Assembly: GCA_043820025.1 (NCBI GenBank) | Contig: JBDRED010000028.1 | Span: 12,274-76,273, forward strand | Reading direction: 5' to 3' | Source: Elusimicrobiota bacterium | GTDB taxonomy: Bacteria > RUG730 > JBDRED01 | Length of the DNA stretch: 64,000 nt | In this document: positions 1-64,000 of the stretch, piece by piece | How the letters are laid out: the number at the start of each line of letters is the position of its first letter | How positions within the stretch are numbered: position 1 is the first letter of the stretch | Position numbers and translations under genes: made by a program | Notes under the pieces: model-generated | Told to the model about the DNA's origin: nothing | The model's input: the letters and a program-made list of their open reading frames with translations, nothing else | Database searches by the model: none

Positions 1-1991
1 TTTTCTGCGTAAGCGTGCGCCTGTTTAAACATATCTCCTTCCTTTTCAATAACAGCTAGAATTCTACTCATATTATCCACACCCTTTTTAATTGTGCTGT
101 AAAATTTTGCTAATGCCTCTACATCCTCTCTTAATCCGTCTCCATCAGCCTGTAATTCTGTTATAAGCTTAAGAGCGTCTGATTTTTCCTTCAACTCCTT
201 CACAATAGCCGGCAGAATCATTGTCTTTGCAATATCAATTGCCGTTTTATACTCTATCTCCTTTAGCTTATTATACGCTTCAAGTTTTATTTCAATCTTT
301 GAATGCACCTCTCTCTCAGTCAATATGCCGTAATCTTCAAAAAGTTTTATTGAATCCTTTTCTAACATTAATTCAAGAGCTTGAGGCGTGTTCTTTTTAT
401 TTGGAAGCCCGCGTTTCTCAGCTTCCTTATGCCATGCTGTATCATAATTGTTACCTTCAAACCTCACGCTTTTTGTTTCCTTAATCACTTCCTTTAATAT
501 CTCCAGCGCTGCTGTCTTATTATCTCTTGATTTCATCTTTGATATTCTTTTTCTTATTTCATCATAACCATAGGCTACCATAAGATTTACGATTACAGCA
601 GGTTCAGCGCAGTTCTGGCTTGAACCTACTGCTCTAAACTCAAATTTATTGCCTGTAAACGCTACAGGCGATGTTCTATTTCTATCTGAATAATCCTTTG
701 CAACTTTTGGAAGGTTTTGAATACCAACTGAAATCTCAGCTACCTTTTTTTCCGTCATTTTTGCTGTTCCTTCAATCTGATTCATAATTTCGTCTAAATA
801 TTCGCCTAAATACACTGACATAATTGCAGGAGGAGCCTCATTTGCGCCAAGCCTGTGATCATTACCTGCGTCTGCCACGCTCGCTCTTAAAATGCCGCCA
901 AATTTTTTAACTCCCAAAAGCACTGCTCCTATTGTCATAAGAAAACTAATGTTTTTAAGTGGCGATTTTGATGGTTCCAAATAATTAGCGCCTGTATTAT
1001 CTCCTAATGACCAGTTAAAATGTTTCCCTGAACCATTAACGCCCGCTAAAGGCTTTTCATGCAGAACAGCGACTAACCCATGGCTGTCAGCAACCTCTTT
1101 AATAATATTCATTAACTGAAGATTATTATCAATCGCTAAGTTTGCCTCTTGATACAGCGGCGCAACCTCAAACTGGTTTGGAGAAACTTCATTATGCCTG
1201 GTCTTTGAGGGAATTCCTCTTCTATACAATTCCATATCAAGGTCTTCCATAAACTTTAACACCTTATCTTTTATAGCGCCAAAATAATGATCTTCCATCT
1301 GCTGTCCTTTTGCAGGCGCTGCGCCAAAAAGTGTTCTGCCGCATATAGCAAGGTCAGGCCTTGATTCAAATAATTTTTTTGAGAATAGAAAATATTCCTG
1401 TTCAGGCCCTGCAAATACCTTTATTCTCTTTGCAGTCCTATTCCCAAGAACTCTCTGTAACGCAATCGCAGAATCGCTTAACGCTTTTTTTGAGCGCAGG
1501 AATGGCGTCTTAAGATCTAGCACATTCCCTGTCCATGATAAAAACACAGACGGTATAACCAGTGTCTTTGTGCCTTCAGCCTCTATAAGAAACGCAGGCG
1601 ATGTAGGATCCCACGCTGTATATCCGCGCGCTTCAAAGGTCGTTCTCATTCCGCCTGATGGGAATGACGACGCGTCAGGCTCAGACTGAATAAGCTGAGA
1701 AGCTGAAAATCTCTCAATGATATTCCCATTTTCGTCATAGCTGATAAACGAATCGTGTTTTTCTGCTGTGCCTCCTCTTTGCGGCTGAAACCAATGTGTA
1801 AAGTGCGTAGCTCCGTTTCCAATAGCCCATTCTTTCATCGCGTGCGCCACGTCATCCGCAATAGATTGATCCAGAGGATCGCCATAATCAATTGTCGCGA
1901 GAAGCTTTGTATAAACTTCTTTGCTTAACTTCTTACGCATTACATCTTTATTAAATGTTAATTCTCCATAAATTTCTGTAACTCTTCCCAT
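1..1991 (-). CDS. glnN: glutamine synthetase type III, N-terminal ~663 aa; C-terminus runs off the window edge
   Basis: Absent from the ORF track because it has no stop in the window. My reverse translation from ATG 1991 (alternative ATG 1997; GGAG at 1999-2002) reads MGRVTEIYGELTFNKDVM..THFTHWFQPQRGGTAEKHDSF..SEPDASSFPSGGMRTTFEARGYTAWDP..RHNEVSPNQFEVAP..HEKPLAGVNGSGKHFNWS..NDHRLGANEAPPAIMSVYLG..DRNRTSPVAFTGNKFEFRAVGSSQN. These are GSIII hallmark blocks. Confidence 0.9.
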   Translation of the reverse strand, partial: MGRVTEIYGELTFNKDVMRKKLSKEVYTKLLATIDYGDPLDQSIADDVAHAMKEWAIGNGATHFTHWFQPQRGGTAEKHDSFISYDENGNIIERFSASQLIQSEPDASSFPSGGMRTTFEARGYTAWDPTSPAFLIEAEGTKTLVIPSVFLSWTGNVLDLKTPFLRSKKALSDSAIALQRVLGNRTAKRIKVFAGPEQEYFLFSKKLFESRPDLAICGRTLFGAAPAKGQQMEDHYFGAIKDKVLKFMEDLDMELYRRGIPSKTRHNEVSPNQFEVAPLYQEANLAIDNNLQLMNIIKEVADSHGLVAVLHEKPLAGVNGSGKHFNWSLGDNTGANYLEPSKSPLKNISFLMTIGAVLLGVKKFGGILRASVADAGNDHRLGANEAPPAIMSVYLGEYLDEIMNQIEGTAKMTEKKVAEISVGIQNLPKVAKDYSDRNRTSPVAFTGNKFEFRAVGSSQNCAEPAVIVNLMVAYGYDEIRKRISKMKSRDNKTAALEILKEVIKETKSVRFEGNNYDTAWHKEAEKRGLPNKKNTPQALELMLEKDSIKLFEDYGILTEREVHSKIEIKLEAYNKLKEIEYKTAIDIAKTMILPAIVKELKEKSDALKLITELQADGDGLREDVEALAKFYSTIKKGVDNMSRILAVIEKEGDMFKQAHAYAE

Positions 1992-2119
1992 CTTCATACT
2001 CCTTTTGGACATCTATATGTGTCCTTAAAAAATTGTTAATTTTATTAAACATCATTGGGAAAGTCGTCTTTGACATAAGCTAACGGTATGTTTACTCCAA
2101 TGGAAACATATTTAAATAT

Positions 2120-2148
2120 TTTTTACAATAAACATATCCCATTGTCAA
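2120..2148 (-). promoter_or_regulatory. putative sigma70-type promoter of glnN (TTGACA-17 nt-TAAAAA)
   Basis: The reverse strand reads ccTTGACAatgggatatgtttattgTAAAAAat. It is followed by a leader of ~120 nt with small hairpins (GGACAcatatagaTGTCC just before the SD). Confidence 0.4.
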
Positions 2149-2284
2149 GGTATTTTTAGGAAATTTAATACATTTTACGTATTTAACCTATACTATTTGC
2201 TGTTTTTCTGTATTTTAAAGGCTAATTATTGTTATTTTGCGTTATTTTTATTGTTTTAGCTAATCATAACACTTTGATACAAGA

Positions 2285-3499
2285 TCAATCATTGCCTTTA
2301 GACTTTTTAATGGCCTTTTTAACAGAACCTTTACTTTTAATCAATTCATTATACAAGTCAATATGACTTTTGGCCATAATTTCCTTTGTATAATGCGTGC
2401 GGACCGTTTGACGCGCAGTTCTGCCAATACGTTCTTTATTACCGTCTTCCGCTAACAATCTTATTATATTTAAGGCAAGCGCTTCGTAATCCTTTAACTT
2501 TATAACATAACCATCAATATCATTTCGTATTATTTCAGGCATGCCGCCTACATTTGTTACGATCATAGGCTTTGAAGAGGCCATGGCCTCAAGCATAGTA
2601 AGGCCAAATGGTTCCTGACTGCTGGATGGATAGATACAAACTTCAGCCGCATTATATAATTCCGGCATTTCTTCTAAAGCATAACTATTAATATACACAT
2701 GCTCTTTAAGTTTAAAAATATTTACAAGGTCTACCATATACGCTATATCCCGTTCTTGCGATGACCCCCAATCAATAATATTTTTACTGCCGGCAAGAAC
2801 AAGCAATGCTTCGGGAATACGTTCCCGCACCAGATTCATAGCCTTTATAGCTACGTCGCATCCTTTTGCAAGCCCCATGCGCGCCGGATGAAATATCACT
2901 CTTCTGTTTTTTAGCTCCGGATATTTTTTTAGCACCCTGTCTACAGGCAATCCCGGCTTATAAACATCTACATCTACTCCATGGTGAATTGTAGTTATAT
3001 TATACTCAGGGTAACCAATACCCATAATCTCCTTTTTAATGTAATGACTCACTGCGATTATGTGATCCCAGCCTGTATCTCTGGTTAAACTCAAAAACTG
3101 AATATCATCCCAAACATTATGCGCTGTTAAAATCAATGGAATACCCATCTTATTCGCATATTTTTTTAGAAGGCGCGAGTGCACACGGCTAAAATAATGC
3201 ATATTATGCGCATGAATAATATCCGGCTTTGCAGAATCAAAAAATGCGTCATATAGAGTAGTCAGAGGTTCCTCCAATGACTCTAAACCTCTTTTTGCAA
3301 GCCAGTTAAGATCAAAGAGAGGGCTCCTATGAATATCTGCGCCTTTGAATCTATCCCTGACTTTCTTTTTTTCAAATGAACCGGTTAATAAACTAACATT
3401 ATTACCGTTCTTTACCAATTCCGGAAGAATAATTGTCAGGTGTGTTTCCACTCCTCCAATTACCGGCGGAAATCCCCAATGCAAATGCGCAATATTCAT
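2285..3499 (-). CDS. GT4-family (group 1) glycosyltransferase
   Basis: 404 aa. N-terminal HWGFPPVIGGVETHL nucleotide-sugar GT-B motif and C-terminal EPFGLTMLEAMASSKP (E-x7-E region). It is the last gene of the GH65/pgmB operon. Confidence 0.8.
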   Translation of the reverse strand: MNIAHLHWGFPPVIGGVETHLTIILPELVKNGNNVSLLTGSFEKKKVRDRFKGADIHRSPLFDLNWLAKRGLESLEEPLTTLYDAFFDSAKPDIIHAHNMHYFSRVHSRLLKKYANKMGIPLILTAHNVWDDIQFLSLTRDTGWDHIIAVSHYIKKEIMGIGYPEYNITTIHHGVDVDVYKPGLPVDRVLKKYPELKNRRVIFHPARMGLAKGCDVAIKAMNLVRERIPEALLVLAGSKNIIDWGSSQERDIAYMVDLVNIFKLKEHVYINSYALEEMPELYNAAEVCIYPSSSQEPFGLTMLEAMASSKPMIVTNVGGMPEIIRNDIDGYVIKLKDYEALALNIIRLLAEDGNKERIGRTARQTVRTHYTKEIMAKSHIDLYNELIKSKGSVKKAIKKSKGND

Positions 3500-3558
3500 C
3501 TAATTCTCCTCCTATATTCGTTCGCATAACGCGCGCCTCGAATAACTGAATATTCTGA

Positions 3559-5874
3559 TTATTTATTTTTATTATTTAAAGATACTAATACTGTTTCATT
3601 AACCGGAACTTTGTGTTCTTTGTCAAAGACCTTGATTCGAATTTGTTTTGTCCTGTATGCAGATACCGCGTAAAACTGTATTGTTTTATCCGTTATGGTA
3701 AATCTTATTTTATATCCGCGCCATATTACCTGAAATGACATTCCCGGCAGAAACTTTGGTAATCGAGGATTGCATATTATACTATCTCCAACAAAACGCA
3801 GGCCTGCAAAGCCATGCACAAATATCTGCCATGCGCCGCCCAATGAAGCCGCGTGTATGCCGTGATCTGTATTATTATAAATATTTTTTAAATCGGCTAA
3901 AAGTGATACATGAAAGTACATTTCAGTATCATCATGCTCGCTAATTTCATTAGAAATAATGGAATGCACACATACGCTTAATGACGATCTATGCAGTGTC
4001 CGCCTTTCATAAAACAAATAATTTTTACGCGTTTCTGAATAAGTAAACTCCTCGGGAAATAGATACAAGAGCATTAACACGTCAGACTGCTTCACAAATT
4101 GCGTCTTTTGCAAATGTTCTGATTGAGTTTTTATAGAATCGCCGGGCATAGAATATTCTCCCTGTCTCGGAGGAGAAGGACATTTTTCCAAATCAAAAAA
4201 ACCTTCAAACTGTTCTATAATCCCGGTCTTAGAAACAGGAAAGTATATTTGCTCTCCAATTTTTTCCCAAGCGCTTACCTCATTATCCGTTAAAATGAGC
4301 TTCTTTTTTAAATTATCAACGGTTCTTTTATATCTAGCGCTGAATTCTTTATACAATTGCGCAGCCTTTTTTAAATTCCATCCGGCCATATAATTAGTAA
4401 ACGCGTTATTATTAACGTTTTCATGAAATTCATCAGGCCCTATGACATTTTTTATTTCATAATATTTTTTCTTTTTATTATACTCAACCCTGCTCGCCCA
4501 GAACCTGGCAGTTTCACAAAGCAGTTCAAACCCGTGTTCAAGCATAAAGATATCATCGCGCGTTGCGTCATAATAGAGAACAACAGCATAAGAAATATCA
4601 GCTGTGATATGATGTTCGAGCTTGCCGGTCTCAACCTTGCCAATAGAGCCATCGCGTTTTTTATACCAGGCAGGCGTTGCCTCTTCGCCTGTATCAGCGG
4701 ATTCCCAAGGGAACATAGCGCCTTTATAAGAATTTAATTTAGCGTTTGCGCGCGCTGAATTGAGGCGGTTAATTCTGTACATCAAGAAATTTTTTGCTAA
4801 CTCCGGATCTGTATATACAAAAAACGGCAGAATGAATATTTCAGTATCCCAAAAAACATGCCCTCTATATCCTTCTCCTGATAATGTCTTTGCTCCTATA
4901 CTCACATCCTTTGTGTGTTTGTCGGAAGCTATCAATAAATGATAAAGGTTAAATCTAAGCGCGCGCAAAATATCAACCCTGTTTTTTATATCAATATCAG
5001 CCATTTCCCATCTATATAACCACGCCTTCCTATGTTCATCTATAAGCCCGCGAAAACTCTTAGGCACCGCTTTATTTAATATATTGATTGTTTTCTTTTT
5101 AATTGTAGCCGGAGTCGCCTCCAGGGATGTGCAGAAAGAAAAGAATTTTGTAAGATGTAATGTCTGTCCTTTTTTGATTTTTAAATTATATGTAGCCCGT
5201 CTTGGAGCAAAATATCCGCGCTTTCCCTTTTTAATCTTTAACTGGCTCGCGAAAGCAATATATGTTTCCTTTTCAAGCGTCTTAACGCATAGATAATCAA
5301 TCTTCCCCTTTTTTGCCACATCAGTTATGTGGAAATGTTTTTTATCTCCTTCGGTTATTAAGCCTTTATTTGTTACTGATGTATCAACAGAGCTTTCTAT
5401 TGAAAAAACCGCATCTTCGTCAATAGGAGTGACAGACACGCGCATAACAGCAATATTTTTATTATGCATACTGAAAAAGCGCTGGGATTTATAATCAAAC
5501 CTTTTTTTTCTGCTGCTTGAATAAACTGTATGGCGGTTTAATGTTCCTGCCCTCATATCAAGAAATCTTTTATGTTCAAGAACATCCATAGTTCCAACGC
5601 CAAGACGTTCTCCTCTTACCATAATATTGAAATCTATTGGATTTGGAGCATTAATTAATTCTGTCACCTGCGCGCCTGTAGACTCGAAAAGGCCTGCAAA
5701 GAATGTGCCCGGGTCTGACCCTTGAGGCAATTCTTCTAATATTCCTCTACTGCATATATATCCATTACCAAGAGTAAATTGTGATTCCCGCGCCCCCTGC
5801 AATAAAGGGTCCCATCCATTTTCAATAATTATCCATGAATAGTCCGATATATACGGATCAAATTTTTGAGACAT
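3559..5874 (-). CDS. GH65 disaccharide phosphorylase (kojibiose/trehalose/maltose phosphorylase family)
   Basis: 771 aa. Contains ESQFTLGNGY, RGHVFWDTEIF and IGPDEFHENVNNNAFTNYMA (catalytic Glu context). The size is typical of GH65. Confidence 0.88.
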   Translation of the reverse strand: MSQKFDPYISDYSWIIIENGWDPLLQGARESQFTLGNGYICSRGILEELPQGSDPGTFFAGLFESTGAQVTELINAPNPIDFNIMVRGERLGVGTMDVLEHKRFLDMRAGTLNRHTVYSSSRKKRFDYKSQRFFSMHNKNIAVMRVSVTPIDEDAVFSIESSVDTSVTNKGLITEGDKKHFHITDVAKKGKIDYLCVKTLEKETYIAFASQLKIKKGKRGYFAPRRATYNLKIKKGQTLHLTKFFSFCTSLEATPATIKKKTINILNKAVPKSFRGLIDEHRKAWLYRWEMADIDIKNRVDILRALRFNLYHLLIASDKHTKDVSIGAKTLSGEGYRGHVFWDTEIFILPFFVYTDPELAKNFLMYRINRLNSARANAKLNSYKGAMFPWESADTGEEATPAWYKKRDGSIGKVETGKLEHHITADISYAVVLYYDATRDDIFMLEHGFELLCETARFWASRVEYNKKKKYYEIKNVIGPDEFHENVNNNAFTNYMAGWNLKKAAQLYKEFSARYKRTVDNLKKKLILTDNEVSAWEKIGEQIYFPVSKTGIIEQFEGFFDLEKCPSPPRQGEYSMPGDSIKTQSEHLQKTQFVKQSDVLMLLYLFPEEFTYSETRKNYLFYERRTLHRSSLSVCVHSIISNEISEHDDTEMYFHVSLLADLKNIYNNTDHGIHAASLGGAWQIFVHGFAGLRFVGDSIICNPRLPKFLPGMSFQVIWRGYKIRFTITDKTIQFYAVSAYRTKQIRIKVFDKEHKVPVNETVLVSLNNKNK

Positions 5875-5875
5875 T

Positions 5876-6526
5876 TTACCCCATTAAAGATTTAATTTTT
5901 GTTAATGTTATTTCAGACAGGTCATTAACTATTATATCTGCTTTTTTTAACCTCTCCGGGTCGTTGTGCCTATCAATACCCACACAACGCATACCGGCAT
6001 TTTTTGCTGATTCGACTCCTAATACCGCATCCTCAAAAACCATACAATCACAAGGCAGAACATTTAGTTTTTCCGCTGCCATCAGAAATATCTGAGGATC
6101 GGGTTTTCCTTTAATAATATCATTCCCTGTTATTTTAACATCAAACACACTCAAAAGATGCACACGCTCTAAAATTTGATAACAATTTTTGCTTGATGAA
6201 ATTATTGCTGTTTTAATATTTTCTTTTCGGAGATCTTTTATCAGCGAGAATGTAGATTTGAATACCGGAATATCTTCTTTTTCAATATTCTCTAAAAAAT
6301 ATTCTTGTTTTTTATTTGAAGCGGATATCACCTTAGATTCTGCCATATCGGTAAATATCGCGCGCGCGCCGTCTATTCTGGGAATGCCGTCAACCTTTTG
6401 TTTATAATCTTCAAAGGTAAATGGGACATTATAATCAGCAAACATCCTCTGCCATGCCTTAAAATGTAACGGAACAGTGTCAACAACCACACCATCCAAA
6501 TCAAAGATTGCTGCCTTCAAAGACAT
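5876..6526 (-). CDS. pgmB: beta-phosphoglucomutase (HAD superfamily)
   Basis: Start corrected to ATG 6526 (GGAGGG SD 5 nt upstream). Sequence runs MSLKAAIFDLDGVVVDT (DxD nucleophile motif)..GKPDPQIF..FEDAVLGVESAKNAGM. The stop lies 1 nt from the GH65 start. Confidence 0.85.
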   Translation of the reverse strand: MSLKAAIFDLDGVVVDTVPLHFKAWQRMFADYNVPFTFEDYKQKVDGIPRIDGARAIFTDMAESKVISASNKKQEYFLENIEKEDIPVFKSTFSLIKDLRKENIKTAIISSSKNCYQILERVHLLSVFDVKITGNDIIKGKPDPQIFLMAAEKLNVLPCDCMVFEDAVLGVESAKNAGMRCVGIDRHNDPERLKKADIIVNDLSEITLTKIKSLMG

Positions 6527-6602
6527 ATACCCTCCAAAATAAACGACACAATAGAAAAACAAATTGAAATTTATTTTAGGCAGTTTAGGGTCATGCCCGG
6601 GA

Positions 6603-6662
6603 CTAAATACAACAGCCTTCTTTGCAATGCGCTACTGCTCTCAGCATCCATTTTTTCTTCAT
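6603..6662 (-). CDS. candidate 19-aa small ORF MKKKWMLRAVAHCKEGCCI
   Basis: A strong AGGAGGT SD sits 5 nt upstream of the ATG. The Cys-rich tail ends with its stop inside a GGGCATGACCC hairpin. It is below the ORF-track length cutoff and I recognise no homology. Confidence 0.25.
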   Translation of the reverse strand: MKKKWMLRAVAHCKEGCCI

Positions 6663-6764
6663 TTTTTACCTCCTGCGAATAATATCCAAAATAATTGTAA
6701 ATAATATACTAAATACAAAATCAGATTTGTAATTTTTTAGATTATTAGGAGATCCCTATTTATA

Positions 6765-7037
6765 TTAACTCTTGCTGATAAGCATCATTCCGCCAATTAA
6801 CATAAAAATAATACCGCCAATAATTTTAATTACCTTTGGGTCAACATATTTTGATAGGAGCGAACCGGCAATAACAGATAAAGCGGTAATAACCATATAC
6901 GCGCTCACAGACCCCAGCCATACTAAAACCGGCCTGCCTGTTTTTGCCGTTAAAGTAATACCCACTAATTGTGTTTTATCAGCAAGCTCAGCTGCAAATA
7001 TAGCCGCGAATGTTGTTAATAATATTTTCCACTGCAT
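6765..7037 (-). CDS. UPF0016/GDT1 (TMEM165) family half-size cation (Mn2+/Ca2+) transporter
   Basis: 90 aa with 3 TM segments and the signature AELADKTQ (E-x-G-D-K-T like motif). Confidence 0.7.
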   Translation of the reverse strand: MQWKILLTTFAAIFAAELADKTQLVGITLTAKTGRPVLVWLGSVSAYMVITALSVIAGSLLSKYVDPKVIKIIGGIIFMLIGGMMLISKS

Positions 7038-7039
7038 AA

Positions 7040-7732
7040 TTATTCTTTGAACATATATCCTACCGTGGGCACGGTATCAATACGTTTTCCTTCTTTGCCG
7101 AGTTTTTTTCTTAGATTTGCCACATGGCGGTCAATCGTCTGGCTGGTTTTATAATACTGCTGTTCCCATACACTTTCAGAAAGATACATCCTGGTCAATA
7201 CCTTATTTTTCTTTTTCAAAAATAAGTAAAGCAATGAAAATTCTTTTGGAGTTAATGTAATCTCCTTATTTGAAACAAAAGCTACTCTGGTTTCCATATT
7301 AATTGTAATCTCTCCGGACTGAAGCTCTATATCATCCTTTTGTATATGGCTATATCTTTGTATTATAGCTTCTATGCGCGCATTGAATGTAGCGGGGAAT
7401 ACGGGCTTTATTAAATAATCCTCAACACCCATCGTAAACGCCTTAACCTCATCCTCATAATTATAATCATCCTTTGACGAGAGAATAACAACAGGAATTG
7501 ATTGAGTAGGAATATTTTTTTTCAATATACCAAGCAGATCAACTGCGTTAAAATCAGTCAGCACCCTGTCAGCTATTACAATATTTGGATTATCTTTCCA
7601 GGCCATATCTATGCCCTGTTCGCCTTTTGATGTTATTAGAAAGGTTACTTCGTCCTTAACATTATACAATATTTCTTGAAGCGATTTTACGGTATTTGAA
7701 TCTGAAGAAATTATAAGAATTTTCTTTTTCAT
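7040..7732 (-). CDS. OmpR/PhoB-type response regulator (receiver + winged helix), orphan
   Basis: Start corrected to MKKKILIISSDSN (ATG 7732). Receiver residues IVIADRVL (Asp), VVILSS, LIKP. C-terminal LTPKEFSLLYLFLKK..VDRHVANLRKKL..TVPTVGYMF. No kinase gene is adjacent. Confidence 0.85.
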   Translation of the reverse strand: MKKKILIISSDSNTVKSLQEILYNVKDEVTFLITSKGEQGIDMAWKDNPNIVIADRVLTDFNAVDLLGILKKNIPTQSIPVVILSSKDDYNYEDEVKAFTMGVEDYLIKPVFPATFNARIEAIIQRYSHIQKDDIELQSGEITINMETRVAFVSNKEITLTPKEFSLLYLFLKKKNKVLTRMYLSESVWEQQYYKTSQTIDRHVANLRKKLGKEGKRIDTVPTVGYMFKE

Positions 7733-7787
7733 GAATAAATTATATATAAATTTGCCTTTAAAAACAATAAAATAATACAAAGGCAGT

Positions 7788-7954
7788 GGGATTAGTCAAC
7801 ACATGTGACACCCCAGGTAAACATAGCCGCTGAGTAGAATGAATTTAGAGTTGCCCATAAATGGGTTTTTGTTTGGATGTTAATTTACCATGGATTTCTG
7901 ATTTGCAGGAATGACAAAGAGAAAGCAGGGTGTCACATGTATTGCAGCATTCCC
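7788..7954. mobile_element. MITE-like non-coding element, small member (167 bp)
   Basis: Terminal inverted repeats GGGATTAGTCAACACATGTGACACCCC (7788-7814) and GGGTGTCACATGTATTGCAGCATTCCC (7928-7954). The termini and the internal TAGAATGAATTTA block match the 516-bp element at 32931-33446. Confidence 0.6.
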
Positions 7955-7959
7955 AAAAA

Positions 7960-9738
7960 TTAAAAACTATAGGATACGGTGGCATTCCATTTAACGCGTT
8001 CGCCCGGAACAGAGTATAATAACTCGTCAATATCTTCAAACATTAAACTATCAAACTCTGAATTATTCATCACAGTCCACTCGCTCTGAAAACATATTTT
8101 TTTATTGGGTTTATATACCGTTTTAATTGCCCATGAAGACCTTTCATTGCCGCTTAAAAAAAGCTTTGAGTCAGACATAGACCACCTGGCGCAAAACACA
8201 ATACTTCGTCCGGCCAACACTTTAACAACAGCGCTTATTGACTCGCCTGCATAACTTTTACTCTGAAGATCTACATACTTAAAATAGCGGGTATATGACA
8301 AGCTTAGGCTTATTGGTTCAGCGCCTTGATTAACTTTATATCGAAGATATGAATCCTTTCTACTATTAGTGTCACTGCCCCTTGTATAAATATCCCTATC
8401 CTTTTCTTGGTATTTAACTCCAAATTTAGTGTCATTTATCTCATAAAATATCTCAGCTGAATACATATCATCTGTCACCGGCAGTCCATATTTAATTTCA
8501 TAGACACCTTTATCGCTATCCCACAATGCGTTAGCGCTATGATTAAAAATGTCATACATTCCCGCAAAGGAAATTTTACCCGCCCTACTCGCTAATTTAA
8601 ACCTGTATCCTTTTTCATCCCTGCATCTCAAATACATTGACGGCCTGTTCATGCTTATTGCATTGGCATAAGGATTGTAGTAATTCTTATCATAGTTTCT
8701 CAGCGACACGCTCCACGCGCAAAGTTTATTATTTATACTGCTAAGCGTTATTATATTGGCTGAGTTATTCCTGTTTTTAGACAATTCTCCTTCAAATTTG
8801 AGCAGGGTATTTGAAACATTACAATAAAAACCCAAGTAGTTTTCTTGATATCCTGTGTTTAGAAAATATGCCGAGTCGTAAAGCAGTGTTCTGCTCAATC
8901 TATAATTGATTAGCCCTAAATATCCTTGAAAACCGCTATTCTTCCCTCCTATCTCATAAGATAGATTAATCCCTTTCACATCGTCTACAACGCCATTATT
9001 TATTGTCACGCTCTTATTAGTATTAAGCTCGTCAAAATCTGTTTTCACTCCGCTCAAAGCAATACCGGTATTTGAATAAAAAAAAGTAATCTGAGTTTTG
9101 TTAAATATTTTTTTATCCAACGCCGCTCCATTCAATCTTGAACTATAAACGCAATACGCGCCATCTTTATATTCCGCGCTCTGCGGAGCAATTCTAATCC
9201 TATATCTTCTTGAATAAGGCATTGAAATATCGGGTAAGAAACCCTGCTTTATTCCTTTAAAATTTCCAAAAGTCAGTCCCTGCCCAAATCTTGCTTTATA
9301 ATTGCCCAGTATCCAATCGCAATGTTTTGACTTATACCCAAAGTATTTTTTGCTTATAATATTTTTTTGACTCATGCTTACGCTGAAATTTACAAATTCC
9401 AACATTGAAATACTATGCCCGATAATCCCAAAATAATACCTATCAAGAATATTGTCCCACTTAAGCGCTGCTGTTAAGCGCGGGGCTGAATTATCGTCAT
9501 TATATGTATATGACCCGGCTGAAAGATTAAGATATTTAGATGTTTTTTTATCATCGTTTGAAAATAACCGGCTGTCATAATATTCCTCCAGCATCTCTAA
9601 ATATGCCGTCTCGTCAATGTCGCCGCTGATATAAAGATCAATTATTTCATCTTCAAAATTAATTGATTCGTTTATCACAGCAAAACTATTAACAGATAAA
9701 CCAAATATACACAAAATAATCCCAAATATTTTTATCAT
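7960..9738 (-). CDS. outer-membrane beta-barrel protein, unknown function
   Basis: 592 aa. Signal peptide MIKIFGIILCIFGLSVNSFA, beta-rich Y/N/S/G composition, GNYKARFGQGLTFGN motif and a C-terminal ..NATVSYSF (terminal Phe). Confidence 0.6.
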   Translation of the reverse strand: MIKIFGIILCIFGLSVNSFAVINESINFEDEIIDLYISGDIDETAYLEMLEEYYDSRLFSNDDKKTSKYLNLSAGSYTYNDDNSAPRLTAALKWDNILDRYYFGIIGHSISMLEFVNFSVSMSQKNIISKKYFGYKSKHCDWILGNYKARFGQGLTFGNFKGIKQGFLPDISMPYSRRYRIRIAPQSAEYKDGAYCVYSSRLNGAALDKKIFNKTQITFFYSNTGIALSGVKTDFDELNTNKSVTINNGVVDDVKGINLSYEIGGKNSGFQGYLGLINYRLSRTLLYDSAYFLNTGYQENYLGFYCNVSNTLLKFEGELSKNRNNSANIITLSSINNKLCAWSVSLRNYDKNYYNPYANAISMNRPSMYLRCRDEKGYRFKLASRAGKISFAGMYDIFNHSANALWDSDKGVYEIKYGLPVTDDMYSAEIFYEINDTKFGVKYQEKDRDIYTRGSDTNSRKDSYLRYKVNQGAEPISLSLSYTRYFKYVDLQSKSYAGESISAVVKVLAGRSIVFCARWSMSDSKLFLSGNERSSWAIKTVYKPNKKICFQSEWTVMNNSEFDSLMFEDIDELLYSVPGERVKWNATVSYSF

Positions 9739-9746
9739 AAATTATT

Positions 9747-10589
9747 TTAAAAATACAAACTAAAGCTAGTCAGATGCTGTAAAGATAAGTATTGATGCGA
9801 CCTTATGCTGTAATCTAACCTTAACTTAAACAGCTTAACGCAAAATCCGGCTCCTATAAACGCGGGCCTGGCCTGCATTCCAAACAACAGCTTAAGCCCA
9901 TCCGTAATTTTGTAATCAATGCCATATCTAAAAGATAAGTCGTATGGTATTTCTTTGAATGATTCCATATACATATTGACACGCGCATTAATAAGAAGAT
10001 TAACGCCTAATACAATTTCTCTTCCAATATTTTCTTTATAGTTTCTGCCTATCTGCGCTGAATTAATATTTTTTATCAGGAATGATATAAAGACCGGATT
10101 TTTTTTAAACCCGCACGATATGTCAAATGCAGGGACATATTCAATTTTATTAATGTAATCCTGCTCATTAATCTCTAAACTCATAAATCGAACAGCTAAC
10201 CCAAGACTGCTTATTTCTTTTATTCTGAGTCCGCAAGCTAAAACGATCTCCTGTTCTTGATATAACTCTCTTTTTCCAAAAACAGAATAACCTGCGGCCA
10301 GGCAAACAGACTTCAATACCGGAAATCCAAAAGCCGCAGCATTGACTGAAAGCTCTTCCATATTAAATATTCTTGTATAGAATGTCTGTATGCTAAATCT
10401 ATTAAGAAGAACTAAATTGCATGGCATATAAAATATGCTTAATGGTTCAGGCTCGCTGACTGCCTGCGCGCCTCCGCAGCCGGCGCTATAAGCTGAAAGA
10501 AGTTTATATTCAAACGCAGAAAATCCATCTGTTACTAAAAACACCACCACAGCGCAAACCATTACCCTGCATCGCAAGAATTTTACCAT
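9747..10589 (-). CDS. small outer-membrane beta-barrel, weak PorV/PorQ/FadL-like N-terminal signature
   Basis: 280 aa. Signal peptide ..VTDGFSA, then SAYSAGCGGAQAVSEPEPLSIFYMPCNLV (G-x-GGA ... NP-x-x-L-like pattern). C-terminal SFSLYF. Confidence 0.4.
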   Translation of the reverse strand: MVKFLRCRVMVCAVVVFLVTDGFSAFEYKLLSAYSAGCGGAQAVSEPEPLSIFYMPCNLVLLNRFSIQTFYTRIFNMEELSVNAAAFGFPVLKSVCLAAGYSVFGKRELYQEQEIVLACGLRIKEISSLGLAVRFMSLEINEQDYINKIEYVPAFDISCGFKKNPVFISFLIKNINSAQIGRNYKENIGREIVLGVNLLINARVNMYMESFKEIPYDLSFRYGIDYKITDGLKLLFGMQARPAFIGAGFCVKLFKLRLDYSIRSHQYLSLQHLTSFSLYF

Positions 10590-10641
10590 CGCCTTCTATC
10601 CCTCCCATAAAATTACCGTAACATCAAAAATATTTACGCGC

Positions 10642-12222
10642 TTACAATCTTTTACTGATCACTACTACCCGCTTATTAGTTTCCGTTTTACCTGTTTCCT
10701 TATCAACCGCCTCAGCATAAATCACATACATCCCTATTGGCAAAACAACGCCGTTCTCATCAGTCCCATCCCAAATAAGCTCTTCGCAAAAATCGGTTTC
10801 TCCATGCCACAGATCTTTAACCATTCTGCCTTGGATATCAAATATTTTAATGCCTGCGCTTCTTCCATGAGTATTAATTTTTATTAATGCGTTCCTGTGT
10901 TTTCCTTCTCCAAACGGCGAAAATACAGAAACAGGAACCGCCATAAGACAATCAATGCTTTCATCCTTATCATTGGTAATATTATAATTATACCCGGCGC
11001 CGGGATCAGGCTCGTCAATAATCCAATCACCCGCGCTGTTTGTATCGAGCGGAAATGTTTGAATATTTTGTTTTCTTTTTATTGAACTGCCGGTTGATCC
11101 TCCCCATACAACACAATCCTCTTGAGAATAATCATTGCTGACTGCCAGCCATTGTCCGCAGTCTATACCTTCCTCAAACAAAAGTTTATTAGCGTCGCTC
11201 CAAATCGTGTCATTATTCGCATAAGCAATAAAATCAATAATTTCATTGTCGCGATTTCGTAATATTATAGTATTATCAGTGCCCGCCAAGCCTGTGTCAG
11301 TTGTATAAAATCGTAACGTATTATTCACGGAACTTGCCTCATCAATATCGGATGAATTAAAATAAATTAAAATATAACTATTTTTGGACGGTATAATATC
11401 CGGAAATGTTTTTATTAGCTTAGCGCCCTCGTACAATTTATATCCGCCAATACTGCCTTCTGATTCCGTTATATACAGCTCTACCCAATCCTTTTCGCTC
11501 GAATAAGGCATTATCTCAGTGATATATCCATGAAATTTTCCTTGAGGCAAAATATCCTCTTCATCAATCTGCGATATACTGTTTAACATTCCCGGAGTAG
11601 CCCCGGTTTCACATGCCTTCCAATTACTCTCAGTATCCGCGCCAAGAGCGTTAATTCTCTCAACAGAAATACCATTACCCGGATCAAATGGGATACCATC
11701 CAACCCATCATCATCCGCATTTAAATAACTGCCGGGCGACTCTGTAATTTTTGGCGTTCCATAAGTACTTACACAGGTTCCGCTTGAATCGAACAAAGTA
11801 ATCGGGTCAGAAGAATTACTAAGTCCACTGCCGCCAAGCGTAGAATCTTTGGTAGTAAAAATAACAGCGTCGTTACCAAAGTCATATACCTGAGATCCGC
11901 CTGCATAATCCGCGTCTAAGATAACAGCATACGCTCCTGCTGGCACAACAAATGTTTTAAACACCGCCTTACTATCAGTTATTACGCCATGCGCTTCCGG
12001 ATCCCAAGGAACAATATTATCTAAGCCGTCGCCGTCAGTAAATTTATAGCCATTAATATTAATCTCCGTTGAATCAGCATTATACAATTCAATAAACTCG
12101 CCGCCGGATTCATCATCCGCATTTGCCATTACTTCATTAATAACCAATGAATAACTGTTCGAATACGCAAATCCGCAAATGATAAATACCGGCAATAAAA
12201 ATATAAAATACCTTACTGCCAT
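10642..12222 (-). CDS. secreted protein with two lamin-tail domains and a C-terminal FlgD-Ig-like domain
   Basis: 526 aa with a signal peptide. LTD1 is LVINEVMANADDESGGEFIELYNADSTEININGYKFTDGDG. LTD2 is ITEIMPYSSEKDWVELYITESEGSIGGYKLYEG. C-terminus reads FSPFGEGKHRNALIKIN..IKIFDIQGRMVKDLWHG..WDGTDENGVVLPIGMYVIYAEAVD. Confidence 0.75.
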   Translation of the reverse strand: MAVRYFIFLLPVFIICGFAYSNSYSLVINEVMANADDESGGEFIELYNADSTEININGYKFTDGDGLDNIVPWDPEAHGVITDSKAVFKTFVVPAGAYAVILDADYAGGSQVYDFGNDAVIFTTKDSTLGGSGLSNSSDPITLFDSSGTCVSTYGTPKITESPGSYLNADDDGLDGIPFDPGNGISVERINALGADTESNWKACETGATPGMLNSISQIDEEDILPQGKFHGYITEIMPYSSEKDWVELYITESEGSIGGYKLYEGAKLIKTFPDIIPSKNSYILIYFNSSDIDEASSVNNTLRFYTTDTGLAGTDNTIILRNRDNEIIDFIAYANNDTIWSDANKLLFEEGIDCGQWLAVSNDYSQEDCVVWGGSTGSSIKRKQNIQTFPLDTNSAGDWIIDEPDPGAGYNYNITNDKDESIDCLMAVPVSVFSPFGEGKHRNALIKINTHGRSAGIKIFDIQGRMVKDLWHGETDFCEELIWDGTDENGVVLPIGMYVIYAEAVDKETGKTETNKRVVVISKRL

Positions 12223-12398
12223 AAAGCATTACCGCCTAAATAATTAATTTGAAGTTGTTTTTTCTAAAAGAGATTTACAGTAAGTAAATCATTTTGAATT
12301 GTTCGAAATAAAAGGCATCACCGCTTTTTTATGTAGAATTGTATCGTTTTTTATGCGCTTAATTGCATGTTAAAATGTATTAAATAGCCTGTTGTGTG

Positions 12399-12974
12399 TC
12401 AATTTATTTTTGATAAATATTTATCTATTATCGCTTTCTCAACATCGCTTTTTAGTTTTTTATTTAACACATACACAATATTTCCGTACTTGCCTGCTTC
12501 ATCCTTTTTCGCAGGCCATGCCACCCAAAGGCCTTTTTTTCCCTGCATTACTCCGCAGTGAACAGCAATAGAATTATTAAACACAATCACTGCGTTTGCT
12601 TTTCTACTGCTATTCTTTTTTAAGATATTTATTTCAGAAATTTTAAATTCAATTGCGGTATTTATCTGCCGTGTTTCAGCGCCGGAACGGACTGATTCAA
12701 TAATTTTGTTTTTTAAATCAGGATCTATAATCTCGACCTGCGGAAGTTCAAACCCGTCAATTACTTTATAATGCGGCAGTAAAATGCTTTTATCTTCATA
12801 CAGGATTATATCTTCAATAACTAAAAATCCGCCTGCTATAATCCGCGCTCGCGTCTGTGTATTATCATGAACAGACACAACGCTTGTAATTTCTAAAAAA
12901 GATTCAGCAAAAACCAATCCGCTGAAAACTAAACAAAGAAACGCTAAAACAATGAGACATATTTTAAATTTCAT
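12399..12974 (-). CDS. exported tandem SpoVG-like domain protein
   Basis: Start corrected to MKFKICLIVLAFLCLVFSGLVFA/ESF (Sec signal). The C-terminal half, ANAVIVFNNSIAVHCGVMQGKKGLWVAWPAKKDEAGKYGNIVYVLNKKLKSDVEKAII, aligns by eye with SpoVG (..[32 protein letters not shown].HP..). The N-terminal half looks like a degenerate second copy. Confidence 0.5.
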   Translation of the reverse strand: MKFKICLIVLAFLCLVFSGLVFAESFLEITSVVSVHDNTQTRARIIAGGFLVIEDIILYEDKSILLPHYKVIDGFELPQVEIIDPDLKNKIIESVRSGAETRQINTAIEFKISEINILKKNSSRKANAVIVFNNSIAVHCGVMQGKKGLWVAWPAKKDEAGKYGNIVYVLNKKLKSDVEKAIIDKYLSKIN

Positions 12975-12981
12975 ATAGATC

Positions 12982-13488
12982 CTATGCCCTAACAAACAAC
13001 CCTATAATGTTTATTAAAAGCAGTATTGCTCCGGGTATCATCGCAAGAATGTTTTTCCATGTAATTCTGCTGTTAGGGTCCATGTCAGGAGCAGACTTAG
13101 CGTTCGCCTTATTAACCGCTTCCTGAATATAAAGAAGCGGAATAAATTTTAACATGCCTATTATCACAAGAACAGGCGCCAGGCCAAAGATCAAAAACAA
13201 AACATACCAGATTGTAAGATAAAGCGCGCTCTTGCTTAGCTTAATATTATGCTTCTCAACCTCATTACTCACATGCGCAAAACACTGATAACAAAAAATA
13301 ATTGCAATTACAGCTCTCGTTATTGGCATAATATTTTCACCGGTTTTCTTCTTTATGTAAACCCAATACTTATAAAACCAATAAATGTCATAAATCCCCA
13401 GCGTGCATAATGACATAACAGCCAGCTTCATCTTTGACACAGGGAAAAATATCGCCCCATCATTCGCATTTACTTTTTGTTCGCTCAT
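12982..13488 (-). CDS. small polytopic membrane protein (DUF4234-like LGIYDIYWFY motif)
   Basis: 168 aa with 4 predicted TM segments. The SD AGGAGGTAAG precedes the ATG. Confidence 0.35.
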   Translation of the reverse strand: MSEQKVNANDGAIFFPVSKMKLAVMSLCTLGIYDIYWFYKYWVYIKKKTGENIMPITRAVIAIIFCYQCFAHVSNEVEKHNIKLSKSALYLTIWYVLFLIFGLAPVLVIIGMLKFIPLLYIQEAVNKANAKSAPDMDPNSRITWKNILAMIPGAILLLINIIGLFVRA

Positions 13489-13563
13489 TTCTTACCTCCT
13501 AAATAAGTTTTTAAGTAACACTCGGCGTTTCCCAACACCAAGCATCATCCCTGATACTCGAGC

Positions 13564-14493
13564 TTAAACGCTTACGCGCTTCCTAACATACTCTATGTCT
13601 CTATTAACCTGATTAAATAACTCTTCCATGTTTTTATATTTCTTTTCGTCTCGTATTTTTTCCTTAAAATATATTTTAACATTTTTATTGTATAAATCAC
13701 TTGAGAATTCCAATATATGCGCTTCGACTGTAAACCTATGGGGATCATGTATCAGCGTAGGCCTATTGCCGCAGTTAATGACAGCTTTGCGCTTTTTCCC
13801 TAAAACCTCAGCATAACCGCCATAAACCCCTCTGGGAATTAATTTTCCGTAAGGTATATGCAAATTCACGGTAGGCACATTATATTTTGACCCTATAGCT
13901 TTTCCATGCACCACCAGCCCGTCTACTGAATATAACCTGCCTAAATATTTAGCGGCTGTGGCAACATCTCCTCTTTCCATGCATTTTCTAATCAGCGTGC
14001 TGGAAACAATCTTTCCTCCAAGTTTAATATCACGCGCAATCTCAACAATCACATCATGTTCCTTCCCCATTTTTTTAAGAAGATCAATATTTCCGGACCT
14101 GTTATTTCCAAAACAAAAATTACTGCCTACAACAATTCCTTTTACTCCTAACCCCTGAACAAGAACCTTTTTAAAAAAATCTTCCGGAGTCATTTCAGCT
14201 ATCGCATGCCCAAAGTATAAAAATATTATTCCGTCTATTTCCATTGTTTTTAAGAGCTCTGTTTTTTCTTCATTAGTTGTAAGCATTGCGACCTTTTGCT
14301 CCGGGTATAGCAATGAACGCGGATGCAGGTCAAAGGTAAGAACAATATTTTTAGCATTAAGCTTTTTAGCTAATCTGCCGGATTTATTTATTATACTTTG
14401 ATGCCCTATATGCGCGCCGTCAAAGACGCCAATAGGCATAACTATAGGCTTTTTAGTTTTTTTCCACTCATGTATTCCATTATAAATCTTCAT
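13564..14493 (-). CDS. ribF: bifunctional riboflavin kinase / FMN adenylyltransferase
   Basis: 309 aa. Contains IGVFDGAHIGHQ and a C-terminal kinase block PTVNL..GVYGG..RPT..EAHILEF. Confidence 0.92.
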   Translation of the reverse strand: MKIYNGIHEWKKTKKPIVMPIGVFDGAHIGHQSIINKSGRLAKKLNAKNIVLTFDLHPRSLLYPEQKVAMLTTNEEKTELLKTMEIDGIIFLYFGHAIAEMTPEDFFKKVLVQGLGVKGIVVGSNFCFGNNRSGNIDLLKKMGKEHDVIVEIARDIKLGGKIVSSTLIRKCMERGDVATAAKYLGRLYSVDGLVVHGKAIGSKYNVPTVNLHIPYGKLIPRGVYGGYAEVLGKKRKAVINCGNRPTLIHDPHRFTVEAHILEFSSDLYNKNVKIYFKEKIRDEKKYKNMEELFNQVNRDIEYVRKRVSV

Positions 14494-15382
14494 ACAGAAA
14501 CACCTTAATAATCTTTAGGCTTGATTCATTATACTTCGCAAGCGTTATTATTTTATCATTATACGTTAATTTAATCAATCCGCCAATTTTAAGCTTCTTT
14601 TTCAAGCCTGTCCAATCTTTGAATTTAAAATTGCCATTCCTGCATTTATTATATTCCTCTGATGAAAGCTTAACCTCGTATGTGTCTTTAAATATTCTCT
14701 CAATTGGAGTTATTTTATCCGGAAGATCGTCACTAGACCAGTTATCAATAATATCCTCAGCATTATACGCGTCCTTTAGCGAGAATATTCCTGACCTTGT
14801 TCTAACTAAGCCTGCAAGACTGGCTCCGCAACCCAGCCTTTTGCCAATATCTCTGGCAAGCGCCCTAATGTAAGTGCCTGACCGGCATCTAACCTTTAAA
14901 GTAAGAATTAAATCTTTAAAGCTTTCTAAAGAAATATCCTTAATTACAACCTTCCTCGGCAATACCTTTTTTTCAATGCCGCGGCGCGCGTAATCATATA
15001 AACGCCTGCCATCAACGTGTATCGCTGAATACACGGGCGGCACCTGATCAATTGTTCCGATAAATTCAGGCAGGATTTTTTTAATATCTTTTTGCTTAAC
15101 ATTTACCTCTTCATTTTTTTTAATTATTTTACCATCCATGTCATCTGTGTCTGTTGTTGTTCCAAGCAAAATATCAGCAATATACGTTTTTTCTGTCTGC
15201 TGTAAATAACTCGCGGCCTTTGTCGCTTCTCCAAGACAAATAACCAGAACGCCTGTTGCTGCGGGGTCAAGAGTCCCTGCATGGCCGGCCTTAATATTAA
15301 ATTTTCTTTTAATTGTGTTTACGGCTCTATGTGAAGTCCAGTGAAGCGGTTTTATAATAGGAAGTATCCCTTTAATATTCAT
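14480..15382 (-). CDS. truB: tRNA pseudouridine(55) synthase
   Basis: 300 aa. Contains GHAGTLDPAATGVL (catalytic Asp) and PPVYSAIHVDGRRLY. Confidence 0.93.
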   Translation of the reverse strand: MNIKGILPIIKPLHWTSHRAVNTIKRKFNIKAGHAGTLDPAATGVLVICLGEATKAASYLQQTEKTYIADILLGTTTDTDDMDGKIIKKNEEVNVKQKDIKKILPEFIGTIDQVPPVYSAIHVDGRRLYDYARRGIEKKVLPRKVVIKDISLESFKDLILTLKVRCRSGTYIRALARDIGKRLGCGASLAGLVRTRSGIFSLKDAYNAEDIIDNWSSDDLPDKITPIERIFKDTYEVKLSSEEYNKCRNGNFKFKDWTGLKKKLKIGGLIKLTYNDKIITLAKYNESSLKIIKVFLYEDL

Positions 15383-15384
15383 AA

Positions 15385-16344
15385 CTAAATATATTTTTTA
15401 CAATAATCCTCTAAATCTTTTAGAACGCTGTCTACAGTTTCATCCAATGAACCCTTTATCGTACAGCCCGCAGCTCTTTTATGCCCGCCGCCTTTATACC
15501 TAGCGGCAAACTCGTCAACAGAAACCAAATTTATTGACCTTAGACCGACCTTAATTATATTTTCTTTTAATTCTCTAAATAAAACAGCTGCCTCTACTCC
15601 GGCAATATCCCTTATATAATCAATGATTCCTTCTAATGTTTCTTTTGACGCGTCGCACTCGCGAATAACCTTATCTGAAATAACAACATAAGATATTTTA
15701 TCTTTATATCTAAATTTAAAATTACTGAGCACATAACCGAGCAGTCTGCAATACGCCGGGCTTTGGCTCCCATATACATGATGATAAACATCGCTTACGG
15801 AAATCCCGGTGTCTACAAGTTCAGCGATTATGTTATATAATTTTTTATGGGTATTAGAGTATTGAAATTTTCCTGTATCAGTCAATATCCCCACATAAAG
15901 GCATACCGCTATTTTTTGCGTAATAGGCGTTTCCAGAGCTTTTGCTAAATAATAAATCAATTCGGCTGTTGCTGAAGCGCTGCTATCTACCCAGTTTACG
16001 CTGGTAAAATCGCCGCTTATTGTATGGTGATCAATATTAACTATAATCCGGCTGTTTAAATCTCCTCTTTCAAATCCTGATCTCTCAATACAGCCGCACT
16101 CAAGAAGTATTAACACATCAGACTCCGGCAGATACCTGGTTTCTTCAACATATTTAACATCAGGCAAAAAGCTGTATTTATTAGGAATTCTTTCTCTGGA
16201 ACAAATACGAACATCTTTTTTTAAAGTCTTTAATATTTGGGAAAGCGCGAGCGCAGACCCTATAGCGTCTCCATCAGGGTTCTGATGATAAACAATAACA
16301 AAGGATGAATTTGAATGGATACATTCTATAACCTTGTCAATCAT
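15385..16344 (-). CDS. nrnA: DHH/DHHA1 phosphoesterase (NrnA-like oligoribonuclease/pAp phosphatase)
   Basis: 319 aa. Contains HQNPDGDAIGS, NIDHH and GGGHKRAAG. It sits in the conserved rbfA-truB position. Confidence 0.8.
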   Translation of the reverse strand: MIDKVIECIHSNSSFVIVYHQNPDGDAIGSALALSQILKTLKKDVRICSRERIPNKYSFLPDVKYVEETRYLPESDVLILLECGCIERSGFERGDLNSRIIVNIDHHTISGDFTSVNWVDSSASATAELIYYLAKALETPITQKIAVCLYVGILTDTGKFQYSNTHKKLYNIIAELVDTGISVSDVYHHVYGSQSPAYCRLLGYVLSNFKFRYKDKISYVVISDKVIRECDASKETLEGIIDYIRDIAGVEAAVLFRELKENIIKVGLRSINLVSVDEFAARYKGGGHKRAAGCTIKGSLDETVDSVLKDLEDYCKKYI

Positions 16345-16384
16345 AAATTAATCCTTATAGAGTTTATTTAACTCTATGAATACA

Positions 16385-16729
16385 TTATTCCTTAATCTTA
16401 TTAAACAATTCGTCTAATCTTGCGACTCTAGCCGAAGTTTCATCATAAATAAAATTAAAATCCGGAACAGATCTAAATTGTATCCTTTTGCCTAACTTGA
16501 ATTTTATTTGCGATTTATTTTTTTTAAACAAACCCTCCGCAGTCTTTTTAACGTCCTGGCCGCCTAAAATACTGTAATAAATTTTCACATTGCGCAGATC
16601 GCTCGACATATTGACATCAGTGATAGTAATAAATAAGTCCGCAAAATCTTCGAACTCGTGCTGAAGTATTACTGTAACCTGCTGTCTTATTAATTCCGCA
16701 TATCTCTCCGCTCTTCTGGAACCGGCCAT
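16385..16729 (-). CDS. rbfA: ribosome-binding factor A
   Basis: 114 aa, immediately after infB, with an RbfA-like sequence (VTITDVNMSSDLRNVKIYYS). Confidence 0.9.
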   Translation of the reverse strand: MAGSRRAERYAELIRQQVTVILQHEFEDFADLFITITDVNMSSDLRNVKIYYSILGGQDVKKTAEGLFKKNKSQIKFKLGKRIQFRSVPDFNFIYDETSARVARLDELFNKIKE

Positions 16730-16850
16730 ATCACTATCCCCGCGAGTTAAACATAGAATTCTGAATTTTATATTTTATTTCCGAATCCATTATTTTAATA
16801 TTTTCTCATTTATGTTCGCGCAACGCATTTCGCATCGCGCTTTACGCTGT

Positions 16851-19121
16851 TTATCTGGCTTCTAAACGCCTGGCCACCTTTTCCTTATGATAAAACTCCA
16901 GGACATCGCGCTCAGCAAGCTCCTGATAACCTTCAATACTTATTCCGCACTCATATCCCTTATCCACTTCTTTAACATCATCCTTAAATCGTTTTAAATT
17001 CTGAATTTTACCTTCAAATAACTTAGCATTCCCTCGATAAACACGCACAAAATCGCCTCTTATGACTTTGCCTTCAGTTACCATTGACCCTGCGATGCGC
17101 CCAATCTTAGGAATTGCAATAATCTTTCTAACCTCTGCCTTACCTGTCACAACTTCCTTATAGTCAGGCTCTAGCAATCCTTCCATAGCGGCTTTGATAT
17201 CGCTGATTACTTCATAAATAATACTATAAGACCTTATATCAACGCCCTCTCTCTCTGCAGCAGCCAAAATACCGGCTGAAGGCGGCGCGCTGAAACAAAT
17301 CACTATTGCGTTAGACGCAGCGGCTAATATTATATCTGATTCATTCGCTGCGCCGACTCCACTGTGTATAACTCCGAGTTTGATCTCATTATTACTCATT
17401 TTTTCTAATGAATCGCGCAATGCTTCAACAGATCCTCTAACATCCGCTTTTAAAATAATATTGCATTCCTTAGCTTTCCCTTCTTCAATCTCTTTATGAA
17501 GCTCCTCAAGCGTAATATGTTTTTTTCGCGCCAGTTTCTCTTCTCTAAACATATCCTTTCTTTGTTCAGAAATATAACGAGCTTCCCGCTCATCGCTTAC
17601 CACAATAAACTTGTCTCCGGCAAGCGGTATTCCGTTAAGGCCCAGCACCTCAACAGGTATTGACGGAGTCGCTTCATTGTGCGACGCTCCCAAATCATCT
17701 ACCATAAAGCGCACCTTTCCATACGCAGATCCTGTTACAAATGAATCCCCTATCCTTAATGTTCCTTTCTGGATTAATACAGCCGCTACTGCTCCGCGTT
17801 TTTTATCCATCTTAGCTTCAACAACTACTCCTCTCGCTTTTCCTTCATAACTTGCTTTTAACTCAAGCATCTCAGATTGTAAAATAATCATTTCAATCAG
17901 GCCATCTATCCCAATATTCTTCTTTGCGGATATCTCGACACAAATCGTCTGCCCGCCCCAATCCTCCGGAACAAGCTTATACCGCATAAGATCCTGCTTA
18001 ACCTTTTCAACATTCGCGCCCGGAACATCTATCTTATTTATAGCTACAATAATAGGCACACCTGCCGCGCGCGCGTGGTCAATAGCCTCAACTGTCTGAG
18101 GCATAATACTATCATCGGCCGCCACAACAATAATTACAATATCAGTAACTTTCACTCCTCTCGCGCGCATTGCAGTAAAAGCCTCATGGCCCGGAGTATC
18201 CAGGAAAATTATTTCATTACCATTCTTGTGAACTCGATACGCGCCCATATGCTGTGTAATGCCGCCGGCTTCCTTGTCTACAATATTTGATTTACGAATA
18301 GTATCTAGAAGTGTCGTCTTTCCATGATCAACATGCCCCATTATTGTAACAACAGGCGGCCTTGGGGAAACAATTCCTTCCTTCTCCTCTTCCTCATCTA
18401 TATCTCCATATAGAGGCACGAGCTCAATAACCGAATTATATTCCTCTGCCACAAGAGACGCCACATCAAAATCAAGCCTCTGATTAATAGTTGCCAAAGT
18501 ACCTAGCGATAAAAGCTTCTTTATCAGGTCTGTGACTTCTATGCCGAGCTTCTCAGACAGAGTTTTTACAGTAAGCGTTTCATTTACCTTTATTATCTTT
18601 TTCTCTATTATTTCAGGCTTAACTTCTTCTGTAACAGCCTTTGTATATTCTTTTGTTACTTCTTTTTCAGCCGGTTTCTGTTCAGTCTTTTTTTCTTCTG
18701 CTATTTGCGGCTCTGCTTTCTTTTCCTTCGCAGTAACATGCGCCTTCTTTACAATCTCCTTTTTTTCTTCCTTAATAATATCTTCTTTAATAATATCTTC
18801 TTTTATAGCGCCGGTTTCTTCAACCGCCTTTTTTGAGATTCTTTTTTTTGCCGGAACTTTTTTAACTGCCGTCTCTTTTGCTTCAGTAGTTTTCTTCGCG
18901 GTCTTTTTTGCAGCTGCTTTTACCGGCTTCTTTTCATCCGCAGTTAGTTCTATCTTCTTAGCCTTTGCGGCAGCTTTAGGCGTTTTTTTAACAGCCTTAG
19001 CTTTAGGCTTTATAGTCTTCTTAGTTTTTGTTCCGGCTTTCTCAGCTGTTTTAGACTTAGGCGTAGCGCCTTTAGCCGTTTTTTTATCTTTTATTTCATC
19101 TTCTGTTTTCTTTTTCGGCAT
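16851..19121 (-). CDS. infB: translation initiation factor IF-2
   Basis: 756 aa. K/A/E-rich N-terminus, then [20 protein letters not shown] and NKID GTPase motifs. Confidence 0.97.
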
Positions 19122-19124
19122 AGG

Positions 19125-20396
19125 CTATTTCTCCTTTTTCTTTTTTTTCACATATTTTTTCACTGCGTTTACTATTTTATCAGCCATCTTATCGCCAATA
19201 CCCTGCAATCCCATTAATTCATCTTTTGATGTTACAACCAAACGATCCATTGAATATCCGGCCTTAACTAAAAGCGCGGCTGTTTTTTCTCCGATCCCGT
19301 CCAATGCAAGTATCTCGTCATGAGTTACAGCCATCTTCTCTTCTTTATCCTGCTTTCTCTGTTTTTCGCTCTTTATATCTAAGTGCCATCCCAAAAGCCT
19401 TGCAGCCAGCCTGACATTTTGCCCCATCTTGCCAATAGCCAGAGATAACTGATCATCAGCTACGATTATATCAGCCTTCTTTTTTTCTTGATCAATAATA
19501 ATATTAAGCAGTTTAGCAGGATTAAGCGCATTCCCAATGTATGTCTTTACATCATTGCTGTACAACACAAGATCTATCTTTTCGCCGCCTATCTCTTCAA
19601 TAATAGCCTTTATGCGCGATCCCTTAACTCCTACGCAGGCTCCGACAGGATCCACCTTTATATTATGCGAAATTACCGCAACCTTAGATCTGAATCCGGG
19701 CTCGCGCACAATACCCTTTATCTCAACTGTCTTGTCTGAAACTTCAGGAACCTCTAGATCAAAAAGCTTATGTAAAAACCCCGGATGCGTCCTGGATAAT
19801 ATAATCTTAGGCCCGCGCGGCATCTGTTCAACCTTAAGCACATACGCTTTTACAAAATTACCCGGCCTATATTCTTCTCTTGGAATTTGCTCGCGCTCAG
19901 GTAAAATACCCTCTGTCTTTCCAAGATCAACAACTACTGTGTTACCTGCAAGCCTATACACCTGCCCATTAACTATATCTCCTTCACGCTCCTTAAATTC
20001 TGTAAACAAGTTATCCTTTTCTGTTTCGCGTATACGCTGAATAATTACCTGCTTTGCTGTCTGAGCGGCAATTCTACCAAAATTAGTTGTATCAATTTTT
20101 ATTTTAATCTCATCGCCTATCTTAGCGTCCTTTTTAATCTTCTGCGCCTGGCTCAGATCAATCTCAACCTGGGGATCTTCAACATTCTTAACCACGTTCT
20201 TTATCACAAACGCTTCAATCATGCCTGTCTCTTTATTAATATGCGCCTCAGCAACTTGTGATTTTCCTGAATGTTTTTTAAATGCTGATACAAGAGCCTG
20301 CTCGATCATCTTTAATAAATCTTCTTTTTTTATGCCTTTATCCCTTTCTATCTGTTCGAGAACCGGCAATAATTCCCCGCCAATATTAGCTACCAT
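19125..20396 (-). CDS. nusA: transcription termination/antitermination factor NusA
   Basis: 423 aa with S1 and KH regions and a C-terminal HhH (LDGIGEKTAALL..LQGIGDKMADKI). Confidence 0.95.
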   Translation of the reverse strand: MVANIGGELLPVLEQIERDKGIKKEDLLKMIEQALVSAFKKHSGKSQVAEAHINKETGMIEAFVIKNVVKNVEDPQVEIDLSQAQKIKKDAKIGDEIKIKIDTTNFGRIAAQTAKQVIIQRIRETEKDNLFTEFKEREGDIVNGQVYRLAGNTVVVDLGKTEGILPEREQIPREEYRPGNFVKAYVLKVEQMPRGPKIILSRTHPGFLHKLFDLEVPEVSDKTVEIKGIVREPGFRSKVAVISHNIKVDPVGACVGVKGSRIKAIIEEIGGEKIDLVLYSNDVKTYIGNALNPAKLLNIIIDQEKKKADIIVADDQLSLAIGKMGQNVRLAARLLGWHLDIKSEKQRKQDKEEKMAVTHDEILALDGIGEKTAALLVKAGYSMDRLVVTSKDELMGLQGIGDKMADKIVNAVKKYVKKKKKEK

Positions 20397-20481
20397 TTGT
20401 TCCTCCTAATAAGTTTAATAAATTTAATTATTTACCAAATATCATTCAATTCTAAATAAAAACCCTTTCATAAAATATTGT

Positions 20482-20514
20482 AAAAATAAAAAAGCCGCCC
20501 TAAATCGGGAGGCT
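20482..20514 (-). terminator. rho-independent terminator after pilD
   Basis: The reverse strand reads AGCCTCCCgatttaGGGCGGCT followed by TTTTTTATTTTT. Confidence 0.65.
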
Positions 20515-20547
20515 CTTTAAACCTAATCTATGTAAATTAAACAAAAT

Positions 20548-21327
20548 TTAGCCAAAAAAAGCAAGATATTTTCCGGCGTATAAATATATCAAAACTCCGA
20601 TACTCATAAACGGCCCAAAGGCCATCTTATCCTTTCTGCTTTTTTGCCCTGTGATTATAAGAGTTATTCCTGCGACAGAAGCCGCAAGACTGCTATAAAA
20701 TAACACAAAAACTACGCTTGAAAATCCAAAAACAGACCCAATTCCGGCCATATATTTAATATCACCGCCACCCAGCGCCTCCTGCTTGAAAACCTTTTCT
20801 CCAAACAGCGCGATTATCCACATAACCAGCCCGCCCCATAAAAGTCCGGCGAACGAATACAAAACCGCAGTAAGTCCCTGCTTCCCCGGTAAGGGATTTA
20901 CCAACGAAACTAAGAGCCCGAAAATTATCATACCCACAGTTAATTCATCAGGAAGTATCTGATGTTTAAAATCTATAACCGTCATAGTATATATAAAGAA
21001 AAGCAATACCGCTTCTATACCTGATTGGATACTTATTCCATGCATTAGATATGGAACAAAAAAAAGAAGAACCATTACAATCTCTGAAACAGGATATAAC
21101 AAAGAAATTCCGGAACCACAATATTTACATCGCCCCTTTAAAAAGAGATAACTGACTATCGGCACTAAATCAAGCGCGCCAAGCTTTTTGCCACAATGCG
21201 CGCACTCGGATCTTGAAAACATATAAGGCTTATTGTATGGAAGCCTGCATATTAGAACATTTGCAAAGCTTCCAAAAGCTAAACCTAAAAAAATAATAAT
21301 TGTTATGTGTAATATAACCATAATCAT
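20548..21327 (-). CDS. pilD: prepilin peptidase (A24 family)
   Basis: 259 aa and polytopic. Contains Cys pairs CAHCGKKL..CKYCG and GGGDIKYM (catalytic Asp). Confidence 0.9.
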   Translation of the reverse strand: MIMVILHITIIIFLGLAFGSFANVLICRLPYNKPYMFSRSECAHCGKKLGALDLVPIVSYLFLKGRCKYCGSGISLLYPVSEIVMVLLFFVPYLMHGISIQSGIEAVLLFFIYTMTVIDFKHQILPDELTVGMIIFGLLVSLVNPLPGKQGLTAVLYSFAGLLWGGLVMWIIALFGEKVFKQEALGGGDIKYMAGIGSVFGFSSVVFVLFYSSLAASVAGITLIITGQKSRKDKMAFGPFMSIGVLIYLYAGKYLAFFG

Positions 21328-21350
21328 CCAATCAACTTATTAATACAAAT

Positions 21351-21383
21351 AAAAAAGGAGGTTTTTTTAAACCTCCTTTTTTT
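21351..21383 (-). terminator. bidirectional rho-independent terminator after the pilin gene
   Basis: AAAAAAGGAGGTTTttttAAACCTCCTTTTTTT is a perfect stem with A and T runs on both sides. Confidence 0.8.
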
Positions 21384-21408
21384 ATTAAACAGATATTATT
21401 CTATTTAT

Positions 21409-21819
21409 TTACCAAGTGCTGATAACTACGCCCTTTGTATCTGTGTGCGAACAATTTACGCAAACATGCCCGGTTGCTGAGTCATAATACCAGCCGCCGG
21501 CATCATTTGTCCCGCCGTTAACTTTAACAGCCGCTGAATCTGCGTGATAGGTTCCAAGCCTTACCTGAGGAATGCTATCAATAAATGTTCCAACGAAAGG
21601 AGCAGTTGCAATCGTTGTTGGGAATTCACCTTCGCTCTGGCCATAATAAATCGAAATTGCGCTTCTGACCGCGCCTAATCCACCCTTTGTAGCGCCTTCT
21701 TTTGACTTACGAATAAGATCAGCAAATCTTGGCACAGCCACTGCTGCTAATATACCAATGATTGCCACAACGATCATAAGTTCGATAAGTGTAAAACCTT
21801 TCGGTCCCCTCTTTTGCAT
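21409..21819 (-). CDS. type IV pilin / pseudopilin
   Basis: 136 aa. The prepilin leader and N-methylation motif is MQKRGPKG/FTLIELMIVVAIIGILAA. A C-terminal Cys pair reads VCVNC. Confidence 0.9.
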   Translation of the reverse strand: MQKRGPKGFTLIELMIVVAIIGILAAVAVPRFADLIRKSKEGATKGGLGAVRSAISIYYGQSEGEFPTTIATAPFVGTFIDSIPQVRLGTYHADSAAVKVNGGTNDAGGWYYDSATGHVCVNCSHTDTKGVVISTW

Positions 21820-21856
21820 CAGGCACCTCCTTTAAAAGATTCTTTATTCTTTGGTA

Positions 21857-21886
21857 ATATTACATATTGATAAACGCTTTAGTCAA
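21857..21886 (-). promoter_or_regulatory. putative pilin promoter (TTGACT-18 nt-TAATAT)
   Basis: The reverse strand reads acTTGACTaaagcgtttatcaatatgTAATATtacc, ~35 nt upstream of the AGGAGG SD. Confidence 0.45.
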
Positions 21887-21911
21887 GTAAAAAATTAGTA
21901 TTTTATTCGAT

Positions 21912-21940
21912 TTTACATTTAATTCTATCTTTGCTATAAT
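21912..21940 (+). promoter_or_regulatory. putative mazG promoter (TTTACA-17 nt-TATAAT) ending 5 nt before the ATG
   Basis: TTTACAtttaattctatctttgcTATAATccggcATG. There is no SD, which predicts a leaderless mRNA. Confidence 0.5.
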
Positions 21941-21945
21941 CCGGC

Positions 21946-22371
21946 ATGAAGATTAATAAAAAGAAAAAAGAACACTACACATTTAAAGAACTCGTCGAAA
22001 TAATGCTTTATCTGCGCAGCGAAAAAGGCTGTCCCTGGGATAAAAAACAAACTCATTTATCGCTTATAAAATATCTTCGGGAAGAGACCGAAGAAACAAT
22101 AGAAAATATAGAAAATAATTTACTTGAACACGACCTAAAGGAAGAACTAGGCGATATACTTCTTCAAATACTTTTTCATTCTCAAATCGCCGATGAAGAA
22201 AAAAGGTTTAATATTTACGACGTAATTGACACGCTGGCAAGAAAACTCATAAGGCGTCATCCTCATGTATTTGCAGGAAAAAAAATAAAAACCTTAAAGG
22301 AACTAAATAAGGCATGGCAGGAAATAAAGGACAAAGAAAAAAAAAGACCAAAAAAAATCTCTATAGTTTGA
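21946..22371 (+). CDS. mazG: MazG-family nucleoside triphosphate pyrophosphohydrolase
   Basis: 141 aa. Contains CPWDKKQTH, EETEETIE, ELGDILLQ and RRHPHVF. Confidence 0.85.
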   Translation: MKINKKKKEHYTFKELVEIMLYLRSEKGCPWDKKQTHLSLIKYLREETEETIENIENNLLEHDLKEELGDILLQILFHSQIADEEKRFNIYDVIDTLARKLIRRHPHVFAGKKIKTLKELNKAWQEIKDKEKKRPKKISIV

Positions 22372-22396
22372 AATAGACCCGCTTTTTCAGAACAAA

Positions 22397-23686
22397 CTAC
22401 GCAAGTTTATCTCTCAGTTTTCTATGATATGCCACAGCGAATCTATGCGCTTCATCGCGCACTCTCTGCAAAAGTTTTAATACGCCGGACTCCTTGCTTA
22501 ATATAATTGGCGCATTAAAACCGGGTTTAAACAGCCATTCATTCTTTTTCGCTATCCCGATAACAGGAACAATTTTTCCATATTTATTCATCTCATCATA
22601 TGCCGCATTTACCTGTCCTTTGCCTCCATCAATAAGATACAAATCTATATCATCCGAATCTTTGCCCGCAATACATCTTTTAATTATCTCTCTCATCATA
22701 GCAACATCGTTCGGCGTTTCTTTTGTAAACCGTATTTTATATTTCCTATACCTATCTTTATTGGGTTTTCCGTCAGTAAAAAAAACGCGCGAACCAACAG
22801 CATAATTTCCGGATATATTTGAAATATCAAAACCGGCAATATTATGAACCGTATGCGCAATACCCAAAACAACATCTATTCCTTGCTCTACATTTTTCAC
22901 GCTCTTAATCATATCATTAATAATTCCCTCATTTATTTCCCATAGGCGTATATCATGGCGCGTCAATGTGTCAAGAATCTCTACATTCTTTTTTATTATA
23001 TCAGCCTCTTCAAATCTTAAGTCTTTGCAGTATTCCTTTATCTGACTCTTCCATTTCTTTACTACGCTCGCGCATCTTCCTGACACAAACGCCTTAACGT
23101 CTTTTACAATCTTTGCGTATTCTTTTGTATCAATCTGATTAACGCATGGAGCAAGGCATCGTCCCATCTGTCCATGCAGGCACGGCCTGGCATATTTCCT
23201 GCCGGTTATATCCTTTCCGCACTTTCTTATTAGGAACAATTTTTCCGCAAGCTTCTTAACTCTTCGAAGCAGTCCGGCGTCAACATACGGGCCAAAATAC
23301 ACACTGCCGTCCTTAACAAATTTTCTTGTTATCTCTAAATACGGGTATGGATTATTGACCAGCTTTAGATATGGATACGTTTTTGAATCTTTGAGGTCAA
23401 TATTATATTTAGGCCTGAATTTTTTAATTAGTTTATCTTCCCAGAGCAATGCTTCGCGTTCGCCATGAGTCGCCATAAATTCTATATATCTGACATTAGC
23501 CATCATGACCATGGTTTTAATATAATCGGTTTCTCTGAAATAACTCAGGAGCCTTGACCTTAATGATTTGGATTTTCCAATATAAATAATCTTGTTTGTA
23601 TTATCCTTAAAAAAATACACTCCGGGTTTTTTGGGCACGTTGGAGAGCTGTTGACGCAGATATTCTAATTTGTCATTTGCCGCCAT
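22397..23686 (-). CDS. uvrC: excinuclease ABC subunit C, compact form lacking the C-terminal (HhH)2 domain
   Basis: 429 aa. GIY-YIG motif (GVYFFKD..IIYIGKSKSLRSR), RPCLHGQMGRCLAPC, a UVR-like helix, and an endonuclease domain FDISNISG..LIDGGKGQ..RDEAHRFAVAYHRKLR followed directly by the stop. Confidence 0.85.
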   Translation of the reverse strand: MAANDKLEYLRQQLSNVPKKPGVYFFKDNTNKIIYIGKSKSLRSRLLSYFRETDYIKTMVMMANVRYIEFMATHGEREALLWEDKLIKKFRPKYNIDLKDSKTYPYLKLVNNPYPYLEITRKFVKDGSVYFGPYVDAGLLRRVKKLAEKLFLIRKCGKDITGRKYARPCLHGQMGRCLAPCVNQIDTKEYAKIVKDVKAFVSGRCASVVKKWKSQIKEYCKDLRFEEADIIKKNVEILDTLTRHDIRLWEINEGIINDMIKSVKNVEQGIDVVLGIAHTVHNIAGFDISNISGNYAVGSRVFFTDGKPNKDRYRKYKIRFTKETPNDVAMMREIIKRCIAGKDSDDIDLYLIDGGKGQVNAAYDEMNKYGKIVPVIGIAKKNEWLFKPGFNAPIILSKESGVLKLLQRVRDEAHRFAVAYHRKLRDKLA

Positions 23687-23718
23687 AACTTCCTCAAATA
23701 AATTTTATAAGTTTAAAA

Positions 23719-23741
23719 AGTTATTATAATTCTTCTGTATT
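23719..23741 (-). promoter_or_regulatory. conserved ATTATAATAAC box with TTCTG tract upstream of uvrC
   Basis: The reverse strand reads ACAGAAGAATTATAATAACT. The TATAAT lies 36 nt before the uvrC ATG. Confidence 0.5.
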
Positions 23742-23771
23742 TTTATCCGGCCTTCAAGCTGGGCTGCATTC

Positions 23772-25319
23772 TTATTTTCTTATTCTATTTTTTATTGCGT
23801 TATAAAAAATATGCGCCTCTTCTACTTTTAGAAAATATGTTATTATTCCATAAACAACTGTTCCGAATACAATTGAAACAAGCACCTGCAAAAGCTTATG
23901 TCCGGCAAAAACCGCATACGCTGAAAAATAACAGACACCGCCCATAATAAACCCTGCTAAAATAACCTTTAATGCTGTCCAGAAAATGCGCTTCAATCCT
24001 AATTTTCCAATTTTCTGCCTCAACGCGCTCATCAGAAATATTACATTAAACGCAGAAGATATCGCTGTGGCAAGCGCTAATCCCCCGACATTTAAATAAT
24101 TAATCAAGATAATATTAAGTTCAACATTTAATATCATAGCAAACACCGCGATCTTTACGGGAGTTTTAGTGTCTTTCAGCGCATAAAACGCGGTAGCTAA
24201 AATCTTTACGCCTGCGTAAGCGCTAATGCCAATAGCGTAAAAAACAAGCGCAAACGCTGTCATCTCACTCGCTCTCGCGTCAAACCTTCCTCGTTCAAAC
24301 AATACGCTGACTATCGGTTTTGCTAAAATCATTAAACCTATCGACGACGGAACCAGAAGATACATCATAATGCGCATGCTTGATTGAATTGTGGCCTTCA
24401 TCTCTTCAATGTTTTTATAAGCCGCTGATTTAGATAGAGAAGGCAGGGAAACGCTCGCAACGGCTATTCCGAATAATGCCAGCGGAAACAGCATCAAGTG
24501 ATTCGCGTAGTAAAGCGCCGTAACACTGCCCTCAGCCAGCCATGACGCGCAAATAACGTCAACAAATGCGTTTATCTGATCCACAGACACAGCAATGGTC
24601 GAAGGCGCCATGAGCATAAGCACCCGCCTGAATCCCTTATTTGCTGATTCAAAATATGGCGCTATCTTTATTTTACTTTTTATTATAGACGGCAATTGAA
24701 ATAAGCACTGCATTGCTCCGCCGCATACAACTCCTACCGCAAGCCCCTTTATCGGCACTGCTAAAAATGGGCAGACAACAAAAAGAAAAAATAATTCTGA
24801 AATACTCAAGAAACAAGGCGCTGCCGCAGGCACCATGAAAATTTGATGCGCGTGGAGTATACCCATAAAAATAGCGGATAACCCAATAGCAATGAAGAAC
24901 GGGAACATTAAACGCGTCAGCGTCACAGCTAAACGCATGCGCTCAGGATACGACGTAAATCCGGGAGCTATGGTTTTTACAATAAGCGGAGTAAACACAA
25001 TGCCTAGAATTGTTACTATAATCAAAATAATGGTGAAAAAAGTTATAACAGTGCCTAAGAACTTATCCCTTTCTTCCCGGGTTTTATGTTCTAAATATTC
25101 TGTATAAATCGGTATAAAGGCAGCAGTAAGCGACCCCTCGCCCAAGAGCCTCCGTAAGAGATTTGGTATTCTGTAAGCCACATAAAAGGAGTCTGCTACC
25201 CAATTAGCTCCAAAAAAATTCGCTATAGCCATATCACGCGCATAACCCAAAATCCTGGACATAAGCGTTCCTGTAGTGATTTTGCCGACATTACGTAATA
25301 TGTGTTTAGTTTGATTCAT
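23772..25319 (-). CDS. murJ: lipid II flippase MurJ (MviN)
   Basis: 515 aa with ~14 TM segments. The N-terminus ..TLMSRILGYARDMAIANFFG..DSFYVAYRIPNLLRRLLGEGSL is typical of MurJ. Confidence 0.92.
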   Translation of the reverse strand: MNQTKHILRNVGKITTGTLMSRILGYARDMAIANFFGANWVADSFYVAYRIPNLLRRLLGEGSLTAAFIPIYTEYLEHKTREERDKFLGTVITFFTIILIIVTILGIVFTPLIVKTIAPGFTSYPERMRLAVTLTRLMFPFFIAIGLSAIFMGILHAHQIFMVPAAAPCFLSISELFFLFVVCPFLAVPIKGLAVGVVCGGAMQCLFQLPSIIKSKIKIAPYFESANKGFRRVLMLMAPSTIAVSVDQINAFVDVICASWLAEGSVTALYYANHLMLFPLALFGIAVASVSLPSLSKSAAYKNIEEMKATIQSSMRIMMYLLVPSSIGLMILAKPIVSVLFERGRFDARASEMTAFALVFYAIGISAYAGVKILATAFYALKDTKTPVKIAVFAMILNVELNIILINYLNVGGLALATAISSAFNVIFLMSALRQKIGKLGLKRIFWTALKVILAGFIMGGVCYFSAYAVFAGHKLLQVLVSIVFGTVVYGIITYFLKVEEAHIFYNAIKNRIRK

Positions 25320-25340
25320 GTCATTACCTTTTTCAATCTC

Positions 25341-25355
25341 AGAGGGGACAGTCCC
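25341..25355. repeat. AGAGGGGACAGTCCC palindromic repeat copy
   Basis: The same 15-mer occurs on the opposite strand at 53585-53599. It is related to the GGGGACAGTCCCC units at 53531 and 53566. Confidence 0.7.
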
Positions 25356-25471
25356 TGTTAAATTCTTCTGAATCCTGAATTCTATTTATAATAATACATA
25401 ATACATTTTTTGTTTGACTTTTTCTATTGTTTTTGTTAACTTAAACTACACTTTTTTAGGAGGCTAACACT

Positions 25472-25750
25472 ATGGCAAAGCTTAAAACCGGAAGGCATAC
25501 ATCAGCATTAAAGGAACTGCGTAAGAGTATAAAACGAAAGGCTAACAACGCCCCACGTAAAACATATATACGCACATTAACAAAAAAGATCGAACTTGCC
25601 GTAAAAAACAAGGATCTCGATGGCGTTAAGAAACTTCTTAATGAGGCTTTTTCCGCATTTGACCGCGCTGCAAAAACAAACCTTATTCATAAGAAAAACA
25701 GCGATAGGAACAAATCACGCTTAGCGAAAAAGGTTTCATCTCTATCATAA
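25472..25750 (+). CDS. rpsT: 30S ribosomal protein S20
   Basis: 92 aa, basic, MAKLKTGRHTSALKELRKS..., with an AGGAGG SD. Confidence 0.93.
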   Translation: MAKLKTGRHTSALKELRKSIKRKANNAPRKTYIRTLTKKIELAVKNKDLDGVKKLLNEAFSAFDRAAKTNLIHKKNSDRNKSRLAKKVSSLS

Positions 25751-25766
25751 CGCAGTAATTATTAGA

Positions 25767-25808
25767 GGGCTAAACTCAGTAGTAATACCATTGAGCTTAG
25801 CCCTTTTT
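25767..25808 (+). terminator. rpsT terminator hairpin overlapping the 3' end of convergent holA
   Basis: GGGCTAAACTCA..TGAGCTTAGCCC followed by TTTTT. Confidence 0.6.
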
Positions 25809-26783
25809 AATAATACGCGTTATATCAACAATTATTCTTTCCATTATAATCTCAGGAGAAAGTTTTCCGGTCTTTATACTGCAGTCAGAGTCTGCAAGAA
25901 TATTAATTATCTGCGCTAATTGTTTATTATTGTATTTAGGCGCTGTATATTGAAAACTTGGATCAAGGAACGGAATAACGCGCAAAGACTTAAGCGCCTG
26001 GGCTGAAGCCGCTCCTTCTTGAATTAATGTATTGTACTTGTAGAACTTTATAAACCTGTCTGATAGTGCGTATAGCATAAAATTCAGAGAGCGCGGATCA
26101 TTTAATGATATATGCAAAAGCATTCTTAACGCGTCTTTATACTTGCCATCGCTCACCTTCGCGCTCCATTCATAAACATTCGAATCTCCGGAAAGCATAA
26201 CAGCCGCGACATCATCGCGCGTAATAACGCCTCTCCCTTCGCTATAACTAATCATTGACTCTATCTCTTTGCCAACATCAACTGTGTTTTCGCCCACAAG
26301 CTCAACAAACGCGTGAAGAGCGTCTTCATTTATGCGCGCCTTTCTTTTTAGGCATTCCGCATACACAAGTTTTGTCAGATCAGATTTTTTGTACGGCCAA
26401 AATATCCTGGCATCGGAATTATCAGTCAAGGTTTTAAACCATGCTTCTGATTTATTCGGACGTTCGGGGTTTACAACTATTAGATAAGTAAATGGGCTTG
26501 GATTCTTAGAATATTCAGCAAGCTTTTTTTTATCTTTAGCTTGATACGCTCCGGCGTTTTTAAGTATTATTAATCTCTTTTGCGACGAGAAAGGCAGTGT
26601 ATTTGCGGTCTGAGCAACTTCGTCAAATCCTGTTTCGTCAGCATAAAAAATATTTATATCAAATTCAGAAATCCCCTCCTTAACAAACCCGGCCTTTAGA
26701 GCATCTACCTCTCTATCTATAGCAATGCTGTTAGCTCCTGAATAAAAATAAATATTAGCGCTCTTCTGCTTTGCTTTTGCCAT
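25797..26783 (-). CDS. holA: DNA polymerase III delta subunit
   Basis: 328 aa in the conserved leuS-lptE-holA position. The N-terminus is HolA-like (IYFYSG..D...ID). Its start overlaps the lptE stop. Confidence 0.8.
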   Translation of the reverse strand: MAKAKQKSANIYFYSGANSIAIDREVDALKAGFVKEGISEFDINIFYADETGFDEVAQTANTLPFSSQKRLIILKNAGAYQAKDKKKLAEYSKNPSPFTYLIVVNPERPNKSEAWFKTLTDNSDARIFWPYKKSDLTKLVYAECLKRKARINEDALHAFVELVGENTVDVGKEIESMISYSEGRGVITRDDVAAVMLSGDSNVYEWSAKVSDGKYKDALRMLLHISLNDPRSLNFMLYALSDRFIKFYKYNTLIQEGAASAQALKSLRVIPFLDPSFQYTAPKYNNKQLAQIINILADSDCSIKTGKLSPEIIMERIIVDITRIIKKG

Positions 26784-27307
26784 TACTCCTTCCTCTCGCT
26801 AATCCTTTCGGCAATATCCTCGGCTAAGTATTTGAGCGCTCTTGTTTGCGCTTCCTTTTCCAGCGTGACATCGCTCTTCCCGGAAGTATCCACAACGCTT
26901 GTGAAAAATATATCATCGCCTGTTATACCCTTTTCACGCCATATAACTTCCTCATCGCTCGTTCTTTTCATTATAACATTCGCGAATATAAGAAGCTGAT
27001 ATTCCTCTACCTCATTATCTTTGCTAAAGGTAAGCGGCATAAGCTTATAATCTGAAATTCTGCCTTCAATATAGTATTCAGAAGTCTCTTTGTTTGTTAA
27101 CACAACATACCTGCTGCTCATAAGTTCGTTGATTATAATATTTGTCAGCGCGGACTCTAAGCCATAATAAACCGTGTCATTAGAGAATTGCGTTAAATAA
27201 ACATTAACCGGTTCCTGGAATTTCTCTGAATCTGCTTTAGGCGCGCTCGCGCACCCGGCCAATAAAAATAATGATACCATGACAAACGATATTAATATTC
27301 TTTTCAT
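26783..27307 (-). CDS. lptE: LPS-assembly lipoprotein LptE
   Basis: Start corrected to MKRILISFVMVSLFLLAGC (lipobox; GGGAGG SD). The body VNVYLTQFSNDT..LTNIIINEL..YYIEGRISDY is LptE-like, and the synteny matches. Confidence 0.75.
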   Translation of the reverse strand: MKRILISFVMVSLFLLAGCASAPKADSEKFQEPVNVYLTQFSNDTVYYGLESALTNIIINELMSSRYVVLTNKETSEYYIEGRISDYKLMPLTFSKDNEVEEYQLLIFANVIMKRTSDEEVIWREKGITGDDIFFTSVVDTSGKSDVTLEKEAQTRALKYLAEDIAERISERKE

Positions 27308-27330
27308 CTTACCTCCCAAAAAAGTTAATG

Positions 27331-27367
27331 AGCGACACGAAGTGCCGTCCCCGCGAAAACGGGGATC
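27331..27367. repeat. 37-nt double-hairpin element, copy A (lptE leader)
   Basis: AGCGACACGAAGTGCCGTCCCCGCGAAAACGGGGATC. Copy B at 46429-46466 has identical stems and a different loop. Confidence 0.8.
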
Positions 27368-27377
27368 TAGTTTCAAA

Positions 27378-27390
27378 AGTTATTATAATA
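27378..27390 (-). promoter_or_regulatory. ATTATAATAAC box proximal to lptE
   Basis: The reverse strand reads TTTATTATAATAACTTTTGAAAC. Confidence 0.45.
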
Positions 27391-27437
27391 AATCCCCCTA
27401 ACCCCATTTGAAAAAAAGGGGGATTAAGGATGTTTTT

Positions 27438-27464
27438 GTATTATAATTCTTCCGGCTTCCGGCT
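27438..27464 (-). promoter_or_regulatory. ATTATAAT box with TTCCGGC heptads directly after the leuS stop
   Basis: The plus strand reads gtATTATAATtcTTCCGGCTTCCGGCtta. Confidence 0.4.
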
Positions 27465-29914
27465 TACACTACTATATTTATCAATTTATTCGGAACAAAT
27501 ATTTTCTTAACTATATTTTTACCCTCAATAAAAGACTTTACCTTTTCATTTTCTAATATAATCTTCTCTAAATCATTTTGAGGCATATCGCGCTTAACAT
27601 TTAACTTTGTCCTAAGCTTTCCATTAACCTGCACAATAAAAGTAACCTCTGTCTTCATTGTTTTATTTTCATCAAAAACAGGCCATGCTTCATTAAACAG
27701 CCCGCCTTTATTATTTATACGCCATAATTCCTCGGAAATGTGCGGGGTTATAGGATAGAGCATTACAACAATCGCTAAAACATAATCAATACAGACTTTT
27801 ACGTCAATATCGTTCTTATCCTTTTGCCGGTACAGATAATTAACAGCCTCCATAACGCGGGCGATTGCCGTGTTATAAGAAAAACTATTCATATCATCCG
27901 TTATGCTCTTTATTGTAATATTCATCTCTATCTCTACATCTTTAATAAATTCCTCTGATCCTTTACTCACAGGCATACTAATTAAATCGTCGGCTAATCT
28001 CCATAATCTGTTTAAAAATCTACGCGCTCCCTCAATCCCATCCTCGCTCCATTCCAAATCCTTTGTCGGAGGCGAAGCAAAAAGAGTAAAGAGCCTTAAT
28101 GCGTCAGTGCCGTATTTATCGAGCATATCATTAGGATCGACTATATTGCCTTTTGATTTGGACATCTTAGCTCCATCCTTAATAACCATACCTTGATTTA
28201 ATAGCCTGGTAAACGGCTCGCCGGCTTGAGCCTTTAGCATACCCATATCTATTAATACCTTATTAAAAAATCTTGCGTACAAAAGATGCATACAAGCATG
28301 CTCAGGCCCGCCGACATATTGGTCAACAGGCATCCAGTAATCAACCGCTTCTTTACTAAAAGGCAGTTTAGTGTTTTTTGGATCGCAATATCTTAAAAAA
28401 TACCAGGAAGAATCGACAAATGTATCCATTGTATCCGTTTCCCGCCGCGCTTTGCCGCCGCATACAGGGCATTTTGTATTAACAAATTCCTCGGCATATT
28501 TAAGCGGAGAGTCTCCCATTCCTCTAAACTCAATATTTTTAGGAAGCTTAACCGGCAGGTCATTCTCGTTAACAGCCTGCATACCGCATTTATCGCAATA
28601 GACAAATGGTATTGGCGTGCCCCAGTATCTCTGACGAGAAATTAACCAGTCTTTAAATCTGTAATGTTTCTTAAAAGATCCTCTCTTTTTAGATATTAAA
28701 TATTCCGTAATATTTTTTTTAGCTGTCTCTGTGTCGCATCCGTCAAACCGGCCTGAATTAATTAGCGCGCCATAATCCTCAAACGCCTTGCCTTCGGGCG
28801 CTTTAACGCTCCGGTCTTTTGGAGCAATAACAGTCTTAATACTGAGATTATATTTTTGCGCAAACTCATAGTCTCTCTGATCATGGGCAGGAACAGCCAT
28901 AACAGCGCCTGTTCCATATTCCAATAAAACATAATTACCTATCCAGATAGGAACCGTTTCTCCTGTAATGGGGTGCACTGCGTTAGCGCCTGTGTATATT
29001 CCAACCTTATCCTGTGTTTGCCTATCAAGCGTTGACTGTATTGAAACCTTTTCTATGAACTCATTAATCTCTTTTTTGCGCGCCGCGCCTTTTACTAATT
29101 TTTTAGAAAGCTCATGTTCAGGCGCAAGCACAATATAAGTAACGCCTAAAAGCGTATCAGCTCTTGTAGTGAACACATCTATAGTGTCGTCTGCGCCTTC
29201 AACAGAAAACCGTATTATGGATCCCTTGCTTTCGCCTATCCAGTTTTTCTGCATTGTTATGATACGTTCTGCCCATCCTTCCCGAATAAGCTCATGATCT
29301 TTCAAAAGCGCTTCTTTATAATCAGTTATCTTAAAAAACCATTGCTCAAGTTCTTTTTGCGCAACAAGAGACTCGCATCTCCAGCATTTCCCCTCTTCAA
29401 CCTGTTCATTTGCTAATACTGTCTCGCAATCAGGACACCAATTAACCGTAGCCCTTTTCCTGTAAACAAGCCCTTTCTCATAAAATTTTAAAAACAGCCA
29501 CTGATTCCATCTGTAGTAATCATCCTTGCAGGTAGTAACCTCGCGCGCCCAATCATAACTGAATCCCATACGCCTAAGCTGGCCGCGCATTGCTTCTATG
29601 TTTGACATAGTCCAGTCTTCCGGGTCCTTTTTATATTTAACAGCCGCGTTTTCAGCAGGCAGGCCAAAGGAATCCCAGCCAATCGGATGCATAACATAAT
29701 ACCCCTGCATTCTTCTATGCCGCGCAATAACATCCGCTATTGTATAATTGCGCACATGCCCCATATGCAGTTTACCCGACGGATATGGAAACATTTCTAA
29801 TATATAGTATTTTTTTTCTTTCTTCTTTGGATCTTCTGTAACGGTAAACAGGCCTTTATCATTCCAATATTTCTGCCACCTTTCTTCGATCTCATGCGGG
29901 TCATACGTTCTCAC
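27464..29914 (-). CDS. leuS: leucine--tRNA ligase
   Basis: 816 aa with a GTG start and AGGAGG SD. Contains the HIGH-type motif GKLHMGHVRNY and KMSKS. Confidence 0.97.
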   Translation of the reverse strand: MRTYDPHEIEERWQKYWNDKGLFTVTEDPKKKEKKYYILEMFPYPSGKLHMGHVRNYTIADVIARHRRMQGYYVMHPIGWDSFGLPAENAAVKYKKDPEDWTMSNIEAMRGQLRRMGFSYDWAREVTTCKDDYYRWNQWLFLKFYEKGLVYRKRATVNWCPDCETVLANEQVEEGKCWRCESLVAQKELEQWFFKITDYKEALLKDHELIREGWAERIITMQKNWIGESKGSIIRFSVEGADDTIDVFTTRADTLLGVTYIVLAPEHELSKKLVKGAARKKEINEFIEKVSIQSTLDRQTQDKVGIYTGANAVHPITGETVPIWIGNYVLLEYGTGAVMAVPAHDQRDYEFAQKYNLSIKTVIAPKDRSVKAPEGKAFEDYGALINSGRFDGCDTETAKKNITEYLISKKRGSFKKHYRFKDWLISRQRYWGTPIPFVYCDKCGMQAVNENDLPVKLPKNIEFRGMGDSPLKYAEEFVNTKCPVCGGKARRETDTMDTFVDSSWYFLRYCDPKNTKLPFSKEAVDYWMPVDQYVGGPEHACMHLLYARFFNKVLIDMGMLKAQAGEPFTRLLNQGMVIKDGAKMSKSKGNIVDPNDMLDKYGTDALRLFTLFASPPTKDLEWSEDGIEGARRFLNRLWRLADDLISMPVSKGSEEFIKDVEIEMNITIKSITDDMNSFSYNTAIARVMEAVNYLYRQKDKNDIDVKVCIDYVLAIVVMLYPITPHISEELWRINNKGGLFNEAWPVFDENKTMKTEVTFIVQVNGKLRTKLNVKRDMPQNDLEKIILENEKVKSFIEGKNIVKKIFVPNKLINIVV

Positions 29915-29947
29915 TCTATCCTCCTAAGCAAAGTCTAATGAATTAAT

Positions 29948-29995
29948 AAGTTATTATGATTCTTCTGAATTCCGGCTTCTGACTTCTAAATTCTC
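29948..29995 (-). promoter_or_regulatory. ATCATAATAAC box plus five TTCTG-type heptads, overlapping the tlyA 3' end
   Basis: The plus strand reads aagttattatgat tcttctg aattccg gcttctg acttcta aattctc. The CATAAT lies 38 nt before the leuS GTG. Confidence 0.45.
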
Positions 29996-30754
29996 TAGGA
30001 ATATAAAATATTCTATATTGCCTTTAGGCCCTTTTATACCGGACCGGCATATTCCCTTTATATCAAATTTCAAATCTTCGCAAAACATCTTAATATTAGA
30101 CACAGCCTCTTCTCTAATTTTATCGTCAACAACCACGCCTTTTTTTACCTTTTTAGGCCCTACCTCAAACTGCGGTTTTATAAGCGCGAATATCCTATAA
30201 GGCGGTTTTAAAATTTCCTTCAGCCTTGGCAGAATCTTTGTAAGAGATATAAAACTTGCGTCTACAGTTGCAAAGTCAATGTGTTCGATAACTTCGTTAG
30301 CGTCCCAGTATCTTATATTTGTTTTCTCAATACATACAACACGCGGGTCATTTCGCAAAGACCAGTCTAACTGGCCATATCCCACATCCAGCGCATAAAC
30401 CTTTTTGGCTCCTCTTTTTAGCATGCAGTCAGTAAATCCGCCTGTAGAAGCTCCAACATCAAGACAAACATTATTTTCTAAATTGATATTAAATTCTTCC
30501 AACGCTCCGTCGAGTTTTAATCCGCCTCTTGAAACAAAGCTTTTAATACCGTTATCCTGAACAACAATTGAATCAGCGCCGCTTATTTTATGGCCGGGTT
30601 TTGCGCAAACCTTTCCATTTACCAGAACACTGCCGCCGACTATTTTAAGATGCGCTTCGCCCCTGCTTTTAGCGTATTTTTTTTCAAATAAAACAGTATC
30701 AAGCCTTTTCCTTTGCGAGTGTTCGTTCTGTAATAATTCTTTTGAATCTTTCAT
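29954..30754 (-). CDS. tlyA: TlyA-family rRNA 2'-O-methyltransferase (S4 + FtsJ domains)
   Basis: 266 aa. Contains RLDTVLFEKKYAKSRGEA (S4) and LDVGASTGGFTDCML (SAM site). The last ~13 codons are encoded by the heptamer repeat. Confidence 0.88.
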   Translation of the reverse strand: MKDSKELLQNEHSQRKRLDTVLFEKKYAKSRGEAHLKIVGGSVLVNGKVCAKPGHKISGADSIVVQDNGIKSFVSRGGLKLDGALEEFNINLENNVCLDVGASTGGFTDCMLKRGAKKVYALDVGYGQLDWSLRNDPRVVCIEKTNIRYWDANEVIEHIDFATVDASFISLTKILPRLKEILKPPYRIFALIKPQFEVGPKKVKKGVVVDDKIREEAVSNIKMFCEDLKFDIKGICRSGIKGPKGNIEYFIFLENLEVRSRNSEES

Positions 30755-32576
30755 AAAGTTTATCCGCGCTTAGGCCATAAGCGTCACGAACAGTATTTAC
30801 TGCTCCATGTTTAACAAAATCATCCGGAATACCAATACTGTATACAGGCACATCTATTCCTTCTAAGGTTTCCTTTACCGCGCTGCCGAATCCGCCCATA
30901 AGCGCGTTTTCCTCGACAGTAATAACGCATTTTACATCAGACGACATTTCAATAATTTTATCTCTTTCTATAGGTTTCGCAAACCTTGCGTTAATAAATT
31001 TAATGAAACAGCCTTCATTTTCCAATTTTTGAACAGCCGACAATGAATTCCGGACTACGCCCCCAATAGCAATGACCAGCGCTTCGCCTTTCGTAATTCT
31101 CACATCGGGCCTGCCTATATCTAAAAGCGGTATATCGCTGTAAAGATTTAGGCCCAATCCCGAACCGCGCGGGTATCTAATAGCGCAAGGCCTATTCGAG
31201 TGAAAAGCTGTCTTAAGCATAGCCTGCAATTCTTTCTCATCAGCAGGCGCCATAACAATAATATTTGGAATCATCCTAAGATATGAAAGGTCAAACACGC
31301 CATTATGAGTAGCACCGTCTTCTCCGACAATTCCCGCTCTGTCTAACGCAAGCACAACAGGCAGTTTTTGTAGACATATATCATGTATTATTTGATCAAA
31401 TGCTCTCTGCATAAATGTTGAATAAATAGCGCATACAGGCTTAATGCCTCCGGAAGCAAGCCCTGCGGCAAATGTAAGAGCATGCTCTTCAGCTATGCCC
31501 ACATCAAAAAATCTGTCAGGGAATTTCTTTGCGAATCGCGTAAGGCCTGTGCCTTCGGGCATTGCGGCAGTAATTGCGACTATTCTCGGATCTTTTTCCG
31601 CTAAATTAACCAATGTGTCTCCAAACACCTTGGTGTATGACTGCGCTTCGCCTTCAGTCTTTCTTGAAACACCTGTTGCAGAATCAAAAGAACCTATTCC
31701 ATGGAACCTTCCGGGATCATCTTCAGCCGGCTTATAGCCTTTTCCCTTTTTTGTTATTATGTGCAGAAGAACAGGCCCTTTTAATCTTTTAATATTTTTC
31801 AGAGCCTCAATAAGGCCTTCTGTATCATGTCCGTCCATAGGCCCTAAATAACAAAATCCCATCTCTTCAAAAAACATTCCGGGAGTAAGAAGGGTTTTCA
31901 TACGTTTTGCCACCTTCATAAGCCCTTGGCTGTGTGAAGATACCCTTTTCGCGATTTTCTCAAGAAGCTCTTCCATTTCCATAAAGAACCCGCCTGATAA
32001 AATCTTGGTCAAATATTTTCCCAGGGCTCCAACACGCTCGGATATAAACATCTCATTGTCATTGAGAATAACCAGCATATCCTTATTAAGATGCCCCGCA
32101 TTATTTAGTCCTTCAAACGCAAGCCCGCCGGTCATTCCTCCATCGCCCACCACAGCCACAATCCTTTGATCCCGGCCTAAAATATCCCTTGCGCACGCTA
32201 TTCCCAAAGCCGCAGACACTGCTGTAGACGAATGCCCTGCGCCAAACGCGTCATACTCGCTTTCGCTGATTTTAGGAAAACCGCTTATGCCTTCCCACTG
32301 CCTTAATGATTTAAATTTATCCTTGCGGCCGCTAAGAATTTTATGAGCATAACTCTGATGCCCAACGTCCCATATAATTTTATCGTCAGGAAGATCAAAA
32401 ACATAATGAAGCGCTATTGTAAGCTCAACAACACCCAGACTCCCGGCAAGATGGCCGCCATTCTCTGACACAACCTTAATGATTAAACCGCGTAGTTCAT
32501 CCGCAAGAGGTTTAAAATCCTGCTTCGAAATATTTTTAATATCATTAGGATTTTGTAATTTACTAAGTATAGACAT
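30699..32576 (-). CDS. dxs: 1-deoxy-D-xylulose-5-phosphate synthase
   Basis: 625 aa. Contains GHLAGSLGVVELT, GAGHSSTAVSAALG and GDGGMTGGLAFEGLN. Confidence 0.96.
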   Translation of the reverse strand: MSILSKLQNPNDIKNISKQDFKPLADELRGLIIKVVSENGGHLAGSLGVVELTIALHYVFDLPDDKIIWDVGHQSYAHKILSGRKDKFKSLRQWEGISGFPKISESEYDAFGAGHSSTAVSAALGIACARDILGRDQRIVAVVGDGGMTGGLAFEGLNNAGHLNKDMLVILNDNEMFISERVGALGKYLTKILSGGFFMEMEELLEKIAKRVSSHSQGLMKVAKRMKTLLTPGMFFEEMGFCYLGPMDGHDTEGLIEALKNIKRLKGPVLLHIITKKGKGYKPAEDDPGRFHGIGSFDSATGVSRKTEGEAQSYTKVFGDTLVNLAEKDPRIVAITAAMPEGTGLTRFAKKFPDRFFDVGIAEEHALTFAAGLASGGIKPVCAIYSTFMQRAFDQIIHDICLQKLPVVLALDRAGIVGEDGATHNGVFDLSYLRMIPNIIVMAPADEKELQAMLKTAFHSNRPCAIRYPRGSGLGLNLYSDIPLLDIGRPDVRITKGEALVIAIGGVVRNSLSAVQKLENEGCFIKFINARFAKPIERDKIIEMSSDVKCVITVEENALMGGFGSAVKETLEGIDVPVYSIGIPDDFVKHGAVNTVRDAYGLSADKLYERFKRIITERTLAKEKA

Positions 32577-32631
32577 ATCATTCCTCGCAAAATAATTCTA
32601 CAGGAGGGAATATAGAAAAGCAAATAAAAAA

Positions 32632-32703
32632 TACGCCATGTGGGATTTGAACCTACAACCTACTGATTAAGAGTCAGTTGCTCTACCATTGAGCTAATGG
32701 CGC
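32632..32703 (-). tRNA. tRNA-Lys (anticodon CUU)
   Basis: Hand-folded cloverleaf from GCGCCAT TA GCTC AATGGTA GAGC A ACTGA CTCTTAA TCAGT AGGTT GTAGG TTCAAAT CCCAC ATGGCGT A. There is a G1-U72 pair and one A-C mismatch in the T stem. No CCA is encoded. Confidence 0.85.
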
Positions 32704-32717
32704 ATAATATCAATCCA

Positions 32718-32791
<74 letters not shown>

Positions 32792-32930
32792 ACTGTATTA
32801 ACAAAAAAGATAAAATTGCCTTAAATATCAGATAATTCGATAAATGCGCATATATTTTGTTTTGAGTTTAAAATGTTACACATTTTTGACGTAAAAGTAA
32901 AGATTTTTCTACTTTTTCAACTTTTTTCTT

Positions 32931-33446
32931 GGGAATACTGCAATACATGCGACACCCCCGCTGTAAAATAGCTAAACCGAGTAGAGATAATATTCTCAGG
33001 ACCGCTTGAAATCCCCGCCGAGGATATTCTGCGCTTGGTGAAAATTCTCGCTCGTCCCGACATTAGTCGGGACACCATGGCCGCTCGAATTTTCAACATC
33101 CCGCGAATATTATCTCTACTCAGCTTAATAGAATGAATTTAATATGTTTCTCCGCTTCATAGCGGAGTGGTTTAGAAGCGCTGCGCAGCAAAAAATAAAG
33201 CGCGCGGTGTGTGAGCCCTGCCGCATCTTTTATCTAGTCCCAACTTTAGTTGGGGCGTAAATTATTCATATTTAACGATATCTCCGGCAGGGCGAGTTCA
33301 AGAGCAGCGCATTTTTTGCAAGTTAGCAATTCTTAATCACGCAGCTCCGAAGCGGAGAAAAATATTAAATTCAAATATTGATTTTTAGTTTAAGTATAAT
33401 ATTAACTATTTTACAGCGGGGGTGCCGCATGTATTATATCATTCCC
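32931..33446. mobile_element. 516-bp non-coding composite element: MITE-like termini enclosing two nested long inverted repeats
   Basis: The outer ~41-nt arms are 32931-32971 and 33406-33446 (GGGAATACTGCAATACATGCGACACCCCCGCTGTAAAATAG). An inner perfect 17-bp IR pairs 32980-32996 with 33104-33120. A second inner 23-bp IR with 1 mismatch pairs 33136-33158 with 33349-33371. GC-rich hairpins lie inside. The termini match the element at 7788-7954. Confidence 0.6.
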
Positions 33447-33544
33447 ATTTCTGCTTTTTCTTCTTTGCCCATAATACATTTCACTTGCCGAACAGAATAT
33501 TTATTATATATAATCATTCATTAATAAACTAAGCGAGGTAATAT

Positions 33545-34048
33545 ATGGGATTAGTAAACTTGTTTAAAAACATCTTGATTGATAAAGCAATCAAGGAAAA
33601 AATAGCATTCCTTAAAACCTGCCCTATTTTCTCAAGGCTTGAAGATTTTGAGATGCGTAAAGTATACAACATAATGTTTCAAAAAACTTATCCTGCCAAT
33701 GATTTAATATTTGAGGAAGGCAAGATTGGTAAAGCGCTTTTTTTTATTCTCAGCGGCAATATTTCAATACTAAAAAAGAGAACTGACAATAAAGAAAAAG
33801 AAATAGCTAAACTCCACGCAGGCGATTTTTTCGGAGAAATGGCGTTATTAGAAGAGCTTCCAAGATCAGCGTCTGTAAAAACCAATGAACCAACCAAGGT
33901 CTATTTAATTTATAAATCAAATTTTGATGAGTTGATATCATCTAATCCAAAAATCGGAATAAAGATTATTCTTAATATCGTAAAAATATTAAGCTCGAGA
34001 TTGCGAAATACAAGCGCTTCAATAACAAGTGAGACCAAAGGAGACTAG
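33545..34048 (+). CDS. cyclic-nucleotide-binding domain protein (stand-alone cNMP domain)
   Basis: 167 aa. Contains FEEGKIGKALFFILSG and GDFFGEMALLEELPRSASV. Confidence 0.8.
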   Translation: MGLVNLFKNILIDKAIKEKIAFLKTCPIFSRLEDFEMRKVYNIMFQKTYPANDLIFEEGKIGKALFFILSGNISILKKRTDNKEKEIAKLHAGDFFGEMALLEELPRSASVKTNEPTKVYLIYKSNFDELISSNPKIGIKIILNIVKILSSRLRNTSASITSETKGD

Positions 34049-34050
34049 CC

Positions 34051-35100
34051 ATTAACAGTAATAAAATATTAAAAATTTTCTTAGTCTTATTCCTGCTTAT
34101 TATTGCCGGATATTTTTTTCTGCTGACAAAAAAAATACTAATGCCTTTCATATTTTCAGCGCTATTCGCCTACATATTAAATCCTATTGTGTCATATATT
34201 GAGTCCTTTGGAATAAAAAGGGCATTCGCTGTAACTCTTCTTTATTTAATAATTATTATTATGCTTATAATTCTTATAAATTTTATTTTCCCTTTGCTGG
34301 CAAATGAAATTATAAATTTCAAAGAACATCTCCCGTATTACGCAAATCAGACAAAAAATTATATTATTCTAACTAAAAACTATATTATTTCGCGTCCTTT
34401 CCTTAAGCAGCAAGGAGGATTGGTTTTATTCACAGAAGAGATTTTCCCAAAATTCGCTCAGTTTTTAACAGCGAACATATCCAAAGCGCCTAAACACATT
34501 TTTAACATATTATCAACTGTTTCTCTAATGCTCCTTATCCCATTTATAAGTTTCTTTATGCTGATAAACGGTAAAAAATTTATTAAAACAGTCTTTAATA
34601 CAATACCCAGCAAGTATGTTGAAACATCCTTAAGCCTAATCTGCGAAATCGACGTAGTAATAGGCAAATATATCCGCGGCCAGCTATTAGACGCTGCAAG
34701 CGTTGGTATTTTGAGCACAATAGGATTATTAATACTTAATGTTGATCATGCGCCATTACTCGGCACATTAGCAGGCATAGGAAATCTTATACCGTATTTG
34801 GGGCCGATTGTAGGCGGAGTGCCTGCGGCAATTATAACGCTATTTAAAACTAAAAGCCTTTTTGCTGTTATTAAAGTAGTGTTAATGTTTATGACTGTGC
34901 AATTTGTTGATAATAATTTCATTACACCGTTCGTTGTGGGAAAGACTGTAGAGCTTCATCCTATTGCGATTCTTTTTGCTCTTCTTGTTGGCGGCCAATT
35001 TTTCGGGCCTATCGGGATGCTGTTTGCTGTCCCAACTCTATGTATTTTTAAGATAACAATTTCAATTCTTTTCAAACATTTCACAAAACAACAATCATAA
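34051..35100 (+). CDS. AI-2E family transporter (PerM/UPF0118); likely non-canonical ATT start at 34051
   Basis: The track ORF starts at ATG 34141 (LMPFIFSALFAYILNPIV). However, the in-frame upstream 30 codons encode the expected first TM helix (INSNKILKIFLVLFLLIIAGYFFLL). An AAGGAGA SD ends 7 nt before ATT 34051, and no ATG/GTG/TTG lies between the stop at 34030 and 34141. Confidence 0.7.
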   Translation: MNSNKILKIFLVLFLLIIAGYFFLLTKKILMPFIFSALFAYILNPIVSYIESFGIKRAFAVTLLYLIIIIMLIILINFIFPLLANEIINFKEHLPYYANQTKNYIILTKNYIISRPFLKQQGGLVLFTEEIFPKFAQFLTANISKAPKHIFNILSTVSLMLLIPFISFFMLINGKKFIKTVFNTIPSKYVETSLSLICEIDVVIGKYIRGQLLDAASVGILSTIGLLILNVDHAPLLGTLAGIGNLIPYLGPIVGGVPAAIITLFKTKSLFAVIKVVLMFMTVQFVDNNFITPFVVGKTVELHPIAILFALLVGGQFFGPIGMLFAVPTLCIFKITISILFKHFTKQQS

Positions 35101-35152
35101 TAAATCTAAAACTCATGTTTTCCTGATGTATTTGGGGCCGGGCACTAAAAGA

Positions 35153-36388
35153 TTACTCAAATATTATTTTTACGGTTTTTGATATACCGCCCTGATGAGA
35201 AGTAAGGAAGTTAAGCGCTTTTAGAGAAAGTTCCTCTGCCTTTTTGGGGGTTAGTAGAATATCTTTAACAGCGCAAATTAATTCTTCAGAATTTTTAACC
35301 TGAACTCCTGCGTTGTTTTCCAATACCAGCTTTGCTTCATCAATAAAGTTTCTCATATATTCTCCGAAAATTACCGGTTTTCCTAATGCAATAGGCTCAA
35401 GTATATTATGTCCGCCTGTATCGACTAAACTACCTCCCACAAAAACCACATCAGCCATTTTATAAATATTAATTAAATCTCCCACAGTATCCACAACAAT
35501 AATATCTTCGTCATTATACGCGCTAATTTCCGTATATCTTTTGTAAGAGATATTCTTGTTTTTAAGAACATCTATAATTTTTTCTACATTATGCATATGC
35601 CTTGGAGCTACAACGCACACTAAATCCGGAAAAATTTCTTTTAGCGCTGCAAAGCAATTAATTATTATTCCCTCCTCGCCACTACGCAAACTGCCGGACA
35701 CAAATACCTTTTTTCCGAGAAGAAAATCTTTTTTCACTTCCTTGGCGTTAGTCTGTAATAAATCATATTTTAAATTTGGTATCAGTTTAACCTTATAGTC
35801 ATGACAGCCCATACCAAGAAACCTTTTTTTATAAACATCATTCTGAGCGCATATGCAGACCATATTATTAAGAAGCGGCGCAAATAAAAAATTTAACTTT
35901 TTATATAATTCGTAGGTTTTGTCCGAAATTCTCGCATTAATTAAATAAACCGGGATTTTATTTGATATGCATGTATAAATCATGGTAGGCCAAAGTTCAG
36001 TCTCGATCAATATTAGTTTTTTGATATTAACCTTATAGTGTAAATAACAATGAATAGGCTTGAAATCAAATGGCGCGTAGCAAAGAAATGTATTATGCGG
36101 CAGTTTATTCACAGCTGACGAAAAACCTGTCTCAGTCTGGACAGACAACATCACCGGTTCAAACGAAGACTTTCTAAGCTCTTCAATAAACCTTAACGCT
36201 ATCTTTACCTCTCCCACAGAAGCCGCGTGTATCCAAACATAATCATTGTTGTCAAAATCATAAAATCCAAACCTGTTTTTTAAAAGCCTTGTTTTGCCTT
36301 TAATAATCAAATAAATATAGTATGGAAAAATAATTATTAATAAAATAAATAAAATCAGGTTATAGAGGATAATTGAAGCTAAATACAT
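35153..36388 (-). CDS. waaA: 3-deoxy-D-manno-octulosonic acid (Kdo) transferase
   Basis: 411 aa with an N-terminal TM segment, WIHAASVGEV and GGSLVDTGGHNILEP. Confidence 0.9.
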   Translation of the reverse strand: MYLASIILYNLILFILLIIIFPYYIYLIIKGKTRLLKNRFGFYDFDNNDYVWIHAASVGEVKIALRFIEELRKSSFEPVMLSVQTETGFSSAVNKLPHNTFLCYAPFDFKPIHCYLHYKVNIKKLILIETELWPTMIYTCISNKIPVYLINARISDKTYELYKKLNFLFAPLLNNMVCICAQNDVYKKRFLGMGCHDYKVKLIPNLKYDLLQTNAKEVKKDFLLGKKVFVSGSLRSGEEGIIINCFAALKEIFPDLVCVVAPRHMHNVEKIIDVLKNKNISYKRYTEISAYNDEDIIVVDTVGDLINIYKMADVVFVGGSLVDTGGHNILEPIALGKPVIFGEYMRNFIDEAKLVLENNAGVQVKNSEELICAVKDILLTPKKAEELSLKALNFLTSHQGGISKTVKIIFE

Positions 36389-36414
36389 ATTACACCATAT
36401 AAAAAGGATTGTCT

Positions 36415-37053
36415 TTACAATCTGGATATTTTATCGTCAAGTTCTTTTGTTACTTTATTTAATGAAGCGTTCAATTCCTTCCTTTTTTCTTCGAGATCAT
36501 CGCCTTTTTTTATCTCAATAGGCTCGCCGTACATGTACGCTGCTTTTGAAAATGGAACAGGGATTCTGTACTTATCCCAAGTTTTTTCAAGCACCCAAAA
36601 TTTTACAGACCCTGTGGCAACCGGGATTATAACGCGCCCGCTATGCGCGGCAAGAAAAATTACGCCCATCTTAGCGTCAAAAGCAGGGCCCTTCGGGCCA
36701 TCAACGGTAAACGCGACATCAAGCCCGTCTTTAATTTTTTTAAACATTTCACGCGCAGCGCCAACAGCGCCCCTGCTGCTCGACCCTCTAACAATATTAT
36801 AACCAAACCCTTTTAATATTTTTGTCTGCAGTTCTCCGTCTTTGGATAAACTTGTCATAATACAAATACCGCGATTTCTATGCGAAAAAACGAGAAGAAA
36901 CTGCCTGCCATGCCAGAATGAAAATATTACATTCTTCCCGCTTTTTTTTATACTATCATAATATTCTGTATTAAAGGCGCGCCATCGAAGTGTCCTGCTT
37001 AGAAAGGAAATAAGGCATCTGCCAAAAAATGAAATGATTGATATTTTAAACAT
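36415..37053 (-). CDS. DUF374-type lysophospholipid acyltransferase family protein
   Basis: 212 aa. Contains FWHGRQF and DGPKGP, and shows the usual linkage to waaA. Confidence 0.6.
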   Translation of the reverse strand: MFKISIISFFGRCLISFLSRTLRWRAFNTEYYDSIKKSGKNVIFSFWHGRQFLLVFSHRNRGICIMTSLSKDGELQTKILKGFGYNIVRGSSSRGAVGAAREMFKKIKDGLDVAFTVDGPKGPAFDAKMGVIFLAAHSGRVIIPVATGSVKFWVLEKTWDKYRIPVPFSKAAYMYGEPIEIKKGDDLEEKRKELNASLNKVTKELDDKISRL

Positions 37054-39436
37054 ACATTTTCTTCAATAGATTAACAGTTTCTATTGGATCCTTGGCGTAA
37101 CCGTCTGCTTGAATACGTTCCGCATACTCTTTATTTACCACAGCTCCGCCTATTATTATTTTATATTTATCTCTTAGTCCTTTTTCTTTGAGTTCAATGA
37201 TCAATTTTTCCATCTCTTTCATGCTTGTAGTCATTAAAGCGGATAACGCTATAATATCCGCTTTATATTTTTCAGCATTTTTTATAATACTTTCAGAATC
37301 CGCATTCTTCCCAAGATCAATTATTTTATATCCATAGTTTTTTAAAACAGAGATTACAATATTTTTCCCGATATCGTGTAAATCCCCTTTAACTGTAGCG
37401 AACAATATTGTCGCCTTATATGAAGCTTCCTTATTTTGCGAAATTAATTTTTCTTGAATAATTTTTGTAGCTGCCTCAGCCGCTTCAGCTGCAAACAAAA
37501 GCTGAGGCAGAAAAAATTCGCCTTTATCATATTTACCGCCAACTTCGTCTAAAGCAGGTATTATCAGATCATTTATTATTTGTAACGGCTCCTTACTCTC
37601 TAATTCCTTTTCTACAAGCCCGGCGATTTTAGACTTTACGCCCTTTATAATCGCTTTCCTCAAATTCAATGGCTCATTTTTAACAACATTTAATTCTTCT
37701 TTTTTATCTGTAACAACCGCGAGATATCTTTCTGCCGCCTTGTCTGACCCTCTTAAAAGCGCGCCGGCGGCAAACATGTTTCTTACATATTTATTCTTAG
37801 GATTCATAATCGCGGCGTCTAAGCCTTGCCCAACCGCCATTCCCAAAAATCCGGCGTTTAATACTTCTTTTCCCGGAAGGCCAAAAGAAATATTGCTAAT
37901 ACCTAAAAGGCCTCTCACTCCAAATTTTTCTTTAATTATACGCATTGCCTCAATTGCTTTGACAGCTCCCTGCGGTTCAGTGGATATAGTCAAAGTTAAA
38001 GTATCTACAAATATATCTTTTCTCTGAATGCCTATCTTATCGCATTCCTTAATTACTCTTTCGGCAATCCTAACGCGTTCGTCTACTGTTTCAGGTATGC
38101 CGTTTTCGTCCATAGTAAGACAAATAACCGCGGCCCCGTATTTTTTTACAAGCGGAAGTATATTTGAATATCTTTCCTTTTCACCATTCGTGGAATTAAC
38201 AAGCGCTCTCCCCGGAAAAGCGCGAAGGCCTGCTTCTAACGCATCGTACGACGGTGAATCAATACAAAGCGGAGTATTCACAATAGATGAAAGCTGAGAC
38301 ACTAGTTCCCTCATTATTTCAGGCTCATCCACATTTGGAACAGAAACATTGACATCTAAAATATCAGCTCCGGCATCCGTCTGTGATTCAGCTTCGTGGA
38401 TAATAAAACTATATTCCTTGTCATGCACGCTTTGCGCAACCATCTTCAAAGCGTTTGGATTAATCCGCTCGCCCACAATAACCGGATACTTATCTATTCT
38501 TAAAAGCTTGGATCTAGACGCTAAAAAGGTCGCCGGATTTATATTTCTTTTCTTTATCGTTAATTTTTGAGCTGTTCGTTTTAATGCCCTGATATGTTCA
38601 GGCGTAGTGCCGCAGCATCCGCCAATAATACTTGCGCCCTGATCAATAATCTCTTTATAAAAACCCGCAAAATCTTCCGGATTAAGAGGAAAAATGGTTT
38701 TACCGTCTTTTTGTATAGGCGTTCCCGCATTAGCCTGCGCGATAATCGGGATATTTGAAATATCCGCCATTTTCTTTACGGCATGCGCCATATCATCCGG
38801 CCCGCTGCTGCAATTCATTCCTACTGCGCAAGCGCCAAGGCTTGATAAAACCGCAGCCGCTGCCTCGGGAGGCGTGCCTGTTGCCGAGCGGGCGCCTCCT
38901 TCAAAGGTCATCATAACAACAATCGGAATATCTGTATTTTCGCGGCAAGCGAAAAGCGCTGCTCTAGCTTCGTGAAGATCGAGCATTGTTTCAATAATAA
39001 TAAGATCCGCGCCTACCTCATCAAAAGCTTTTACCATTTCCGCGTATATTTCAACAGCATCATCAAAATCCATTTTTCCGAGCGGAGACAATAATTTTCC
39101 TATAGGCCCTATGGACGCTGCAACACAAACATTCTTACCTGCCGCTTCCTTTGCTATCTTAACTCCCGCGTAACATAATTCGTAAACCTTATCAGACATG
39201 CCATATTGTCCGAGTTTATAACGATTAGCTCCAAAAGTATTTGTTGTTATAACATCGCTTCCCGAATCAATATACGCTTTGTGAATTTTTTTTATTGCGG
39301 CAGGGTTTGAAACATTGAGTATCTCAGGAGGCATATTAGAAAGTTCTATGCCGTATTCAATAAGCATTGTACCCATTGCCCCGTCGAAAAGCACAGGTTT
39401 TTTACTCTTTAACAGGTTAACGAATTTATTGCTCAT
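37046..39436 (-). CDS. metH: cobalamin-dependent methionine synthase, short form without the reactivation domain
   Basis: 796 aa. Hcy-binding module (GGCCGTTPEHI), a pterin-binding module, and a B12 module (GDLHDIGKNIV, SALMTTS, GGAV). Confidence 0.9.
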   Translation of the reverse strand: MSNKFVNLLKSKKPVLFDGAMGTMLIEYGIELSNMPPEILNVSNPAAIKKIHKAYIDSGSDVITTNTFGANRYKLGQYGMSDKVYELCYAGVKIAKEAAGKNVCVAASIGPIGKLLSPLGKMDFDDAVEIYAEMVKAFDEVGADLIIIETMLDLHEARAALFACRENTDIPIVVMMTFEGGARSATGTPPEAAAAVLSSLGACAVGMNCSSGPDDMAHAVKKMADISNIPIIAQANAGTPIQKDGKTIFPLNPEDFAGFYKEIIDQGASIIGGCCGTTPEHIRALKRTAQKLTIKKRNINPATFLASRSKLLRIDKYPVIVGERINPNALKMVAQSVHDKEYSFIIHEAESQTDAGADILDVNVSVPNVDEPEIMRELVSQLSSIVNTPLCIDSPSYDALEAGLRAFPGRALVNSTNGEKERYSNILPLVKKYGAAVICLTMDENGIPETVDERVRIAERVIKECDKIGIQRKDIFVDTLTLTISTEPQGAVKAIEAMRIIKEKFGVRGLLGISNISFGLPGKEVLNAGFLGMAVGQGLDAAIMNPKNKYVRNMFAAGALLRGSDKAAERYLAVVTDKKEELNVVKNEPLNLRKAIIKGVKSKIAGLVEKELESKEPLQIINDLIIPALDEVGGKYDKGEFFLPQLLFAAEAAEAATKIIQEKLISQNKEASYKATILFATVKGDLHDIGKNIVISVLKNYGYKIIDLGKNADSESIIKNAEKYKADIIALSALMTTSMKEMEKLIIELKEKGLRDKYKIIIGGAVVNKEYAERIQADGYAKDPIETVNLLKKMYV

Positions 39437-39454
39437 AAAATTCTCGTTTATTCA

Positions 39455-40072
39455 TTATTTATTCTTGGTTTTCTTTGCGGATTTTTTTGCTTTTTCCCAG
39501 CCTATGACAGCGGTGATTGTTTTATTGGGAACTAGCATATCATACTCATTTACAGACACGCCTATCCTCTCTGCGCCTAAAATATCTATAATTTTTTTAT
39601 TATTCTTTATACCCCAGTCTCCATATCCGGCGCTAAACCGCGGCGTAATTATACTGCCCTCAGACCCGGCTTCTTCCTTAACGAGCCTATTCACAAAATT
39701 CGCAGACTGCTCAACCGCTTCACTGCCAATAGCGTCCCAAATACTTGCGTCTGCTACTCTATTTTGTTCAATCAGCGCGTCTATTTCTTTACAAAGCGCA
39801 TCGCCAATAGTCACAACTAATATTGTAACAAAAACGCTGTCTTTTAAAAGCGCTGAAACATCCTTGCTATCCGAGTACAATTCCGATATTTCTGAAATAT
39901 TAAATGTGTCATATACAACAGCGGGCTGAATAAAATCGTAGGCTTTAAGAACCTCTTTTTGAATATGATCCTTAAGCTGATCCGCGTCTTCAGTAATATC
40001 ATCTTTATACTTAAGCATAGATAAGATTAGATTTTGCCTTACAGCAACTCTAAATTTCTTAATTTTCTTCAT
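39455..40072 (-). CDS. stand-alone methionine synthase activation (AdoMet-binding) domain-like protein
   Basis: 205 aa. Contains PRFSAGYGDW. It lies immediately upstream of the truncated metH. Confidence 0.55.
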   Translation of the reverse strand: MKKIKKFRVAVRQNLILSMLKYKDDITEDADQLKDHIQKEVLKAYDFIQPAVVYDTFNISEISELYSDSKDVSALLKDSVFVTILVVTIGDALCKEIDALIEQNRVADASIWDAIGSEAVEQSANFVNRLVKEEAGSEGSIITPRFSAGYGDWGIKNNKKIIDILGAERIGVSVNEYDMLVPNKTITAVIGWEKAKKSAKKTKNK

Positions 40073-40088
40073 TCGAAATCCCTAAAAA

Positions 40089-40967
40089 TTATTTAGATCT
40101 ATTTTTCCAGTCATAGACAATGGGGCTGGCAACAAATATTGACGAATACGTACCGACAATAACTCCTAGAAGCAGGACTAATGAAAAATCATGTATTACC
40201 TTGCCGCCAAAAAGAAAAAGCGCTAACACAGTTACCAGTGTTGTGCCTGAGGTAATAACTGTTCGGGAAAGCGTCTGATTTATACTGTCATTAAAAACTT
40301 TTTCTTTAGCTTCTTTATATCTTACTCGAAGATTCTCTCTAATCCTGTCATATATTACAATTGTATCATTTATTGAATATCCTACGAGTGTCATCAACGC
40401 GGCAACAACAGGCAATGTGATCTCTTTATTTAATATAGAAAATATTCCTACCACAATCAATACGTCGTGAATAAGCGCAAGAACGCCCGCAACGCCCCAA
40501 ACACCGCCTTTAAATCTTATAGCAACATAACAAATGATTCCTAAAAACGCGAAACTAAATGCTAAAGCCGCTCTTTTTACCAGCCAGATTCCTACAGCAG
40601 GCCCAACCATTTCAATCCTCTCAACAACAAAATTCTTATTCATGTTTGTCTTAAGGGTTTCCATTAACGGGCCGGTAACCTGCGCGCTCTGTTGTAAACG
40701 AAATATCACAACATTGCTTCCAACAAACCTTTGTAATGTTACATTGCTAAATCCAATAGTCTCTAAACCGGTCCTAACCTCATCATTTGTTACTGCTTCC
40801 GTAAAATTTATCTGCACTAACGCGCCGCCGGTAAAATCAATACCCCAATTCGGCCCGCCTTTAATAATCATAGATATTATCCCTGCAGTTATTAATATTC
40901 CGCTTAATAGGTATGCAATTTTCTTTTTTTGTATGAATTTAATATTTGTATTTTGAAAAAGATTCAT
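40089..40967 (-). CDS. secF: protein translocase subunit SecF
   Basis: 292 aa. Contains GIDFTGG, YSINDTIVIYDRIRE and 6 TM segments. Confidence 0.93.
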   Translation of the reverse strand: MNLFQNTNIKFIQKKKIAYLLSGILITAGIISMIIKGGPNWGIDFTGGALVQINFTEAVTNDEVRTGLETIGFSNVTLQRFVGSNVVIFRLQQSAQVTGPLMETLKTNMNKNFVVERIEMVGPAVGIWLVKRAALAFSFAFLGIICYVAIRFKGGVWGVAGVLALIHDVLIVVGIFSILNKEITLPVVAALMTLVGYSINDTIVIYDRIRENLRVRYKEAKEKVFNDSINQTLSRTVITSGTTLVTVLALFLFGGKVIHDFSLVLLLGVIVGTYSSIFVASPIVYDWKNRSK

Positions 40968-41038
40968 TTCTCCCCCTTTATTCTAATGCCTATTGCGTCC
41001 ACCGCCTTTGGCCGGACAAACGCGCATACTGCGAGTTA

Positions 41039-42418
41039 TTATATACTTAGCTTCTTTATCTTTGGATTTTTCAATACTAATTCATAAACAACCTTTGTAA
41101 CAATTATTGATGTGAACATACTGCTTAAAATACCTATTGATAATGTGACAGCAAATCCTTTAATCGGCCCTGTGCCGAATTGGAATAAAAACGCCGCCGC
41201 AATAAGCGTTGTAATATTTGAGTCAAGAATTGTGCTGAACGCTTTATCATACCCGGCGTCTATAGCAATTCGTATAGTCTTACCTGCGCGCATTTCTTCG
41301 CGTATTCGTTCAAAGATTAACACATTCGCGTCCACAGCCATACCGATTGTCAAAATTATACCCGCAATACCGGGAAGAGTTAAGGTCGCATGGAAATACG
41401 CCATCATACCCATAAGTATAATCATATTTAGCAAAAGAGCAAAGTTTGCAAGAAGTCCTGACCACTTATAATAAATAATCATAAATACAAGCACAATCAA
41501 AAGCCCTAAAATACCGGCTGTAGTCCCTCGACGCACAGAATCAGCTCCCAGTGTCGGCCCCACAGTCCTGTTTTCAATAATTCTAACAGGCGCCGGTAAA
41601 GCGCCGGCCCTTAATATAATAGACAAGCTCTTTGCTTCTTCGGGAGTAAAATTTCCCTCGATTATCGCATGTCCGTCAGGAATCCTTGATCTTATCACAG
41701 GCGCTGATTGCACTATCCCGTCTAACACGATCGCAAGCTTTCTATCAACATTACGTTCTGTTAAGTCGGCAAATCTTACTGCTCCTTCTTTGTTAAAATC
41801 CAGAGCGACATAAGGCGCGCCATAATCGCCGCCAACCTTGACCTCGGCATTAGTCAGGAATGATCCTGTCACATCTGAGCGGTCTTCAACAACATAATAT
41901 CTGTCTTCCTTTCCCGGAAGAACAACAAAACCTTTTGGAACCTTTTCTGCGTCGATATCCCCTTCTTCATTCATGAAATCACGAGGGCTGTGTTCCTCAT
42001 CAACCAATCTGAATTCCAAGAGAGCGGTTTTTCCTATAAGCTCAACCGCTCTATCAGGATCCTTTACTCCGGGAAGCTGAACAGTTATCCAACGATCACC
42101 CTGCATAGCTATATGAGGTTCGGCAACGCCAAACTGGTCAACGCGATTTCTAATAATTTCTATAGCTTGAGCTAAAGCGTCCTCTAATTTAATATCCTTT
42201 CGCAGTTTATCAACATCCAGTTCAAGAATAAGATTCATTCCGCCGCGTAAATCCAAGCCGAGTTTAATAACCCTTGTAGATATCTCGTCTTTGAACCTTT
42301 CAAGACTATTTCTTTCGTCTGCGGTCATTGTATACCATTTTATCGTCGGATATAAATTCCAAATAGAAAATCCTAAAACAAGCGCGATTAAAAATAAACG
42401 CCATTTCTGCCGCTGCAT
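41039..42418 (-). CDS. secD: protein translocase subunit SecD
   Basis: 459 aa. Contains LGLDLRGG, GPTLGADS and AVDANVLIFERIREE. Confidence 0.93.
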   Translation of the reverse strand: MQRQKWRLFLIALVLGFSIWNLYPTIKWYTMTADERNSLERFKDEISTRVIKLGLDLRGGMNLILELDVDKLRKDIKLEDALAQAIEIIRNRVDQFGVAEPHIAMQGDRWITVQLPGVKDPDRAVELIGKTALLEFRLVDEEHSPRDFMNEEGDIDAEKVPKGFVVLPGKEDRYYVVEDRSDVTGSFLTNAEVKVGGDYGAPYVALDFNKEGAVRFADLTERNVDRKLAIVLDGIVQSAPVIRSRIPDGHAIIEGNFTPEEAKSLSIILRAGALPAPVRIIENRTVGPTLGADSVRRGTTAGILGLLIVLVFMIIYYKWSGLLANFALLLNMIILMGMMAYFHATLTLPGIAGIILTIGMAVDANVLIFERIREEMRAGKTIRIAIDAGYDKAFSTILDSNITTLIAAAFLFQFGTGPIKGFAVTLSIGILSSMFTSIIVTKVVYELVLKNPKIKKLSI

Positions 42419-42438
42419 ATTTCCTCCTAAAAAAACTT

Positions 42439-42780
42439 CTATTTATTAGACACTACTTCCGGCTGAACAACAACCTTTTTCGCTATAGCATCCCTTGTTA
42501 TCATAATAGTTACATTATCAGAAACCTTTAAGTGATATAAATCAGGTTTAACTAAAACTATTGTGCCTATTATACCGCCTGTTGTAACAACCTTATCGTT
42601 CTGTTTTAATTCGCTTAACATTCTTTGATGTTCCTTGGCGCGTTTTTGCTGAGGGCGTATTAAGAAAAAGTAAAATATTATCAAAAGCGCGAATAATGGA
42701 AATAAATTAACTAACGGATTTCCGCCCTGCGCCTGCGCTCCCTGAGGAGCGGTCCCCATTGCATATGCTAAACTAAACAT
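42439..42780 (-). CDS. yajC: preprotein translocase subunit YajC
   Basis: Start corrected to MFSLAYAMG (ATG 42780; AGAGGGGG SD). Contains FYFFLIRPQQKRAKEH and VVTTGGIIG. Confidence 0.88.
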   Translation of the reverse strand: MFSLAYAMGTAPQGAQAQGGNPLVNLFPLFALLIIFYFFLIRPQQKRAKEHQRMLSELKQNDKVVTTGGIIGTIVLVKPDLYHLKVSDNVTIMITRDAIAKKVVVQPEVVSNK

Positions 42781-42793
42781 AATTCCCCCTCTT

Positions 42794-42813
42794 GAAAAAT
42801 GCTGACGCATTTT
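42794..42813 (-). repeat. intercistronic hairpin module copy 1 (AAAATGC-GTCA-GCATTTT + SD), tgt-yajC spacer
   Basis: The 20-nt GAAAAATGCTGACGCATTTT is identical to 45926-45945. Flanking similarity extends the module to ~60 nt. Confidence 0.8.
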
Positions 42814-42844
42814 TTAGTTTAAATTTTAAGTGCTGAGTGTTGAG

Positions 42845-43996
<1,152 letters not shown>

Positions 43997-44010
43997 TCAT
44001 AAATTTCATG

Positions 44011-44043
44011 AGTTATTATAATTATTATGTCTTCTGTATTCAG
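44011..44043 (-). promoter_or_regulatory. ATTATAATAAC box with TTCTG tract upstream of tgt
   Basis: The reverse strand reads ACAGAAGACATAATAATTATAATAACT. The TATAAT lies 39 nt before the tgt TTG. Confidence 0.5.
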
Positions 44044-44549
44044 CTGTTCTTTATTTTGTTTATTATATCTGAAGTGGATTTTCCTTTAATTAAAGGAATG
44101 GTTACAACCTTTCCGCCGTATGATTCAAGAAAGTCTCGGCCTACTATAGTATCAAGAGTGTAATCTCCGCCTTTAATTAATACGTCGGGTTGAATTTTTT
44201 TTATAAGGTTTAAAGGTGTGTTTTCATTAAACATCGCGACATAGTCCACGCATGAGAGCGCTGAAAGAACCTCAGCGCGTTCGCGTTCAGGGAATATTGG
44301 CCTTTTTGGCCCTTTAAGCCTTCTTATAGACGAATCGCTATTTAATCCGATTACTAATATATCCCCATATCTTTTCGCTTTTTCGAGATACGCAACATGC
44401 CCTTTATGCAGTATGTCAAAACATCCATTCGTAAAAACTATCTTTTTACGCTGTTTGCGCTTCTGTTTTAAAATCTTAACCAGTTTATCTATGTCAATAA
44501 ATTTTGTCATTTTTATTTTTTTAGCAGTCTGCCTTATATTATCCGGCAA
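44040..44549 (-). CDS. hldC: D-glycero-beta-D-manno-heptose 1-phosphate adenylyltransferase (RfaE domain II type)
   Basis: 169 aa. Contains VFTNGCFDILHKGHVAYL. The start is ambiguous (M1 or M14). Confidence 0.85.
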   Translation of the reverse strand: MPDNIRQTAKKIKMTKFIDIDKLVKILKQKRKQRKKIVFTNGCFDILHKGHVAYLEKAKRYGDILVIGLNSDSSIRRLKGPKRPIFPERERAEVLSALSCVDYVAMFNENTPLNLIKKIQPDVLIKGGDYTLDTIVGRDFLESYGGKVVTIPLIKGKSTSDIINKIKNS

Positions 44550-44553
44550 GCTC

Positions 44554-45915
44554 CTATTTTTTACCTTTAAATTCTTTTGTCATACGCGTCTGTAAAAAGT
44601 TTGTATAAAATTCGCCTTTTATAAAATATTTATTCTGCATAACCTTCTGATGAAATGATGTAGTCGTAGCTATGCCGCGAATCGTTATTTCATCAAGCGC
44701 GCGCGCCATCCTGTTTATAGCTTCCTCTCTATTTTTTCCAAACGCCAATATTTTCGCTACCATTGAATCATAAAACGGAGGTATGGTGTACCCTTGATAT
44801 ACATGCGTATCAATTCTTATGCCGGGCCCGCCGGGCATTATAAAAGCCTCTATCGTTCCGGGCGACGGAATAAAATCCTTATCCGGATCCTCGGCATTTA
44901 TTCTGCACTCTATTGCATGCCCTAAAATATTCACATCATCCTGTTTAAGTTTTAGGCGCTCGCCGGCAGCCAGCAGTATCTGTTCTTTAATTAAGTCGAG
45001 GCCTGTCACAAGTTCTGTAACCGGATGCTCAACTTGAATACGAGTATTCATCTCCATAAAATAATAATTTCCCTTTTTATCTAAAAGAAACTCCACTGTG
45101 CCAACGGTCACATAATTAACAGCCTTAGCGGCGCGCACAGCAGACCTGCCCATTCTGCGCCGAAGTTTTTCATTTACTGCAGGCGAAGGAGATTCTTCAA
45201 CAAGCTTTTGATGCCTTCTCTGTATAGAACAATCGCGCTCAGGCAGATAAATGGTATTGCCTTTTGAATCAGCCATAATCTGAAATTCAATATGACGCGG
45301 TTCTTCAAGATATTTTTCAATATAAACTTCGTCATTGCCAAACGCGGCTTTTGCCTCAGCCTTTGCCGTAAGAATAGCATTTTCAAGAGCGTCTTCATTC
45401 TGCACTACGCGCATACCCTTACCGCCGCCGCCCGCTGAAGCCTTTACAATAACCGGATAACCGATTTTTTTTGCTATACGTTTAATCGGCGTATCCTTAT
45501 CAATAATACCCTCGCATCCCGGAACAACAGGCACATCAGCCTTTATCATAGTCTCGCGCGCTTTCGCCTTATCGCCCATAAGAAGTATTGATTCCTTAGA
45601 CGGCCCGATAAATTTAATACCGCATGACTCGCACACATCGGCAAAGTATGTATTCTCCGCAAGAAACCCATATCCCGGATGTATAGCGTCCACGCCTGTT
45701 ATTTCAGCTGCGCTTATAATATTTGGAACGTTTAAGTAACTCTCACTTGCTGAAGCAGGGCCGATACAAAATCTCTCGTCGGCATACCTGACATGCATAC
45801 TATCAGCATCCGCCTCAGAATGCACTGCAACGGTTTTAATACCCATTTCTTTGCATGCTCTTATTATCCGAACAGCTATTTCGCCTCTATTCGCGATAAG
45901 TATTTTCTTAAACAT
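44554..45915 (-). CDS. accC: acetyl-CoA carboxylase biotin carboxylase subunit
   Basis: Start corrected to [14 protein letters not shown] (ATG 45915). Contains GGGGKGMR and [14 protein letters not shown]. Confidence 0.96.
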
Positions 45916-45925
45916 AAGTCCCCCT

Positions 45926-45945
45926 GAAAAATGCTGACGCATTTT
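45926..45945 (-). repeat. intercistronic hairpin module copy 2, accB-accC spacer
   Basis: GAAAAATGCTGACGCATTTT. The hairpin ends 2-3 nt before the AGGGGGA SD of accC. Confidence 0.8.
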
Positions 45946-45956
45946 AAGTATAAGTG

Positions 45957-46403
45957 TTAAGCGCTGAGTTTTACTAAAAATATTTCTTCGCCATATTCGA
46001 CAGGTTTGCCGTTCTTTATAAGAACCTTATCAATAACTCCGTCTATCTCAGACACTACCTCTTTCATTATTTTCATTGCTTCCACAACGCCCAGCTTTGT
46101 TCCTTTTTTTATTACATCGCCCTCTTTAACAAAAGGCTTATCGTTCTTTGCGTCATTACTATAAAAAGTGCCCACCATCTTTGACTTAATAACACAATAT
46201 TCGCTGTTATTATTATCAAGCCTAAGCTTTGCAGTCTCAGATTTTTCCGCAGTAACCACAGCCTGTTTTGTAATAGGATGAGGCATGCAAGAAACAGCAT
46301 TTCTTTTTACTCGAACTCTTATTCCATGTTTTTCCCATGATAATTCAGAAATATCGGTTTTATTAATAACGTCAAAGAAATTTTCAATACGCTTTACATC
46401 CAT
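45957..46403 (-). CDS. accB: biotin carboxyl carrier protein
   Basis: Start corrected to MDVKRIENF (ATG 46403; GGGGGG SD). Contains the biotinylation motif [10 protein letters not shown]. Confidence 0.93.
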
Positions 46404-46428
46404 AAATCCCCCCAAAAAAAGTTTCAAA

Positions 46429-46466
46429 AGCGACACGAAGTGTCGTCCCCGCATAGGCGGGGATCC
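46429..46466. repeat. 37-nt double-hairpin element, copy B (accB leader)
   Basis: AGCGACACGAAGTGTCGTCCCCGCATAGGCGGGGATCC. Confidence 0.8.
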
Positions 46467-46467
46467 G

Positions 46468-46636
46468 GTTATAATAACTTACAACACACAACGTGTCATC
46501 CTGAGGATTACTATCCGAAGGATCTCCGGGAAAGGTTCCCCGCTCGAAGATTGCCACCGCATTTTGCGGGGCCCCGCCAGCGGCGGTAGCTTCGGTCACT
46601 ATCGTTCCCTCGCAATGACAATATAAGTTATTATAA
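46468..46636. repeat. GC-rich composite: two inverted ~35-nt REP-like units bracketed by TTATAATAACTTA inverted repeats
   Basis: TGTCATCCTGAGG (46484-46496) pairs with CCCTCGCAATGACA (46606-46619). The interior is full of short GC hairpins (CCGCAtttTGCGG, CCGCCagcGGCGG, GGGAAaggTTCCC). The outer arms are 46468-46480 and 46624-46636. Confidence 0.7.
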
Positions 46637-46678
46637 TATTCTGACTTCTGTATTCTGTCTTCTGTATTCTGACTTCTA
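46624..46678 (-). promoter_or_regulatory. ATTATAATAAC box preceded by six tandem heptamers, directly after the efp stop
   Basis: The plus strand at 46637-46678 reads ATTCTGA CTTCTGT ATTCTGT CTTCTGT ATTCTGA CTTCTAA. Confidence 0.5.
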
Positions 46679-46684
46679 AATATA

Positions 46685-47242
46685 TTATACTCTTCCTAAA
46701 TATTCGCCGGTTCTTGTGTCTATCTTAATAGTATCCCCGATTTCTACAAACAATGGGACCTGCACGACAGCCCCTGTTTCAACTGTAGCAGGTTTTAATG
46801 TGCTTGATACAGTGTCTCCCTTTAAACCCTTTTCAGTGTAATTAACCTTAAGTTCAACTGTATTTGGCAGTGATACGCCCATAACTTCATCGCCATAATA
46901 TAAAACATCCGCTTCCATATTATCCTGCAAAAACCGTATGCCGTCTCCCAAATGATCCGCGTCAAATGAAACCTGTTCGTAAGTCTGGGTATCCATAAAA
47001 TGATAGCTTTCTCCCTCTTTATATAAAAACTGCATCTTCTTTCTATCAAGATTAACCTCTTTAAATTTTTCGCCTGACCTTACAGTGCGCTCAATAATAG
47101 CGCCTGTCCTAAGATTCTTAAGTTTGAGCCTAACCATAGCTCCGCCTTTACCGGGTTTATGATGCTGAAACCAAACAACTGTAAAAAGCTGTCCATCAAT
47201 CTCTAAATTTGCTCCATTTGAAATTTCAGATGTTGAAATCAT
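46685..47242 (-). CDS. efp: elongation factor P
   Basis: Start corrected to MISTSEI (GGAGG SD 5 nt upstream). Contains HHKPGKGGAMVRLKLKN with the conserved modifiable Lys. Confidence 0.95.
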   Translation of the reverse strand: MISTSEISNGANLEIDGQLFTVVWFQHHKPGKGGAMVRLKLKNLRTGAIIERTVRSGEKFKEVNLDRKKMQFLYKEGESYHFMDTQTYEQVSFDADHLGDGIRFLQDNMEADVLYYGDEVMGVSLPNTVELKVNYTEKGLKGDTVSSTLKPATVETGAVVQVPLFVEIGDTIKIDTRTGEYLGRV

Positions 47243-47268
47243 TACTGCCTCCAAAAAGTATAATGAGT

Positions 47269-48315
47269 TTACACTGTTAATATCTTTGCGCCATTCTTTG
47301 TCACAAGCACAGTATCTTCAAGCCTTACTCCGCCAATACCGGGCATATACACCCCAGGTTCGATTGTAATAACCATGTTTTCCTGTAAAACTTCTGTTGA
47401 CCTTTGATTTATAAAAGGTTTTTCATGAATCTCAAGCCCAACGCCATGGCCGGTGCCATGAAGATAATATTTTAACAGGCCGGCGTCTTTTGCGTAAGAA
47501 CGCGCCCTTAAGTCAATATCCCGCGTTTTTATTCCGGGTTTTACCATAGCTATAAGGCTTTTTTTAGCCTGATTTACAAAATTAAACATAAGATTCAGTT
47601 CATTATTATAGCGTTTGATTCTATCTAAAAAGTATACCCTTGTCAAGTCAGAGCAATAGCCATTTATCTTAGCGCCGCAGTCAATAAGCAAAATGCTATG
47701 TTTATCAAACCTTTTTAAAGACGCCTCATGATGCGGGAATTGCGTATTTGAGCCGTAAGCAACTATTGTGTCAAAGGCTTTTCCATCCCCTTTTTGCATA
47801 AAAAACATGTCTATCTTTTTACTAAGTTCCTTTTCTGTGATCCCGTCTTTGCACAAAGAATTTACATTTCCCGCTAATTCGCCGGTAATTGAGCATGCTT
47901 TTTTTATATTATTTATCTCGCAGGTATCCTTTTTCGCGCGCAGTTCCTCAATAATACCCGGAGCCTTTTTACATTTTGAAATATTCCCAAGCGTCTCCTG
48001 CCATGCAACTGAAAGACTATCCGGATTAAATCCAATTATACTGCCTTTACCAATAATCCGCTTTATGCGCGCAGACACACTGTCCTCAACCTTAATAACA
48101 GATACTGCTTCTGATAAATTTTTTGATTTTGAAACATGGTCAAAAAGCATAGGCGGGACGAATAAATATATACTCTTCAGCCCTGCTAAAACAGGAAACA
48201 CATTGCCTTTAAATCCTGTCAGATAATAGCTGTTAATTTCTTGAGTATCAAAAAAATACTCAAGAGCGTTCTTTTTGAGAAGCTTTTTAAGAGCATCAAA
48301 TCGTTTTGTAATCAT
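47269..48315 (-). CDS. pepP: M24B Xaa-Pro aminopeptidase
   Basis: 348 aa. Contains DCGAKINGYCSDLTR, HGTGHGVGLEIHE and IEPGVY. Confidence 0.88.
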   Translation of the reverse strand: MITKRFDALKKLLKKNALEYFFDTQEINSYYLTGFKGNVFPVLAGLKSIYLFVPPMLFDHVSKSKNLSEAVSVIKVEDSVSARIKRIIGKGSIIGFNPDSLSVAWQETLGNISKCKKAPGIIEELRAKKDTCEINNIKKACSITGELAGNVNSLCKDGITEKELSKKIDMFFMQKGDGKAFDTIVAYGSNTQFPHHEASLKRFDKHSILLIDCGAKINGYCSDLTRVYFLDRIKRYNNELNLMFNFVNQAKKSLIAMVKPGIKTRDIDLRARSYAKDAGLLKYYLHGTGHGVGLEIHEKPFINQRSTEVLQENMVITIEPGVYMPGIGGVRLEDTVLVTKNGAKILTV

Positions 48316-48785
48316 TTTGGAATAAACCTAATTCCTGAAAGATGCCGCGACATTTCAATAAGCGCAAGATAATAACTATCCCCGCCAAACCCTGCTATCT
48401 GCCCGATACACGCAGACGAAATAACAGAGGTATGCCTAAATTCCTCGCGTTTATAAATCTGCGATATGTGCGCCTCAATAGCCGGCAGAGTTGACGCCTT
48501 TATTGCGTCATGAATAGCAACGCTTGTATGCGTATATCCGCCGGGATTTATTATTATCCCGTCAAAAAGTTTTTTTGACCCGGCCCAGGCTTCTCCTATC
48601 TTTTTCACTATCTCGCCTTCTATATCGGATTGAAAACATTCTAACCGGATATTCAAGCCTTCTGCTTGTTTTATTAGTCCGTTTTCAAGTTCAGGAAGAG
48701 AAAACGAGCCATAGGTGTCAGGCTCGCGTTTGCCAAGCAGGCTTAAATTCGGGCCGCTAATTAATAAAACTCTCTTTTTTGCCAT
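48312..48785 (-). CDS. aroQ: type II 3-dehydroquinate dehydratase
   Basis: 157 aa. Contains ISGPNLSLLGKREPDTYG, INPGGYTHTSVA and EAHISQIYKREEFRH. Confidence 0.93.
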   Translation of the reverse strand: MAKKRVLLISGPNLSLLGKREPDTYGSFSLPELENGLIKQAEGLNIRLECFQSDIEGEIVKKIGEAWAGSKKLFDGIIINPGGYTHTSVAIHDAIKASTLPAIEAHISQIYKREEFRHTSVISSACIGQIAGFGGDSYYLALIEMSRHLSGIRFIPK

Positions 48786-48796
48786 AACTCCCCCAA

Positions 48797-49399
48797 TTAT
48801 TTTTCATTATATTTAATTATATGTTCTTGCGCGACATTATCTTTATTGTACGAATACTTGCCTGCAACAGCCGCAGATACAATAATTGCCATTGCCTTTG
48901 CCGCAGGAATATCCAATGGCGTAACATGCGACTTAGGCACAATCAATAGATTACCGGCAAAATTATAAGATTGCGGCACATAAACCGCTATCGCATCATT
49001 CACGCCGATAACCTCTAAATCTTCTGTTGTAATAAAACCCATAACCTTGATACCCTGCCCCGGAAACAGTGTAATAAGCGCAGGCTTATTAAATTTTTTC
49101 TCTTTACCGACAAACGCGTTTATAAGGTCGCGCATTGACGAATACAAAAGCTTCACAAGCGGCATTTTATCCAATAAATCTGACATGAATTTAAAATATT
49201 TTTGAGTTACGAGTAAGGACGTTAGAAATCCAACAATTGTTATTATAATAAATGTGATTAAAAGCCCTACTCCGGGAATAGGTATTCTGACAAATAATTT
49301 ATCTACCTTAGCGAATACAATATAAAAAACAAATAATGTGCCGACAACCGGCAGCATCACAAGAAGCCCGTTTATAAAATATTTCATTATTTTTTTCAT
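48797..49399 (-). CDS. DUF502-family membrane protein
   Basis: 200 aa with two N-terminal TM segments and the IPIPGVGLL motif. Confidence 0.6.
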   Translation of the reverse strand: MKKIMKYFINGLLVMLPVVGTLFVFYIVFAKVDKLFVRIPIPGVGLLITFIIITIVGFLTSLLVTQKYFKFMSDLLDKMPLVKLLYSSMRDLINAFVGKEKKFNKPALITLFPGQGIKVMGFITTEDLEVIGVNDAIAVYVPQSYNFAGNLLIVPKSHVTPLDIPAAKAMAIIVSAAVAGKYSYNKDNVAQEHIIKYNEK

Positions 49400-49422
49400 A
49401 ATATCTGCTCCTGTTTTTTAAT

Positions 49423-50130
49423 CTATCTCCACCCGCCGCGCCTGTTTCCGAATAGACGCAGTAACATAAGAAAAAGATTAATAAAATCTAAATATAATCT
49501 GAGAGCGCCCAGGACCGCTTCCTTTCTATCCTCGTCAGTGCCGTCATTTCCAATAATATTCATCTGCTTTATTTTCTGCGTATCATACGCCGTAAGGCCG
49601 ACAAAAATTAATATCCCAATGTATGTAATCATCCAATAAAGCTGTGAGCTTTTAAGAAAGAAATTAACCACAGAAGCAATAATAATACCAATAAGGCCCA
49701 TAATCATAAACTGTCCCACTCCTGTTAAATCCCTCTTGGTCACATATCCATATAAACTCATTACAGCGAATGTGCCTGCTGTCACAAAAAATGTTACTGC
49801 TATTGATTCGGCTGTGTAAACAGCGAATACAACAGACAAAGTCAAACCATTCATAGCTGAATATCCGAGAAACAATGCTGTTGCCCTGCCTGCGCTAATA
49901 TTCATTATTGAACCGGCCAGTTTAAATACAATGATAAGTTCTCCGATAATCAGGCCAAAAAATATAATCGGATTGCCGGCAATTGAACGAAACAAGACAG
50001 GCGAAGACATAACAAAATGCGCGATAAATCCTGTTAAAACTAATCCGATTGACATCCATCCGTAAACCTTATTCATAAACCTGCGCTGTTCAGCAGCAAC
50101 CATATCTTCCGTCATATAATCTGTATTCAT
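49423..50130 (-). CDS. Bax inhibitor-1/YccA family membrane protein
   Basis: Start corrected to MNTDYM (ATG 50130; GAGGAGG SD). It has 7 TM segments, FMNKVYGWM, and a C-terminal LYLDFINLFLMLLRLFG. Confidence 0.85.
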   Translation of the reverse strand: MNTDYMTEDMVAAEQRRFMNKVYGWMSIGLVLTGFIAHFVMSSPVLFRSIAGNPIIFFGLIIGELIIVFKLAGSIMNISAGRATALFLGYSAMNGLTLSVVFAVYTAESIAVTFFVTAGTFAVMSLYGYVTKRDLTGVGQFMIMGLIGIIIASVVNFFLKSSQLYWMITYIGILIFVGLTAYDTQKIKQMNIIGNDGTDEDRKEAVLGALRLYLDFINLFLMLLRLFGNRRGGWR

Positions 50131-50237
50131 TTCTTTGCCTCCTCTTATCCGCATAGAGACTGAATTCTGTATTGTCTATTATGTATTCTCTATTTTCATT
50201 TAATCTTATCAAACTATGTAAATTTATCAAGGTAAAT

Positions 50238-51488
50238 TTACAGATATTCAGCTTCAAATATTACAGGCCAAGCGTCATTAACTTTTTTTAGTTTTACTTC
50301 GATTATTTTATTAATCAAACCCTTTTTATAAGGAACGCCTGCCTTAATATACTGAGGAGTCATCCCATACAGCCTGCCGTCTGCTCCCCGGCTTTCAATT
50401 AAAATACTTGAAACTTGATTCAAGTATTTCTTACATTCTGTTTTTCTTAACTCAATATCCAACTGCCTTAATATTTCTTTACGCTCTTTTATTTCCTGCG
50501 CAGGCACGTTATCTTTCATATCATACGCTCTTGTGCCCGGCCGCGCTGAAAACGGGAAAACATGCATACCTCTTATTCCAATGTTTTTTAAAAACTTTAC
50601 AGTATTTTTAAAAGATTCTTGAGTCTCGCCCGGAAAACCGGCAATAATGTCAGTTGTAACGCTTATAACCGGGAACGCCTTTTTTATTCTTTGTAAAAGG
50701 TTTATTATATCGCAGGTGTTATACTTGCGCCCCATTTTTTTTAAAATTAAATCATCGCCTGATTGAAATGAAATATGCAGATGCGGGCATAATTTCCCAT
50801 TAGGATACCCCGCTTTTCTCATTACCTCAATAAGATCATTGGTTATTTCTAAAGGCTCTATTGAGCTTATCCTTATGCGTTCTACTCCGGATTTTTTATT
50901 AAGCCACATTATCAGGTCTGATAATCTCCATTCGCATTTATTATCGTCAACTGAATTAAACATTCCGACACGCACGCCTGTAAGAACAATCTCCTTGTAC
51001 CCGCTTTTTAAAATTTCTTCAACCTCTGTCTTAATGTCAGTAATATTCTTACTCCGCATATCAGAACGAACATAAGGAACTATGCAGTAAGCGCAAAACG
51101 CGTCGCACCCGTCCTGAATCTTAAGAAATGCCCTGGTTCTGGAACGCGCTTTCTTTTTAATAACATTTTTTTTATCTAATTTTAAAACATCCATAATCCG
51201 CAGTTTATCTATATTTGAAACAATAAACACGCTCGGAAATTCACGCTCAATATTTTTTTTATCGCGTTCAATATAACAGCCTGTTAAAACTATTTTAAAA
51301 TCAGGATTTTCATTTATAAGCCTGCGTATCAGCTGTCTGCATTTTGTGTCAGCGCGCGAAGTGACTGTGCATGAGTTAATAATAGCGACAGCGCTTGTGT
51401 CATACTCATTTAACGATGCCTCTATCTCTTCTGATTCGACTTGATTTACCTTGCATCCAAATGTATAAACCAGTTTTTTTATTTTCAT
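50238..51488 (-). CDS. mtaB: radical-SAM methylthiotransferase, MtaB-like
   Basis: 416 aa. Contains TFGCKVNQVESEE and the radical SAM motif GCDAFCAYC. It follows rsmE, as the B. subtilis yqeV gene does. Confidence 0.85.
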   Translation of the reverse strand: MKIKKLVYTFGCKVNQVESEEIEASLNEYDTSAVAIINSCTVTSRADTKCRQLIRRLINENPDFKIVLTGCYIERDKKNIEREFPSVFIVSNIDKLRIMDVLKLDKKNVIKKKARSRTRAFLKIQDGCDAFCAYCIVPYVRSDMRSKNITDIKTEVEEILKSGYKEIVLTGVRVGMFNSVDDNKCEWRLSDLIMWLNKKSGVERIRISSIEPLEITNDLIEVMRKAGYPNGKLCPHLHISFQSGDDLILKKMGRKYNTCDIINLLQRIKKAFPVISVTTDIIAGFPGETQESFKNTVKFLKNIGIRGMHVFPFSARPGTRAYDMKDNVPAQEIKERKEILRQLDIELRKTECKKYLNQVSSILIESRGADGRLYGMTPQYIKAGVPYKKGLINKIIEVKLKKVNDAWPVIFEAEYL

Positions 51489-51532
51489 CTCACTGCCTCT
51501 TTCCCCATATTTCTCTCTGTCATTCCCGCGCC

Positions 51533-51545
51533 TTTATTATAATGC
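51533..51545 (-). promoter_or_regulatory. ATTATAAT box upstream of mtaB
   Basis: The reverse strand reads GAGCATTATAATAAAGG, 47 nt before the mtaB ATG. Confidence 0.4.
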
Positions 51546-51591
51546 TCCTTCTTCCCGCAGGGGTTTATCCCTCCATCAGACGTCATTTTTA

Positions 51592-52332
51592 TTACAGTTC
51601 GCCAAGGATATATTTCACTATTGATAAAATAACTATTGGCGCTGTCTCAGCCCTCAGAATATTTCCATGAAGCCTAAAGCTTCTCCAATTATTTTTATGA
51701 GCAGTTTTTATCTCATCGCCGCTTAGCCCGCCTTCAGCGCCTATTAAAATTTTTATGTTCGTATTTTTAAGAGACACGCCCGCTTCTTTTTCAAGTATAT
51801 TTTTTGATAAAGGCTCATCACCCATTTCATAAGCAACCAACTTTACTGAAGAATCTTTTAAAGAAAACGCGTCCTCAATAGACATAAATTCAGAAATAAC
51901 AGGAACAACCGCGTTCCCTGACTGTTTCGACGCAGAGAGCGCGATGCACCGCCATCTTTCGATCTTATGATTCATACTGCTCTTTTCAGGCCTGGCAACT
52001 ACATATTTTGAAATAACGGGAACAATATTTGATACGCCAAGCTCCGTGGCTTTTTCTACTATAAAATCCATCTTAGAAGACTTTGGCAGACATTGATATA
52101 AAGTAATTTCATATCCCTTATCTCTTTGCCTCGTTTCTGTTATCTTGCAAATAACGGCATCGTCATTAATACACGCAATAACAGCCGAATATTTTTTTCC
52201 GTTCTCGTCGAATAAATCTATCTGATCGCCTGTTTTTTTTCTAACCACCCTGCAAATATGATTAAATTCGTCTCCTTTAATCATAACATGATTATTCGAA
52301 ATATGCGCAGATGAAATATGAAATTGAGGCAT
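51592..52332 (-). CDS. rsmE: 16S rRNA (uracil1498-N3)-methyltransferase
   Basis: 246 aa with an RsmE-like N-terminus (..GDEFNHICRVVRKKTGDQIDLFD) and a C-terminal GAEGGLS. Confidence 0.88.
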   Translation of the reverse strand: MPQFHISSAHISNNHVMIKGDEFNHICRVVRKKTGDQIDLFDENGKKYSAVIACINDDAVICKITETRQRDKGYEITLYQCLPKSSKMDFIVEKATELGVSNIVPVISKYVVARPEKSSMNHKIERWRCIALSASKQSGNAVVPVISEFMSIEDAFSLKDSSVKLVAYEMGDEPLSKNILEKEAGVSLKNTNIKILIGAEGGLSGDEIKTAHKNNWRSFRLHGNILRAETAPIVILSIVKYILGEL

Positions 52333-52362
52333 AGAATCCTCCGTAAAAATTGATATGAAATC

Positions 52363-53493
52363 CTATTTAAACATGTTCTTAAAGAATCCATCGTTAGGCA
52401 GGTCTTCGCCTAGAGCTGTTGCGTAGGCGGCAAGCGCTTCAGCTTGTTTAACGGAAAGCTTTTTGGGCACATCAATTTCAATCTTAACGAGCTGGTCGCC
52501 CTGCCCTCTGCCGTTAATATTGGGCACTCCCTTACCACGCAGGCGGAATACCGTGCCGGGCTGTGTGCCGGGCGGAATCTTCATATCCGCATGGCCTTTC
52601 ATTGTAGGAACGCTAATCTCAGCGCCTAAGGCAGCTTTTGTGAAAGTAATTTTTTGTTTTAAAAGTATATCAGATCCATTTCTCTCGAACGGAGTATCAT
52701 TTATAACAGATAATACTATATATAAATCTCCTACAGGCGCGCCCTTTTCTCCGGCGTCGCCTTCGCCCCTCAGCCTTAAAGTAGAACCATCATCAACTCC
52801 GGCAGGAATCTTTACTGTAAGCGTTTTCTCGGTTTTTACAACTCCCCGGCCATTACACTTAGAACAAGGCGATTCTATAACACTTCCACTGCCTCCGCAC
52901 GTTGAACACGTCTGAACAGAACTAAAAAAACCCTGAGAATACCGCACCTGGCCATTGCCTTTGCATGTTGGGCATGTTTTTGTTCTGGTACCCGGCTTTG
53001 CTCCTGTTCCGCCGCAAGTTTCACAACCTTCTAAATGAGAAATTATTATTTCCTTCTCAGCGCCGAACGCAACCTCTGAAAGATTAACGCGCACTCTATA
53101 CTGCAGATCTGAACCGCGCCTTGTTTTCTGTTTTCTGCCGCCTCGGGAAGTAAATCCGCCGCCAAATATATCTCCAAAAACATCTCCGAACATTTCGCCT
53201 AAATTATCAAACCCCTCAAACCCTTGAAAATTTTGGAATCCGCCTGCGCCCGGGCCGCCTGCGCCAACACCGGCATGCCCAAACTGATCATACATTTGTC
53301 TTTTTTTCTTATCGCTTAACACTTCATACGCTTCGTTTATTCCCTTAAACTTTTCCTCAGCTGTTTTATCGCCCTGGTTCTTATCAGGATGAAACTTAAT
53401 AGCAAGATTCCTATACGCAGTCTTTATCTCTGCATCGGACGCTGTTTTTGAAACGCCTAATATCTCATAATAATCACGTTTATTCCCGGCCAC
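52363..53493 (-). CDS. dnaJ: molecular chaperone DnaJ
   Basis: Start corrected to GTG 53493 (AAGGAG SD 5 nt upstream). The sequence then reads [18 protein letters not shown], followed by a G/F region and four CxxCxGxG repeats. Confidence 0.95.
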
Positions 53494-53517
53494 AAAAATC
53501 TCCTTTACATTTCCTTT

Positions 53518-53599
53518 CTCATCAACGCTCGGGGACAGTCCCCGCATTTGTTCTCATCAACGCTCGGGGACAGTCCCCGCATTTGGGACTGTCCCCTCT
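53518..53599. repeat. dnaK-dnaJ spacer: 35-nt tandem direct repeat x2 plus inverted third palindrome
   Basis: Units are 53518-53552 and 53553-53587 (CTCATCAACGCTCGGGGACAGTCCCCGCATTTG..). GGGGACAGTCCCC occurs at 53531 and 53566, and GGGACTGTCCCC at 53585-53596. Confidence 0.85.
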
Positions 53600-53610
53600 A
53601 GAGACATTAA

Positions 53611-55476
53611 CTATTTATCTTTTTTATCGTCTTCTTCTTTAAACTCAGCGTCTACCACATTATCATCCTGCTTCTTTTTTTCAGCTTCTCCTGCGCCGGG
53701 CCCTGCCTGCTGCTGCTGCGCTTTTTCCTGAGAAGCTTTATATATTGCTTCAGCGAGCTTATGCGAAGCAGTGCTTAGAGTCTCCTGCTTTTGTTTTATT
53801 GCTTCAATATCCCGGCCTTTAAGCGCTTCTTTAAGGTCATTAACCGCTGTTTCAATATTCTTTTTATCATCAGCGCCAATCTTATCGCCGTGTTCCTTTA
53901 ATGATTTTTCCGTCTGATACGCCAAAGAGTCGGCTTGGTTTCTAACCTCGATTTCTTCTTTGCGTTTCTTATCTTCATCAGCGAATTTCTCGCCCTGTTT
54001 GACCATCTCGTCTATCTGCGATTCATCCAGCTTTGACGCAGCGGTTATTTTAATACTCTGTTCTTTCTTAGTGCCAAGGTCCTTTGCCGACACATGCAAA
54101 ATACCGTTCGCATCAATATCAAACGTAACCTCAATTTGCGGGATGCCGCGCGGCGCAGGAGGTATTCCCATAAGCTCGAACCTTCCAAGCTCAACATTAT
54201 CGTTCGCCATAGCGCGCTCGCCCTGCAGAACGCGGATATCAACAGCAGGCTGGTTATCAGCGGCTGTTGAAAATATCTGACTCTTTCTTGTAGGCACTGT
54301 TGTGTTGCGTTCAATAAGCTTTGTGCAGACTCCGCCTAATGTTTCTATTCCCAGAGACAGCGGAGTAACATCTAAGAGAAGCACGTCCTTTACCTCTCCT
54401 GTTAAGACTCCTGCCTGTATAGCCGCGCCCATTGCGACGCACTCCATTGGATCCACCCCTCTCTCAATTGGTTTATTAACAAACTGCTCAACATATTTTT
54501 GCACAATAGGCATTCTCGTAGGGCCGCCCACCATAATAATTTTATCTATCTGGTTTGAACTCAACTGCGCGTCAGTTAACGCCTGTTCAATCGGGTGCTT
54601 GCATTTTTCTATAATCGGCGAAATAAGCTCTTCCAGCTTTGATCTTTGAATCTTAGCCGTAAAATGCTTAGGCCCCTGCGCGTCGGCAGAAATAAACGGC
54701 AGATTAATATCTGTCTCAAGCGTTGTTGAAAGCTCAATCTTAGCCTTTTCCGCAGCTTCGCGCAGTCTTTGAACAGCCATACTATCGTTTCTAAGATCAA
54801 TCCCGCTCTCTTTTTTAAATTCTTCAGCAAGATACGCGACAATAATATTATCCATATCAGTTCCGCCAAGCTGAGTATCGCCGCTTGTGGACTTTACCTC
54901 AAAAACTCCATTTGCCATTTCCATAATAGTAACATCCAGAGTTCCTCCGCCAAGGTCAAAAACGAGAATCTTTTTTTCAGACTTATCCTTATCAATGCCG
55001 TATGCCAAAGAAGCGGCTGTAGGCTCATTGATTATTCTTACAACCTCAAGTCCCGCTATTGTTCCCGCATCCTTTGTCGCCTGTCTCTGATTATCATTAA
55101 AATACGCAGGAACCGTGATAACTGCCTTTTCCACCTTATAACCTAAAAACGCTTCAGCGTCGCGCTTTATCTTTTGAAGAATAAAAGCAGAGATCTGCTG
55201 AGGCGTATACTCTTTGCCATGCACCTTATATTTATGCGTAGTTCCCATTTTGCGCTTTGCGGCTGCAACAGTTCCATCAGGATTAGCGACTGCCTGCCTT
55301 CTTGCAGGCTCGCCGACTAAAAGCTGGCCGTCCTTTGTAAAAGCCACATACGAAGGGAACGCTTTTCCCCCAACGCTTGCTCCTTCAGCGCTTGGTATTA
55401 TTGCAGGCCTTCCTCCTTCTAAAACCGCTGCCGCTGAATTTGACGTTCCTAAATCAATTCCAATTATTTTTGACAT
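53611..55476 (-). CDS. dnaK: molecular chaperone DnaK
   Basis: 621 aa. Contains [20 protein letters not shown] and VGGPTRMP. Confidence 0.98.
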
Positions 55477-55524
55477 GTTTTCCTCCTTAAAAAATTCTGC
55501 AAGAAATTTTTTCCTTATTCAATC

Positions 55525-56049
55525 TCATAACTTATTATCAAGCTTCTTTTTGCTGATTACCACCATTGCGGGCCGTAAAACCTTATCATGCAGTAAATAA
55601 CCTGCGTGTGTTTCTTCGATTACAATATTTTCTTCAACATCGCTCTTTTCCACTACTGCTATAGCCTCATGGAAATGCGGATCAAACGCGCTGCCGGCAG
55701 CATCCATCTTTTTAAGTCCGTTTTTCTTAAGCATATCCATTAAAGACGCAAATATCATTTTAATGCCGTTGTAAAACTCGTCTTTATCCCCATTACGCTG
55801 ATCCATCGCTTTCTCAAAGCTGTCAACAATCGGAAGCAAAGCGCGCAGTATATCCTTGTGCGCATAATCCATTAAATCCTTTTTTTCGTTTGCCACGCGT
55901 TTTTTGTAATTATCAAATTCAGCGTTAAGCCGCATTAATTTATCAGACAGCTCATCAACTTCCTGCTTTTTACTATCAAAAGACTGCTTTAAAATTTCTA
56001 ACTCGGCGATCTTTTCAATCCTTACTATTTTTTCCTCTTCCCTTTCCAC
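55525..56049 (-). CDS. grpE: nucleotide exchange factor GrpE
   Basis: 174 aa with a coiled-coil N-terminus, FDPHFHEA and VLRPAMV. Confidence 0.93.
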   Translation of the reverse strand: MEREEEKIVRIEKIAELEILKQSFDSKKQEVDELSDKLMRLNAEFDNYKKRVANEKKDLMDYAHKDILRALLPIVDSFEKAMDQRNGDKDEFYNGIKMIFASLMDMLKKNGLKKMDAAGSAFDPHFHEAIAVVEKSDVEENIVIEETHAGYLLHDKVLRPAMVVISKKKLDNKL

Positions 56050-56052
56050 ATT

Positions 56053-57084
56053 TCACTCCTTAATTTTCTTAATATTCTTATTAAGCGCCTGCGCAATATA
56101 GTCAACTAATGCGATCATCCTCGAGTATTCCATGCGTTTAGGCCCGATAATTCCTAAAACCCCGATAGTATTATCATCAGTTTTATAAGCAGACGTCACA
56201 AAACTGCAATTTTTCATTTCCTCACACGAACTTTCTTTGCCTATACACACCTTAATGCCTTCGTTTGATACCTGTTTTGATAGAATATGCGAAAGCATTT
56301 CTTTCTGTTCAATAACTTTATACACAGCCTTTAGACTATTCATATCCTCATGTTCCTGCTCAATTATATTCGCCGCGCCATCTAGAAAAATGATATCCTC
56401 GTTTGATATTTCAAATATTTGATCCGATATTATCTTTGCGATTTTTACAAATGACTCCTGCCTTATTTTTTCATTTTTAAGCTCCTGATGCAGTATATTT
56501 ATTGCTTCAGAAAATGTCTTTCCTCTTGTGGCGTTTGCAAGCATCTGCGATAAATTTCTTATCTGCGCGTCTGTAAGCGAAACATCCGGCTGAACAACCT
56601 TATGTTTCACAAGGCCGTCCTTAGTCACAATAACCATCAAAACACTGCGCTGATCAAGTCTGATAAGCTCTAAATGAGATACAATCGTTTTGTTTATATG
56701 CGAGCTTACAACAAACCCGGCATAATTACTTACCATTGCCAAAAGCTTTGATGTCTGCATCATAACATCCTGCAGTTCGCCTATCCTAATAGAAAATTCA
56801 TCCTCTATTCTTCTCTGCTCTTTTGAAGTAAGCCTCTGTATTTCAAGAAGCATATCCACATAATATCTGTATCCTATATCTGTAGGGACCCTGCCGGCTG
56901 ATGTATGAGGATGCGTCAAATATCCATCGTCTTCCAGCTCCGCAAGTTTATTCCTCACAGTAGCCGGACTGCACCCAAGTTCAAAACTGTCGCTTATATG
57001 CCTGGATCCTACGGGCTTTCCGGTGCGAATATACTGCTGTACCACTATCTGTAATATTTTTTGTTTACGGTCCAATAATTCCAT
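56053..57084 (-). CDS. hrcA: heat-inducible transcription repressor HrcA
   Basis: 343 aa. Contains GKPVGSRHIS..SPATVRNKLAELEDDGYLTHPHTSAGRVPT. Confidence 0.95.
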   Translation of the reverse strand: MELLDRKQKILQIVVQQYIRTGKPVGSRHISDSFELGCSPATVRNKLAELEDDGYLTHPHTSAGRVPTDIGYRYYVDMLLEIQRLTSKEQRRIEDEFSIRIGELQDVMMQTSKLLAMVSNYAGFVVSSHINKTIVSHLELIRLDQRSVLMVIVTKDGLVKHKVVQPDVSLTDAQIRNLSQMLANATRGKTFSEAINILHQELKNEKIRQESFVKIAKIISDQIFEISNEDIIFLDGAANIIEQEHEDMNSLKAVYKVIEQKEMLSHILSKQVSNEGIKVCIGKESSCEEMKNCSFVTSAYKTDDNTIGVLGIIGPKRMEYSRMIALVDYIAQALNKNIKKIKE

Positions 57085-57099
57085 TTCGTCATTCCTATA

Positions 57100-57126
57100 T
57101 TAGCACTCTTATCTATTGAGTGCTAA
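57100..57126. promoter_or_regulatory. CIRCE operator (HrcA binding site)
   Basis: TTAGCACTC-ttatctatt-GAGTGCTAA. The inverted repeat matches the consensus perfectly with a 9-nt spacer. Confidence 0.95.
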
Positions 57127-57154
57127 TTATATCCTGAGTACTTATTTTTGTCAA
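57126..57154 (-). promoter_or_regulatory. hrcA operon promoter (TTGACA-17 nt-TATAAT) abutting CIRCE
   Basis: The reverse strand reads cTTGACAaaaataagtactcaggaTATAATTAGCACTC. Confidence 0.8.
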
Positions 57155-57888
57155 GAAGTAATACTTCTTGCAGCAGAAAAGACAAACGCGTCAACACAGC
57201 CGGCGCCTGCTTTTCTTTTTAAAAGTTTCGCGCATGCGTGCAAAGTCGCGCCTGTGGTTGCTATATCATCCACCAAAAGAATTCTTTTATTTTTTAATAA
57301 TATTGGATTATTTATGCTAAACGCGTCCTTAAGTTCATTTTTTCTCTCCTCTTCGGACAATCCGAAAAGCGGTTTTGTATTCTTACTTCTGATTAAAACG
57401 CTATTATTAATCGGCGTAGATATTTTTTCATGCAGCAGATGAGCAATAAGCTCAGCCTGATTAAACCCGCGTTTTCTAAGCCTCTTTTTATGCAGAGGCA
57501 CAGGGATAATATAGTCCCATGATCCGTGAATAATTCTTTTAATATTAATCTCCGGCCTAAACAAAAGCGTTCTATACTCGCTTATCAAATATTTTTTGTT
57601 TGAATATTTTAGACGATGAATAAGTTTGCGCAATGCGGCATTATAATAAAATACAACGCATAATGAATCGTAGCTTCTCTTTCTGCCTTTGCACACAGCG
57701 CACGAATTCCTCGCAGCAGTAACAGGCATGCCGCAGTTAAGGCATCTATTTGTCGCATAGTTTATTGTTTTAAAACATGTCAGGCATATACGCGAATTTT
57801 GATCATCAATTATTTTCCTGCAAACCGCGCATCTGTGCGGAAGTATTAAATTCCAAAATATTTTTATAATTTTCCCGGCTAAGCTCAT
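57151..57888 (-). CDS. comF: ComF-family phosphoribosyltransferase-fold protein
   Basis: Start corrected to MSLAGK (an ATGA overlap with the upstream stop). Contains N-terminal Cys pairs CAVC..CLTC..CLNCG..CAVC and LLVDDIATTGATL. Confidence 0.85.
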   Translation of the reverse strand: MSLAGKIIKIFWNLILPHRCAVCRKIIDDQNSRICLTCFKTINYATNRCLNCGMPVTAARNSCAVCKGRKRSYDSLCVVFYYNAALRKLIHRLKYSNKKYLISEYRTLLFRPEINIKRIIHGSWDYIIPVPLHKKRLRKRGFNQAELIAHLLHEKISTPINNSVLIRSKNTKPLFGLSEEERKNELKDAFSINNPILLKNKRILLVDDIATTGATLHACAKLLKRKAGAGCVDAFVFSAARSITS

Positions 57889-58436
57889 AACCTTTCGCTC
57901 ACCCCTGACACAACGCCCCATCCATCAATTGTGCGTTTCATGATATTTTCCGCAAGAATCTTTGCCGCAGCATCCTGAGCTTCTAATTCGCTTGTGAGCC
58001 CGCCTGCGCTTATGTCATTAATTGAGTAATTAAGCTTTACCTCTAACCGTTTCTCGACCCAGACAACATCTTTTGTTTTTAGATCAACAAACGCTATATC
58101 CACCCATATCCATAATTGGTAAACCTTTGGAGCGTAAAATTCATCAAACTCAACCGGTTCAACTATATACCTGGTTATAGCTCCCTGCAAAAGCGCGTCC
58201 GCATCCTGAACTGCGCCAATACCTACGCGGCTGTCTCTGACAAACGCGTTTTTTACCTCATACACAAGTTTCTGTGTCATTGTGGTATGGCCTGTCGGAT
58301 CAACAAAATCAGCAATAGCGATCTTTCTTATATTCTCAGGAATATTTATCGGCACTCGGTGATACCCATTATCAGCGCAGCCGCTCATTAATCCCATTAA
58401 TAAAAACCCGCTCAACGCGCAAAATCTTTTTTTCAT
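57885..58436 (-). CDS. LptE-like lipoprotein (second paralog) downstream of the giant barrel
   Basis: Start corrected to MKKRFCALSGFLLMGLMSGC (lipobox; GGAGGT SD). The body KIAIADFVDPTGH..KLVYEVKNAF..ALLQGAITRY mirrors the LptE pattern at 26783-27307. Confidence 0.5.
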   Translation of the reverse strand: MKKRFCALSGFLLMGLMSGCADNGYHRVPINIPENIRKIAIADFVDPTGHTTMTQKLVYEVKNAFVRDSRVGIGAVQDADALLQGAITRYIVEPVEFDEFYAPKVYQLWIWVDIAFVDLKTKDVVWVEKRLEVKLNYSINDISAGGLTSELEAQDAAAKILAENIMKRTIDGWGVVSGVSERL

Positions 58437-58456
58437 TTTACCTCCAAAAATAAGTG

Positions 58457-61400
58457 TTAAAATATTATAGAAACATTTACGCTTAACGCAAATGCCCAAA
58501 AATCTCCTTTGTCAAATTCCGGATAATGCGCATAAGTAAAGGTTGCGCCAATCTTTGTCTTAACATTCTTACTTGCTTCATAATCAACATCTGTTGACCA
58601 TGAATACCTGTTTTCATTATCCGTTTCAACATTAAGCGAGCTCCTCTTAAAATCCGCTTTTATTGTGCTGTCAATTATAAGCCTGTTGTCGAACTTAAGG
58701 TAAATACGCGTAAGCGGCAGTTTTACGGCTGTAGGCAGAGCAAAATCAGCCCTTGTCTGAATACTCGCCGAACGCGTTGTTATATCTTGAGTAAGCTCCT
58801 GATTTATATTTCTTTCTTCTGAAAAACTCTCGCCATATTTCGGCGTTATACGCCAAGGGCCATACTGCATTCCCACCTGCATTGACCTTGACATTGCGTT
58901 GCCGTTTCTCGTTATCTTTTGCTGTATAATATCAAAGTCCTTGTCCCAGCTCTTATTATAGTCTAGAGAAATTTCAAATCTGCTGAATAAATTAAATCTG
59001 TATGACCCGCCTGTATTATATTGATCCTTCATTGATATTCTAAATGTCTCGATTGTCTTAAATAAATATTTGCCGGACACCTTGCCATTTGTTATATATT
59101 TTGATAAAAATAACATTTTTTCAATTTCATCCATACTTGCCAAGACATCCGGGTATACTATTGTCTGCGTTTCTTCAACTGTGCCTGTCACCTCTTTCAT
59201 ATCGTCTATCTTGCTATAGTTAACCGTTGTGTCTAATGTGGATATGGGGCTTAGCTTATTTTGTAAATTTAAAAACGCTAATGGCTGCCATTTCCCCGTA
59301 AGCCTTACTGTATCGCGCAATGATTTTGAAACCCTATTGTATTTATTATTAAACTCATCAACGCCATGAACATTACGAATAAAGAATTTATCCCAAACAA
59401 TGTAATCCTTATCAACATTATCCCACCTGTCGCTGTCGTCTAAATTATAACTGCCGGAAAAATTAAGCGAGGAAACAGGAGAACACCATCTCCACGGCAA
59501 AAACTTTTTTACAGACAAGGACGCGTTAACAGCTCCTCTTGATTCGCGGCTGATGTTTTTTGTTGTAAGTTCTACGCGGCCTGTTTCCGTGCTCATATCC
59601 TGGGTATAATTATAATCCTCGCCCACACTCATTTGATAAGAAACCGACGGATTAAACCATCTCTCTAAAAGAAGAATCCTGGACGTCACGCTCGCGCTAT
59701 AATCAGCGGATTTATCATAATAATTCATATCGCCCGACATAAGAGACTTTCTTTCCTTTGTCTTAGTATATCCGGCAGACGGGTTAAGAGTAAGGAGCCA
59801 TGGAACATTAAACTGCGTCTCAGCATTATAATTATCTGTTGTCTCAAGCAGAGCCTCATAACCTCTGGTTGGAGTCGTAGCCCTAAAGACACCGTATTCC
59901 GTCCATTTATTTGAGTGGCCATAACTACCGCTGACATTCTGAGGCAAAAAGCTTCTTATAAAACCCGGCAAAAGCAGAAATCTTCGAGGCACACTATAAG
60001 AAAACCCTGAAGTATAGCTCTCTGTTTCATCCTTACGGTTTAAACGTTCCGTCTCATCAATACTTCTTAGCGCTGTTCCGGTAAATACCGGCAGATATTT
60101 TAGTTTTAGGCTTCCGCCGACTTTCCCGCTCTCGCTTCGAACCAAACCCTCTTCTTCAATACTCGCGTTTGTTTTTTGAGCGTCCGGTATATTACTCTCT
60201 GACTTAATATACTCCGCGTTAAGAGGCATAAAACTTATTCTATTAAACAGCATATTTGCTCCATAAGCATCCTCTTCCCTGCCTGAAGTAATACTGCTTG
60301 TGCCTACCAATTCCCCTTCGCTCGTGCCTGTTGTGATTTTTTCAAAATCAGCGTCAATGTGTTTGTAATGCCCGCTCACATCCATCCATCCGGGCAGAGA
60401 AATATCGGCCGCAGTTTTATACGCGATTCCTTCCTTGCGTTTAACGTCTTCTAAATATATATCATTAATCATTAGTTCGCCTTTTGTTATGGTAAAGTTT
60501 GTATAGTTGCCCACGCCTATTCTCACATCAGTGATGTTAGTCAGCCTAGGCGCGCCTTTATAACCGGTAAATCCGTCGGGAAACCCGTCTAAATCCTTAT
60601 CTTCCAGTTCAATCTCTATGGTTTTCCATCCTGTCCATGTAACCGTTGTGTCCCATATAAAATAATTACTTTCCCCTGCTCCTACTTTCATATACATGTT
60701 TTCCCCGCTGTTATCTCCATATACAAAAAACACGAGACGCCTATACGCCGAGAAATCCTGCGCGCGCCCAAATTGATAGAGAGTATAACCATTATCTCCG
60801 GGCGCTAAATTTTCATATTCCAAAAGCAAAGCCTGCTCATCTTCATCCTCATACAACTTGCCTTTATACAGCTTTTCTGCGAGCGTTTTTTTAATGTCTT
60901 CGAGCTTATCCGTATAATTTGAATTAATCTTTTCATTTACAGCCTGCACGCGCATTGTGCCGGCAGATGTTGCAGGCGTTATGATTGGTTTTTCCCAGTT
61001 AGTATTAACGCTTCGCAGTCCGGCAAGTTTTATCTCGCCATTAATCGCGAAACCTGTCGTGTTTTTTATCGTTAGCCTGACATGTTTTATTGCCACCCAA
61101 TTATTGGAATTCGCTGCCGTAATATTCATCGGAGTAATAAACTGCTTCCAGCCTGACCAGCTGACACCGTCAAATGTCTGTCCGTTTTCTGCGACAATAG
61201 TATTTAAGCCGCTGCCATTCGTTCCATACGAAGAACCCATCAATGGGTCGCCGTTGGATAAAATACTGTCTCCATCCAGGTCTTCTGTGTCTATCTCTCC
61301 GTTATCCGGACGTATTCTTGCATACGGTTCATTTAACGGATTATATTCCCATCCTATATCCTCTCCTCTATTTAAAGTTCCATCATGGTTTACATCTTCA

Positions 61401-63631
61401 GTATCCAGCACATTATCCTGGTCCACGTCCTCGGGAATAACTCCGTAATCAATAAACACATCCTCTCCTTTATTGTCTCCGTAAATGGCAAGCTCCATAA
61501 ATTCCTTTTGCGAATAATCTGATCCGATATTTGATATAGGATACATGATCGCGGCCTCTTCGCCCGCTTCGAGGCTGTAACCAACTTTAAGAACCTGTTC
61601 CTTTTTCTCATTATCATCAAGATTAGGATTAATATCACTAGCCGGGATTTCTTCATCATCCCAGGTAATATGCGTAGTATTAGGAGAGACCCCTGAAAGA
61701 GTTCTCGCTATCCTCCATGAATCCCCATTCATTGGCACATTGTCCTCAAACTTTATGCCCTCCATATTATCAATAAGCGCCTTGCCTTCAATATTCGGAT
61801 CCTGCCAGCTCTTAGCGATTTCTCCTCTTAACGTAGTCTTTATCGGCATCCATCTTGGCTCTAAATTAATCATTGTGTCAGCGTCAATTATTGTTACGCT
61901 CTTTGGAGTTGACCGTATTTGCGGAATAGCCGCGCTTTTTGACGACCTGTTATCAATAACTGTCGCGCCGATAAACCCGTCATGCGGCAGGTCGTATGTT
62001 GTGCGCAAACCAACAAGCGTCTGCTGGTATTGCCCGCCAAAAGGCATGTATTCGTATGTTACCGTAATCTTGCTATCCTTGCCTATACTGCCCTCATTCA
62101 TAAATGTAATAAATCCGATATCATAGTCTATAATATAATCAACATCCCTAGCCAAAACATTTCCGTCTATCTCAATACGCTCCGACCCGATTACAAGATT
62201 AGGCCTTACGTTAAATGTTTTTATTCTATGATAATACTCTGTATAGATTATGTAATGATGCTTCGCGCTGTTTACGTCATAAATGTCAGGGTAATCAGTT
62301 GAGAAAGGCTTATCTGAAACAAAATCCATAATACCTGTGTCAAAATCAATATTAACTTTATCGTATATATTTTCCCAGCCGGGGACAGCGTCTCTATTCT
62401 GGTCAATTATTTTAACTATAAAATCGCGGCCAAGCGTTCCTTTAATAATTTTTCTATTGCCTAAGTAATAGTAATTTTTTTGTTCCTGCGCGCCGGCAAC
62501 CTGAGCAGTCTCAGGCGCATCCTTTAAAAGCACACAATCATTTTCTGAACCGTTTGCGAACCACGCGCTGTCACCCTTTTTCTTATAATTTATTGCAATA
62601 ATATACCCCGGGTCGATCGTTGTCTTAAAGCTAATTATATTTTTGGCAAAATCGATTGTGTAATCCCGGCCCGGATATTGCAGATCAAAGTAATAAGTCG
62701 CATCGCTCGCAAGCGATCCGTTTATATATTTTAATGCCGCCCTCTCTGCGCCGCTGTAATTATTATTGCCGTTTCTATCGTCAATATAAACCTTAATATT
62801 TTCTATATTGCCGTCAGGCTCTATATTGCCAAATCTCAATGAGTAATGTTTTCTGCGCATGTAAGAGGTATCGAACATGTCCTTTTTTTCAAAGGTTGTG
62901 TTTCCGGAAAACCGTTTTGTTTCTGTAATACCCTTTGTGCGCGACGCAATACCCATCATACCAAGCTTATTGTATTTCGCCTTAAATCTTAATCCGAACA
63001 AGTTTTTATTATATCCGACAAATTCCGTAGAAGGCAGGCTTAGATTAATATCTCCAAAAGCTATTTCCTCTATAACCTCGTCATTTTCAGCCACTGCTCC
63101 ATAATCATCGATTATATCGCCTTTCTTATCCCCCCTATAAACCACTGATATATCGCGTTTATTAGTTGTCTGGTCGTTATAATCAACATCAACCGATATC
63201 TTTCTCCCAACCTTGCCTTTGATCTTTACCTGTAATTCCTGCGTCATATCAAAACCTTTTGTTACGCCTGCGGGAGTGCCGCGCTTCTCGCCTTCATCTT
63301 TGTCATTATAATTAACAAACCCATATTTAATCCCTATAGATTTTTGTCCCGAAATACTGAGCTTTGACTGATATGGCAGGTCAAATGTAAAGCCTTCTTC
63401 CTGTAAGGCTTCATGAAGCGTGCATGTAGAAAATGCTGTCTCTATTTGCATCTCCGGAATTTTTTTGGGCGAATAAGCGCTTTTTTCTTTTTCTTTACGC
63501 ATGCGTTTCCAGTAAGTTCTATTTAGTTTTATATTTGAATCTGAAACCACGCCTGTGCCATATACCGGGAATATTGCGCTTACCCAGAAAACATAAAGCA
63601 GGATTATTGTGATGAGTTTATTTTTCAGCAT
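58457..63631 (-). CDS. giant (1724 aa) outer-membrane beta-barrel protein, possibly SprA/Sov-like
   Basis: Signal peptide MLKNKLITIILLYVFWVSAIFPVYG. Composition is beta-rich. Acidic DxDxDG-like clusters occur mid-protein. The C-terminus reads FWAFALSVNVSIIF. The N-terminal block ..VKIKGKVGRKISVDVDYNDQ..EEIAFGDINLSLPSTEFVGYNKNLFGLRFKAKYNKLGMMGIASRTKG recalls SprA N-terminal repeats, but this is from memory and unverified. Confidence 0.55.
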   Translation of the reverse strand: MLKNKLITIILLYVFWVSAIFPVYGTGVVSDSNIKLNRTYWKRMRKEKEKSAYSPKKIPEMQIETAFSTCTLHEALQEEGFTFDLPYQSKLSISGQKSIGIKYGFVNYNDKDEGEKRGTPAGVTKGFDMTQELQVKIKGKVGRKISVDVDYNDQTTNKRDISVVYRGDKKGDIIDDYGAVAENDEVIEEIAFGDINLSLPSTEFVGYNKNLFGLRFKAKYNKLGMMGIASRTKGITETKRFSGNTTFEKKDMFDTSYMRRKHYSLRFGNIEPDGNIENIKVYIDDRNGNNNYSGAERAALKYINGSLASDATYYFDLQYPGRDYTIDFAKNIISFKTTIDPGYIIAINYKKKGDSAWFANGSENDCVLLKDAPETAQVAGAQEQKNYYYLGNRKIIKGTLGRDFIVKIIDQNRDAVPGWENIYDKVNIDFDTGIMDFVSDKPFSTDYPDIYDVNSAKHHYIIYTEYYHRIKTFNVRPNLVIGSERIEIDGNVLARDVDYIIDYDIGFITFMNEGSIGKDSKITVTYEYMPFGGQYQQTLVGLRTTYDLPHDGFIGATVIDNRSSKSAAIPQIRSTPKSVTIIDADTMINLEPRWMPIKTTLRGEIAKSWQDPNIEGKALIDNMEGIKFEDNVPMNGDSWRIARTLSGVSPNTTHITWDDEEIPASDINPNLDDNEKKEQVLKVGYSLEAGEEAAIMYPISNIGSDYSQKEFMELAIYGDNKGEDVFIDYGVIPEDVDQDNVLDTEDVNHDGTLNRGEDIGWEYNPLNEPYARIRPDNGEIDTEDLDGDSILSNGDPLMGSSYGTNGSGLNTIVAENGQTFDGVSWSGWKQFITPMNITAANSNNWVAIKHVRLTIKNTTGFAINGEIKLAGLRSVNTNWEKPIITPATSAGTMRVQAVNEKINSNYTDKLEDIKKTLAEKLYKGKLYEDEDEQALLLEYENLAPGDNGYTLYQFGRAQDFSAYRRLVFFVYGDNSGENMYMKVGAGESNYFIWDTTVTWTGWKTIEIELEDKDLDGFPDGFTGYKGAPRLTNITDVRIGVGNYTNFTITKGELMINDIYLEDVKRKEGIAYKTAADISLPGWMDVSGHYKHIDADFEKITTGTSEGELVGTSSITSGREEDAYGANMLFNRISFMPLNAEYIKSESNIPDAQKTNASIEEEGLVRSESGKVGGSLKLKYLPVFTGTALRSIDETERLNRKDETESYTSGFSYSVPRRFLLLPGFIRSFLPQNVSGSYGHSNKWTEYGVFRATTPTRGYEALLETTDNYNAETQFNVPWLLTLNPSAGYTKTKERKSLMSGDMNYYDKSADYSASVTSRILLLERWFNPSVSYQMSVGEDYNYTQDMSTETGRVELTTKNISRESRGAVNASLSVKKFLPWRWCSPVSSLNFSGSYNLDDSDRWDNVDKDYIVWDKFFIRNVHGVDEFNNKYNRVSKSLRDTVRLTGKWQPLAFLNLQNKLSPISTLDTTVNYSKIDDMKEVTGTVEETQTIVYPDVLASMDEIEKMLFLSKYITNGKVSGKYLFKTIETFRISMKDQYNTGGSYRFNLFSRFEISLDYNKSWDKDFDIIQQKITRNGNAMSRSMQVGMQYGPWRITPKYGESFSEERNINQELTQDITTRSASIQTRADFALPTAVKLPLTRIYLKFDNRLIIDSTIKADFKRSSLNVETDNENRYSWSTDVDYEASKNVKTKIGATFTYAHYPEFDKGDFWAFALSVNVSIIF

Positions 63632-63740
63632 AATGTATATAATATCCTACAAATAGCCTATTTGCAAGATATAAGGCAATATAAAAATGTATGATCTTAT
63701 TTATTATAAGCAGTGTTTCTATAGAAATTTTCTATTATGT

Positions 63741-64000
63741 TTATTTCTTTCCCATTCCTACTCTCTGGACCTTTTGAAGGAGTTTGCCTTCTGTCTTTAT
63801 TGCAGGAGCAACAACCATGTCAACAAGCTGCATATCGCGTATGCTTTTTGCGCCAAGCGTACCCATGCTTGTTTTTAACGCGCCCAATAAATTTTGCGAG
63901 CCGTCGTCTAATCTTGCAGGGCCGAGAAGTATCTGTTCGAGCGATGCGGAAACTCCGACATTAATTCTTGTTCCTCGAGGAAGATTACTATCCGGCGTTG
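63741..64000 (-). CDS. IMP dehydrogenase-related (GuaB3-like) protein, C-terminal 86 aa; N-terminus beyond the window
   Basis: My reverse translation reads ..PRGTRINVGVSASLEQILLGPARLDDGSQNLLGALKTSMGTLGAKSIRDMQLVDMVVAPAIKTEGKLLQKVQRVGMGKK*. It is not in the ORF track because it has no start in the window. Confidence 0.55.
   Translation of the reverse strand, partial: TPDSNLPRGTRINVGVSASLEQILLGPARLDDGSQNLLGALKTSMGTLGAKSIRDMQLVDMVVAPAIKTEGKLLQKVQRVGMGKK

Follow-up and report, generated by a model that had tools for sequence, protein, structure and literature searches.

Three adjacent genes in the analysed window, a 64,000-nt stretch of the genome of an Elusimicrobiota bacterium, encode a secreted protein with two LTD domains and a C-terminal β-sandwich (CTD), a short barrel resembling PorV and PorQ, and a large barrel of approximately 24 predicted strands, and we see even chances that the three products are parts of one outer-membrane module. 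All three pairwise links between these genes recur in distant phyla, and thus the triad is reinstated as a candidate functional unit. Only in this operon were all three linked components seen together, with pairs alone being observed elsewhere; therefore, it ties two observations, namely, private PorV-like anchors outside Bacteroidota and ComEA-tagged outer-membrane barrels, into one testable module.

Organization of the operon and its products

The three ORFs of 526, 280, and 592 aa (10642..12222, 9747..10589, and 7960..9738, respectively, all on the minus strand) are separated by gaps of 52 and 8 nt, confirming the tight spacing reported in the initial annotation. Signal peptides are present on all three products, i.e., the LTD protein, the small barrel (hereinafter B280), and the large barrel (B592), and both barrels end with Phe. 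The B280 gene is preceded by a strong Shine–Dalgarno sequence, GGGAGG; the B592 gene starts 8 nt past the B280 stop codon without such a sequence, and this arrangement makes translational coupling of B592 to B280 likely. A consensus scan alone yields a promoter-like candidate site (TTGACA, 17 nt, TACATT; 12374..12402, minus strand) approximately 150 nt 5' of gene 1. A possible accessory gene upstream of gene 1 (12399..12995, minus strand) encodes a putatively exported tandem SpoVG-like protein (Pfam SpoVG, 50.6 bits) with a visible signal peptide, and a full-length SpoVG-like homologue with a signal peptide is found near the LTD–B280 gene pair of one relative (G004).

The gene 1 product matches the Pfam LTD model (PF00932) above the gathering threshold (73.5 bits vs. 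the cut-off of 34.3) in two stretches, the best one at residues 23–156 (11755..12156, minus strand) and the second one at residues ~226–408 (10999..11547, minus strand), the latter region being the part that matches LTD repeats of class relatives. Together with the signal peptide, this bears out the description of a secreted product that combines two LTD domains with a T9SS-like tail. The tail itself, a sorting- or anchoring-type β-sandwich resembling T9SS CTDs (residues 421–523; 10654..10962, minus strand), was initially called FlgD-Ig-like, and the quoted motifs FSPFGEG, IKIFDIQGRMV, WDGTDENG, and GMYVIY are all there, as is a match to FlgD_ig, but at 18.9 bits this match is below the cut-off, and the same holds for CHU_C (16.1 bits) and Por_Secre_tail (12.9 bits). 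Similarly, both type A models (TIGR04183 / PF18962; 12.9 bits vs. 23, 13.7 vs. 27) and the type B model (CHU_C, PF13585; 16.1–20.1 bits vs. 27) yield scores below their cut-offs. Paralogous tails of the same genome score 14–27 bits with the type A models, and the CHU_C cut-off is passed by two of them (28.0 and 28.4 bits) and by proteins with this architecture from loci L056 and L057 (33.4 and 34.5 bits). An HMM derived from this genome places the domain at the very C-terminal end of 19 ORFs, with E 8e-21 for gene 1, whose tail is homologous to those of 18 other proteins, and these are at or near the thresholds for CHU_C, Por_Secre_tail, and FlgD_ig. The whole protein is collinear with the LTD–CTD protein of L056 from Ignavibacteria (BLASTP 2e-8, 3e-6, and 9e-8 for the three parts).

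Judging by its sequence and predicted structure, B280 is a very divergent PorV/PorQ-family barrel with a FadL-like fold. Its match to the NCBIfam model PorV_fam (NF033709; E 6.5e-7, 29.2 bits) is below the cut-off of 90 bits; the model is matched by all five B280 orthologues (best 4e-8), and the N-terminal motif AFEYK..SA.S.G...FYNP aligns to model positions 12–52. The AlphaFold model, of medium confidence (pLDDT 72, pTM 0.72), has 14 strands, and the best PDB folds in a search with this predicted model are FadL, TbuX, and TodX (TMq 0.60–0.66); the mature protein has only ~250 residues. The assignment, also consistent with the tree described below, agrees with the initially suggested PorV/PorQ/FadL type, and the structure models uphold both downstream products as barrels. 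The expected PorP/SprF type of the partner barrel is rejected, as neither B280 nor B592 matches PorP/SprF (PF11751 / TIGR03519) at E<=1 in Pfam or NCBIfam, and PorV_fam and the FadL fold are found for B280 instead.

B592 is a member of a rare barrel family present in no library, as follows from phmmer matches, the family alignment A1, and a profile search; the barrel-only profiles of two large-barrel groups are homologous by profile–profile comparison (99.6%, E 3e-24). Its structure model of medium confidence (pLDDT 68, pTM 0.66) has ~24 strands and resembles only generic large barrels, i.e., ushers, BtuB, and LptD, with low TM-scores (0.3–0.45), and no Pfam or NCBIfam match identifies it as a TonB-dependent transporter, usher, or LptD. 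The motif noted earlier, GNYKARFGQGLTFGN (9262..9306, minus strand), is indeed present in this 592-aa barrel and is better conserved in the large-barrel family (GxY.A.FGxGL) than any other motif, with G145, A149, F151, G152, and L155 occupying invariant or nearly invariant columns of A1; in the Bacteroidota/Ignavibacteria group it is kept as GDY.A.FGQGL. An N-terminal HHH_3 domain is carried by all family members examined outside the phylum and is absent from B592 and its four in-phylum orthologues; moreover, the entire genome, the proteins of the window included, yielded no ComEA-type HhH domain. B592 is encoded by a single-copy gene without paralogues. Its membership in a barrel family tagged with ComEA-type HhH domains had been overlooked.

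Genomic context of the three genes

The host phylum comprises seven species in GTDB, its members being titled Elusimicrobia, and hence the Bacteroidota setting assumed at first is rejected. Each of the phylum's five better-assembled genomes contains all three genes. In the closest relatives (G002–G005), the three genes show no common synteny, and the triad is not conserved as a unit: the LTD and B280 genes are neighbours just in G002 and G004, where the LTD–CTD gene is followed by, and overlaps, the gene of a B280-type barrel, and the B592 homologue always lies elsewhere, beside hydrogenase genes in the four closest genomes and, more generally, among housekeeping genes in G002–G005 and in the contig with P0003. 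A TolC-family gene comes after the LTD gene in G003 and G005, where the B280 gene is found beside an antiporter gene.

Within this genome, a PorV-family gene lies directly downstream of 12 out of 19 CTD ORFs, so that a cargo with a private barrel is a local rule, and directly upstream of four further ones; 13 ORFs other than B280 pass the 90-bit PorV_fam cut-off, and the 11 other cargo–barrel pairs have no large-barrel third gene. The genome-wide character of this rule was not recognized in the initial annotation. The SprA-like gene reported in the same window is confirmed (58457..63631, minus strand, outside the operon): its 1724-aa product is a compact SprA/Sov-like protein, shorter than canonical SprA, that matches TIGR04189 with 157.7 bits and E 2.5e-46, though under the cut-off of 200, and, on the basis of this similarity, it probably serves as the export route for CTD proteins. 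The PorU sortase was not detected, the PorU model being matched in its CTD part alone, and GldK, GldL, and GldM have no matches in seven genomes, these negatives being weak since neither the GldL nor the GldM control gave a signal. The operon also exemplifies putative tail-and-barrel anchoring of the T9SS type in a phylum without a detectable motor, ring, or sortase, which bears on the evolution of T9SS. If the LTD–B280 pair is a surface-display cassette, it could serve for protein display on diderm cells.

In distant phyla, each of the links is seen separately. In Ignavibacteria and Zixibacteria, an LTD–CTD gene is followed by an overlapping gene of a B280-type barrel, and the CTD scores above the cut-offs for CHU_C and FlgD_ig. 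Small barrels are paired with large ones in Cloacimonadia, Bacteroidota, and metagenome contigs. Thus, a B280-type barrel precedes the large barrel in L041 and L042 (hhalign 99.4% and 98.7%), the small barrel there being fused to two HHH_3 domains, and in L055 from Cloacimonadia (134.6 bits with the B280 HMM; 99.6% and E 1e-24 for the large barrel); in Bacteroidota, a PorV-family small barrel directly precedes the large one in L045 from Saprospira and in L046, L047, and L049, these small barrels being no nearer to B280 in score than generic PorV paralogues are. The third link, a large barrel followed by a double-LTD protein, is observed in a high-GC metagenome contig (L043 and L044), where the pair is flanked by genes of a PLD nuclease and a metallo-β-lactamase-fold (MBL) protein. 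In the maximum-likelihood tree, LTD-linked and large-barrel-linked small barrels interleave in one clade with moderate support (81–93). ComEA-type HhH modules are also present on some small barrels of other phyla, and the barrels there neighbour nucleases, a nucleoside symporter, and double-LTD proteins. The recurrence of all three links had escaped the initial annotation.

Proposed module and alternative explanations

The module could operate as follows. The double-LTD protein would be exported by Sec and probably cross the outer membrane via the compact SprA-like translocon, being recognized by its C-terminal β-sandwich. B280 would then bind the CTD and hold the LTD protein at the surface as its private carrier or anchor, a role suggested by analogy with PorV–PorU, PorQ–PorZ, and PorP/SprF-like barrels and by the one-cargo–one-barrel rule of this genome. 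Since the small-barrel lineage is a fixed operon partner of the large barrel in other phyla, B280 most likely docks the surface LTD receptor beside the ~24-strand channel. Extracellular nucleic acid would be caught on the outside of the cell and transferred to the periplasm, where the N-terminal end bearing the HhH module in other lineages probably lies. The HhH modules and the neighbouring nucleases, nucleoside symporter, and double-LTD proteins point to nucleic acid as the most likely substrate; this is the least secure step, possible but somewhat doubtful, and the link to DNA is indirect because both barrels of this lineage are devoid of HhH domains.

Little has been established about how DNA and other large polymers cross the outer membrane of bacteria that lack competence pili, and, to our knowledge, the TonB-dependent DdbCD/RA0C_RS04915 system is the only DNA route studied in the FCB group. 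As the same parts are paired in several phyla with ComEA-bearing barrels, a DNA-handling outer-membrane device may have remained undescribed, and we found no published description of such a module in the literature. In its fullest form, which we regard as unlikely, this suggestion implies a nucleic-acid capture and translocation device made of an LTD–CTD protein, a short PorV-type barrel, and a ~24-strand barrel, operating without TonB, pilus, or secretin in the FCB group and neighbouring candidate phyla; most lineages would have built-in periplasmic ComEA modules, and the Elusimicrobia-like form would be derived, having lost the modules and relying on the surface LTD receptor and, perhaps, the exported SpoVG-like protein.

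Genes 1 and 2 alone might belong together, as the other pairs of this genome do, and encode a cargo of the T9SS type and its own PorV-type shuttle or anchor; B592 would then be unrelated to them, a general porin or a housekeeping protein of the outer membrane whose gene follows by chance in this single genome. Such a chance neighbourhood is consistent with the location of B592 homologues among housekeeping genes in the relatives, the single-copy state of the gene, and the lack of a third gene in the other cargo–barrel pairs; at the same time, the 8-nt gap without a Shine–Dalgarno sequence suggests coupling, small barrels are encoded directly upstream of the large one in L041, L042, Cloacimonadia, and the four Bacteroidota loci, and in L043 and L044 the large barrel has a double-LTD protein beside it. 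Unrelated genes would be unlikely to show three independent pairwise links, and we consider this explanation rather improbable.

It is quite improbable that the triad forms a self-contained mini secretion system, a reduced, motorless analogue of SprA–PorV with the large barrel as the translocon of the LTD protein and the small one as a PorV-like shuttle. The genome has a SprA homologue, its many other CTD cargos are not accompanied by such a large barrel, the LTD–B280 pair is kept in relatives without an adjoining large barrel, and the ComEA-type HhH on the family elsewhere points to DNA rather than protein; these observations outweigh the common operon of the cargo and both barrels, the failure to detect PorU, GldK, GldL, and GldM in the phylum, and the finding that protein-conducting usher pores are, with low TM-scores, the best fold matches of the large barrel. 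Least probable of all, to the point of being hardly tenable, is the initially proposed Bacteroidota T9SS cargo with a cognate PorP/SprF-type barrel as a dedicated export or anchoring module. The CTD-like tail, the adjoining barrel, and the SprA-like gene of the window fit it, and its logic agrees with the published SprB–SprF and PG1035–PorP pairs (PMC12618676, PMC9143113), but the relatives belong to the small Elusimicrobia-labelled phylum, the barrel is of the PorV/FadL kind, and the CTD is under the type A and type B cut-offs. What survives of that proposal is the general logic of a cargo with a private barrel, the LTD protein being paired with a dedicated one.

Comparison with known systems

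In SprB–SprF of F. johnsoniae and PG1035–PorP–PorE of P. gingivalis, the gene of a CTD surface protein adjoins that of a private outer-membrane barrel, which recognizes the tail and fixes the protein on the surface (PMC12618676, PMC9143113). The gene arrangement considered here is the same, and the Ignavibacteria and Zixibacteria proteins of the same architecture pass the type B cut-off; however, the barrel is PorV/PorQ-like with the FadL fold, the phylum is not Bacteroidota, PorE, PorU, and GldKLM are not detected, and a third, large barrel is linked.

A small barrel partnering a much larger one is also seen in SprA–PorV, where PorV acts as a shuttle on the SprA translocon (PDB:6H3I), but the putative large partner of B280 has ~24 predicted strands and is unrelated to SprA. 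PorU and PorZ are each held non-covalently, through the CTD that they retain, by a FadL-type barrel of 14 strands, PorV and PorQ, respectively (PMC5562754). B280 is predicted to share the strand number and fold type and differs in its short mature length and low PorV_fam score (29 bits vs. 90), and here each cargo has its own barrel, whereas PorV is shared.

ComEA (HHH_3, TIGR00426; PDB:8dss/8dfk/2duy), which receives DNA in the periplasm during natural transformation, is either free or membrane-anchored and acts together with a pilus and a secretin. Bona fide modules of this type are carried by homologues of both barrels in other phyla, where, unlike ComEA, they are fused to outer-membrane barrels; the proteins of the window lack them.

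DdbC–DdbD from Bacteroides and RA0C_RS04915/04920 from Riemerella combine a TonB-dependent DNA transporter with a surface DNA-binding lid (PMC12478041, PMC8459023). They share with the proposed module the idea that FCB bacteria with few pili could take up or use DNA through a channel in the outer membrane aided by a substrate-binding partner exposed on the surface, but there is no sequence relationship, Plug, TonB-box, and CarboxypepD_reg domains are absent here, and the partner is anchored by its CTD and a barrel instead of being a lipoprotein lid.

Finally, Xds from V. cholerae and ExeM from S. oneidensis are secreted, cell-associated nucleases with N-terminal LTD domains (PMC6746945, PMC6085458). 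LTD is not known to bind DNA, and that of Xds is dispensable for nuclease activity and localization (PMC6746945). Despite having neither a nuclease nor an OB-fold domain, the gene 1 protein resembles them as a secreted, likely cell-associated LTD protein in a possible DNA-handling context.

Operon layout and predicted products

The three genes are co-directional ORFs on the minus strand, which holds nearly all genes of the window; they encode proteins of 526 aa (gene 1, 10642–12222), 280 aa (gene 2, B280, 9747–10589) and 592 aa (gene 3, B592, 7960–9738), with gaps of 52 and 8 nt, and the layout described in the initial annotation is thus borne out. A strong Shine–Dalgarno sequence, GGGAGG, lies just before gene 2; gene 3 starts 8 nt past the gene 2 stop, after an A/T-only stretch without a Shine–Dalgarno sequence, and this suggests, on sequence grounds, translational coupling of gene 3 to gene 2. 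A promoter-like site (consensus match only) is present within the 176-nt gap 5′ of gene 1. Judging by sequence, all three products carry a typical N-terminal signal peptide, and the last residue of both B280 and B592 is Phe.

Downstream of gene 3, a 179-nt gap separates its stop from an OmpR/PhoB-type response regulator gene (7040–7780, minus strand), which has no adjacent kinase gene. Most of this gap is flanked by an inverted repeat, aatacatgtgacaccc / ggggtgtcacatgt (approximately 7802–7815 and 7930–7945), that looks like a small MITE-like element. A homologue of the response regulator (E 2e-30) is encoded at L007 3514–4215, about 2.5 kb from the B592 homologue of a genome of the same phylum, G002.

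Gene 1 encodes two stretches matching the Pfam LTD domain (73.5 bits, cut-off 34.3). The last 100 residues of its product match FlgD_ig (18.9 bits), CHU_C (16.1 bits) and Por_Secre_tail (12.9 bits), as well as the C-terminal domain (CTD) end of the PorU model, all below cut-off. An HMM built iteratively from this tail, within the window's own genome (G000) only, scores the gene 1 tail at E 8e-21 and locates this domain at the very C-terminal end of 19 ORFs, some of them giants of 1,200–4,700 aa; nine out of nine such tails, each compared with Pfam by itself, match at least one of FlgD_ig, CHU_C and Por_Secre_tail at 14–31 bits, and a few of them pass the cut-offs. Because of these C-terminal HMM matches and Pfam scans, the gene 1 tail is, as far as its sequence tells, a divergent member of the T9SS-CTD/FlgD-Ig beta-sandwich superfamily and not a random Ig fold. 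The LTD signatures and the FlgD-Ig-like C-terminus noted initially are therefore both recovered, the latter as a similarity below the FlgD_ig cut-off.

B280 matches the NCBIfam model PorV_fam with E 6.5e-7 (29.2 bits, cut-off 90), and the same model matches five out of five B280 orthologues of the phylum. The monomeric AlphaFold model of B280, built from a five-sequence alignment (pLDDT 72, pTM 0.72), has 14 strands, preceded by an N-terminal stretch of poor model quality, and its top PDB folds are FadL, TbuX, and TodX (TMq 0.60–0.66), the fold class to which PorV also belongs. PorV of 6H3I is absent from the top 50 fold matches, where FadL-type barrels are present, and the B280 sequence profile has no match among PDB chains even at E≤10. 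Taken together, the family match and the FadL-like model indicate that the guess of a PorV/PorQ/FadL-type barrel was right; the label “PorP/SprF-type” for the partner barrel was wrong, as PorP/SprF models of Pfam and NCBIfam do not match B280.

B592 has no family match in the Pfam and NCBIfam libraries and no paralogue in G000. A word-indexed homology search with either barrel returned the query itself only; HMMER, run exhaustively over 1.84 billion representative proteins, yielded only 11 matches to B592. Its monomeric model (pLDDT 68, pTM 0.66) shows about 24 strands arranged as a barrel, and both downstream proteins are thus predicted barrels, as proposed. The nearest PDB folds, those of ushers, BtuB, and LptD, are generic and weak (TM 0.3–0.45); given the lack of family matches, the low TM-scores, and the absence of a plug or jellyroll, we rejected LptD, an usher, and a TonB-dependent receptor as candidates. 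The initially flagged GNYKARFGQGLTFGN motif turned out to be the most conserved element of this large-barrel family. An N-terminal HHH_3 (ComEA-type) domain is present on five out of 10 aligned B592 homologues (hereinafter HhH-barrels) and absent from B592 and its four in-phylum orthologues. With the HhH region removed, the barrel profiles of the two large-barrel groups of the family align over 431 columns (99.6%, E 3e-24). Counting alternate residues puts 28 basic and 16 acidic residues in the B592 lumen, a crude estimate that is too rough to serve as evidence.

Pairing within the host genome and conservation in near relatives

G000 (1.44 Mb, 81% complete) belongs to a GTDB phylum with seven species genomes only, and orthologous loci in public records are labelled “uncultured Elusimicrobiaceae” and “uncultured Elusimicrobia bacterium”; the host is not a member of Bacteroidota. 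The PorV_fam model has 21 matches in G000, 13 of them above cut-off. A PorV-family gene lies directly downstream of 12 out of 19 CTD-ending ORFs, with gaps from −25 to +100 nt, and directly upstream of four further ones; the remaining six genomes of the phylum show this arrangement too. Thus, a CTD cargo with its own PorV-like barrel is a local rule in G000, and the LTD/B280 pair is its most divergent instance.

Two near-identical three-gene cassettes of G000 (contigs C3, 2232–6751, and C39, 33772–38338) encode, in order, a CTD protein of 399–416 aa, a 708-aa PorV-like protein with a long C-terminal extension, and a CTD protein of 386–389 aa. G003, G004, and G006 encode similarly long PorV-like proteins (554–625 aa), again after CTD proteins of some 400 aa.

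The SprA-like gene invoked initially (58457–63631, 1724 aa) encodes a probable compact SprA/Sov relative; its score against TIGR04189 (157.7 bits, E 2.5e-46) is below the cut-off of 200. Across the seven phylum genomes (G000–G006), a SprA-like translocon occurs together with numerous barrels of the PorV family. The body of PorU was not detected in any of the seven phylum genomes, nor were GldK, GldL, and GldM, the negatives for GldL and GldM being weak since the control genomes are also silent.

All three genes are found in five out of five better-assembled genomes of the phylum. G002 and G004 have the LTD and B280 genes side by side, overlapping by 4 nt; in G003 and G005 a TolC-family gene comes after the LTD gene, and B280 is beside an antiporter gene. 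The B592 homologue of the nearest relatives is always apart from LTD/B280, next to hydrogenase genes; in G002–G004 these encode an [FeFe]-hydrogenase subunit and the HydG maturase (L007 6782–12562, L009 6042–13392). Hence, the triad has not been kept together in the nearest relatives, which, taken alone, counts against the module suggested initially.

Directly upstream of the LTD gene, the window encodes a tandem SpoVG-like exported protein, which has a signal peptide (12399–12995, minus strand); its full-length homologue, also with a signal peptide, is encoded two genes upstream of the LTD–B280 pair of G004 (L053 2052–2597), and G000 also carries an ordinary 120-aa SpoVG on contig C14. A conserved polytopic membrane protein of about 267 aa, for which no homologue was found in G000, is encoded directly before the LTD gene in G002 (L052 3645–4445), where the two genes overlap, and in G004 (L053 2745–3551).

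Pairwise links in distant phyla

In two metagenome contigs (L041 and L042), the gene directly upstream of the HhH-barrel has a product that is homologous to B280 (hhalign 99.4%, E 3.5e-21, and 98.7%, E 1.5e-16) and also bears two fused HHH_3 domains. A Cloacimonadia MAG encodes a B280-type protein of 272 aa (134.6 bits to the B280 HMM), and its gene runs into the start of the next one, for an HhH-barrel of 614 aa that matches the large-barrel family (99.6%, E 1.2e-24). Saprospira grandis and three Bacteroidota-type contigs have a PorV-family barrel of 271–286 aa located 0–43 nt before an HhH-barrel of about 695 aa.

Links between LTD proteins and the small barrel are found in Ignavibacteria and Zixibacteria MAGs, where a protein of 561 or 563 aa, respectively, is collinear with the gene 1 product, having two LTDs (90 bits) and a tail above the CHU_C and FlgD_ig cut-offs; its gene overlaps that of a B280-type barrel of 268 or 270 aa (about 100 bits), and the barrel gene overlaps the one after it, for an HD/HD_assoc dGTPase-like protein. 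These operons (L056 1917–7919, L057 2701–7889) start with a gene for an unknown protein of 511–524 aa; the 511-aa protein of Ignavibacteria was considered as a large-barrel homologue and rejected (hhalign 3%, not significant). A CAP12/Pycsar-type TIR protein gene lies just upstream of the Ignavibacteria operon.

Two further metagenome contigs (L043 and L044) share the order PLD-type nuclease, HhH-barrel, secreted double-LTD protein, and metallo-beta-lactamase-fold (MBL) protein. The double-LTD protein ends in Cys-TM-RRR, read from sequence as a MYXO-CTERM-like tail; that of L043 was rejected as a direct homologue of gene 1, since BLASTP is not significant and only the domain architecture is shared. 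The L043 cluster (5556–10914) is on a high-GC contig, its nuclease is PLDc_2, and upstream of it are genes for a nucleoside-recognition “Gate” transporter and another MBL protein.

In the maximum-likelihood tree of 34 small barrels, the in-phylum B280s and the Cloacimonadia, L041, Ignavibacteria, and Zixibacteria barrels form one clade (support 81–93), within which partners of LTD proteins and of large barrels interleave. The Bacteroidota partner barrels form their own well-supported clade nearby; by HMM and hhalign scores they are no closer to B280 than generic G000 PorV paralogues, and their orthology to B280 is argued from size and synteny.

Possible function and relation to known systems

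The analysis itself gives the domain content, two predicted barrels, a pairing rule that holds across the genome, and synteny across phyla; beyond these results, a mechanism can be sketched in which the small barrel would bind the CTD of its own cargo, displaying the LTD protein on the cell surface. Such an anchoring pair is, in our view, probable. The small barrel may also partner the large barrel, although for a module of three parts we consider the chances even. This module would handle nucleic acid, and DNA as its substrate is a tentative proposal that we hold to be rather unlikely. It draws on the ComEA-type HhH modules at the N-terminus of the large barrel and the C-terminus of the small one, barrel termini being normally periplasmic; on the neighbouring PLD nuclease, MBL protein, and dGTPase-like HD protein, as well as a BFN nuclease and a nucleoside:H+ symporter at one locus of homologues (L049) and Smr at another (L048); and on the SpoVG-like protein encoded upstream of gene 1 and near the pair in G004. 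LTD domains may count here as well, given that the extracellular nucleases Xds and ExeM carry them (PMC6746945, PMC6085458). Against a DNA substrate, neither barrel in the window's lineage bears HhH, and an HMM recovering all positive controls finds no ComEA-type HhH domain in the G000 assembly; G000 already has ComEC (contig C25), ComF (window 57151–57921, beside the SprA-like gene), and three secretins, so a conventional DNA route may exist.

Thus, the observation behind the initial annotation is confirmed, and its interpretation as a whole is partly supported. Library searches retrieved no published description of the operon, and literature searches no paper joining PorV with Elusimicrobia, or LTD with T9SS in the cargo-plus-barrel sense. 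The particular value of this operon is that it brings together three components seen elsewhere in pairs only, in a phylum where such logic is unexpected. It varies an established theme, “CTD cargo plus private barrel”, and adds to it a large barrel from an uncharacterised family; the closest published parallels to the LTD/B280 pair are the pairing of type-B CTDs with PorP/SprF (PMC12618676, PMC9143113) and the PorU–PorV and PorZ–PorQ sub-complexes (PMC5562754).

Follow-up and report, generated by a model that had tools for sequence, protein, structure and literature searches.

The 516-bp block that stands beside two tRNA genes in the window, by which we mean the whole 64,000-nt stretch analysed here on contig C28, is with a probability of roughly 0.9 a decayed MITE, a non-autonomous derivative of a clade of IS481-like insertion sequences (ISs). 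It belongs to a multicopy family within a single genome (1.44 Mb in 49 contigs, 37% GC, assembly 81%-complete), whose members carry target-site duplications (TSDs) and have ends homologous to those of an intact IS, the transposase of which is absent from the assembly. As a type of element the block is ordinary; the register in which its family is inserted is unusual and statistically strong.

The block occupies a non-coding interval (32793-33544) flanked by the minus-strand tRNA-Arg/tRNA-Lys/dxs genes and by a plus-strand gene with a cNMP-binding domain. The preliminary description, made from the letters alone, had seen here a GC-enriched block closed by inverted termini of ~41 nt, with two inner inverted repeats and several minor stems and with no transposase in the window. 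The GC content is indeed 43% against 37% genome-wide, and neither the window nor its contig holds a transposase. The outer repeats extend to 46 nt and are 87% complementary (Table 1). The perfect 17-bp inner repeat, shifted by one base from the coordinates first given, is the core (32979-32995 / 33105-33121) of the arms of a palindrome that we call module A (32973-33001 / 33099-33127; 29 nt, 86%), and the second inner repeat widens into the arms of module B (33134-33196 / 33311-33373; 63 nt, 78%). The hairpins GTCCCGAC..GTCGGGAC, GCCCTGCCG/CGGCAGGGC and CCCAAC..GTTGGG are all present. Taken jointly, these repeats go far beyond chance expectation. The sole ORF of the block is 60 aa long and is interrupted by stops in the remaining copies of the element.

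Table 1. Features of the 516-bp copy, of its smaller relative in the window and of the ISs compared with them. Positions without a prefix refer to the window; C and L prefixes denote contigs of this genome and contigs or loci of other sources, respectively.
Feature	Location	Strand	Details
Complete MITE copy	32930..33447	.	516-518 bp; T-GGGAAT ... ATTCCC-A
Left terminal inverted repeat	32930..32975	+	IRL type, TGGGAATACTGCAATACATGCGACACCCCCGCTGTAAAATAGCTAA; aligned to the IRL of the IS481-like IS (L163 and L164)
Right terminal inverted repeat	33402..33447	-	Outermost 14 nt IRL-like; subterminal TAAAATAGTTAATATTATAC of IRR type
Module A	32973..33127	.	155-bp imperfect palindrome, three-way hairpin; also at three further loci of the genome, there lacking the outer ends
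Module B	33134..33373	.	240-bp imperfect palindrome; further copies on contigs C40, C11, C24
Direct repeat, left copy	32906..32921	+	Degenerate, T-rich, TTTCTACTTTTTCAAC; probable old 16-bp target duplication
Direct repeat, right copy	33448..33463	+	TTTCTGCTTTTTCTTC; begins 1 nt past the terminus
Predicted promoter of tRNA-Arg/tRNA-Lys/dxs	32873..32901	-	-35 TTTACT (32901-32896), 17-nt spacer, -10 TAACAT (32878-32873); 8/12
Outward promoter-like site in right terminus	33410..33437	+	TTTACA, 16-nt spacer, TATTAT; 10/12; faces the cNMP-binding-domain gene starting at 33545
tRNA-Arg(UCG), context	32717..32792	-	
tRNA-Lys(CUU), context	32631..32704	-	
Small family member	7787..7955	.	IRR-type end on the left, IRL-type on the right; carries module C, in common with C40
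Promoter-like site at small member	7739..7767	-	20 nt outside the IRR end; TTGTTT, 17-nt spacer, TATAAT
IS481-like IS, intact	L163:7610-9078		1,469 bp; GCA_042563805.1
IS1202-family IS, pieces	C12:1-1406, C49:1-173, C13:1-165, C21:81256-81396, C46:1-140, C48:1-140, C47:7570-7709		Relatives L159-L162

Searches with blastn and nhmmer for further copies, as the preliminary description had advised, reveal a multicopy element whose pieces lie at ~17 loci of the genome with the modules variously combined. We count some 14-17 whole or fragmentary members of this gene-less repeat family (~14 elements that possess ends, and in addition solo modules), all of them intergenic. Outer ends enclose module A at C45, C22 and C20, modules B and C at C40, and module C in the 167-bp copy of the window (7788-7954). 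A minimal copy of 128 bp lies at C34, truncated copies lie at C39a, C39b, C46, C25 and C9, and a solo end at C47; module A occurs without outer ends at C27, C16 and C48, and module B at the contig ends of C11 and C24. Two types of terminus recur, GGGAATnCTGCAATACATGYGACACCC and GGGATTAGTCAAYACATGYGRCACCCC. As had been noticed at the outset, the termini of the 516-bp and 167-bp elements match (92.6% over 27 nt) and the two elements share TAGAATGAATTTA. The C40 copy is 99% identical to the C24/C11 copies, which points to a recent copying event. The 516-bp copy itself is old, with diverged ends and a degenerate target duplication, and is probably an immobile relic. Module A was ruled out as a coding sequence, most of its copies having stops in all frames. 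Just past the truncated copies at C9 and C39, the segments C9:50940-50985 and C39:21975-22030 resemble one another (ATTCG(G)CCTGCGCG...GGTAATTT(T)ATTGA) and could represent a further repeat module or the terminal parts of paralogous genes. No orthologous empty site was found; the flanking proteins are absent from the records, and the nearest Dxs is 68% identical and shows no synteny. The nearest Dxs proteins bear Elusimicrobiota and Endomicrobia names, the closest being in GCA_042563805.1.

Clean direct repeats abut the termini in four copies: AAAAAGAACCAAGAAT at C45 (16 bp), AACATTTTGTAAAAGGG at C40 (17 bp), CTGTCTAATAATA(T)AAAT at C20 (16-17 bp with one indel, 13 bp of them perfect) and AAATATAATAAAAAAGC at C39a (16-17 bp). 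Of 2,000 random controls, none or no more than one equalled these matches. At the 516-bp copy the repeat is degenerate (TTTCTACTTTTTC / TTTCTGCTTTTTC, 13/16; 13 nt with one mismatch, null 0.0035) and its left copy is offset by about 8-12 nt from the terminus, the 8 intervening nucleotides being 32922-32929. No significant duplication was detected at the small copy, C22 or C34.

Direct repeats of 15-17 bp occur in the ISTde1 subgroup of IS1202, and of ~15 bp in some IS481 members (PMC10045372; bioRxiv 10.1101/2022.12.17.520857); the long duplication of the MITEs therefore directed our search to the IS481/IS1202 group. On a contig of GCA_042563805.1, fetched via relatives of P0122 (the transposase of an IS1202-family IS resident in the window's genome), we met an intact IS481-like IS, L163, directly upstream of an IS1202-family IS. 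Its left end, TGGGAATGCTACAATAGATGTGACACCCCCTTGTAAAAT, and its right end read inward, AGGGATTGGTCAAGACATGTGACACCCCCCTATAAAT, reproduce in the alignment both MITE end types over 40-46 nt and partly in their subterminal portions too, the IRL type being TGGGAATGCTnCAATA-ATGTGACACCCC and the IRR type AGGGATTrGTCAAnACATGTGACACCCC. By blastn, positions 1-42 and 1424-1469 of this IS are 83-93% identical to MITE ends, and the left terminus of the 516-bp copy matches L163:7611-7649 at 85% over 40 nt. The IRR of the relative L164, AGGGATTAGTCAATACAT, is identical to that of the MITEs across 18 nt. The L163 IS is flanked by a perfect 16-bp TSD, AGGATTCAATGTGTAG, and L166 by one of 15 bp, a length of 15-16 bp that agrees with the 16-17 bp seen across the MITE family, the 516-bp copy having its degenerate version. 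The proposed search for a transposase flanked by the same termini thus did yield an intact IS, in a related genome, whose transposase is missing from the present assembly: tblastn with this transposase, P0243, found no trace of its clade in the 81%-complete genome of the window. MITE mobility here is accordingly either historical or reliant on an unassembled copy.

The L163 IS encodes a 113-aa ORF and the 359-aa P0243, which aligns with the IS481 model NF033577 over its full length (positions 2-282 of 284, E = 1e-34) and combines N-terminal HTH_28/HTH_32 domains, a weak LZ_Tnp_IS481 match and a DDE core with a DNGSEY motif. The ends of the IS recur in relatives with 58-77% identity. With these domains and a parental TSD of 15-16 bp, the element resembles the long-TSD members of IS481 (ISMac4, ISA0963-1 and the eukaryotic IS481EU with 15-16-bp TSDs; PMC10045372). 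It departs from IS481 in that P0243 scores 120 bits against a curated cut-off of 224, and in its termini, which read TGGGA / AGGGA in L163-L166 and in the MITEs whereas IS481-family ends typically start with TGT (bioRxiv 10.1101/2022.12.17.520857). Two further departures are an additional conserved ORF and a stop codon formed across the junction between IS and flank. The ORF, lysine-rich and 106-113 aa long, precedes the transposase (L163:7602-7943, L164:743-1063, L185:60-392), contains the motif YE(S/G)(S/T)N(I/V)W.TR.S.YW.W.R.KEW and has no Pfam match. The transposase ORF crosses the right inverted repeat (L163:9075-9080; right ends of L164 and L166), so that it takes the two outermost flanking bases to complete its stop codon (CCC T|AG, CCC T|AA); in L165 it runs into the flank and reaches 368 aa. 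The clade counts ~2,200 proteins in metagenomes at E <= 1e-10; a search of 72,556 plasmid records yielded a single match, weak and partial.

The genome of the window does hold an IS1202-family (ISTde1-like) IS, identified with NF033594 (357 bits; P0122, 430 aa) and present in about four copies that break contigs C12, C13, C21 and C46-C49. Profile searches of the genome with Pfam rve (PF00665) and DDE_Tnp_1 (PF01609) returned nothing, the rve model missing this transposase. The ends of the IS read TGTCAAGGCAAAG..., and left and right flanks matched across contigs give duplications of 16 bp (GCTTTTTTTATTAAAT) and 15 bp (TGAAAACTCGCTGAT). At C12:1345-1406 it can be seen that each IS end holds two tandem copies of a ~27-nt motif (GCAAAG..AAATGTTAATTTT), probably two binding sites of the transposase, and it is inside these tandem motifs that the assembler broke the contigs. 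On the IRL side, at 7/7 sites, the TSD is directly adjoined by a TTGnnn hexamer, followed after a 17-nt spacer by a -10-like hexamer (for example TTGACT-17-TATAAA and TTGAAC-17-TATAAT), and the tip of the IS reads ...CCTTGACA; the same pattern occurs on 0/8 IRR-side flanks. In the related genome, the IS481-like IS has entered precisely at the left junction of an IS1202-family IS (L163:7560-9200), its 16-bp duplication consisting of 11 nt of host flank and the initial 5 nt (TGTAG) of that IS.

A comparable register accompanies the MITEs. We read outward from 21 MITE ends and scored matches to a sigma-70-like consensus. At 10/21 ends, representing 10/14 elements and mostly of the IRR type, a match of at least 9/12 has its -35 starting 19-23 nt outside the terminus, an offset that equals the duplication plus 3-5 nt, and at 8/21 ends an exact TATAAT begins 41-44 nt outside. 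The corresponding rates for promoter match and exact TATAAT are 1.5% and 0.5% at any position, 3.0% and 1.1% at AT-rich positions, and 4.8% and 1.7% at AT-rich positions 90-200 nt upstream of ORF starts and read towards the gene. Binomial p values range from 1e-8 to 1e-13, with about 1e-8 against the strict control. A co-oriented gene follows 50-280 nt away for 9 of the 11 predicted promoters that result when the weaker 8/12 site at the 516-bp copy is included. There it is the old duplication to which the register refers, the predicted -35 (32901-32896) standing 4 nt from the left direct-repeat copy (from 32906), and the TTTACT/TAACAT site probably serves as promoter for tRNA-Arg/tRNA-Lys/dxs. 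The same register recurs at the IS copies L163, L164 and L166; it is absent at C45, C9 and C46, as well as in the more remote ISs of L165 and L185-187. A distant IS481-like relative, P0325, was seen on three contigs that look chimeric, with neither register nor TSD. At the small element, only 7 nt separate the -10 from the ATG (7732) of a response-regulator gene on the minus strand, a spacing that suggests a leaderless mRNA. We lean towards the view that MITE integration is aimed at promoters; since the duplicated target ends 3-5 bp upstream of the -35 hexamer, the core promoter would survive the insertion.

Two other accounts of how the family arose and moved were weighed against derivation from an IS481-like parent. 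The resident IS1202-family IS is the sole transposase source of this kind detected in the assembly, its transposase is related to those of IS481 (bioRxiv 10.1101/2022.12.17.520857; PMC10045372), and its 15-16-bp duplications have the same unusual length as those of the MITEs, which thus show the 15-17-bp direct repeats of the ISTde1 subgroup. That it mobilised the MITEs is nevertheless improbable, given that its ends (TGTCAAGGCAAAGCGAAAATGTTAATTT) have merely scattered bases in common with theirs, that the MITE ends lack the IS1202-type inverted repeat (TGT..., with a conserved block near position 20) and fit another IS almost base for base, the distinction between IRL and IRR included, and that its promoter register differs, its TSD abutting the -35 where that of the MITEs is followed by a further 3-5 nt. 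We rejected it as the parent on its unlike end sequences despite the matching TSD length. As for the interior, the preliminary description regarded the small element as the large one minus its inner domains and favoured nested insertions, in which modules A and B would be independent mobile palindromes that entered a simple MITE. Module A does occur alone, without outer ends, at C27, C16 and C48 (73-83% identity), with extended palindromic ends of its own at C27; module B occurs in two contexts, the large element and C40; and the difference between B-less and B-bearing copies is bounded on both sides by AATAT, possibly a short duplication. Module A is indeed absent from the small copy, as described, but its nesting is not supported. 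The small copy reads ...GCTGAGTAGAATGAATTTAGAG, and A-bearing copies read ...GAGTAGAGATAATATT...CTCAGCTTAATAGAATGAATTTAATAT; it retains the initial 7-8 nt of the left arm of module A (GAGTAGA|ATGAATTTA), joined at a TAGA microhomology, and this remnant marks a microhomology deletion from an A-bearing element rather than an empty host. Similar scars, a pattern of loss and not of empty sites, are found elsewhere: C34 keeps one end of an A arm, C25 and C39b have internal deletions of A, C39a ends ...GTTGAAAATTC|CCAAATAT with module A joined via ATTC to the last bases of the terminus and the duplication intact, and at C47 two copies of GCAGTATAAA bracket a single complete end together with the microhomology, GGG. 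Truncated copies thus still hold terminal nucleotides and duplication, and we infer that they are internal deletions of once-complete insertions, the direction of these events included. Neither module is accompanied, in any of its copies, by a convincing target duplication or a partner transposase. At module B the sequences fit an insertion as readily as a deletion, the AATAT boundary being equally compatible with a 5-nt microhomology deletion. Overall, we regard a nest of independent palindromes as unlikely.

The preliminary description had also offered a large structured ncRNA; it, or a family of such RNAs, would be encoded upstream of the tRNA genes and might be co-transcribed with them. 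Folding is very strong, with z-scores against shuffles of -13.6 on the plus strand and -18.3 on the minus strand. In 5/6 copies of module A one strand folds better by 7-18 kcal/mol, and module B favours the opposite strand in 2/2; double compensatory changes affect 5/30 predicted pairs of module A, the right half of which is nearly invariant. Yet the copies are kin by descent, so that G-U asymmetry and co-variation of the arms can be inherited or result from repair of the palindrome, and descent together with within-palindrome repair can explain the strand bias, the compensatory changes and the invariant half; module A may nonetheless act as an RNA or DNA hairpin. Moreover, in 3/5 copies of module A both neighbouring genes are encoded opposite to the strand that folds better. 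The Rfam check that had been recommended returns, with Rfam 15, two tRNAs alone at gathering score, and at E <= 10 the 781-nt gap gives weak, scattered matches at chance level; the block thus matches no curated family. Among 40 other genomes, six of them from its phylum, none contains a significant relative of the 516-bp sequence, and of 61 genomes searched with the module A covariance model R1 (164 positions, 46 pairs) this one alone gives hits, against 0/60 others. Metagenome scans with patterns for the IRR end and for the conserved half of module A gave 0 matches each, a loose pattern, CAAYACATGYGRCACCC, produced 115 unrelated single matches in genome contigs, and one match in viral contigs falls within coding-like sequence and was taken as chance. 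No source of modules A and B was found outside this genome, and the DNA comparison with 40 relatives, the covariance search of 60 genomes and the metagenome scans disclosed no cross-genome conservation with covariation. The copies bear target duplications, transposon ends and truncations, and such duplicated and truncated copies are what a transposon leaves. The tRNA adjacency is no sign of an RNA gene either, the 516-bp copy lying beside tRNA genes because the family lands just upstream of predicted promoters. A large structured ncRNA is therefore highly improbable, and the reading that the preliminary description itself preferred, a mobile non-autonomous MITE family, is borne out by the duplications, the multicopy status and the ends shared with a parent IS.

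Based on the above data, we propose that an IS481-like DDE transposase, acting in trans, would bind and cleave the MITE at its ends of ~28-46 bp, and that a staggered cut of 15-17 bp at integration would produce the 16-17-bp duplication. In the interior, the long imperfect palindromes A, B and C take the place of the transposase gene, and their loss and reshuffling by microhomology deletion and recombination would result in the size series of 128-516 bp. The family resembles the IS-derived MITEs known from bacteria (MITEAba12, Correia/NEMIS and the Tn3-derived TIMEs) in being small and transposase-free, with terminal repeats of the parent-IS type, a TSD, numerous dispersed intergenic copies and internal deletion derivatives. 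It differs from them by its duplication of 16-17 bp, where most described bacterial MITEs have 2-9 bp, by keeping distinct IRL and IRR identities, by palindromic modules of 150-240 bp that are unrelated to the parent IS, and by its fixed insertion register upstream of promoters. With the ISTde1 subgroup of IS1202 (15-17-bp direct repeats; bioRxiv 10.1101/2022.12.17.520857; PMC10132070), a member of which resides in the genome, it has the duplication length in common, whereas its ends are not of the IS1202 type and P0243 matches the IS1202 model in the HTH region alone (33 bits). [quoted passage not shown]

It is tempting, though still tentative, to suppose that the whole long-TSD branch of IS481/IS1202 transposases homes to sigma-70 promoters, the MITE/IS481-like target lying 3-5 bp upstream of the -35 and the ISTde1-like target directly against it on the IRL side. 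The transposase might read the -35 sequence, bound RNA polymerase or the sigma factor, and promoter homing would then parallel, in bacteria, the behaviour of Ty3 at Pol III start sites; it would also, if true, extend the XerC/D targeting of ISAba32. What is read may instead be the AT-rich DNA upstream.

The identity of the block as a MITE removes one candidate large ncRNA, and the family accounts for a number of odd repeats between genes and of contig breaks in the genome. What is useful here is the link of an unusual duplication of 15-17 bp to an uncurated, abundant IS481-like clade and to a fixed promoter register. Should this register reflect true targeting, it would constitute a safe-harbour strategy for transposons in compact genomes, offer a simple sequence rule for promoter prediction in uncultured bacteria and provide a candidate for promoter-directed insertion tools. 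Promoter homing, if true, would account for the persistence of these elements in a small, gene-dense genome whose genes they leave intact, and the palindromic cargo (A, B) would be delivered systematically upstream of promoters, where it could affect regulation.

Follow-up and report, generated by a model that had tools for sequence, protein, structure and literature searches.

Background

Small lipoproteins of the LptE fold repeatedly serve outer-membrane export channels (PelC with PelB, CsgG). Two described systems come closest to the locus reported here. One is the LptD-LptE pair (PDB 4Q35, 5IV9, 8H1S), in which a large barrel is combined with such a lipoprotein. The other is SprA/Sov, the type 9 secretion system's outer-membrane translocon (Flavobacterium johnsoniae; PDB 6H3I/6H3J/8GL8; TIGR04189, PF14349), whose idle pore is sealed by a separate protein (PMC10994853). 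The searchable literature calls this system Bacteroidota- or FCB-group-specific.

In this report, we analyzed a 64,000-nucleotide stretch of an Elusimicrobiota genome, hereafter the window. Our main finding is a relative of SprA in this phylum, where a type 9 secretion system has not been described, encoded directly ahead of an LptE-family lipoprotein that we designate lip. Like LptD-LptE, the locus joins a large barrel gene to a small LptE-fold lipoprotein gene and is linked to lptF and lptG, but the barrel is not LptD, and the canonical LptE context of this genome is taken by another copy. Unlike described SprA/Sov genes, the Elusimicrobiota gene is flanked by lptGF and comF, and one clade adds the LptE-family lipoprotein. 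A first-pass annotation of this DNA had suggested that a SprA-like translocon with an LptE-like partner would be an undescribed arrangement; indeed, our literature search returned no paper linking SprA and LptE in this way.

Results

A compact SprA/Sov homologue

The large gene (58457..63631, minus strand, as are all features below) encodes a 1724-aa protein with every feature that the first-pass annotation had listed, namely a Sec signal, a beta-rich composition, acidic clusters and an OMP-type C-terminus (SVNVSIIF). It is not a chance ORF, since database searches retrieve 330 relatives at E ≤ 1e-5 (the best 120 at E ≤ 1e-203) and 351 in GTDB species genomes.

Three lines of evidence relate it to SprA. 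The TIGR04189 model matches at E = 2.5e-46, its 157.7 bits falling short of the 200-bit cutoff, best over residues 470-643 (61703..62224; model positions 599-786 of 2319); it also matches 20 of 20 sampled homologues (best E = 3.5e-62), and precomputed PF14349 matches are present on several homologues. A family profile matches F. johnsoniae SprA (6H3I/6H3J) with E = 4e-37, the alignment falling into three collinear blocks. Finally, when an AF2 model of residues 525-1724 (mean pLDDT 81.9) was searched with Foldseek, the top four matches were SprA chains (E from 1.6e-40 to 1e-31, TMq 0.53-0.62), as against 1e-4 and TMq 0.16 for LptD. No match to PF04453, PF03968, LptD_N or the OstA jelly-roll was found in the protein, and no N-terminal jelly-roll was detected. 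The SprA/Sov likeness suggested earlier is upheld; the protein is not LptD-like. We conclude that the protein is very probably a compact SprA/Sov-family member: homology runs lengthwise and the fold is common to residues 525-1724, but it is about 700 residues shorter than the 2403-aa SprA of F. johnsoniae.

The likeness extends to the Sec signal, the acidic cluster region, the jelly-roll insert and the aromatic C-terminus. The signal peptide, read from the translation, covers residues 1-25 (63557..63631; ...FPVYG/TG) of the N-terminus MLKNKLITIILLYVFWVSAIFPVYG/TG. It is followed by a SprA_N-like block at about residues 111-232 (approximately 62936..63301), where the profile aligns to SprA 146-267. 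Two Asp/Glu-rich clusters, placed from the translation, span 61244..61426: residues 736-758 (61358-61426) and 776-796 (61244-61306), the second aligning from SprA 1158 onward in the family profile. E745, D746, E757, D758 and G760 are invariant across 98 homologues, while D784 is invariant in 20 and nearly so in 98; a putative role in calcium binding can be suggested for these clusters. Within the block aligning to SprA 1158-1598 sits a CBM11-like jelly-roll insert (residues 945-1011, 60599..60799; PF03425 at 24.3 bits, the gathering score being 27), which in the AF2 model matches CBM11 structures by Foldseek (E = 3.5e-7, TMt 0.64) and accounts for the NCBI name 'carbohydrate binding domain-containing protein'. 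The C-terminal barrel region (residues ~1048-1724, 58460..60490) has 28 long beta strands according to DSSP on the AF2 model and ends in ...SIIF; its terminal Phe is shared by all of 20 homologues and by nearly all of 98.

An LptE-family lipoprotein behind the barrel gene

The barrel stop codon (TAA, 58459-58457) is separated by a 20-nt spacer containing GGAGG from the ATG of lip at 58436. The lip gene (57885..58436) encodes a 183-aa lipoprotein with the lipobox LMSGC (Cys20), as initially described; a longer 204-aa ORF starting at TTG was rejected as an artefact of the first-start rule. LptE is its sole Pfam match (PF04390, 32.5 bits, gathering score 23) and its NCBI annotation, and Foldseek places the LptE chain 8h1s_B first for the AF2 model (pLDDT 84.8), followed by many other LptDE entries. 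PelC and CsgG are matched as well (E ~1e-6), but these form rings of many subunits and did not come up when lip was scanned against Pfam; at the sequence level lip belongs to the LptE family. SprA-complex chains were absent from the 50 listed fold matches.

A second LptE-family gene lies outside the barrel operon (26783..27307; PF04390, 43.5 bits), between leuS (27464-29914) and holA (25797-26783). The resemblance between the two, noticed at first from sequence pattern, holds at 24% identity (E = 4e-12). Since this separate copy keeps the canonical leuS-holA position, lip would be free to take on a new role. In a neighbor joining tree, however, lip is nearer to the leuS-linked LptE of Endomicrobia than to the leuS-linked copy of its own genome, and it shares with the former 31-35% identity and the C-terminal motif KRTIDGW..SGVSEKK, a placement and a motif that would also suit an ordinary LPS-assembly LptE.

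Distribution of the gene pair

An LptE-like gene directly follows the barrel gene in about seven loci, all from one clade, and is absent from this position in 79 of 80 GTDB species-level loci and in 80 of 80 metagenome loci; the pair is not conserved across the barrel family but restricted to a clade. Within this clade of 28 leaves, the lip-carrying loci form two groups, both basal. The order barrel, lip, comF recurs in five loci (L004, L081, P0003, L168 and L169) whose barrels share just 36-46% identity. Two lip-type orthologues are located away from any SprA-like gene.

Other neighbors recur across the phylum. Of 55 loci with enough flank, 48 have lptG-lptF directly upstream of the barrel gene, co-directional with it in two of these loci; in 42 of 69 loci comF starts no more than 400 nt downstream, and it frequently overlaps the gene before it; and gap, pgk and secG are also conserved neighbors. 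Adjacency of barrel and lip may be inherited gene order, because comF, which has no obvious functional tie, is linked equally tightly.

Carriers and cargo in related loci

Upstream of lptGF, related loci carry genes for a TPR protein, a PorV/PorQ-family barrel and an M6 protease (16 of 80 GTDB and 16 of 80 metagenome loci). The barrels reach E = 7e-18 and 1e-14, all PorV-like matches being below the family cutoff, and proteins encoded in these loci have C-terminal domains that exceed the cutoff of TIGR04183, the type A sorting domain model (26.6-36.4 bits against 23). PorV-family barrels and type A sorting-domain proteins in genomes related to that of the window are a further likeness to SprA/Sov systems, and point to protein secretion rather than to a replacement of LptD. 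Protein secretion is in our opinion the probable function of the SprA-like barrel in Elusimicrobiota.

The window itself contains a candidate cargo and carrier cluster (7960..12222), which we assign to the same system tentatively. It comprises a 526-aa lamin-tail-domain protein (10642-12222; PF00932), the candidate cargo, whose C-terminal FlgD-Ig/CTD-like domain gives sub-threshold matches throughout (FlgD 25 bits, PorZ/PorU tail 15-17 bits, TIGR04183 12 bits); a 280-aa PorV/PorQ-like barrel (9747-10589; NF033709 PorV_fam, E = 6.5e-7; 29 bits, where the cutoff is 90); and a 592-aa barrel-like orphan (7960-9738) with the C-terminus ...SYSF.

Proposed role and alternatives

We propose that the SprA-type barrel conserved in Elusimicrobiota most likely exports proteins bearing a C-terminal type A sorting domain, which would be handed over to PorV/PorQ-like carrier barrels. 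In the window's lineage, the insertion of a paralog of LptE, the LPS-assembly lipoprotein, separated the translocon gene from comF, and this paralog is translated from the same mRNA. Bound to the giant barrel, lip may act as its outer-membrane accessory, plugging it in the lumen or on the periplasmic side, or templating its folding. Such a role would parallel that of LptE for LptD and that of the unrelated Plug protein for SprA; in the latter comparison (SprA-Plug complex, PDB 6H3J), lip could play the part of the seal by functional analogy only. We lean towards this scheme as a whole; the partnership of lip with the barrel, taken separately, is possible but somewhat doubtful.

Lip might instead simply do the work of LptE in LPS assembly, alone or as one of two copies, for a divergent LptD encoded elsewhere; its position would then be inherited gene order without functional meaning, and the barrel would still be of the SprA type. 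The Pfam match, fold and NCBI name of lip and its resemblance to leuS-linked LptE proteins from Endomicrobium proavitum and its relatives would all fit, as would the existence of orthologues without a SprA-like neighbor and of a majority of barrel-family loci without an LptE-like one. The organism makes Kdo-lipid A (kdtA, 153 bits against PF04413). Candidate divergent LptD proteins of 697 and 755 aa, which match LptD_N and LptD weakly, occur in two Elusimicrobia loci (L164 and L064), so that LptD may be present but unrecognisable in the phylum. We nevertheless consider this rather unlikely: an LptE already occupies the canonical slot, the 20-nt coupling of lip to the barrel is kept across lineages despite the divergence of the barrels, and the window itself yielded no LptD.

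Much less likely is that the barrel and the lipoprotein form the outer-membrane end of Elusimicrobiota LPS export, in place of canonical LptD. A 2024 comparative study reported that all Endomicrobiaceae are without LptD while LPS synthesis genes are present (PMC11257099), yet E. proavitum retains an LptE, and lptG-lptF frequently precede the barrel gene, one locus (L168) having the order lptG-lptF, barrel, LptE-like, comF. Gene order alone is weak evidence for such a role, because conserved neighbors also include comF, gap, pgk and secG. The barrel is SprA by fold and sequence, with an N-terminus collinear with SprA instead of an LptD_N/OstA match, PorV-like carriers and sorting-domain cargo share its neighborhoods, and the weak LptD_N/LptD matches mentioned above also count against this possibility.

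That the barrel and ComF, its tightest phylum-wide partner ahead of any secretion gene, with comF overlapping lip in the window, work together in DNA uptake or some other process linked to ComF is hardly credible, given that ComF-family PRTases are cytoplasmic and without any known link to SprA-type barrels, that barrel homology and nearby sorting-domain cargo indicate protein export, and that the next conserved neighbors, gap, pgk and secG, are housekeeping genes.

Limits of the transcription unit

A weak promoter-like site, TTGCAA-17-TATTAT (63639..63667; 9/12 matches in a consensus scan), is found just upstream of the barrel ATG, beyond which a guaB-like C-terminus on the same strand ends near 63745. 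The last gene of the unit is comF (57151..57888), encoding a double zinc ribbon and a PRTase (PF18912 and PF00156 above threshold; TIGR00201, E = 3e-35); its ATG overlaps the lip TGA as ATGA, in agreement with the single transcription unit first suggested for barrel, lip and comF. A new unit probably begins at hrcA, because a perfect TTGACA-17-TATAAT (57154-57126) lies ahead of that gene.

A compact member of the SprA family

The 1724-aa product of a 5.2-kb open reading frame at 58457-63631 (minus strand) of the window is a compact, predicted barrel of the SprA family and not a relative of LptD, as profile comparison, the family model TIGR04189 and Foldseek searches together indicate. The first-pass annotation had noted a likeness to SprA/Sov, the outer-membrane translocon in type 9 secretion systems (T9SS), and this likeness is borne out. 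The protein matches TIGR04189, the SprA/Sov model, with E=2.5e-46 (157.7 bits, under the curated cutoff of 200); the same model is matched by 20 of 20 sampled homologues (best E=3.5e-62), several homologues carry precomputed SprA_N matches, and Pfam gives for the large protein itself only a sub-threshold CBM_11. When compared with the SprA structures of F. johnsoniae (6H3I/6H3J), a profile of 20 homologues aligned over three collinear blocks (111-232 to 146-267, 413-551 to 603-781 and 771-1127 to 1158-1598) with E=4e-37, an alignment that reaches from the N-terminal region to residue ~1127.

Structural comparison relied on an AlphaFold2 model of residues 525-1724, built on a 53-sequence alignment, which has a mean pLDDT of 81.9 and 28 long strands in its last 675 residues. 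SprA is a giant, capped barrel of 36 strands, and compared to characterised SprA the Elusimicrobiota barrel is about 700 residues shorter. SprA chains were the top four Foldseek matches of this model in the PDB (E 1.6e-40 to 1e-31, TMq 0.53-0.62), followed by CBM11 domains (E ~1e-7), which explain a jelly-roll inserted in the barrel. LptD, with which the barrel had also been likened, came far behind SprA, at the level of any large barrel (E=1.5e-4, TMq 0.16), and the large protein had no match to PF04453, PF03968 or any other Pfam or NCBIfam LptD model at E<=1.

The family is large, and its public annotation reads hypothetical or 'carbohydrate binding'. NCBI lists a 100% identical copy of the large protein, from a MAG of the Elusimicrobiota, as 'carbohydrate binding domain-containing protein'. 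Relatives numbered 330 at E<=1e-5 in the database searched, and 351 among GTDB species representatives; three of the 120 best are partial entries and the others have lengths of 1600-1950 aa, and those with a named source are mostly Elusimicrobiota.

Organization of the barrel operon

The features first described for the large gene are all present in the sequence. The protein starts with a Sec-type signal (MLKNKLITIILLYVFWVSAIFPVYG/TG, read from the translation), has acidic clusters at residues 736-758 and 776-796, and ends in SVNVSIIF. After the TAA stop (58459-58457) come 20 nt, with GGAGG among them, and then the ATG, at 58436, of a gene that we call lip, which runs to a stop at 57885 (minus strand) and encodes a 183-aa lipoprotein with the lipobox LMSGC. 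The comF ATG lies on the lip TGA as an ATGA overlap, and the proposal that the three genes share an operon agrees with this layout. Just 5' of the large gene lies a weak promoter-like site (63667-63639), and between comF and hrcA there is a perfect sigma-70 consensus, TTGACA-17-TATAAT (57126-57154, minus strand); barrel gene, lip and comF therefore look like one transcription unit, and the perfect consensus suggests that the heat-shock genes hrcA-grpE-dnaK-dnaJ are transcribed apart from it. Over the full length of the window (1-64000), each 2-kb bin shows negative GC skew and the minus strand carries nearly all real genes, which fits one long co-oriented segment of a replichore.

lip encodes a second LptE-family lipoprotein

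The assignment of lip to the LptE family held under independent searches. Its product scores 32.5 bits with PF04390 (LptE; gathering score 23), and NCBI names it 'LPS assembly lipoprotein LptE'. The best PDB match of its AF2 model (pLDDT 84.8) by Foldseek is the LptE chain 8h1s_B, followed by many LptDE entries (E ~1e-7); other lipoproteins with the LptE fold, namely PelC, CsgG and FlgT, also matched, and chains of SprA complexes were absent from the 50 fold matches listed. Searching with the single lip sequence returned nothing except lip itself. Homologues were found with a three-sequence profile, which gave zero matches in a scan of metagenomes.

The window holds another LptE-family gene at 26783-27307, in the leuS-holA slot. 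The order leuS-lptE-holA is common for lptE, if not obligatory, and lip stands outside it, flanked by the SprA-like gene and by comF. The two window copies are 24% identical by BLASTP (E=4e-12) and 23% identical over a trimmed alignment. A C-terminal motif, KRTIDGW..SGVSEKK, is common to the lip clade and to the leuS-linked LptE of Endomicrobia, and is missing from the leuS-linked LptE of the window. By neighbor joining the lip clade falls beside this Endomicrobia LptE, a placement that is not robust with its ~170 columns. The lip product could be either a barrel partner that arose by neofunctionalisation or an ordinary LptE that was relocated.

The barrel-lip pair is confined to one lineage

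Barrel and lip had been proposed to form a barrel-plus-plug pair, analogous to LptD/LptE. The gene pair is real and old in one lineage, and since lip pairing is restricted to a single clade, the barrel family as a whole does not share it. Among 80 species-level GTDB loci an LptE-like gene lies 3' of the barrel gene in one (L004), and among 80 metagenome loci none has such a gene next to the barrel. The order barrel-lip-comF is found in the two closest relatives, at locus L081 (P0002, ~45% identity) and at the P0003 locus (42%), as well as at L168 and L169 (39% identity); it is probably also present on the P0007/P0124 contig.

A neighbor joining tree of 142 barrel proteins places the lip-bearing lineages in a single clade of 28 leaves, where they make up two basal groups; in the other members of this clade, lip's place is taken by a winged-helix regulator that has a PadR-like motif, or by other genes. 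This distribution fits one old insertion of lip followed by loss. Two lip-type orthologues have no SprA-like gene beside them. One belongs to a DUF4416-lip-comF array (L085:7460-9330), where lip ends at 8567 and comF starts 4 nt on, at 8572, so that the lip-comF link is kept in the barrel's absence; the other follows an RNase G gene (L170:1627-2196). Open reading frames of 171-189 aa located 3' of the barrel in L001, L002, L003, L005, L013 and L044 were considered as divergent LptE and rejected: they lack a lipobox and are regulators of the winged-helix type whose motif is PadR-like, the PadR resemblance being drawn from sequence only.

Genomic links of the barrel gene to Lpt genes

The comparison covered the 64 kb of the window and flanks of up to 10 kb at related loci. 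Genes lptG-lptF lie within 1.5 kb 5' of the barrel gene in 48 of the 55 species-level loci with enough flank, mostly divergent from it (co-directional in L012 and L019), and are found in 54 of 80 metagenome loci; examples are L082:7729-9989 and L168:309-2490. On the 3' side, comF starts within 400 nt of the barrel in 42 of 69 loci and is followed by gap, pgk and secG. Both sides are seen together at L168, with the order lptG-lptF, barrel, lip, comF. In the window the gene 5' of the barrel is a guaB-like C-terminus, not lptG-lptF, and a search with LptF and LptG queries found neither gene in its 64 kb.

At 35153-37053 (minus strand) the window encodes a Kdo transferase, kdtA (PF04413, 153 bits), adjoining a DUF374 protein, and the organism therefore makes Kdo-containing LPS. 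LptD was not seen in the window. Across 168 loci and the window, a search with an E. coli LptD query, itself approximate, yielded two weak candidates only, of 697 aa (L164:280-2373, minus strand) and 755 aa (L064:2235-4502, plus strand), with sub-threshold N-terminal matches to LptD_N, LptC and LptD (NF002997); a follow-up of both with Pfam, NCBIfam and the PDB stayed below threshold. Both could be LptD proteins so divergent that annotation overlooks them. A leuS-linked LptE is present in Endomicrobium proavitum, and the supplements of the Endomicrobia paper contain no mention of any Lpt protein, SprA or PorV.

The links of the barrel gene to lptFG and LptE, taken with a 2024 study that reports LptD to be missing throughout the Endomicrobiaceae despite the presence of LPS synthesis genes (PMC11257099), could mean that the SprA-like barrel replaces LptD in Elusimicrobiota. 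We consider this highly improbable, as the barrel has the sequence and fold of SprA, has no detectable jelly-roll of the LptD type and lies among secretion-type genes, and as the L164 and L064 proteins may themselves be the divergent LptD. It is likewise very unlikely that the SprA-type barrel is tied mechanistically to the Lpt pathway, be it as the missing outer-membrane LPS translocon, acting with an LptE-family lipoprotein in a phylum where annotation detects no LptD, or as a secretion pore receiving LPS through LptFG and LptE for the anchoring of exported proteins; if either form were true, the origins of the T9SS translocon and of the LPS translocon would be linked. The repeated Lpt linkage (lptFG phylum-wide, an LptE paralog in one clade) and the study reporting missing LptD in part of the phylum raise a testable question on the means by which very large barrels are plugged or assembled, and on possible coupling of secretion to LPS export. 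Should the adjacency reflect nothing but inherited gene order, the finding would amount to a useful re-annotation and not much else.

A probable T9SS-type secretion context

On the best-supported reading, the barrel would be a compact translocon of the SprA type through which a T9SS-like pathway of Elusimicrobiota exports proteins, and the LptE paralog a possible accessory. At L082:3765-7722 and L083:3455-7751, genes for a TPR protein, a candidate PorV/PorQ-family barrel and an M6 metalloprotease precede lptGF, and this trio recurs in at least 14 further loci. The two candidate barrels match NF033709 with E=7e-18 and 1e-14 (65 and 55 bits, below the cutoff of 90), and the tails of the two proteases are Ig-like domains resembling those of PorU, PorZ and T9SS cargo. 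A PorV-like gene is present in 16 of the 80 GTDB loci and in as many of the 80 metagenome loci. In these related Elusimicrobiota loci, the C-terminal domains of three different proteins exceed the threshold of TIGR04183, the model for type A sorting domains of T9SS (26.6, 32.2 and 36.4 bits; threshold 23).

The window's own candidate for this domain reaches only 12.2 bits. It is a 526-aa lamin-tail-domain protein (10642-12222, minus strand) with a weaker sorting-type domain, FlgD-Ig/CTD-like, at its C terminus; its match to a home-made sorting-domain HMM was circular, the protein having been in the seed, and was discounted. Directly after it lies the gene for a 280-aa barrel (9747-10589, minus strand), and then one for a barrel-like protein of 592 aa (7960-9738, minus strand), which ends in ...SYSF and matches no family. 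Sequence queries found no PorV-like gene in the window, and the NCBIfam PorV/PorQ model NF033709 matches the 280-aa barrel only weakly (E=6.5e-7, 29 bits, cutoff 90). The stretch 7960-12222 thus encodes three consecutive secreted proteins and may be a cargo-plus-carrier module.

In the literature searched, T9SS is described as belonging to Bacteroidota or the FCB group only, with no report that places it in Elusimicrobia, and a link between SprA and LptE appears nowhere beyond one database listing. To our knowledge, the SprA translocon is known only as a form of ~2400 residues. The compact family (1600-1900 residues) occurs in hundreds of Elusimicrobiota species, with PorV-like and sorting-domain proteins nearby. 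If the system is functional, it would extend T9SS-type secretion to a deep-branching phylum, offer a smaller translocon for structural work, and might reveal what the machinery can do without.

Two other proteins of the window are recorded here. In the protein encoded at 12399-12974 (minus strand), about 100 residues that start like a signal or membrane anchor come before a SpoVG domain (residues 112-186); such a start is unusual for SpoVG, which is known as a cytoplasmic protein. At 20548-21819 (minus strand), a type IV pilin-like protein adjoins a likely prepilin peptidase, both assigned from their sequences.
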